Below, piece after piece: positions 1 to 64,000 of a DNA stretch of 64,000 nt. Source of the DNA: Eledone cirrhosa. Taxonomy: Eukaryota. How positions within the stretch are numbered: position 1 is the first letter of the stretch; each line of letters begins with the position of its first letter. The stretch is from NCBI GenBank assembly GCA_964016885.1, contig OZ024741.1, forward strand, positions 307,210,001 to 307,274,000, read 5' to 3'. The position numbers and the translations under genes were made by a program. A model generated the notes under the pieces. The model had not been told where the DNA came from. It did not search any database and saw only the letters and a program-made list of their open reading frames with translations.

Positions 1-1152
1 AACCTTAAAGTAGTTAACTTCCTGGATGTCACACTCAATTTAAACTCTGGTTTGATTAAACCGTTTCATAAATTGAATGAAAATCTCAAATACGTAAATG
101 TTGGTCTAACCACCCCATCTCTATAATTAAATCTATCCCTAAAAATATTTCCCTTAGAATCTCGGGTCTATCTTCTAACATACAAGTATTTAAGGAACAC
201 GCCGAGTACTACGATAACGCCCTTAGTAAAGCAGGCTACCTCAACAAAATAGAGTACATAGATGGGAACAATCAAAACACCCAAAATAAATCCCACATAG
301 GTAGATATAATAACACAACACCAAACCACACTTACTACCATAGTATGCACACCAGTAAACCAACAAACAAAACTAATAGAAAGCGATGCAAAGAGTACTT
401 ATGGTATAACCCCGAATACAATAGTTCCATTAGTACAAATTTACCAGTACTCTTCTTTAAAATAATTAAAAGACATTTTCCCACATCACACAAATACCAC
501 AAAATCCTAAACCCTACCACTATAAGACTGTCATACTCTACAGCGTTAAACCTTGAACAACACATAAAAAAGATCAATACTAGAAGGTTAAACGAAAACA
601 ATAAGAACTTAAGTACAAAGAACACAAAAAAAAACAGTAGACAATACACTACAGAACATAAATAAACCACACCTACGTTCGTCCGCAATACTACTCCAGA
701 GAAAACCCAACGTACACAACTGTAACTGCACCTATCCTGACAACTGCCCCCTCGGCAATAACTGCCTCGAAAAAAATATTATTTATAAGTGTACCATTAA
801 ATCCGGAGGCAACGAGTGGTATTACGTGGGATCAACGGCAACATCGTTTAAATCTCGATTGTATAGGCATTCTTACTCAATAAAACACCAGAGCCAAAGA
901 AATGTAACAACTTTAGCAGAAAAAGCTTGGACGCTCAGGGATAGCGATCAAAAGTTTACCCTAAAATGGGAGAAATTAGCTAAAACCCAAAGCTTTTCCA
1001 GGAGCCAAAATTTCTGCAAATTGTGTAATCTTGAGATTTATTACATAATCACACACAAGAAGAAACTGCTGAATAACAGAATTGAACGAACATTATTCTG
1101 CCGTCACAGAACTAAAACCCTTTTTTCCCACTACAAGCCGAATATTACATAA
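1..1152 (+). pseudogene. Naiad-like Penelope element: RT C-terminus, linker and GIY-YIG endonuclease (frameshifted, cut by window start)
   Basis: Frame 1 reads KVVNFLDVTLNLNSGLIKPFHK, then shifts to SNHP..IIKSIPKNISLRISGLSS and LWYNPEYN..HFPTSHKYHKILN..IRLSYS. A later frame reads CNCTYPDNCPLGNNCLEKNIIYKC..YVGSTATSFKSRL..H..CKLCNLEI..LLNNR.E..FCRH. At least two frameshifts (~105, ~665-710). Homologous to ORF 34626-36371. Confidence 0.9.
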
Positions 1153-1264
1153 AAGAGGGACATCCCCCAACTATATAAACCTTAATCTAGTTAGAAAAAT
1201 ATAAAAACAATCTCTTCTCAACATATATTAATAACCTTAAATTACCACACTAATAATGGAAAGA

Positions 1265-1322
1265 TATGCTGATGAGAATAGGTACAAATATGCGATAATG
1301 AATGTGTCTAAAAACGTCCATA
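1265..1322 (+). ncRNA. Degenerate minimal hammerhead ribozyme
   Basis: tatg-CTGATGA-gaa-taggtaca...tgtgtcta-AAAA-cg-TC-cata. Stems I and II pair, but GAAA is damaged. Confidence 0.45.
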
Positions 1323-1419
1323 AGTATGTATATATATCTGAACATGTATATAAATAAGTAAATATGTATATATGTTTGATGTGTATAGTTAGATGTAAGT
1401 GTATTCATGTATTAAAGTG

Positions 1420-1506
<87 letters not shown>

Positions 1507-2068
1507 ATGTATATGTGTGTATATGGATGTGTATGTATGTGTATGTGTGTACACATGGACTAGAGTATGTATGTATATATGTGTGTGTCTATACGTGTGT
1601 ATATAAAGATAATTTGAGTATGAAAATGTATACACATGAGCGCGTATGTATGTACATGAATACATGTGTGTATATATATGTGTATGCATGTGTATATATA
1701 TGTAAGTATGAATATGTGAATTGTGAGTATATGTATTTTGTAGAGGTGTGCAAATATATTTATGTGTGAATGCGTGGGTGAAAGGATACGTACACTTGAA
1801 AGAAAAATTTAAGTCTGAATGTTAATTAAGTGCAAACACAAAACCAACCACGCATATCTTTACTATCTCTAATCCTTCTATAGATTTAGAAAAATAACCA
1901 ATAATATATTCTATAAAAAATGTCAAAACAACAGATGGGAATCTAATTACTCACTGCCACCAAGAATTCTCACTGCTATCGAAAAACCACTCCTTCAACT
2001 ATTCTTCTAACAACTTCACCCCTCCCTCCTAATATTCTCTATAAAAACTAAATAGGTCCTCAGTAATA

Positions 2069-2188
2069 TTATTCTGATGAAATGACAGTAAATAATAACA
2101 TTGAAATATTGAATGTCTGCATAACTAAAAGTTTGTAGATAGCAGCTGTTTTAGGTTATGTAACTGTTATAGAAACACGTGTCAATAA
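2069..2188 (+). ncRNA. Type I hammerhead ribozyme with long stem II
   Basis: ttatt-CTGATGA(2074-2080)-a-atgacagt...actgttat-a-GAAA(2172-2175)-cacgtg(palindrome)-TC|aataa. Confidence 0.8.
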
Positions 2189-2335
2189 ATTCCTTTCAAC
2201 TAAACTGTATCCATTCAAATCTTTCTATTTTTCTCCGGATTACTTTTGGAACTACAACTGGAACTGTCGAGCAAACTCTACGTGAGCTGATAATCTACTG
2301 TGTGTAATATTTATATTACAACACAACGGAAAATA

Positions 2336-2404
<69 letters not shown>

Positions 2405-2455
2405 CATATATATATATAATATTAGATCAAAAGATGGTTAAAGGAGTTCCATGTA

Positions 2456-2522
2456 TTTTATTATGCGCATTTCAAAAACAAACATCATCATGCAATAATA
2501 TTTGTGTTTTCATCAGATAAAA
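2456..2522 (-). ncRNA. Type I hammerhead ribozyme in a PLE pLTR fragment (2422-2580), with an inverted partial copy at 2672-2719
   Basis: Minus strand: ttttat-CTGATGA-aaacacaaat...gtttgttttt-GAAA-tgcgca-TA|ataaaa. 2424-2470 recurs as a reverse complement at ~2672-2718. Confidence 0.8.
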
Positions 2523-2718
2523 CAGGAGAACATGATATGAAGGCTAAAAAACACTTGTGGATAGTGCAGTTATAAATCTACACATATATATATATATACA
2601 TATATATATATATGTATATATATATGTATATATATATATATATGTATATACATATATTTATATATATATATATGCGCATAATAAAATACATGGAACTCCT
2701 TTAACCATCTTTTGATCT

Positions 2719-2784
<66 letters not shown>

Positions 2785-2785
<1 letters not shown>

Positions 2786-3042
2786 GGAAGGTATACGTTG
2801 CTGATGATAGCTAATAAGCTTGAAACTAGTACAGCGTTCCTTTGTCAGTGTTGAACAAACGAGCAACGATGGTTGCTAGACACTACGGCTTAATACGGAA
2901 TGTTTGTTTACAAACACACCGAGCATTATGATAAATGTTCGGTGAATCCATACGTACATATATATATATGTCTGTATGTATGTATATATATATACATACT
3001 ACTGTGCGTCTGTATACATATATGTATGTACGTGTACATACT
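2785..3042 (+). mobile_element. Partial monomer of the 472-nt hammerhead repeat family (HHR at 2795-2837)
   Basis: acgttg-CTGATGA-t-agct-aata-agct-t-GAAA-ctag-TA|cagcgt. Downstream sequence is a diverged match to 26864-27145. Confidence 0.85.
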
Positions 3043-3075
3043 TATATACATACATATATATATATATATACATAG

Positions 3076-3152
<77 letters not shown>

Positions 3153-3186
3153 GATATAGATATATACGTATATATATATACACACA

Positions 3187-3220
<34 letters not shown>

Positions 3221-3229
3221 CATAGATAG

Positions 3230-3260
<31 letters not shown>

Positions 3261-3315
3261 CATAGATATATATATAGATATATACATATATATATATATA
3301 TATATACATAGATAG

Positions 3316-4563
3316 ATAGGAACCAGTAAGACCCCGACAGCTGAGCTCAAGCCGTTTCGACGGCCAATTCTGGACTAAATGAAAATTTATCCTTAGTCCT
3401 TCTACCCCAGCTCTTCTCCTTTGTCGGCGTCTTTTCTCGCCCACCCGAGGCTGCCCTTTGGCCCCATGTAGCCTTAGTACCCCCACCACCCCCTCCCCTA
3501 GTCTATGATAGATTTGGCGGACTTCGCCCTTTATAGCAGTTGGCTTAGACCCCGGATACTTGCCCCCTTTTTCCGACCGCTCCCACTATTCTCTGTGCCC
3601 TCTATATTTCTTAGTGGCACTTATGCCTTATTTTTTGTTTCAGTATTTCTTGCTTCGCTTTTCTTCTGGGCGGGGTGGATTCTGAATTTATTTCTCCGTA
3701 TTCTACCTTTATTTCGTACGAACTTTCATGTAGCTTGTTTTAGATCTTTTAGAGTTAGCAATAGTATATATTTTTCTCGGGACTCAGAATTATTATCTCG
3801 TACGGGTTCACTTTGCTGCACTGGGTCGTTGCTGGCCCGGAATGGAAACCTTTATTGTTTATTTCGTGGTAGTCTCTTTAGTATTTTGGCCCCTTTTGTT
3901 GACCCGTCACCGTATCATTTACGTACTTATACCTCTTAAAAGGGTCCTTGCCTATTCCGTCCCACCTAGTTCTTTTACTTATTTCGTTATTTCTTTATTT
4001 ATTTATTTCTTTACTTCTTTCTTTCTTTCTTTATTTTATTCTAGCCTAACAATAGCCTGAGACCTAGGTCGTAGAATTTAATTTACTTTACTTTTTTCTT
4101 TACACTTATTTGCTTTTCTTCACTCTCAGTATTTTTTCTTTCCTATATATTTCTACCCCCCATTGTTCTACCTACCGTTCCGACTTCCTCCCCCTCCCCT
4201 GTATCTTCTTTGACCTCATGCCCAGCTGTAGCTGGCACTACCAACGCTTGATTGGGTCTACTCCACCCCCTCCCCTCTTTCTCCTATTGGCAGGTTTAGC
4301 CACCATCTCCCCTACTAATTTGCAACCACAGAATTACTACTGATTTTTGACAATCACTTTGACCATATATGGAATTACCCCTTGAGAAGATCGGCTATTT
4401 AAATACCAGGATAAATTTTCATTTAGTCCAGAATTAGCCGTCGAAACGGCTTGAGCTCAGCTGTCGGGGTCTTACTGGTTCCTATTACCCACTCTACTAC
4501 CTCAAGTATTGAGTACTTTGGTGCGTTATGGTCCACCTGGTTCCTTACCACATTTCCTTCGTT
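3316..4563 (+). mobile_element. Non-coding PLE-type element with a 78-bp inverted 5' segment and a variant hammerhead
   Basis: 3316-3393 is the reverse complement of 4408-4485 (1 mismatch). Both ends abut (TA)n. Pyrimidine-rich body with no credible ORF. Confidence 0.7.
4377..4470 (+). ncRNA. Hammerhead ribozyme, U3/A8 core variant
   Basis: acccc-TTGAGAA-ga(t)cggcta...tagccgtc-GAAA-cggcttgagctcagctg-TC|ggggt. Confidence 0.75.
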
Positions 4564-4592
4564 ACATAGATATATATATATACATAGATATA

Positions 4593-4748
<156 letters not shown>

Positions 4749-4749
4749 C

Positions 4750-4806
<57 letters not shown>

Positions 4807-4865
4807 CATACATATATATATATACATATATATATATATACATACATATATATATATATACATAC

Positions 4866-4898
<33 letters not shown>

Positions 4899-4916
4899 AA
4901 TATATATTTATACATA

Positions 4917-4966
<50 letters not shown>

Positions 4967-5018
4967 CATACATATATATATATATATATACATACATATA
5001 TATATATACATATATATA

Positions 5019-5050
<32 letters not shown>

Positions 5051-5157
5051 CATATATATATATGTATATATACATATATATATACATATATATATATGTA
5101 TATATATATGTATATATATATATGTATATACATATATATATATATATATATATACAT

Positions 5158-6075
5158 ATACTACTAATAATGAGTTCAAAACTCAGGCAGTCCTTTACAA
5201 TGAAATAGCTCAAAGAAAGAAGTATTTCTGAGCCGTGTAATACAAGTTAATATAAATTAATATATTTGATAAACACAAATACCAACATATCTGTGTTTGT
5301 ATTGTAAATGACAAATTTAAATATAATATTTAAATTTGTCCAAGCACCACGGCCATTTGCCAATATGCTTTGTTTTTATTGATTTATTATTTTAAATCGA
5401 GACAGGCAAACTGTATTATTATAATTAGTATTTTTTTCAATTTAGCTAACTTAGTTATTTACAACACAAACACAGATAAGTTGGTATTTGTGTTTATCAA
5501 ATATATTAATTTATATTAACTTGTATTACACGGCTCAGAAATACTTCTTTCTTTGAGCTATTTCATTGTAAAAGATTACCTGAGTTTTGAACTCATTATT
5601 AATAGTATCACTGCTCCTTATTGTTGAGCTAACTTTAGCCCCATATAACCGGCTGTTATTTCTAGCAGCACGAGTATGCGGCAGCTAGACACTGGATAAC
5701 CATGTGTGAAAAAACATGTGCGTTAAACAGTCTTTTTAAATATTTTGAAGTGAAACATAACAATTTTTCTAGTGCTTGCTGAGGAGATCTAAATGCGTAT
5801 TCTTTCACTTTTTCATTTTTCGAAAGTTATTTGGATTTTAAGGTTTAAACCTGTCTACGGAACAGGTTTGATTTTGAAATTTAAATTTATCCAAGCACCA
5901 CGGCCATTTGCCAATATGCTTTGTTTTTATTGATTTATTATTTTAAATCGAGACAGGCAAACTGTATTATTATAATTAGTATTTTTCAATCTAGCTAACT
6001 TAGTCATTTACAATACAAACTCAGATATGTTGGTATTTGTGTTTATCAAATATATTAATTTATATTAACTTGTAT
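5158..6075 (+). mobile_element. Retrozyme-like non-coding element: 551-nt monomer, partial direct repeat and inverted 5' segment
   Basis: Direct repeat 5331-5526 vs ~5882-6075. Inverted segment 5158-5312 vs 5454-5608. 15-bp fold-back at 5310-5340. Confidence 0.8.
5772..5898 (+). ncRNA. Type I hammerhead ribozyme with long stem II region
   Basis: gtgcttg-CTGAGGA-ga...tt-GAAA-tttaaattta-TC|caagcac. Perfect 7-bp stem I; the base of stem II is weak. Confidence 0.7.
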
Positions 6076-6079
6076 ATAC

Positions 6080-6112
<33 letters not shown>

Positions 6113-6129
6113 CATATATATATATACAG

Positions 6130-6176
<47 letters not shown>

Positions 6177-6177
6177 C

Positions 6178-6210
<33 letters not shown>

Positions 6211-6227
6211 CATATATATATACACAC

Positions 6228-6258
<31 letters not shown>

Positions 6259-6285
6259 TATATATATATACATATATATATATAT

Positions 6286-6320
<35 letters not shown>

Positions 6321-6321
6321 T

Positions 6322-8502
6322 TTACGTCCGCTTTTCCCTGCTTGCAAGGGTGGGACGGGTCTTATTCAGCACAGCATCTCTCCACTCGTCACGGTCCCTC
6401 GTCATCTCCACCGTGAGCTTCAATGATCTGAGGTCTGTTCTCACCACCTCCGCCCATGTTTTTCGTGGTCTACCTCTACCACGTCTTCCTTCAACTGGCA
6501 ATTCCTGGCACTTCTTCACCCAACGGTCATCCTCCATTCGCATCACATGTCCATACCACCTCAGTCTCCTCTCCCGTACACTACATTCTATCCGTCTCAG
6601 ACACAGTTTCTCTCTCCACACATTTAGGCTGGGTCGTTCACGCACATTTACACTGCACATCCAATGGGGCATGCTTGCCTCATTTCTCTCCAGCCGTCGC
6701 ATATCCTCTGCAGTTGCTGCCCATGTCTCACTACCATGCAGCATCGCGCTCCTCACACAGGCATCATACAACCGGCCTTTCGTACGCAGGGAGAAACCCT
6801 TCTTCGTCAACAGAGGAAGCAGCTCCCTAAACTTCTTCCAACCCGTCCTTATTCTAGATACTATGCCCTCGGAACACCCTCCTCCCATGTTAATCTGATC
6901 TCCTAGGTACCGGAAGCTATCCATCACTTCTATAGCGCCCTCCTGCATTTGAAAAATGTGTCTATCTATGCGACTTCTACTGTCTAATTTCCCTGTACAT
7001 CTACTGCATACATATTTCTCCCTACCTGTTAGTTTGCCTGCTATCCCGCTACATCTCTTGTGTACCCAGGATCTGCATTGTGTGCATTTTATAGAATTTA
7101 TGCCAGTTCCTTTTCTGCATATCGAACATGGCCATTTCCCTGACGGAATCAGGGTTTTGTCCTCTTTTCTACTCATCAACACTTTTGTCTTAGCTAGATT
7201 CACTCTCAGTCCTCTTGCTTCCAACTGCTGTTTCCATAGCCAGAATTTATTCTCTAGCTCCTCTACTGATTCTGCTATAAGAACCAGATCGTCAGCATAG
7301 GGAAGATTCCATGGACAGCCAGTCTTAAACTCCTCTGTTATGGCTTGGAGGACTATAATGAACAAGAGCGGACTGAGGACCGAACTCTGATGTACTCCTA
7401 CTTGTATCTGGAATTCCTCACTAAACTCCATTCCTACCCTGATTTTACTGAGAGTACCTCTGTACAAAGTTTGCACTGTCCTCACAAGCCATTCCTCAAC
7501 ACCTAACTTCCTTAGGGACCACCAGATGACAGATCGGAGTACCCTATCAAAGGCCTTCTCTAGGTCAACAAAGGCTAGGTATAGTGGCTTATTCTTCTCT
7601 AAGAACCTCTCTTGCAATTGTCTCACCAAGAAGAGGGCATCTGTTGTACGTTTCCCAGGGACAAAACCAAAATGCATCTCATCTAGTTTGACCCTTTCTC
7701 TAATTAGTTGTGCTAAAATCCTTTCTGCCACTTTCATAACCTGATCTATCAGTTTTATACCCCTATAATTGCTCCTCTCCAAAGCATCCCCTTTACCTTT
7801 GTAGCAATTTATGAGAATACTGCTGCACCAGTCTTTGGGTATGCCACCACCAAATATAGCCTGATTGATGATGCGTGCAACCAGTTTAGTGCCTACGTCC
7901 CCTGATGCCTTCAGCATCTCAGCAACTATTCCCGATAGACCGGCAGCCTTACCATTTTTCATTTCCCTAATCGCCTCTTGGACCCTATATTCGTCAATCT
8001 CAATAGCTGGTCCCTCTGTCTGATCTACCAAGGGTAATTTCTCTCTCTCCCATTTGTTCTCCACATTCAACAGTCTCTCATAATGACATTTCCAGGCCTC
8101 CTTTTTCTGATCATTCGTGACACTAAGTACACCGGCATCATCCCGGACACATTTATCTCCAACAACATCCTGATTTGCATTGACACACAGCCTTGCAATG
8201 TGGAACATCGCACGCCTCTGATCTTCCCGTCGCAGAACATTGGCAAACCTCCTACTCTCTGCCTCCCTGCGTGCTAAGTACACCTGACGTGTAGCTTCTC
8301 TCTTAGTGGCTGTATATTCTTCCCTACTCCCACCTTTTTTCCAAGCCTTCCATGCTAGTCTTTTGTCTCTAATAGGCTTATCTACTGTGCTGTTCCGCCA
8401 CCAGGTCACTCTCTGTCTGGTTGGAGCTCTGCTCCAGCCACAAGTTTCATCAGTAGCCTGCAGCAAGTTGTCACGTAAAAAATTCCAGTTATTATCTGTC
8501 AT
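6322..8502 (-). CDS. RTE reverse transcriptase with a PHD-like zinc finger in the C-terminal region
   Basis: [44 protein letters not shown]; CSIC..C..C..WVHKRC..CSRC; [17 protein letters not shown]. Confidence 0.93.
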
Positions 8503-9388
8503 ACGTCTCTAAATCGTCTTCTTTTTCATCATATACATCTTGAAGAGCTTTCCTAAATTTGTATTTTAGTGAAAGGTCTTTTAGCTTCCAGACCTTTCTT
8601 CTCCACACCTTCCTATATGTCTCATTCCATCTCTTGCTTACTGAGATATCACTAACAACTAACCTATGCTGTGGGGTACATTCTTCCCCAGGGTATGCCT
8701 TGGTATTAGACACTATCTGCCTGTCCCGCTGCCTAAATAGCAAGAAGTCAATCTGGCTTATGTGCTCACCAGATTTGTAGGTTATTAGGTGATTGGCAGG
8801 TTTCTGGAAGTTTGTGTTGCAAATAGTCAATGTACCTGCATCACAAAATTCAAGAAGTCTCACTCCTTCTTCATTTCTTGAACCGTAACCGTGCCCACCA
8901 TGTACCCCAGTGTAACCATCCTGGAGCTGTCCAACATAACCATTGAAGTCTCCTGCTAGCATAACGATGTCTCCGTCCTCTGTCATTGCGGTTGTTTGCA
9001 AAAGTTGCTCATAAAAGCAGTCTTTCTCATCTTTGCCTAGGCCTGCTTGGGGAGCATAGGCCGAGATGATTGTCAGTAGTCTCCTACCTACAACTAATCT
9101 AAGCTTAATTATTCGATTATTAACTCGAACTACCTCTATTGTCTTATTGATCCATTTCTCAGCCAGGAAAATGCCTACTCCCCCTAACCCATCATCCTTA
9201 ACTACCCAGAATAGCTTATAGCTAAGACGTTTGCCTATGACTAGTCTCGCAGAGGCACCTCTCCATCTCACCTCTTGCACGCAGCACACATCCACCTGCC
9301 TTCTCTCCAGCATCTCCGCTATTTCAGCAGATCTACCTCTGAGAGTGCCAACATTAAGTGTTGCAACTCTGAGATGCGACGTCTTCAT
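8492..9388 (-). CDS. Apurinic-like endonuclease domain of the RTE ORF (frameshifted from RT at ~8500)
   Basis: Motifs ATLNVGTL, CCVQEVRW, SAYAPQ, GDFNG, QIDFLL and QHRLVV. Confidence 0.92.
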   Translation of the reverse strand: MKTSHLRVATLNVGTLRGRSAEIAEMLERRQVDVCCVQEVRWRGASARLVIGKRLSYKLFWVVKDDGLGGVGIFLAEKWINKTIEVVRVNNRIIKLRLVVGRRLLTIISAYAPQAGLGKDEKDCFYEQLLQTTAMTEDGDIVMLAGDFNGYVGQLQDGYTGVHGGHGYGSRNEEGVRLLEFCDAGTLTICNTNFQKPANHLITYKSGEHISQIDFLLFRQRDRQIVSNTKAYPGEECTPQHRLVVSDISVSKRWNETYRKVWRRKVWKLKDLSLKYKFRKALQDVYDEKEDDLETYDR

Positions 9389-9609
9389 ATTTTGTTGTTG
9401 TTCCTATTTTTTGCTGTGCTGATAAGCGTTTTCGCATTGATACACTGGTTGGATGCCCTTCCTAACACCAGCGCCACTTTACAGCATGGACTGGGTGCTT
9501 TTATTTGTGCCACCAGCACTAGAGAGGATGTCTTACTAGACTCAAGGGCCCTCTCTACCCCTCCATTATATACATATATATATATATACATATATATATA
9601 TACATATAC

Positions 9610-9664
<55 letters not shown>

Positions 9665-9873
9665 CATTTACATATATATATATATATACATATATATATA
9701 TTGTTATACTTTGGGAGGGTCATGTTGCCAATAAGGAACACACGCACCCGTTGCTTTCACTTCAATTTAGTATATATTTATAAATTTATAAATTTACAAA
9801 TTTACAAATTTACAAACTTATAAATTTCTGGTTGGTTGGTTGGTTCCACAACCAGATAGTTGTTTATATATAT

Positions 9874-9918
9874 AGTCATAGTCCTTTCGTCACACACTCT
9901 GTGACCTCTTCAGTGACT
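9874..9918 (-). ncRNA. Minimal type I hammerhead ribozyme
   Basis: agtca-CTGAAGA-g-gtcaca-gagtg-tgtgac-GAAA-ggac-TA|tgact. Confidence 0.85.
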
Positions 9919-10156
9919 GGGGATTCCTTTCTTCGTTTCTGTGCCTTTCCTTTCTTCTATCCTACGCCATTTTGTTTCTATGTGTGTGTTGTGTGCTCAG
10001 TTTGCGCATGCGCCACATCCGGGTGTCTGTGTGTGTCTGTGTTCATTTTTCTATTTTTCTATTTATATTTTTCTATTTGTTTATTTATTTATTTATTTAT
10101 TTATTTATTGTTGGTTGGTTGTTTGTTCTATGTGTGTGTGTGTTTTCATTTTGTCC

Positions 10157-11570
10157 TTAATTGTACGTTGTGATGTTGCTGTTCCACTCATATTTTCTAT
10201 TTAATTTTGGTTTTAATTCTTTTATGCTTACTGCCTCTGTAATTTGCCTAAACATTGCGTCTTTTCTGTGTGTGGATTCTATTTTTATTTCTATGCTCTC
10301 TAATCTACCCCTGTGTTCTATCTTAGCACGTTGGTAGAGCACAGATGATTCTTTATTATCTTGGAGGTCTCGCCAGTGTTCATTTATTCGTTCCCCTATA
10401 CTACGAGCTGTCTCACCTATGTACACTATATTTTTGTTTCTACATTGTCCTTCAGTACATCTTATGCTATACACTACATTTCTAGTTTTACAGTTAATAT
10501 GGGGGCTTATTTTACAGGTTATACATTTCTTATCTATACATGAGGGTCTTTGGAACGGGTATGTCTTGCTAATAAGTGTTTTTACGGAGGTACCAGGTCT
10601 TTCTACTATCGTAATATTGAGATTATGTTTATTTAGGGCCCTTCTAAATTTGTAGGCTAGTTCGCCTCTAGGGGTTGTATTGATGAACATTACACTCTGG
10701 TATTTATTGCTATCATACCATGAGTTTATTCTGTTGGCCTTGTTCCTAGTTCTTTCTATTCTATTCCAAAATTTGCTCCTATACAAGGGGCATGTCCCAT
10801 TTATGTCATTATTTACCATTTTTTCCCATTTGGTTCTGGCTCCTTTATACACTCTGATTCTATCTCTCTGATTGTAGCCAGAGAACTGCATACGGTGGAT
10901 GAAGTGTTGTATGTGTCTCTCTAGTTCTTCGGGGTTGCACATGCGGGACACATTTCTCATCACCCGTACCAAATCCGCAATCAGTATGTTGATTTTGGTA
11001 TGGTCCGAAATGGCCGAGTTTCGGTGGATCAGATGTTTGGAAGTCATGGGTTTGGCATAATGGGAATGGGGGATTTGTTTTTGGTTGTTAATGGTATCTA
11101 ACCAGAGCTCTGTGTCTAGTACAGGTAATCGATGGTTGGGGTGTCTACTTGGGTAGTCTATAGTAACTCTAATGCTCTGGTGGATGGAGTTTGCTATTTG
11201 CTGGATGCTTTCCATTGTGTTTTTCTCTAGTTCCTGACTGTTCTTTAGTGGGGGTGTCTTAACTACGATGTTTATATCATCTACGTAGCGGGAGTACATT
11301 ATCAGGGTTAAGCTGTCTTCTAATTGTTCATTAAGTTTTCGTTTAAGTCTACTGTCCCACCATACCATGAATAAGTTAGCTATGTCGCCTGCAATGCTAA
11401 TACCAATGGCTGCTCCTTCCTCTTGGGCATATGTTTTACCATTAAATTTGAACATATGTTCCTTAAGGGTTAATTTTATGCTGGCCCCTACCGCATGTGC
11501 AATCATTTTCTTCAGTTCATCGTGGTTTTCGGGTGTCCGTATGGCTCTGGTCCACCCGTTCCATCTATCT
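10157..11570 (-). CDS. PLE reverse transcriptase plus GIY-YIG endonuclease (partial; the annotated start lies in microsatellite)
   Basis: [82 protein letters not shown]. Confidence 0.92.
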
Positions 11571-11658
11571 GTATATATATATACATTTATCTGTATATAT
11601 ATATACATCTATCTGTATATATATATACATTTACATATATATATACATATACATTTAC

Positions 11659-11708
<50 letters not shown>

Positions 11709-11724
11709 ACATATATATATATAT

Positions 11725-11778
<54 letters not shown>

Positions 11779-12460
11779 CCGATGTTGATTCTCGCAACTT
11801 AACAACCTGCTATATTGAGCTAAAGACCAACAAACTACGATACTCTATCAGAATCGTCAAACGCCCAATATTGAATCGTCGGAGATTATGTGAGGGGCGT
11901 ATAATCTGGATATTATGCCCCCCGGACTGTGAAAATGGTGCTGTATATGGAATCCATATCATCGCTTTGCTACACATTTCCAATATTTAATATTCATAAT
12001 ATTTCTCCACGCACAGTCTTCTACAACATTCGTATAAAGGATTCATTACTAGTTCAACCACCTTAACACTCTTGATCGCCCGTTTAAGTGCTTCTATTGC
12101 ATGTAACACTCTACCTATAGCATTATATAAACGTGCCACACGTGTAACTATTGCACTCAATAACTGCTTATGACTATCCTATCGCATTAATTTCATGTAT
12201 TTTAACCTTAATTTTTTATTTTATCCTCTTTGGATATGAATGTAACCTTTAAATTTATACTGCCACACTAAATATTATAATGGTTGTCAACATACCAAGC
12301 AACAATGTTTGCATATGTATCTGTATGTCTCTTGGGTTGAAAAGGAGGTCATATATGGGATCATCCATTAATAAATTGCTCCGAAGAAACCAAACCTCGG
12401 TTTGGAGGAAACAATTGTAAGCATATAAATGATTTGATCAGAACTTTGATTCTTAGAACT
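11779..12460 (+). mobile_element. Repeat family carrying a CCGAAGA-core hammerhead (copy 1)
   Basis: Homologous to 40070-40990 (-) and 48917-49267 (-). Flanked by (TA)n. Confidence 0.7.
12377..12423 (+). ncRNA. Hammerhead ribozyme, U4C core variant
   Basis: tgct-CCGAAGA-aa-ccaaacc-tc-ggtttgg-ag-GAAA-caattg-TA|agca. Confidence 0.75.
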
Positions 12461-26908: not shown

Positions 26909-27335
26909 CCTGTGTCAGTGTTGAACAAAAAGGTGACGTGGTTGCCTTAACACCGTATGGCATAAATTCAGGCTGTTCAGTTTGTTTACAAACGAACAAA
27001 GCGACGTTACAATAAGCGCCGCTAAACTGATACGTGCATATATGTATGTGTACCTGTATACATATGTATGTATATATGTATATATATATATATATGTGCA
27101 TGCTACTGTACGTCTGTATACATATATGTATGTACGTATACATGCATACTTACATTTAAGTAAGTGCCATACTAAGAGTGAGAAATGAAATTTCGTTTTC
27201 ATTTTGTTTCAATTTATCGTTTTCGGTATGCCTGACCGATTTAACTCACTCAATATGCAAATTAGGCTGATCAGCCGTTAATTTTCATAAGGAAAGTATA
27301 TACTTTCGAACGTTCAACTATCTGACAGATGGGTA

Positions 27336-27380
27336 AACGGTGCTGATGATAGCTAGCAAGCTTGAAACTAGTACATCGTT
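27336..27380 (+). ncRNA. Minimal type I hammerhead ribozyme (next monomer, +472)
   Basis: Same fold, stem II loop agca. Confidence 0.88.
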
Positions 27381-27679
27381 CCTGTGTCAGTGTTGAACAA
27401 AAAGGTGACGTGGTTGCCTTAACACCGTATGGCATAAATTCAGGCTGTTCAGTTTGTTTACAAACGAACAAAGCGACGTTATAATAAGCGCCGCTAAACT
27501 GATACGTGCATATATGTATGTGTACCTGTATGCATATGTATGTATATATGTATATATATATATATATGTGCATGCTACTGTACGTCTGTATACATATATG
27601 TATGTACGTATACATGCATACTTACATATATATATATATATACATATATATACATATACATATATATACATATACATAT

Positions 27680-27718
<39 letters not shown>

Positions 27719-28238
27719 CATATATATATATACATATATATACATATATATATACATATATATATATACATATATATATACATATACACTTATATATACA
27801 TATACATATATACATCATCATCATCGTTTAACGTCCATCCTCCACACTTGCATTGGTTTGGACGGTAGTTTTCCTACTTGAAGCAGGAGTGGTTATATAC
27901 ATATACATATATACATACATATACATATATACATATATATACATATACATATACATATACATATATATACATATATATATATACATATATGTATATATAT
28001 ACATATATATATACATATATATGTATATATTTACATATATATACAGATACATTTATATATATATGTATATATATACATATATATACATATACACATATAT
28101 ATATACGTATATACATATATATATATACATATACATATATATACGTATATATATATATACATATACATGTATATACATATATATATATATATACATATAT
28201 ATACATATACATATATACATACATATACATATATATAT

Positions 28239-28382
28239 AGGAACCATCGACTTTCGTCAAATCGGAGCGAGGGAACAATATTTCCGTTGGTCTTTCCAAT
28301 TGCTAATACTATCTATCGGTCGCAACTCCAGGTACAAGGAGCAACGTAAAATAAAGTGTCTTGCTCATGGACATAACGCATC
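28239..28382 (-). mobile_element. 5'-truncated SINE (family of 14078-14296)
   Basis: The tail and CORE-like part match; the tRNA head is missing. Confidence 0.8.
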
Positions 28383-28460
28383 GCATAACGCATAACGCAT
28401 ACACACATATATATATATATATACACATATATACAGACATATATATATATATATATATAC

Positions 28461-28491
<31 letters not shown>

Positions 28492-28546
28492 CACATATAT
28501 ATATATAGATATATATATATATACATATATCTTTATATATATATAC

Positions 28547-28631
<85 letters not shown>

Positions 28632-28857
28632 CATATATATATATACACATATATATATACATCATCATCATCATCATCATCATCATCACCGTTTTACGTC
28701 CGTTCTTCCATGCTAGCATGGGTTAGACGGGTTGTCCTGTTGTGTGCCGTGTCTGGCGGCTGACCATGCCTTGCCCATACAGGAACTGATCTGGCTTGAT
28801 TTCTACAGCTGGATGATATATGTATATATATATATACATATATATGTATATATATAT

Positions 28858-29448
28858 ATGGTGGCTGCCAACTCGTTTTCGAGTACGGCCACTACTTTAC
28901 ATCCATGTATGATAACCCCTACCGAAGCGCTGAACGAGTGTGACTTTTTAGTCCAGCCAGCGACTTGAAACCTCTGGTACAAACACTACACCTGTGACAA
29001 TTATTGACACATAGTGCTAGGCCCATGGTAGGACAATTATTGACACATAGTGCTGGGCCCATGTGAGGACAAGTGCAGAGAGATCTCCAGATATAAAGCA
29101 ATGCCTGTGCCGTGAAGCTTTTATAGTGAGCAAAGGCACTGCACAAAGCCAGTCCCACTCTCTTAACCAAGATGCTATTTACCAAAAAGAAGAACAAGTC
29201 AACATCATTGGATACCATCAGGGTTGCAGGTGTTATATCAGAGTTTTCCTTCTCCTAGAATTCTGCCTTGACTAAGGCTAAAGGGGTCATCTCTCCCGGT
29301 GATTTTGGATGGCCATTGACTCTTAAGAGCTCCTTTGCCCTTTGACAGGTTTTGTTTTTAGTCCTGCAGGATGTCCAAAGTCACCCTCCTCACCAAGAAA
29401 CCTTGGTGGGGTTGCCAGTTTAGTCGCCAACGACCCGACCATGAGACA
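28858..29448 (-). mobile_element. Short non-autonomous RTE-derived repeat ending in a C2H2-finger remnant (copy 1)
   Basis: Minus strand [20 protein letters not shown] and motif ggagaaggaaaactctga. Copies at 54979-55436 and 59147-59438 share the same 3' end. Confidence 0.7.
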
Positions 29449-29479
29449 TATATATATACATATATACATATATATATAC

Positions 29480-29583
<104 letters not shown>

Positions 29584-29584
29584 G

Positions 29585-30022
29585 GAATAGAATGAAACGA
29601 AATTTCATTTCTCACTTTTAGTACGGCACTTACTTAAATGTAAGTATGTATGTATACGTACATACATATATGTATACAGACGTACAGTAGCATGTATATA
29701 TATACATATCATTTTCATAAGGAAAGTATATACTTTCGGACGTTGAATCATCTGTCAGAAAGGTATACGGTGCTGACGATAGCTAATAAGCTTGAAACTA
29801 GTACATCGTTCCTGTGTCAGTGTTGAACAAAAAGGTGACGTGGTTGCCTAACACTGTACGGCGTAATTCAGGCTGTTTGTTTGTTTACAAACGAACAAAC
29901 CGAGCATTATAATAAATGTTCGGTAAACTGATACGTGCATATATATATGTGTGCCTGTATGTATATATATACATGCTACTGCACGTATGTATACATATAT
30001 GTATGTACGTATACATACATAC
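29585..30022 (+). mobile_element. Copy of the 472-nt hammerhead family with inverted 5' segment (HHR 29767-29809)
   Basis: 29585-~29705 is antisense and ~29710-30022 is sense. acggtg-CTGACGA-t-agct-aata-agct-t-GAAA-ctag-TA|catcgt. Confidence 0.85.
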
Positions 30023-30228
30023 TTATATATATATAAATATATATATATACATATATATATATACATACATATATATACATATATATATATACATAAATAT
30101 ATATACATATATATATACATATATATACATATATACATATATATATATACATATATACATATATATATATACATATATATATACATATATATATATATAT
30201 ACATATATATATACATACATATATATAC

Positions 30229-30261
<33 letters not shown>

Positions 30262-30786
30262 CATACACATATATATACATTACATATATATACATATATA
30301 TATATACATATATATATATATACCTATATATGCATACATATATACATATATATGTATACATATATATATACATATATATATATATGTACATACATATATA
30401 TACATTCAAATATATATATACATATATATATATATACATATATATATACATACATATATATACATATATATATACATATATACATATATATATACATACA
30501 TATATATACATATATATATATACATATATATACATATATATATATACATATATATATATATACATACATATATATACATATATATATATACATATATATT
30601 TATACATATATATATATATATACATATATATACATATATATATACATATATATATACATATATACATATATATACATATATATACATATATATATATACA
30701 TATATATATAGATATATATATACATATATATAGATATATATACATATATATATATACATATATATATACAAAATATATATATATAC

Positions 30787-30821
<35 letters not shown>

Positions 30822-30834
30822 CATATATATATAA

Positions 30835-30867
<33 letters not shown>

Positions 30868-30930
30868 AACATATATATATAGATACATATATATATACAT
30901 ACATATATATATACATATATATATATACAC

Positions 30931-30975
<45 letters not shown>

Positions 30976-31020
30976 TAAACAAATAATGAATAAACAATTC
31001 CTTATATTAAACAAAAAAAG

Positions 31021-31175
31021 TTCATTATTTAACGATCGTTTCTAGGATATATATGTGTTAGAATTGGTATGCATATTCAACAGATCTATGTACAAAATTA
31101 TACAAAATTATACAAATTATCAAGATTAAATATACATACCAAATACATATATACGCCGTCTTCAGAAATAATGAA
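31021..31175 (-). ncRNA. Hammerhead ribozyme with ~115-nt stem II (left arm)
   Basis: ttcattattt-CTGAAGA-...-GAAA-cgatcg-TT|aaataatgaa. Perfect 10-bp stem I. Confidence 0.85.
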
Positions 31176-31996
31176 GTATATTTATTGATAATAACAACAA
31201 TTCAAAATTTCAGTTCAAAATTGACCAATGAAAACACAAAGGGTTAAATGCAGTTCGGTGTGTGTATATACATGTAAAACCCTTACACATATTTTACAAA
31301 AATGTATGTATAATTTGTATACGCATACTAAAAGGATGGATGCAAATACAAAATTTCAAGGTTAATGTCTCTGTAAGCTTACAATGCGCAGATAAGATGC
31401 GCATTGATACTTATGAAGTCAAGTATATAAATATATTTTTACATACTCACACATATCAGTACAATCACACATACACGCGCGTATATGCATAAATATACAC
31501 ATAACCACGAACATACAAACACACACACACCCCCACTCACATTTATATATGTGGATATAAAATCATAAGCACATGGATATTAATTCACTCACATAAAACA
31601 CTGGCACACACATTTCTAGATCAAGATACAGAAATTAGGTGGGAGGGGGGGGGAGGGGTCAGTATTCAACTGTCTGAGACGACTGCCTAATATAAATGTA
31701 TCTATAAATTAAGAAAAATAAAAAAATAAAACAATAAAATATAATAAATATAATATAATATACATACACATACAGATATATACACATACATACATGTACA
31801 CACACATAGAAATATTTACGCATACACACATACGCACATACATATACAGTCATACACACACATACACCTACACGAACATACACATACACATATATAAAGA
31901 TATATATATATACACACACACACACACGCAACACATACACACATACACATATATATAAAAAAAATAAATAATAAAGATATATACATATATATATAT

Positions 31997-32039
<43 letters not shown>

Positions 32040-32427
32040 CACATACACCTAAATATATATACACATACATACACACATACATAGACATACATGTACATAC
32101 ATATACGTACATCGATATACATACATATATATATATATATATACACACACATAGACATATAGATACATACACACACAACTTACATACACACATATATATA
32201 TATATGTATATTCATACATAGAATTAGATATATAATCATACATACATATGCACTTACTTATACTCATATATACAAATACCTACGCATCCATATAAGCGTA
32301 TATACATAAAAAACCACTACAACCTCACCTAACTCAGACATACAAATAAAAATAATAATAAAAAGGCATATGTATATACATACACACACGCATTAATAGA
32401 GATATATATATATATACACACATACAT

Positions 32428-32468
<41 letters not shown>

Positions 32469-32501
32469 TATATATATATATACACACACATACACTCATA
32501 C

Positions 32502-32532
<31 letters not shown>

Positions 32533-32873
32533 GATATCTACACACTCATACCACCATAAATACACATACAAACACCCACATATACATATATATACACACA
32601 CGTATATATATACATATATATATACACACACATAAAAAACAGACATGCACATATATATATATTTTTTTTACACTTATATATACACATATTATATACACAT
32701 ACACAATCTCACTTATACACACATACATATAAGTTATATTATAATAATAAAGAATAATATATATATATACATATATATATATACATACATACATACATAT
32801 ACATACATACATATAAACATATACATACATAAATACACACATACGAATATAGACATATATACACACATAGACA

Positions 32874-32932
<59 letters not shown>

Positions 32933-34063
32933 ATATACACAGACACATATACACACTCACATATATATATATGTGTGTGTGCGTGCACACACACATATAT
33001 ACACACACACACACATATACACATAAACACATACATATGCATACATGCACACACACGCACATATATCACATAGATACGAAGATAAACATATAAATAGAGA
33101 GACATACATATATATACACAACACACATACACACACAAACATACACACGCATATACATATACATATATATATACATATATATATTCCTATATATACATGC
33201 ATACACATACATACACATATATACACATACATACACATATACGTACACACATTCACATACACATACATATATAAATGCATATATACACATATATACATAC
33301 ATATACACACTCATATATACACACGCAATCTTACATTCATATTTGCATGCGCATATATGTATTTTTATATTTAGATATAAATACCCAAACCTATATAGAT
33401 ACCTACCTACATATATATTCATACATAGACGCTTACAAATACAGATGATAATAGTATGGGGGAAAGGGGGGGTTTGGAGAAGGGGATCAAAGTAAATATA
33501 TGTTTCAAGAAACATAAAATATTTTCCGTATCTTTATCCAATGTATGTTCTTACATATTTTCAGTGTTAGGAAATACAGCAAACAAGAACTAAGGCAAAA
33601 TCTATGCATCTCAAAATAAATAAGTATACCATTAATCATATGTTAACTAAACCAAAGATAGTCAACATATTGATTTCTAAGGTGTAAATTAGTTAGGTTT
33701 ATAATATTTGAAGCAGAATTTTGAAGTTAAACAGTAGTAGATTATTAATTACAGTATAACTAAATTAAAGTTAATAACGTTATGGTATCAATATTAGGAA
33801 ATGAATTTAGTAATAGGGAAAAAAAAAAACCCAAATAAAAATAAAATAAAGTATTACATCGGTAGTAGAATATAAATTATATGTTAACTAAATTAAAAAT
33901 TATATATTTATTTCAATAGTATATGTTAATTAGGTATACAATACATAAAGCAGATATTGTATTTCATCAATAGCATAATATAATTATATGCAAATAGAAA
34001 TCAAAATTAATACGCATACATATACATATACATACACATACATCTATACATATACATACACAC

Positions 34064-34102
<39 letters not shown>

Positions 34103-34625
34103 TACATACATACACATATACATACACACACACACATACACATACACATATACATATACATATTTTTTTCAAAAAATTGCATAGAATATATTAACTAGGT
34201 ATATATCCAAAACACATCCCATTCTATGATTACATGACATTCTGCAATTCGTCTGTATAAGGATACTAATTTTAAGCAAATTAAAATTAAAATTTTTAGG
34301 TTGATTAAAACTAAAACCAAATAATAAATATATTTCTAAAATGTATATTAATTAGGTCTATAATACTAAAAATTATTTCTCTGTCATTGGATACACGATA
34401 TTATTTTGTTATATTTTATCTGTAAAAGAATTATAATAAAAGGTTTAAATAAATTAAAATTAATCTATAAATTAAATTACTAAGTATATATTAGTAATAT
34501 TTAAAGGTTTTTCACAATTTATGATTACATAATATTTTATATTCTCATCTGTAATAAAATATTAATTAAATTAAAATTATAGGTTAACTAACATTTAAAT
34601 TAAATTAATTTCTAAAATAATGTTA

Positions 34626-36371
34626 TTAATTAGGTTTATAATATTTAAATGTTTTTTTTAGTTTATGATTACACGATATAATTAATTCCTGTCGTTTATT
34701 TAATAAGATATCCTTAGACTTCATTATTTCAAATAGTTCTTGGGAACATAATCTACATTCATTTCTATTATTTTGATAAGGGGTGGCTCTTTTGAGCACA
34801 CTCCAGGTCAAATCATATTTTATATTCTTATTTTTATAACTATTGATTTTTTCTGCTAGAGATGTTGTATTAGCCAGTGCGGCATTTTTAAAACTATGCT
34901 TGTGGGTATTAAACCTTGTCTTAAAATTGTTAGAGGTAGCTCCTATATATGAGCAAATAGAATCTTTAGTTTTAACATTACATTTATAGACTATGTTGTT
35001 AACAAGACAATTCCCTTTTAATGGGCAGTTTGCTTTGTTTCTACAGTTACATCCTTTCGTTAATTCTGTATTTGAGGAGATATTATGGTTAATTTGATGT
35101 ACTGGTGGTATACTTATGGTTTTCTTACATTTATATGCATTATATGCACTTATATTTTGTTTTATGTTATTTGTTGTAGAGTATGAGAATTTAACTGTAG
35201 ACCTATTTAAGATTTGATGGTATTTGTGGTTTGGCGGGAAGTTTTTCTCAAGGATATAAAAAAATTTTTTAGCAATATTATCCTTAACTTGTAAATTAAA
35301 AGGAGCATTATACCAAGTAACCCGTCTATTACGGTTTCTATGTTGTTTATTATTTTTATTATTTTTATAGGTTGTATCGTGATTTTTACTAGGAGGATTA
35401 ATGTTAATGATCTCACCACAACTATTTTTAGTTATATTTGTAGATTTAGGTGTTTTATCCTTTTTATTAGGAGTTTTATTATTAATATTTATTATAGTTG
35501 TATGATGAGTAGTTTTTTGAGAGTTACTATACTTTATATTAGAAGATTTAGTATTTTGGGGTATAGTGTGGGTGGCATTTAGGTGTGTACTTTTCATTTG
35601 GTGTTTGTTGGTAATATTATGTTGTATGCTTTCAGTATTCTTAGTAGAAGGTATATACTCTAATCTATTTTTGTGGCCACTTCTATCTAGAGCTTCGTTA
35701 TAGAAGGTCGCATTTTTATCAAATACATCTTGGTTAGAAGAAAGGTTAGAAATTCTAAGTGATATATTATATGCAAGGTTTTTAAGGATAGATTTAGGGT
35801 GATTAGATTGTGAGTGTATGTAATGTAAGTTTTGGTTAGGTTTATGGTAAGGTTGGTAGATACCCGTAGCTAAATCTAAAGTTATATCTAGGAAATTTAC
35901 TACTTTACTTGTTTTTTCAAAAGTAATATTAAGATTATAATAGTCTTTAAGGAAAGTTCGAATATGTTTTTTGTTTTTTTCGATTTCTGAAAGGCTAAGG
36001 TTGTTAGAAAGAAGAAGACAGTCATCACGATATAAACCACCTTTGAGGTGGGGAAAAGAGGCATTTATGTTGAAAAGGAGAAAGAGGCCCACAAGATCAG
36101 TAATTTGGGCGGAATCGCTTGAACCCATAGTAATATCAAAAAGATTACTGTATGTGTTTCTGGTCCAGTATTCATTCTGAAATTCAATAAGTGTTAGTCT
36201 AGCATGTGTAATAATGTTAATGTCATCCAAAGTTAAGTTAGATCTATTTTTAGCAAATATCAATGCTTTGTTCAGGAGTATAGGTGATATAGAAGAATAG
36301 TAATTATCTATATCAAATTGTAGGAAAGAAGCAGAAGATTTACACCTAATATTTTTAAACCAGTTAATTAC
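34626..36371 (-). CDS. Naiad-like RT plus GIY-YIG, open for 582 codons, 5'-truncated
   Basis: VINWFKNI..FLQFDIDNYYSSI (in frame, upstream of the track start), FDITMGSSDSAQITDLVGLFLL, GLYRDDCL, VNFLDITLDL, SNHP, CNCRNKANCPLKGNCL..IVYKC..YIGAT..FKTRFNTH, CRLC..E..LLNKR.E..CNH. Confidence 0.93.
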   Translation of the reverse strand, partial: VINWFKNIRCKSSASFLQFDIDNYYSSISPILLNKALIFAKNRSNLTLDDINIITHARLTLIEFQNEYWTRNTYSNLFDITMGSSDSAQITDLVGLFLLFNINASFPHLKGGLYRDDCLLLSNNLSLSEIEKNKKHIRTFLKDYYNLNITFEKTSKVVNFLDITLDLATGIYQPYHKPNQNLHYIHSQSNHPKSILKNLAYNISLRISNLSSNQDVFDKNATFYNEALDRSGHKNRLEYIPSTKNTESIQHNITNKHQMKSTHLNATHTIPQNTKSSNIKYSNSQKTTHHTTIININNKTPNKKDKTPKSTNITKNSCGEIININPPSKNHDTTYKNNKNNKQHRNRNRRVTWYNAPFNLQVKDNIAKKFFYILEKNFPPNHKYHQILNRSTVKFSYSTTNNIKQNISAYNAYKCKKTISIPPVHQINHNISSNTELTKGCNCRNKANCPLKGNCLVNNIVYKCNVKTKDSICSYIGATSNNFKTRFNTHKHSFKNAALANTTSLAEKINSYKNKNIKYDLTWSVLKRATPYQNNRNECRLCSQELFEIMKSKDILLNKRQELIISCNHKLKKTFKYYKPN

Positions 36372-36747
36372 CTTATTTTTATTATAATTCTTTTATTATA
36401 ATTCTTATTTTTATTATAATTCTTTTACAGATAAAATATAACAAAATAATATCGTGTATCCAATGACAGAGAAATAATTTTTAGTATTATAGACCTAATT
36501 AATATACATTTTAGAAATATATTTATTATTTGGTTTTAGTTTTAATCAACCTAAAAATTTTAATTTTAATTTGCTTAAAATTAGTATCCTTATACAGACG
36601 AATTGCAGAATGTCATGTAATCATAGAATGGGATGTGTTTTGGATATATACCTAGTTAATATATTCTATGCAATTTTTTGAAAAAAATATGTATATGTAT
36701 ATGTGTATGTGTATGTGTGTGTGTGTATGTATATGTGTATGTATGTA

Positions 36748-36786
<39 letters not shown>

Positions 36787-37917
36787 GTGTGTATGTATAT
36801 GTATAGATGTATGTGTATGTATATGTATATGTATGCGTATTAATTTTGATTTCTATTTGCATATAATTATATTATGCTATTGATGAAATACAATATCTGC
36901 TTTATGTATTGTATACCTAATTAACATATACTATTGAAATAAATATATAATTTTTAATTTAGTTAACATATAATTTATATTCTACTACCGATGTAATACT
37001 TTATTTTATTTTTATTTGGGTTTTTTTTTTTCCCTATTACTAAATTCATTTCCTAATATTGATACCATAACGTTATTAACTTTAATTTAGTTATACTGTA
37101 ATTAATAATCTACTACTGTTTAACTTCAAAATTCTGCTTCAAATATTATAAACCTAACTAATTTACACCTTAGAAATCAATATGTTGACTATCTTTGGTT
37201 TAGTTAACATATGATTAATGGTATACTTATTTATTTTGAGATGCATAGATTTTGCCTTAGTTCTTGTTTGCTGTATTTCCTAACACTGAAAATATGTAAG
37301 AACATACATTGGATAAAGATACGGAAAATATTTTATGTTTCTTGAAACATATATTTACTTTGATCCCCTTCTCCAAACCCCCCCTTTCCCCCATACTATT
37401 ATCATCTGTATTTGTAAGCGTCTATGTATGAATATATATGTAGGTAGGTATCTATATAGGTTTGGGTATTTATATCTAAATATAAAAATACATATATGCG
37501 CATGCAAATATGAATGTAAGATTGCGTGTGTATATATGAGTGTGTATATGTATGTATATATGTGTATATATGCATTTATATATGTATGTGTATGTGAATG
37601 TGTGTACGTATATGTGTATGTATGTGTATATATGTGTATGTATGTGTATGCATGTATATATAGGAATATATATATGTATATATATATGTATATGTATATG
37701 CGTGTGTATGTTTGTGTGTGTATGTGTGTTGTGTATATATATGTATGTCTCTCTATTTATATGTTTATCTTCGTATCTATGTGATATATGTGCGTGTGTG
37801 TGCATGTATGCATATGTATGTGTTTATGTGTATATGTGTGTGTGTGTGTATATATGTGTGTGTGCACGCACACACACATATATATATATGTGAGTGTGTA
37901 TATGTGTCTGTGTATAT

Positions 37918-37976
<59 letters not shown>

Positions 37977-38331
37977 TGTCTATGTGTGTATATATGTCTA
38001 TATTCGTATGTGTGTATTTATGTATGTATATGTTTATATGTATGTATGTATATGTATGTATGTATGTATATATATATATGTATGTATATATATGTATATA
38101 TATATATTATTCTTTATTATTATAATATAACTTATATGTATGTGTGTATAAGTGAGATTGTGTATGTGTATATAATATGTGTATATATAAGTGTAAAAAA
38201 AATATATATATATGTGCATGTCTGTTTTTTATGTGTGTGTATATATATATGTATATATATACGTGTGTGTATATATATGTATATGTGGGTGTTTGTATGT
38301 GTATTTATGGTGGTATGAGTGTGTAGATATC

Positions 38332-38371
<40 letters not shown>

Positions 38372-38399
38372 AGTGTATGTGTGTGTATATATATATATA

Positions 38400-38434
<35 letters not shown>

Positions 38435-38826
38435 GTGTATGTATGTGTGTATATATATATATATCTCTATTAATGCGTGTGTGTATGTATATACATATGC
38501 CTTTTTATTATTATTTTTATTTGTATGTCTGAGTTAGGTGAGGTTGTAGTGGTTTTTTATGTATATACGCATATATGGATGCGTATGTATTTGTATATAT
38601 GAGTATAAGTAAGTGCATATGTATGTATGATTATATATCTAATTCTATGTATGAATATACATATATATATATATGTGTGTATGTAAGTTGTGTGTGTATG
38701 TATCTATATGTCTATGTGTGTGTATATATATATATATATATGTATGTATATCGATGTACGTATATGTATGTACATGTATGTCTATGTATGTGTGTATGTA
38801 TGTGTATATATATTTAGGTGTATGTG

Positions 38827-38869
<43 letters not shown>

Positions 38870-39690
38870 ATATATATATATGTATATATCTTTATTATTT
38901 ATTTTTTTTATATATATGTGTATGTGTGTATGTGTTGCGTGTGTGTGTGTGTGTATATATATATATCTTTATATATGTGTATGTGTATGTTCGTGTAGGT
39001 GTATGTGTGTGTATGACTGTATATGTATGTGCGTATGTGTGTATGCGTAAATATTTCTATGTGTGTGTACATGTATGTATGTGTATATATCTGTATGTGT
39101 ATGTATATTATATTATATTTATTATATTTTATTGTTTTATTTTTTTATTTTTCTTAATTTATAGATACATTTATATTAGGCAGTCGTCTCAGACAGTTGA
39201 ATACTGACCCCTCCCCCCCCCTCCCACCTAATTTCTGTATCTTGATCTAGAAATGTGTGTGCCAGTGTTTTATGTGAGTGAATTAATATCCATGTGCTTA
39301 TGATTTTATATCCACATATATAAATGTGAGTGGGGGTGTGTGTGTGTTTGTATGTTCGTGGTTATGTGTATATTTATGCATATACGCGCGTGTATGTGTG
39401 ATTGTACTGATATGTGTGAGTATGTAAAAATATATTTATATACTTGACTTCATAAGTATCAATGCGCATCTTATCTGCGCATTGTAAGCTTACAGAGACA
39501 TTAACCTTGAAATTTTGTATTTGCATCCATCCTTTTAGTATGCGTATACAAATTATACATACATTTTTGTAAAATATGTGTAAGGGTTTTACATGTATAT
39601 ACACACACCGAACTGCATTTAACCCTTTGTGTTTTCATTGGTCAATTTTGAACTGAAATTTTGAATTGTTGTTATTATCAATAAATATAC

Positions 39691-39845
39691 TTCATTATTT
39701 CTGAAGACGGCGTATATATGTGTTTGGTATGTATATTTAATCTTGATAATTTGTATAATTTTGTATAATTTTGTACATAGATCTGTTGAATATGCATACC
39801 AATTCTAACACATATATATCCTAGAAACGATCGTTAAATAATGAA
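39691..39845 (+). ncRNA. Hammerhead ribozyme with ~115-nt stem II (right arm)
   Basis: CTGAAGA 39701-39707 and GAAA 39824-39827. Stem II pairs tatatatgtgtt/aacacatatata and ggtatgtatattt/gaatatgcatacc. Confidence 0.85.
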
Positions 39846-40030
39846 CTTTTTTTGTTTAATATAAGGAATTGTTTATTCATTATTTGTTTAATATTTTATC
39901 TTGACTCTGTATACCGTTTATCTTTCACCGAAAGTGGTTTTTCATTACATCTCTTCTTTCCATGATATCCGGAATACATTGAGTTCTTCATACGGATTGG
40001 ACACTACCGTAAACTCTTGGTAGATTTATC

Positions 40031-40069
<39 letters not shown>

Positions 40070-40073
<4 letters not shown>

Positions 40074-61133: not shown

Positions 61134-64000
61134 CTATTGGAGGGCTGCCTTGTAAACCACATTTTTTGTAAATCTTCCGGGAGCGTAGTAAAAGAGACTT
61201 GCTGAGTTTCCAACTCTTGAACATCCCACATACAGTTGTTCGTGTGAAAAACATGGGGTACTGAGGTCTAGCCAACCACTTTTAGTGATTGCTCCTGGGA
61301 TTTGTTAATGGTCATTGCAAAACTTAATCGAATGGGGAATTGAACTCTTTTCATCGGAAAGACACAGTCAGTTGGAATAAGTGGAACTCGGGAAATAAAA
61401 ACAGAGTCACCAGCGCCTTTTCCAGTAATGATTGTAGCCTCGAGAACGTCTCCAACATTTGCGTTATAACCAAGCGTGTGCCATTGCAAAGCCGAGGAGG
61501 TTCCAAATTTCTTAAGAGTATGATGAGACATCCAAGTCTTAGGCAGAGTTTATGCGGTGGCATTCCCGATGGTTCTTGTGAGTTTAAAAACTCTGTTGAG
61601 TAAAACGTTACTTGCGTTGGATCCGTAATCGAATCAATCGAAGCATAACATCGCTCTTGGGAAGGAAGTTGATAAAGCAGACATGTGTTAATAGCTTGGA
61701 CGGTGGCATTCGTAGGGGCTAAGATAGCCCTTTCACACATCCATTGATGACTGACGTAATTTGTTGAGAGGTCGGGGAAACTTTTGTGCAAAGGTCCCCA
61801 GGGCTGGGGACGTAGTTGCCGATGGTACTTATGTCAACGAAACCGTTTACGTCGATTAGTAAGTTCCCATTACCAACATCCAATAACTTTGAAGCAAAAT
61901 AATTGTTACCGTCTTGTTGGTGGAGAATCGATCGCATGTTGATGGTTAACATTCTCGACTTGACGAAGCGCCAAAAATGAGAATGTTTAATGCAAGCGTC
62001 TATTTCATCACCTGGTTGACCTTTTGGGATGATGGGAAGAGTTTGACGAAAGTCCCCAGCAAGAAGCAGAACGACGCCACCGAAAGGTTTAGAGTTGGAG
62101 CGTAGGTCTTGTAGCGTTGCATTGATTGCATGAAGTGCATTCTTGTGGGACATTGTCGCCTCATCCCAGACAATCATTTTGCATTATCGAAAGACAGCAG
62201 CCTCATCAGAATTCTTCTTTACATTAGTGGTCGGATTTTCAACATGACCAATGTTAAGGGGAAGCTTAAATGTTGAATGGACTGTTCTGCCGCCGTCTAG
62301 CAGTGTTGCTGCTATTCCTGAAGATGCCATTGCAATGGCAATCTGTCCATGTTGGCGAACTTTGGCAAGAAGGAGGTTTAGTAGAAATGTCTTTCCTGTG
62401 CCACCTGGCGCATCAAGGAAGAGGATGCCGCCGTTTATGTCTTCAAGCATGGTCAAAACAAAAGAATTCAAAAGTTTTTCTCTTTTTTGAATGTAGGACA
62501 GAAGCCTGGCAGCATTGTAGTATGTCTCCCTTAGTACGTGGCGGTTACAAACAGCCTCATTTTCTCTTTTAGGGGATTCCATATAGTAGTTCTTCAAGGG
62601 ATGGCCGGTCATTTCCAAAAGTATATCTTCTAGAAATATGAGACCGCAATTGTACATTTCATGTGTAAACTGTAAATTCATGTCTGTGGACGCAAAGCAA
62701 GATTGCATTAGGATGTCCAAGCACATGCTGTCACGATATTTATCCCAGAAAGACTGTGGATTCCCAAGACTGCGGTATACCAGCATAACGGCGAAAAGCT
62801 TACGAAGAGCAATTGGTGACTGCAACATTGATGCTTCATGGAGGGCGTGGTCATAGTGGTCATCGTTGTCGAGAAGACCTAATTTGGAGCAGGCCTCTTT
62901 AAATGTTGACCAAATATGGCCATTGACGGTACGGAGGTCTTCAAATGAAGTCAGACCTTTGATAACGTGCAATAGAAGATGAAGGTGAAAACATTCTGAA
63001 TTGAGCGGGTGAACTGTGTACACTCTTGAGAGGGCATCAGACTCACGCATCAAAGCATCCCTTTGTGAAATGCGTCCTCGCTTTCTTCTTTGCCAACAGC
63101 AGGAAGATTTATTCCACGTGTAGAATGTAGGCAACTCTGCATAAAGAAGTGTTCTGGCAAAAGAGTCTGAAGTACAAAGTTCAAAGAACCCGGTAAGGGT
63201 CGTTCTTCGAGGTTGTCTTGCACAGTCAAGCATATTTTCGTGGTTAAAATACACCCGTTGACCATTCTCCAAATGAACGCTGAGATGAATAACTGCAGGT
63301 TCACGTTCATGGATCGGAAAACCGAATATGCGCCAAAATCCCTCGTTAGAAGAGATATAGCGTCCAGTTTGAAAACACGTGACTTCATCTGTGGCAGCAT
63401 CAGGGTTATCGCTTTTAGCCAACTCAATAACTGCTCGATCAGCTCCCTTATGGACATACTTGCAGATGTATTGGATTGCTTTGACGGAGTTGCAGAATTC
63501 AACGTTAATATGGGCTGAAAACATTTTACATAGCACCTTGTTATGTGGTACAACCCATCGGTTGTCAATAGTGAAATCTTGACCACCAAGCATTGTTATA
63601 TTTGCCATATGTCAACCCTCCTGCGGTGCTCGGCGACGGTATGAAGGGTAGCCATCATCACCAGTTTTGGTTTCATTGATGAGTTTACGTGGGTAACGCT
63701 TTGTACATCTCCTATTGTCCATACATGCAGATTTTGGATTTAGGTGGCCACACGGGCCATGTATCATATTGGCTTTTATGATTTGAAATAGCGAAGGGTC
63801 TTCTTGGGGATTTGGCAATTCAGCACTGATAATGGAATCAACATCAGTTGACATAAGTTTCTTTTGAAGCCAAAGGAGAATATGGGCATGTGGGAGTCCT
63901 CTCTTCTGCCATTCTACTGTGTACATGAAGCACCTTACTGGTCCAAAATGTTGTCCGTATTTTAAAACATACAACATTTTTATAAGCTTCATGTGAAACA
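61134..64000 (-). pseudogene. Helitron Rep (HUH) plus Pif1-like helicase, with several stops and frameshifts
   Basis: VEWQKRGLPHAHILLW, YICKYVHKG, DAPGGTGKT, IVWDEATM, GDFRQTLP, LAPTN, LCNGTRL, QFPIRLSFAMTINKSQ, then FSHEQLYVGCSRV..TKNVVYKAALQ* (stop 61136-61134). Confidence 0.93.

What the first reader, a model, noticed from the sequence alone, without database searches (positions are those of the whole stretch)
30967..40030. 3.5-kb inverted repeat enclosing an open Naiad RT-GIY-YIG frame
Seen: arms 30967-34441 and 36409-39899 differ only by a few substitutions and ~16 bp of microsatellite length. The 1.97-kb loop holds an uninterrupted 582-codon frame starting just before RT motif A. Each arm ends in an outward-facing HHR. 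Established: PLEs often carry an inverted 5' pLTR, usually much shorter. Inference: a young insertion of a family with a very long (~3.7 kb) 3' region. Read-through transcription would give kilobases of dsRNA, a potential ADAR or small-RNA substrate.
Basis: partly seen in the sequence, partly recalled or inferred. Interest (0 to 1): 0.7.

Follow-up and report, generated by a model that had tools for sequence, protein, structure and literature searches.

The report
Penelope retrotransposon copied from both ends
This 3.5-kb inverted repeat is one young insertion of a very abundant Hydra-type (not Naiad) Penelope retrotransposon, and about three in four of the family's sampled insertions have two back-to-back arms with one long and one short end, which likely means one RNA, possibly a circle, is copied from both sides of the cut DNA.

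Summary
The inverted repeat and the open frame are confirmed; the Naiad label is wrong. The protein has a C-terminal GIY-YIG domain and Hydra-clade motifs (RWR, DKT, CxCx5C, CxxC, CxH). The full unit is 6,469 bp with an 813-aa ORF, twice the usual Hydra size. The window holds two tail-out, 5'-truncated arms (unit 847-6332 and 2779-6469); neither contains the other, so a fold-back artefact cannot explain it. The genome has at least 4,137 long and 3,683 short ends. Of 100 consecutive long ends, 76 have an inverted partner: 72 end at the short site, none at the long site. Arms of one insertion share one haplotype. Inverted copies with a one-sided tail are known PLE anatomy, and this scan already noted the long/short pairing on other DNA of this genome. 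The dsRNA/ADAR idea is untested.

The parts
30967..36373 (-). Short-ended arm: 5'-truncated copy, unit positions 847-6332, 3' end joined to (TA)n at 30967
   Evidence: mapping on a natural full unit
34626..36373 (-). 5'-truncated ORF (residues 233-813): RT motifs A-E, thumb, about 100-aa N/T/K/H-rich insert, CxCx5C linker, C-terminal GIY-YIG EN; no start codon
30967..34625 (-). 3' spacer of the short arm: degenerate AT-rich repeats (unit about 2580-3610), about 2.5 kb of microsatellite mosaic, then the terminal pLTR
36374..36408 (+). Head-to-head junction: templated stutter of the long arm's first 14-20 nt
   Evidence: sequence
36409..40036 (+). Long-ended arm: 5'-truncated copy, unit positions 2779-6469 (3' non-coding part only), 3' end joined to (TA)n
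39900..40036 (+). 137-nt tail between the two fixed end sites, present on the right arm only; predicted stem ACTC (39904) with GAGT (39981)
39691..39845 (+). Type I hammerhead-like motif: 10-bp stem I, CUGAAGA, about 120-nt stem II, GAAA, palindromic stem III, GUU triplet; activity not shown
   Evidence: compared with PMC8557442 file S2
31021..31175 (-). Same hammerhead-like motif in the left arm
39694..39694 (+). Unit position 6127 (31172 on the left arm): family-wide 5' stop point, likely the 5' end of one class of template RNA
29986..30966 (.). Left (TA)n-rich target tract
40037..40068 (.). Right (TA)n target tract

Best explanation
This is a young, 5'-truncated, two-armed insertion of a 6.5-kb Hydra-clade Penelope-like retrotransposon, likely made when both cut strands of a (TA)n target primed reverse transcription on the same RNA, one at a fixed site at unit 6332 and the other 137 nt further 3' at unit 6469. 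Shown: clade motifs, two fixed ends, one of each per insertion, shared haplotype of the two arms, arms not nested in each other. Inferred: the GIY-YIG domain nicks both strands; the two cDNAs copy overlapping template (the trailing one would displace the leading one, as no RNase H domain is seen), stop independently and are joined head to head by microhomology or filler; host repair fills the second strands. Inferred, weaker (about 0.5): kb-long arms like these come from an endless template, most simply a hammerhead-cut RNA circle, while the roughly 550-bp mini insertions come from linear RNA whose 5' end is at unit 6127. This copy cannot make protein by itself (no start, first 232 residues missing); its inverted repeat is a by-product of integration.
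For: Clade: RWR, DKT, CNCRNKANC, CRLC, CNH, C-terminal EN match the Hydra definition (PMC8557442 section 11). Two ends: 4,137 long and 3,683 short ends next to (TA)n, controls 0; 66 raw Illumina reads of run X18 carry (AT)n directly behind 39899. Pairing: 100 consecutive long ends on C1: 76 two-armed, partner at the short site in 72, slightly short of it in 2, unresolved in 2, at the long site in 0. Same template: 34 insertions with both HHR regions, 0.91 differences within against 8.57 between, 30 long-arm haplotypes, 0 of 2,000 permutations; ORF block 1.1 (n=8) against 19.7 (n=406) substitutions; the window's three left-arm alleles occur in 0 fetched copies against 48-54 for the right-arm alleles. 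Coupling: of 68 tight junctions both arms stay within the terminal pLTR in 40, both pass it in 25, mixed in 3 (p 3e-15). Not nested: the short arm reaches further 5' in 30 of 68, the long arm in 12. In vitro, a Poseidon PLE nicks and extends both strands and starts at two sites flanking the tail (PMC11167929).
Against: 24 of 100 long ends are single-armed or complex and 7 of 10 fetched unpaired short ends are single-armed, so two-sided priming is not obligatory. One short-short insertion was seen, with the inverted repeat running on at least 696 bp into its flanks (L096+L250). No contig or read of four runs bridges this window's own junction, so this particular copy rests on the assembly. PMC11167929 saw no difference in start site between strands, no need for HHR cleavage in vitro and no RNA-seq reads ending at the HHR site. 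Arms ending at the predicted HHR cut are rare (34 matches, about a third explained by stem I microhomology) and my control was confounded by a subfamily variant. The hammerhead has extra bases beside the core and its minimum-energy fold is not the catalytic one. Gene conversion between arms was not excluded directly.
Confidence: 0.75

Rival explanations
1. Two RNA molecules from the same source locus, held together (for example through the palindromic stem III), are each copied from one target strand; the complex is asymmetric, so one uses the short site and one the long site.
For: Would also give shared haplotypes and needs no strand displacement; stem III is a 10-nt palindrome; PLE hammerheads are proposed to work as dimers (PMC4209133 passages).
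Against: Must explain why both RNAs always have the same 5' end class (40+25 of 68) and why 3 insertions have both arms ending within 20 nt of each other away from 6127. If the two RNAs came from the two arms of a parent insertion, arm differences would build up over generations; they do not.
Confidence: 0.15
2. One cDNA folds back (self-priming) or is copied by DNA repair to make the second arm, or the arms are homogenised later by gene conversion; self-priming on an antisense template was proposed for Penelope palindromes.
For: Palindromic junctions exist (L079, L081, L107, L122); proposed in PMC3846280 (passages); L096 shows a fold-back that includes flank.
Against: In the window the short arm holds unit 847-2778, absent from the long arm, and the long arm holds the tail, absent from the short arm; the short arm reaches further in 30 of 68. 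A fold-back gives no reason to stop at 6332.
Confidence: 0.05
3. Assembly or chimeric-read artefact (fold-back of a long read).
For: This window's junction is not bridged in runs X1, X2, X3, X17.
Against: Different ends, different flanks, non-nested arms, three private substitutions; the same layout in 76 of 100 other loci; the short end is in raw short reads.
Confidence: 0.03
4. For the template only: long arms come from linear multi-unit or host read-through transcripts, or from the RT jumping from the RNA 5' end onto the 3' pLTR, with no circle.
For: Arrays with 2-3 junctions exist and could be transcribed; HHR cleavage is not shown and was dispensable in vitro (PMC11167929).
Against: A transcript starting at 6127 should leave second-pass stops there: 0 of 46. 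Linear read-through alone cannot lengthen arrays, yet arrays of near-identical units are young. A jump efficient enough to erase all second-pass stops sits badly with 1,730 arms that stop at 6127.
Confidence: 0.4

Closest known systems
Hydra clade of C-terminal EN+ Penelope-like elements (Craig et al. 2021, PMC8557442; sections 2, 3, 5-8, 11, 15 read, supplement parts 1-2 and passages of S4/S7)
   Same: RT then GIY-YIG; RWR (RWK), DKT, no IFD, CxCx5C, CxxC and CxH; type I HHR near the 3' end; (TA)n target; inverted 5'-truncated copy and one-sided tail (general PLE anatomy; Penelope-13_HM carries a 966-nt inverted copy).
   Different: Unit 6,469 bp against generally under 3 kb; 3.9-kb 3' region; tail 137 nt against 30-40; HHR stem II about 120 nt against 3-7 bp stems in file S2; about 100-aa low-complexity insert before the EN linker; thousands of young copies.
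Naiad clade (same paper)
   Same: (TA)n target, tandem and inverted insertions, tail, high copy number.
   Different: Naiads have an N-terminal EN, DKA, IFD, a CxC motif and no canonical HHR; none of these holds here.
Poseidon PAc of Anolis, in vitro TPRT (Frangieh et al. 2024, PMC11167929; main text and part of methods read)
   Same: Two RT start sites that delimit the tail; both target strands nicked and extended; AT-rich target.
   Different: No strand-to-site pairing was reported there; here the genome shows one long and one short end per insertion. Start sites there lie inside the ORF start, here 152-289 nt upstream of the ATG.
Adineta vaga Penelope families (Arkhipova et al. 2013, PMC3846280; passages read)
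   Same: Head-to-head inverted repeats, long spacer between ORF and 3' pLTR (0.9-1.5 kb in Pen1), Asn-rich inserts between RT and EN.
   Different: Penelope/Poseidon-type, few copies; the authors invoke self-priming on an antisense template.
Circular-RNA model for PLEs and non-LTR retrozymes (PMC4209133 and PMC7229834, passages read)
   Same: HHR in both repeats, head-to-tail multimers, opposite-strand HHR pairs 100-700 bp apart.
   Different: Proposed for PLEs, shown as RNA only for small non-coding retrozymes; here the hint is genomic and for a 6.5-kb coding unit.
L1 twin priming (recalled, no call)
   Same: Both target strands prime on one RNA and the cDNAs are joined head to head.
   Different: In L1 the second site is variable and the two cDNAs copy mostly separate parts; here it is fixed and the arms overlap by kilobases.

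Membership tests
Hydra-clade PLE | Single ORF with RT and C-terminal GIY-YIG EN | tested here: met
   813-aa ORF, FDIDNYY / ITMGS / YRDD then IVY..YIG, R, H, E, N; Pfam gave no RT or GIY-YIG hit
Hydra-clade PLE | RWK-type motif and DKG changed to DKT | tested here: met
   RRVRWRAY and SDKTGN; homologues RWK/RWR, DKT
Hydra-clade PLE | CxCx5C linker, CxxC and CxH around E and N | tested here: met
   CNCRNKANC, CRLC, CNH
Hydra-clade PLE | No CCHH zinc finger inside GIY-YIG | tested here: inconclusive
   Two cysteines lie between IVY and YIG here, 8 residues apart; the second is in none of 15 aligned homologues, so probably not the motif
Hydra-clade PLE | No insertion-in-fingers domain | tested here: met
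   Motif A to B spacing equals that of Hydra-1_Amil as read in the supplement, compared by eye
Hydra-clade PLE | Canonical type I HHR near the 3' end | tested here: inconclusive
   Core, stems I and III present; stem II very long with extra bases at the core; no Rfam match
Hydra-clade PLE | Insertion into (TA)n | tested here: met
   both ends in the window and thousands genome-wide
Hydra-clade PLE | Generally short (under 3 kb; typical, not diagnostic) | tested here: not met
   unit 6,469 bp
Hydra-clade PLE | Placement inside the Hydra clade in an RT tree | not testable with these tools
   named reference proteins were seen in the supplement only and were not available as stored sequences
Naiad | GIY-YIG EN N-terminal to RT | tested here: not met
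   EN is C-terminal; the full N-terminus has none
Naiad | DKA motif, IFD, CxC motif between EN and RT | tested here: not met
   DKT, no IFD, no such motif before the RT
Naiad | No canonical HHR | tested here: not met
   HHR-like motif with both core halves present

The most novel reading that the evidence does not exclude
An autonomous 6.5-kb Penelope-like element that integrates by programmed twin priming: two RNA hairpins fix one start site for each target strand on a single RNA, and a hammerhead-made RNA circle serves as rolling template. This one rule would explain the inverted arms, the one-sided tail and the partial tandems of PLEs, and it seeds this genome with about 3,000 self-complementary insertions.
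Probability: 0.4. Interest if true: 0.7.

Novelty: new variant of a known kind. Interest (0 to 1): 0.45.

Why it matters
How PLEs form tandem and inverted insertions with a one-sided tail is called open in PMC8557442 (section 15), and PMC11167929 found two start sites in vitro without linking them to the two strands. This family is young, numerous and polymorphic enough to count the products: one long and one short end per insertion, one haplotype per insertion, and no stop at the RNA 5' end on a second pass. That turns twin priming and the circular-template idea (proposed in PMC4209133) into direct tests with a named protein, two named start sites and a predicted ligation point. About three in four insertions are inverted repeats, so any that lie in transcribed regions would be dsRNA; Penelope is heavily A-to-I edited in a lizard (PMC5625713, passages). 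The locus itself is an ordinary member of the family.

Tried and rejected
Whole-window self-BLAST without masking timed out; repeated with masking. Pfam found no RT or GIY-YIG family. Rfam gave only microsatellite-driven miRNA and snoRNA matches below gathering score and no hammerhead. Sequencing runs: no RNA holder listed, which says nothing on expression. Reads and contigs of X1, X2, X3, X17 did not bridge the window's junction. Cap test: G before unit 6127 in 29 of the first 100 matches against 23 of 72 at other junctions (p 0.74); the control includes subfamily SNPs, so a capped start is neither shown nor excluded. HHR-cut test: 568 matches with a non-T before 6269 are mostly A and often in pairs about 290 bp apart, read as a GUA subfamily; 26 at the next position; 34 with two non-T; the control was swamped by a variant (169); 3 of 12 second-pass stops lie at about 6270-6275, suggestive only. 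Dimer model of residues 1-478: no answer, no support and no evidence against. Sequence look-up in earlier findings returned nothing. First pairing script failed on a bug and was redone; one search ended in an error after printing its results and the last step was redone. Rejected: Naiad; fold-back artefact; mini insertions as descendants of one master (junctions differ); inheritance of both arms from a two-armed parent (arm differences do not accumulate). Literature searches listed no paper that states one start site per strand on one RNA for PLEs; the library lacks most subscription journals. Supplements of the bioRxiv retrozyme preprint were not seen (abstract, introduction and part of methods read).
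Full report
Observation. The inverted repeat is real in the assembly: arms 30967-34441 and 36409-39899 differ by 3 substitutions and three microsatellite indels. The 1,967-bp loop holds an open frame on the minus strand; 582 codons of it come from the element. Both outer ends abut (TA)n. The right arm carries 137 more bases (39900-40036) that belong to the element.

The family. The loop sequence has 2,573 candidates in the 3.0-Gb genome, the 41 listed matches rounding to 100% identity. A tandem copy on C3 gave a natural unit of 6,469 bp with an 813-aa ORF at 153-2594. The protein has RWR, DKT, RT motifs, an insert of about 100 residues relative to most homologues, CNCRNKANC, a C-terminal GIY-YIG domain, CRLC and CNH; 118 relatives pass E 1e-20 at 31-48% identity. 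These are the Hydra diagnostics of PMC8557442. No tree with named references could be built.

Anatomy of this copy. On the unit, the window is a minus-strand arm 847-6332 and a plus-strand arm 2779-6469, joined head to head through a short stutter of the second arm's first bases. Each arm holds sequence that the other lacks, so neither is a copy of the other. The three left-arm alleles occur in none of the fetched copies: they are private changes, and the insertion is young. It lacks the first 232 residues and a start codon.

Two fixed ends, one of each. Exact patterns count 4,137 long ends, 3,683 short ends (1,957 with the window's own variant) and 304 tandem junctions. I fetched all of the first 100 listed long ends (C1, 0-99.7 Mb, extensions). 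76 have an adjacent inverted arm; its end is the short site in 72, a little short of it in 2 (L079, L081), beyond the fetched DNA in 2 (L121, L156) and the long site in none; 24 are single-armed or complex. From the other side, 33 of 44 exact short ends in that interval pair tail-out with a listed long end; of 10 others fetched, 1 pairs with a variant long end, 7 are single, 1 is nested and 1 unresolved. One short-short case has its inverted repeat running at least 696 bp into the flanks. The short end is in raw reads of run X18 (66 reads). This window's own junction was not bridged in four runs.

One template. In the 34 of 100 insertions where both arms cover the hammerhead region, arms differ by 0.91 on average within an insertion and 8.57 between insertions; 17 of 34 are identical against 14 of 1,122 cross pairs. 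Longer blocks agree. Of 68 insertions with a tight junction, both arms stay inside the terminal pLTR in 40, both pass it in 25, and 3 are mixed. Junctions show overlap in 20, blunt joins in 8 and filler in 40 of 68. This fits two target-primed events on one RNA. It agrees with PMC11167929, where a Poseidon protein nicked and extended both strands from two sites that delimit the tail, though no strand-to-site pairing was reported. Following a lead from earlier notes of this scan, each end lies 4-5 nt before an RCTC that can pair with a downstream GAGY: pair probability 0.85-0.96 after the short site, 0.4 after the long site. The second hairpin lies in the next unit, so long-site priming would need a tandem junction or a circle (inference).

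Two template classes. 1,730 arms begin at unit 6127 with a non-template base before it. I then fetched the most upstream junction of 59 arrays from the first 100 listed junctions, leaving out internal junctions, 11 fetched earlier and the last listed ones on C3: 46 run past 6127, 1 is a deletion variant, 12 stop earlier, 0 stop at 6124-6130 (p 5e-7). So 6127 is not a roadblock for the RT but likely the 5' end of one RNA class, and long arms come from a template without it. A hammerhead-cut circle, proposed for PLEs in PMC4209133, is the simplest reading; multimeric read-through or template jumping are not excluded. Tests for a cap and for hammerhead-cut ends were inconclusive.

dsRNA. Read-through of this locus would give a 3.5-kb duplex, but the element's own pLTRs point outward, the ORFs shown for the window are TE remnants with no evident host gene (output partly cut), and no RNA could be examined. 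By the sample, about 3,000 insertions are two-armed and about 30 of 100 span more than 1.5 kb (hand count). Penelope is heavily edited in a lizard (PMC5625713), so the idea is plausible and untested.

Verdict. Known architecture (inverted 5'-truncated copy, one-sided tail; PMC8557442, PMC3846280) in an unusually large, very active Hydra family. The value lies in the counts that tie the two start sites to the two strands and hint at an endless template. The scan had already noted the long/short pairing in this genome for other Hydra families and retrozymes; those notes are not independent support. New variant of a known kind; interest 0.45.

Noticed in passing
L096 + L250 (G000:C1, about 30.69-30.71 Mb): Short-short insertion whose inverted repeat continues at least 696 bp into both flanks; a fold-back that includes flank, or an assembly error. 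Beside it a long arm is fused to the 5' end of a different Hydra-type ORF.
   Followed up: partly
L023 (about 2093-2683) and L027/L028: A 500-590-bp insert in the spacer microsatellite at unit about 4440-4475: in 1 of 3 units of L023 but all 3 units of L027.
   Followed up: no
L205: Junction-bearing unit with an internal deletion of about 5858-6281 that removes the hammerhead and the 6127 site.
   Followed up: no
window 36374-36408; L085, L169, L243: Templated stutter repeats at the 5' ends of arms, as if the RT re-copied the last few bases several times (telomerase-like repeat addition).
   Followed up: partly
window 36373; L021: Two independent insertions are truncated at unit 847-848, at a small imperfect palindrome in the ORF.
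   Followed up: no
G000 C1, about 40 of the 100 sampled loci: Mini insertions of 80-830 bp made only of the two pLTR arms, many about 550 bp; they look like MITEs but have different junctions.
   Followed up: yes
window 81-1149 (+), 51217-51663 (-), 10160-11608 (-): Remnants of other Penelope-like elements: two Hydra-type and one other RT-GIY-YIG frame of 483 aa.
   Followed up: no
window 59650-63998 (-); 6325-9403 (-); 13040-14056 (+); 14574-16431 (+): Helitron-like rep/helicase pieces and LINE-type RT frames (labels from recalled motifs, not searched).
   Followed up: no
window 26441-27627: 472-bp tandem repeat, 2.5 copies, 96% alike, with a related inverted piece nearby; could be another PLE-mobilised repeat.
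   Followed up: no
subfamily matches: About 530 copies have GUA in place of GUU at the predicted hammerhead cut site.
   Followed up: partly
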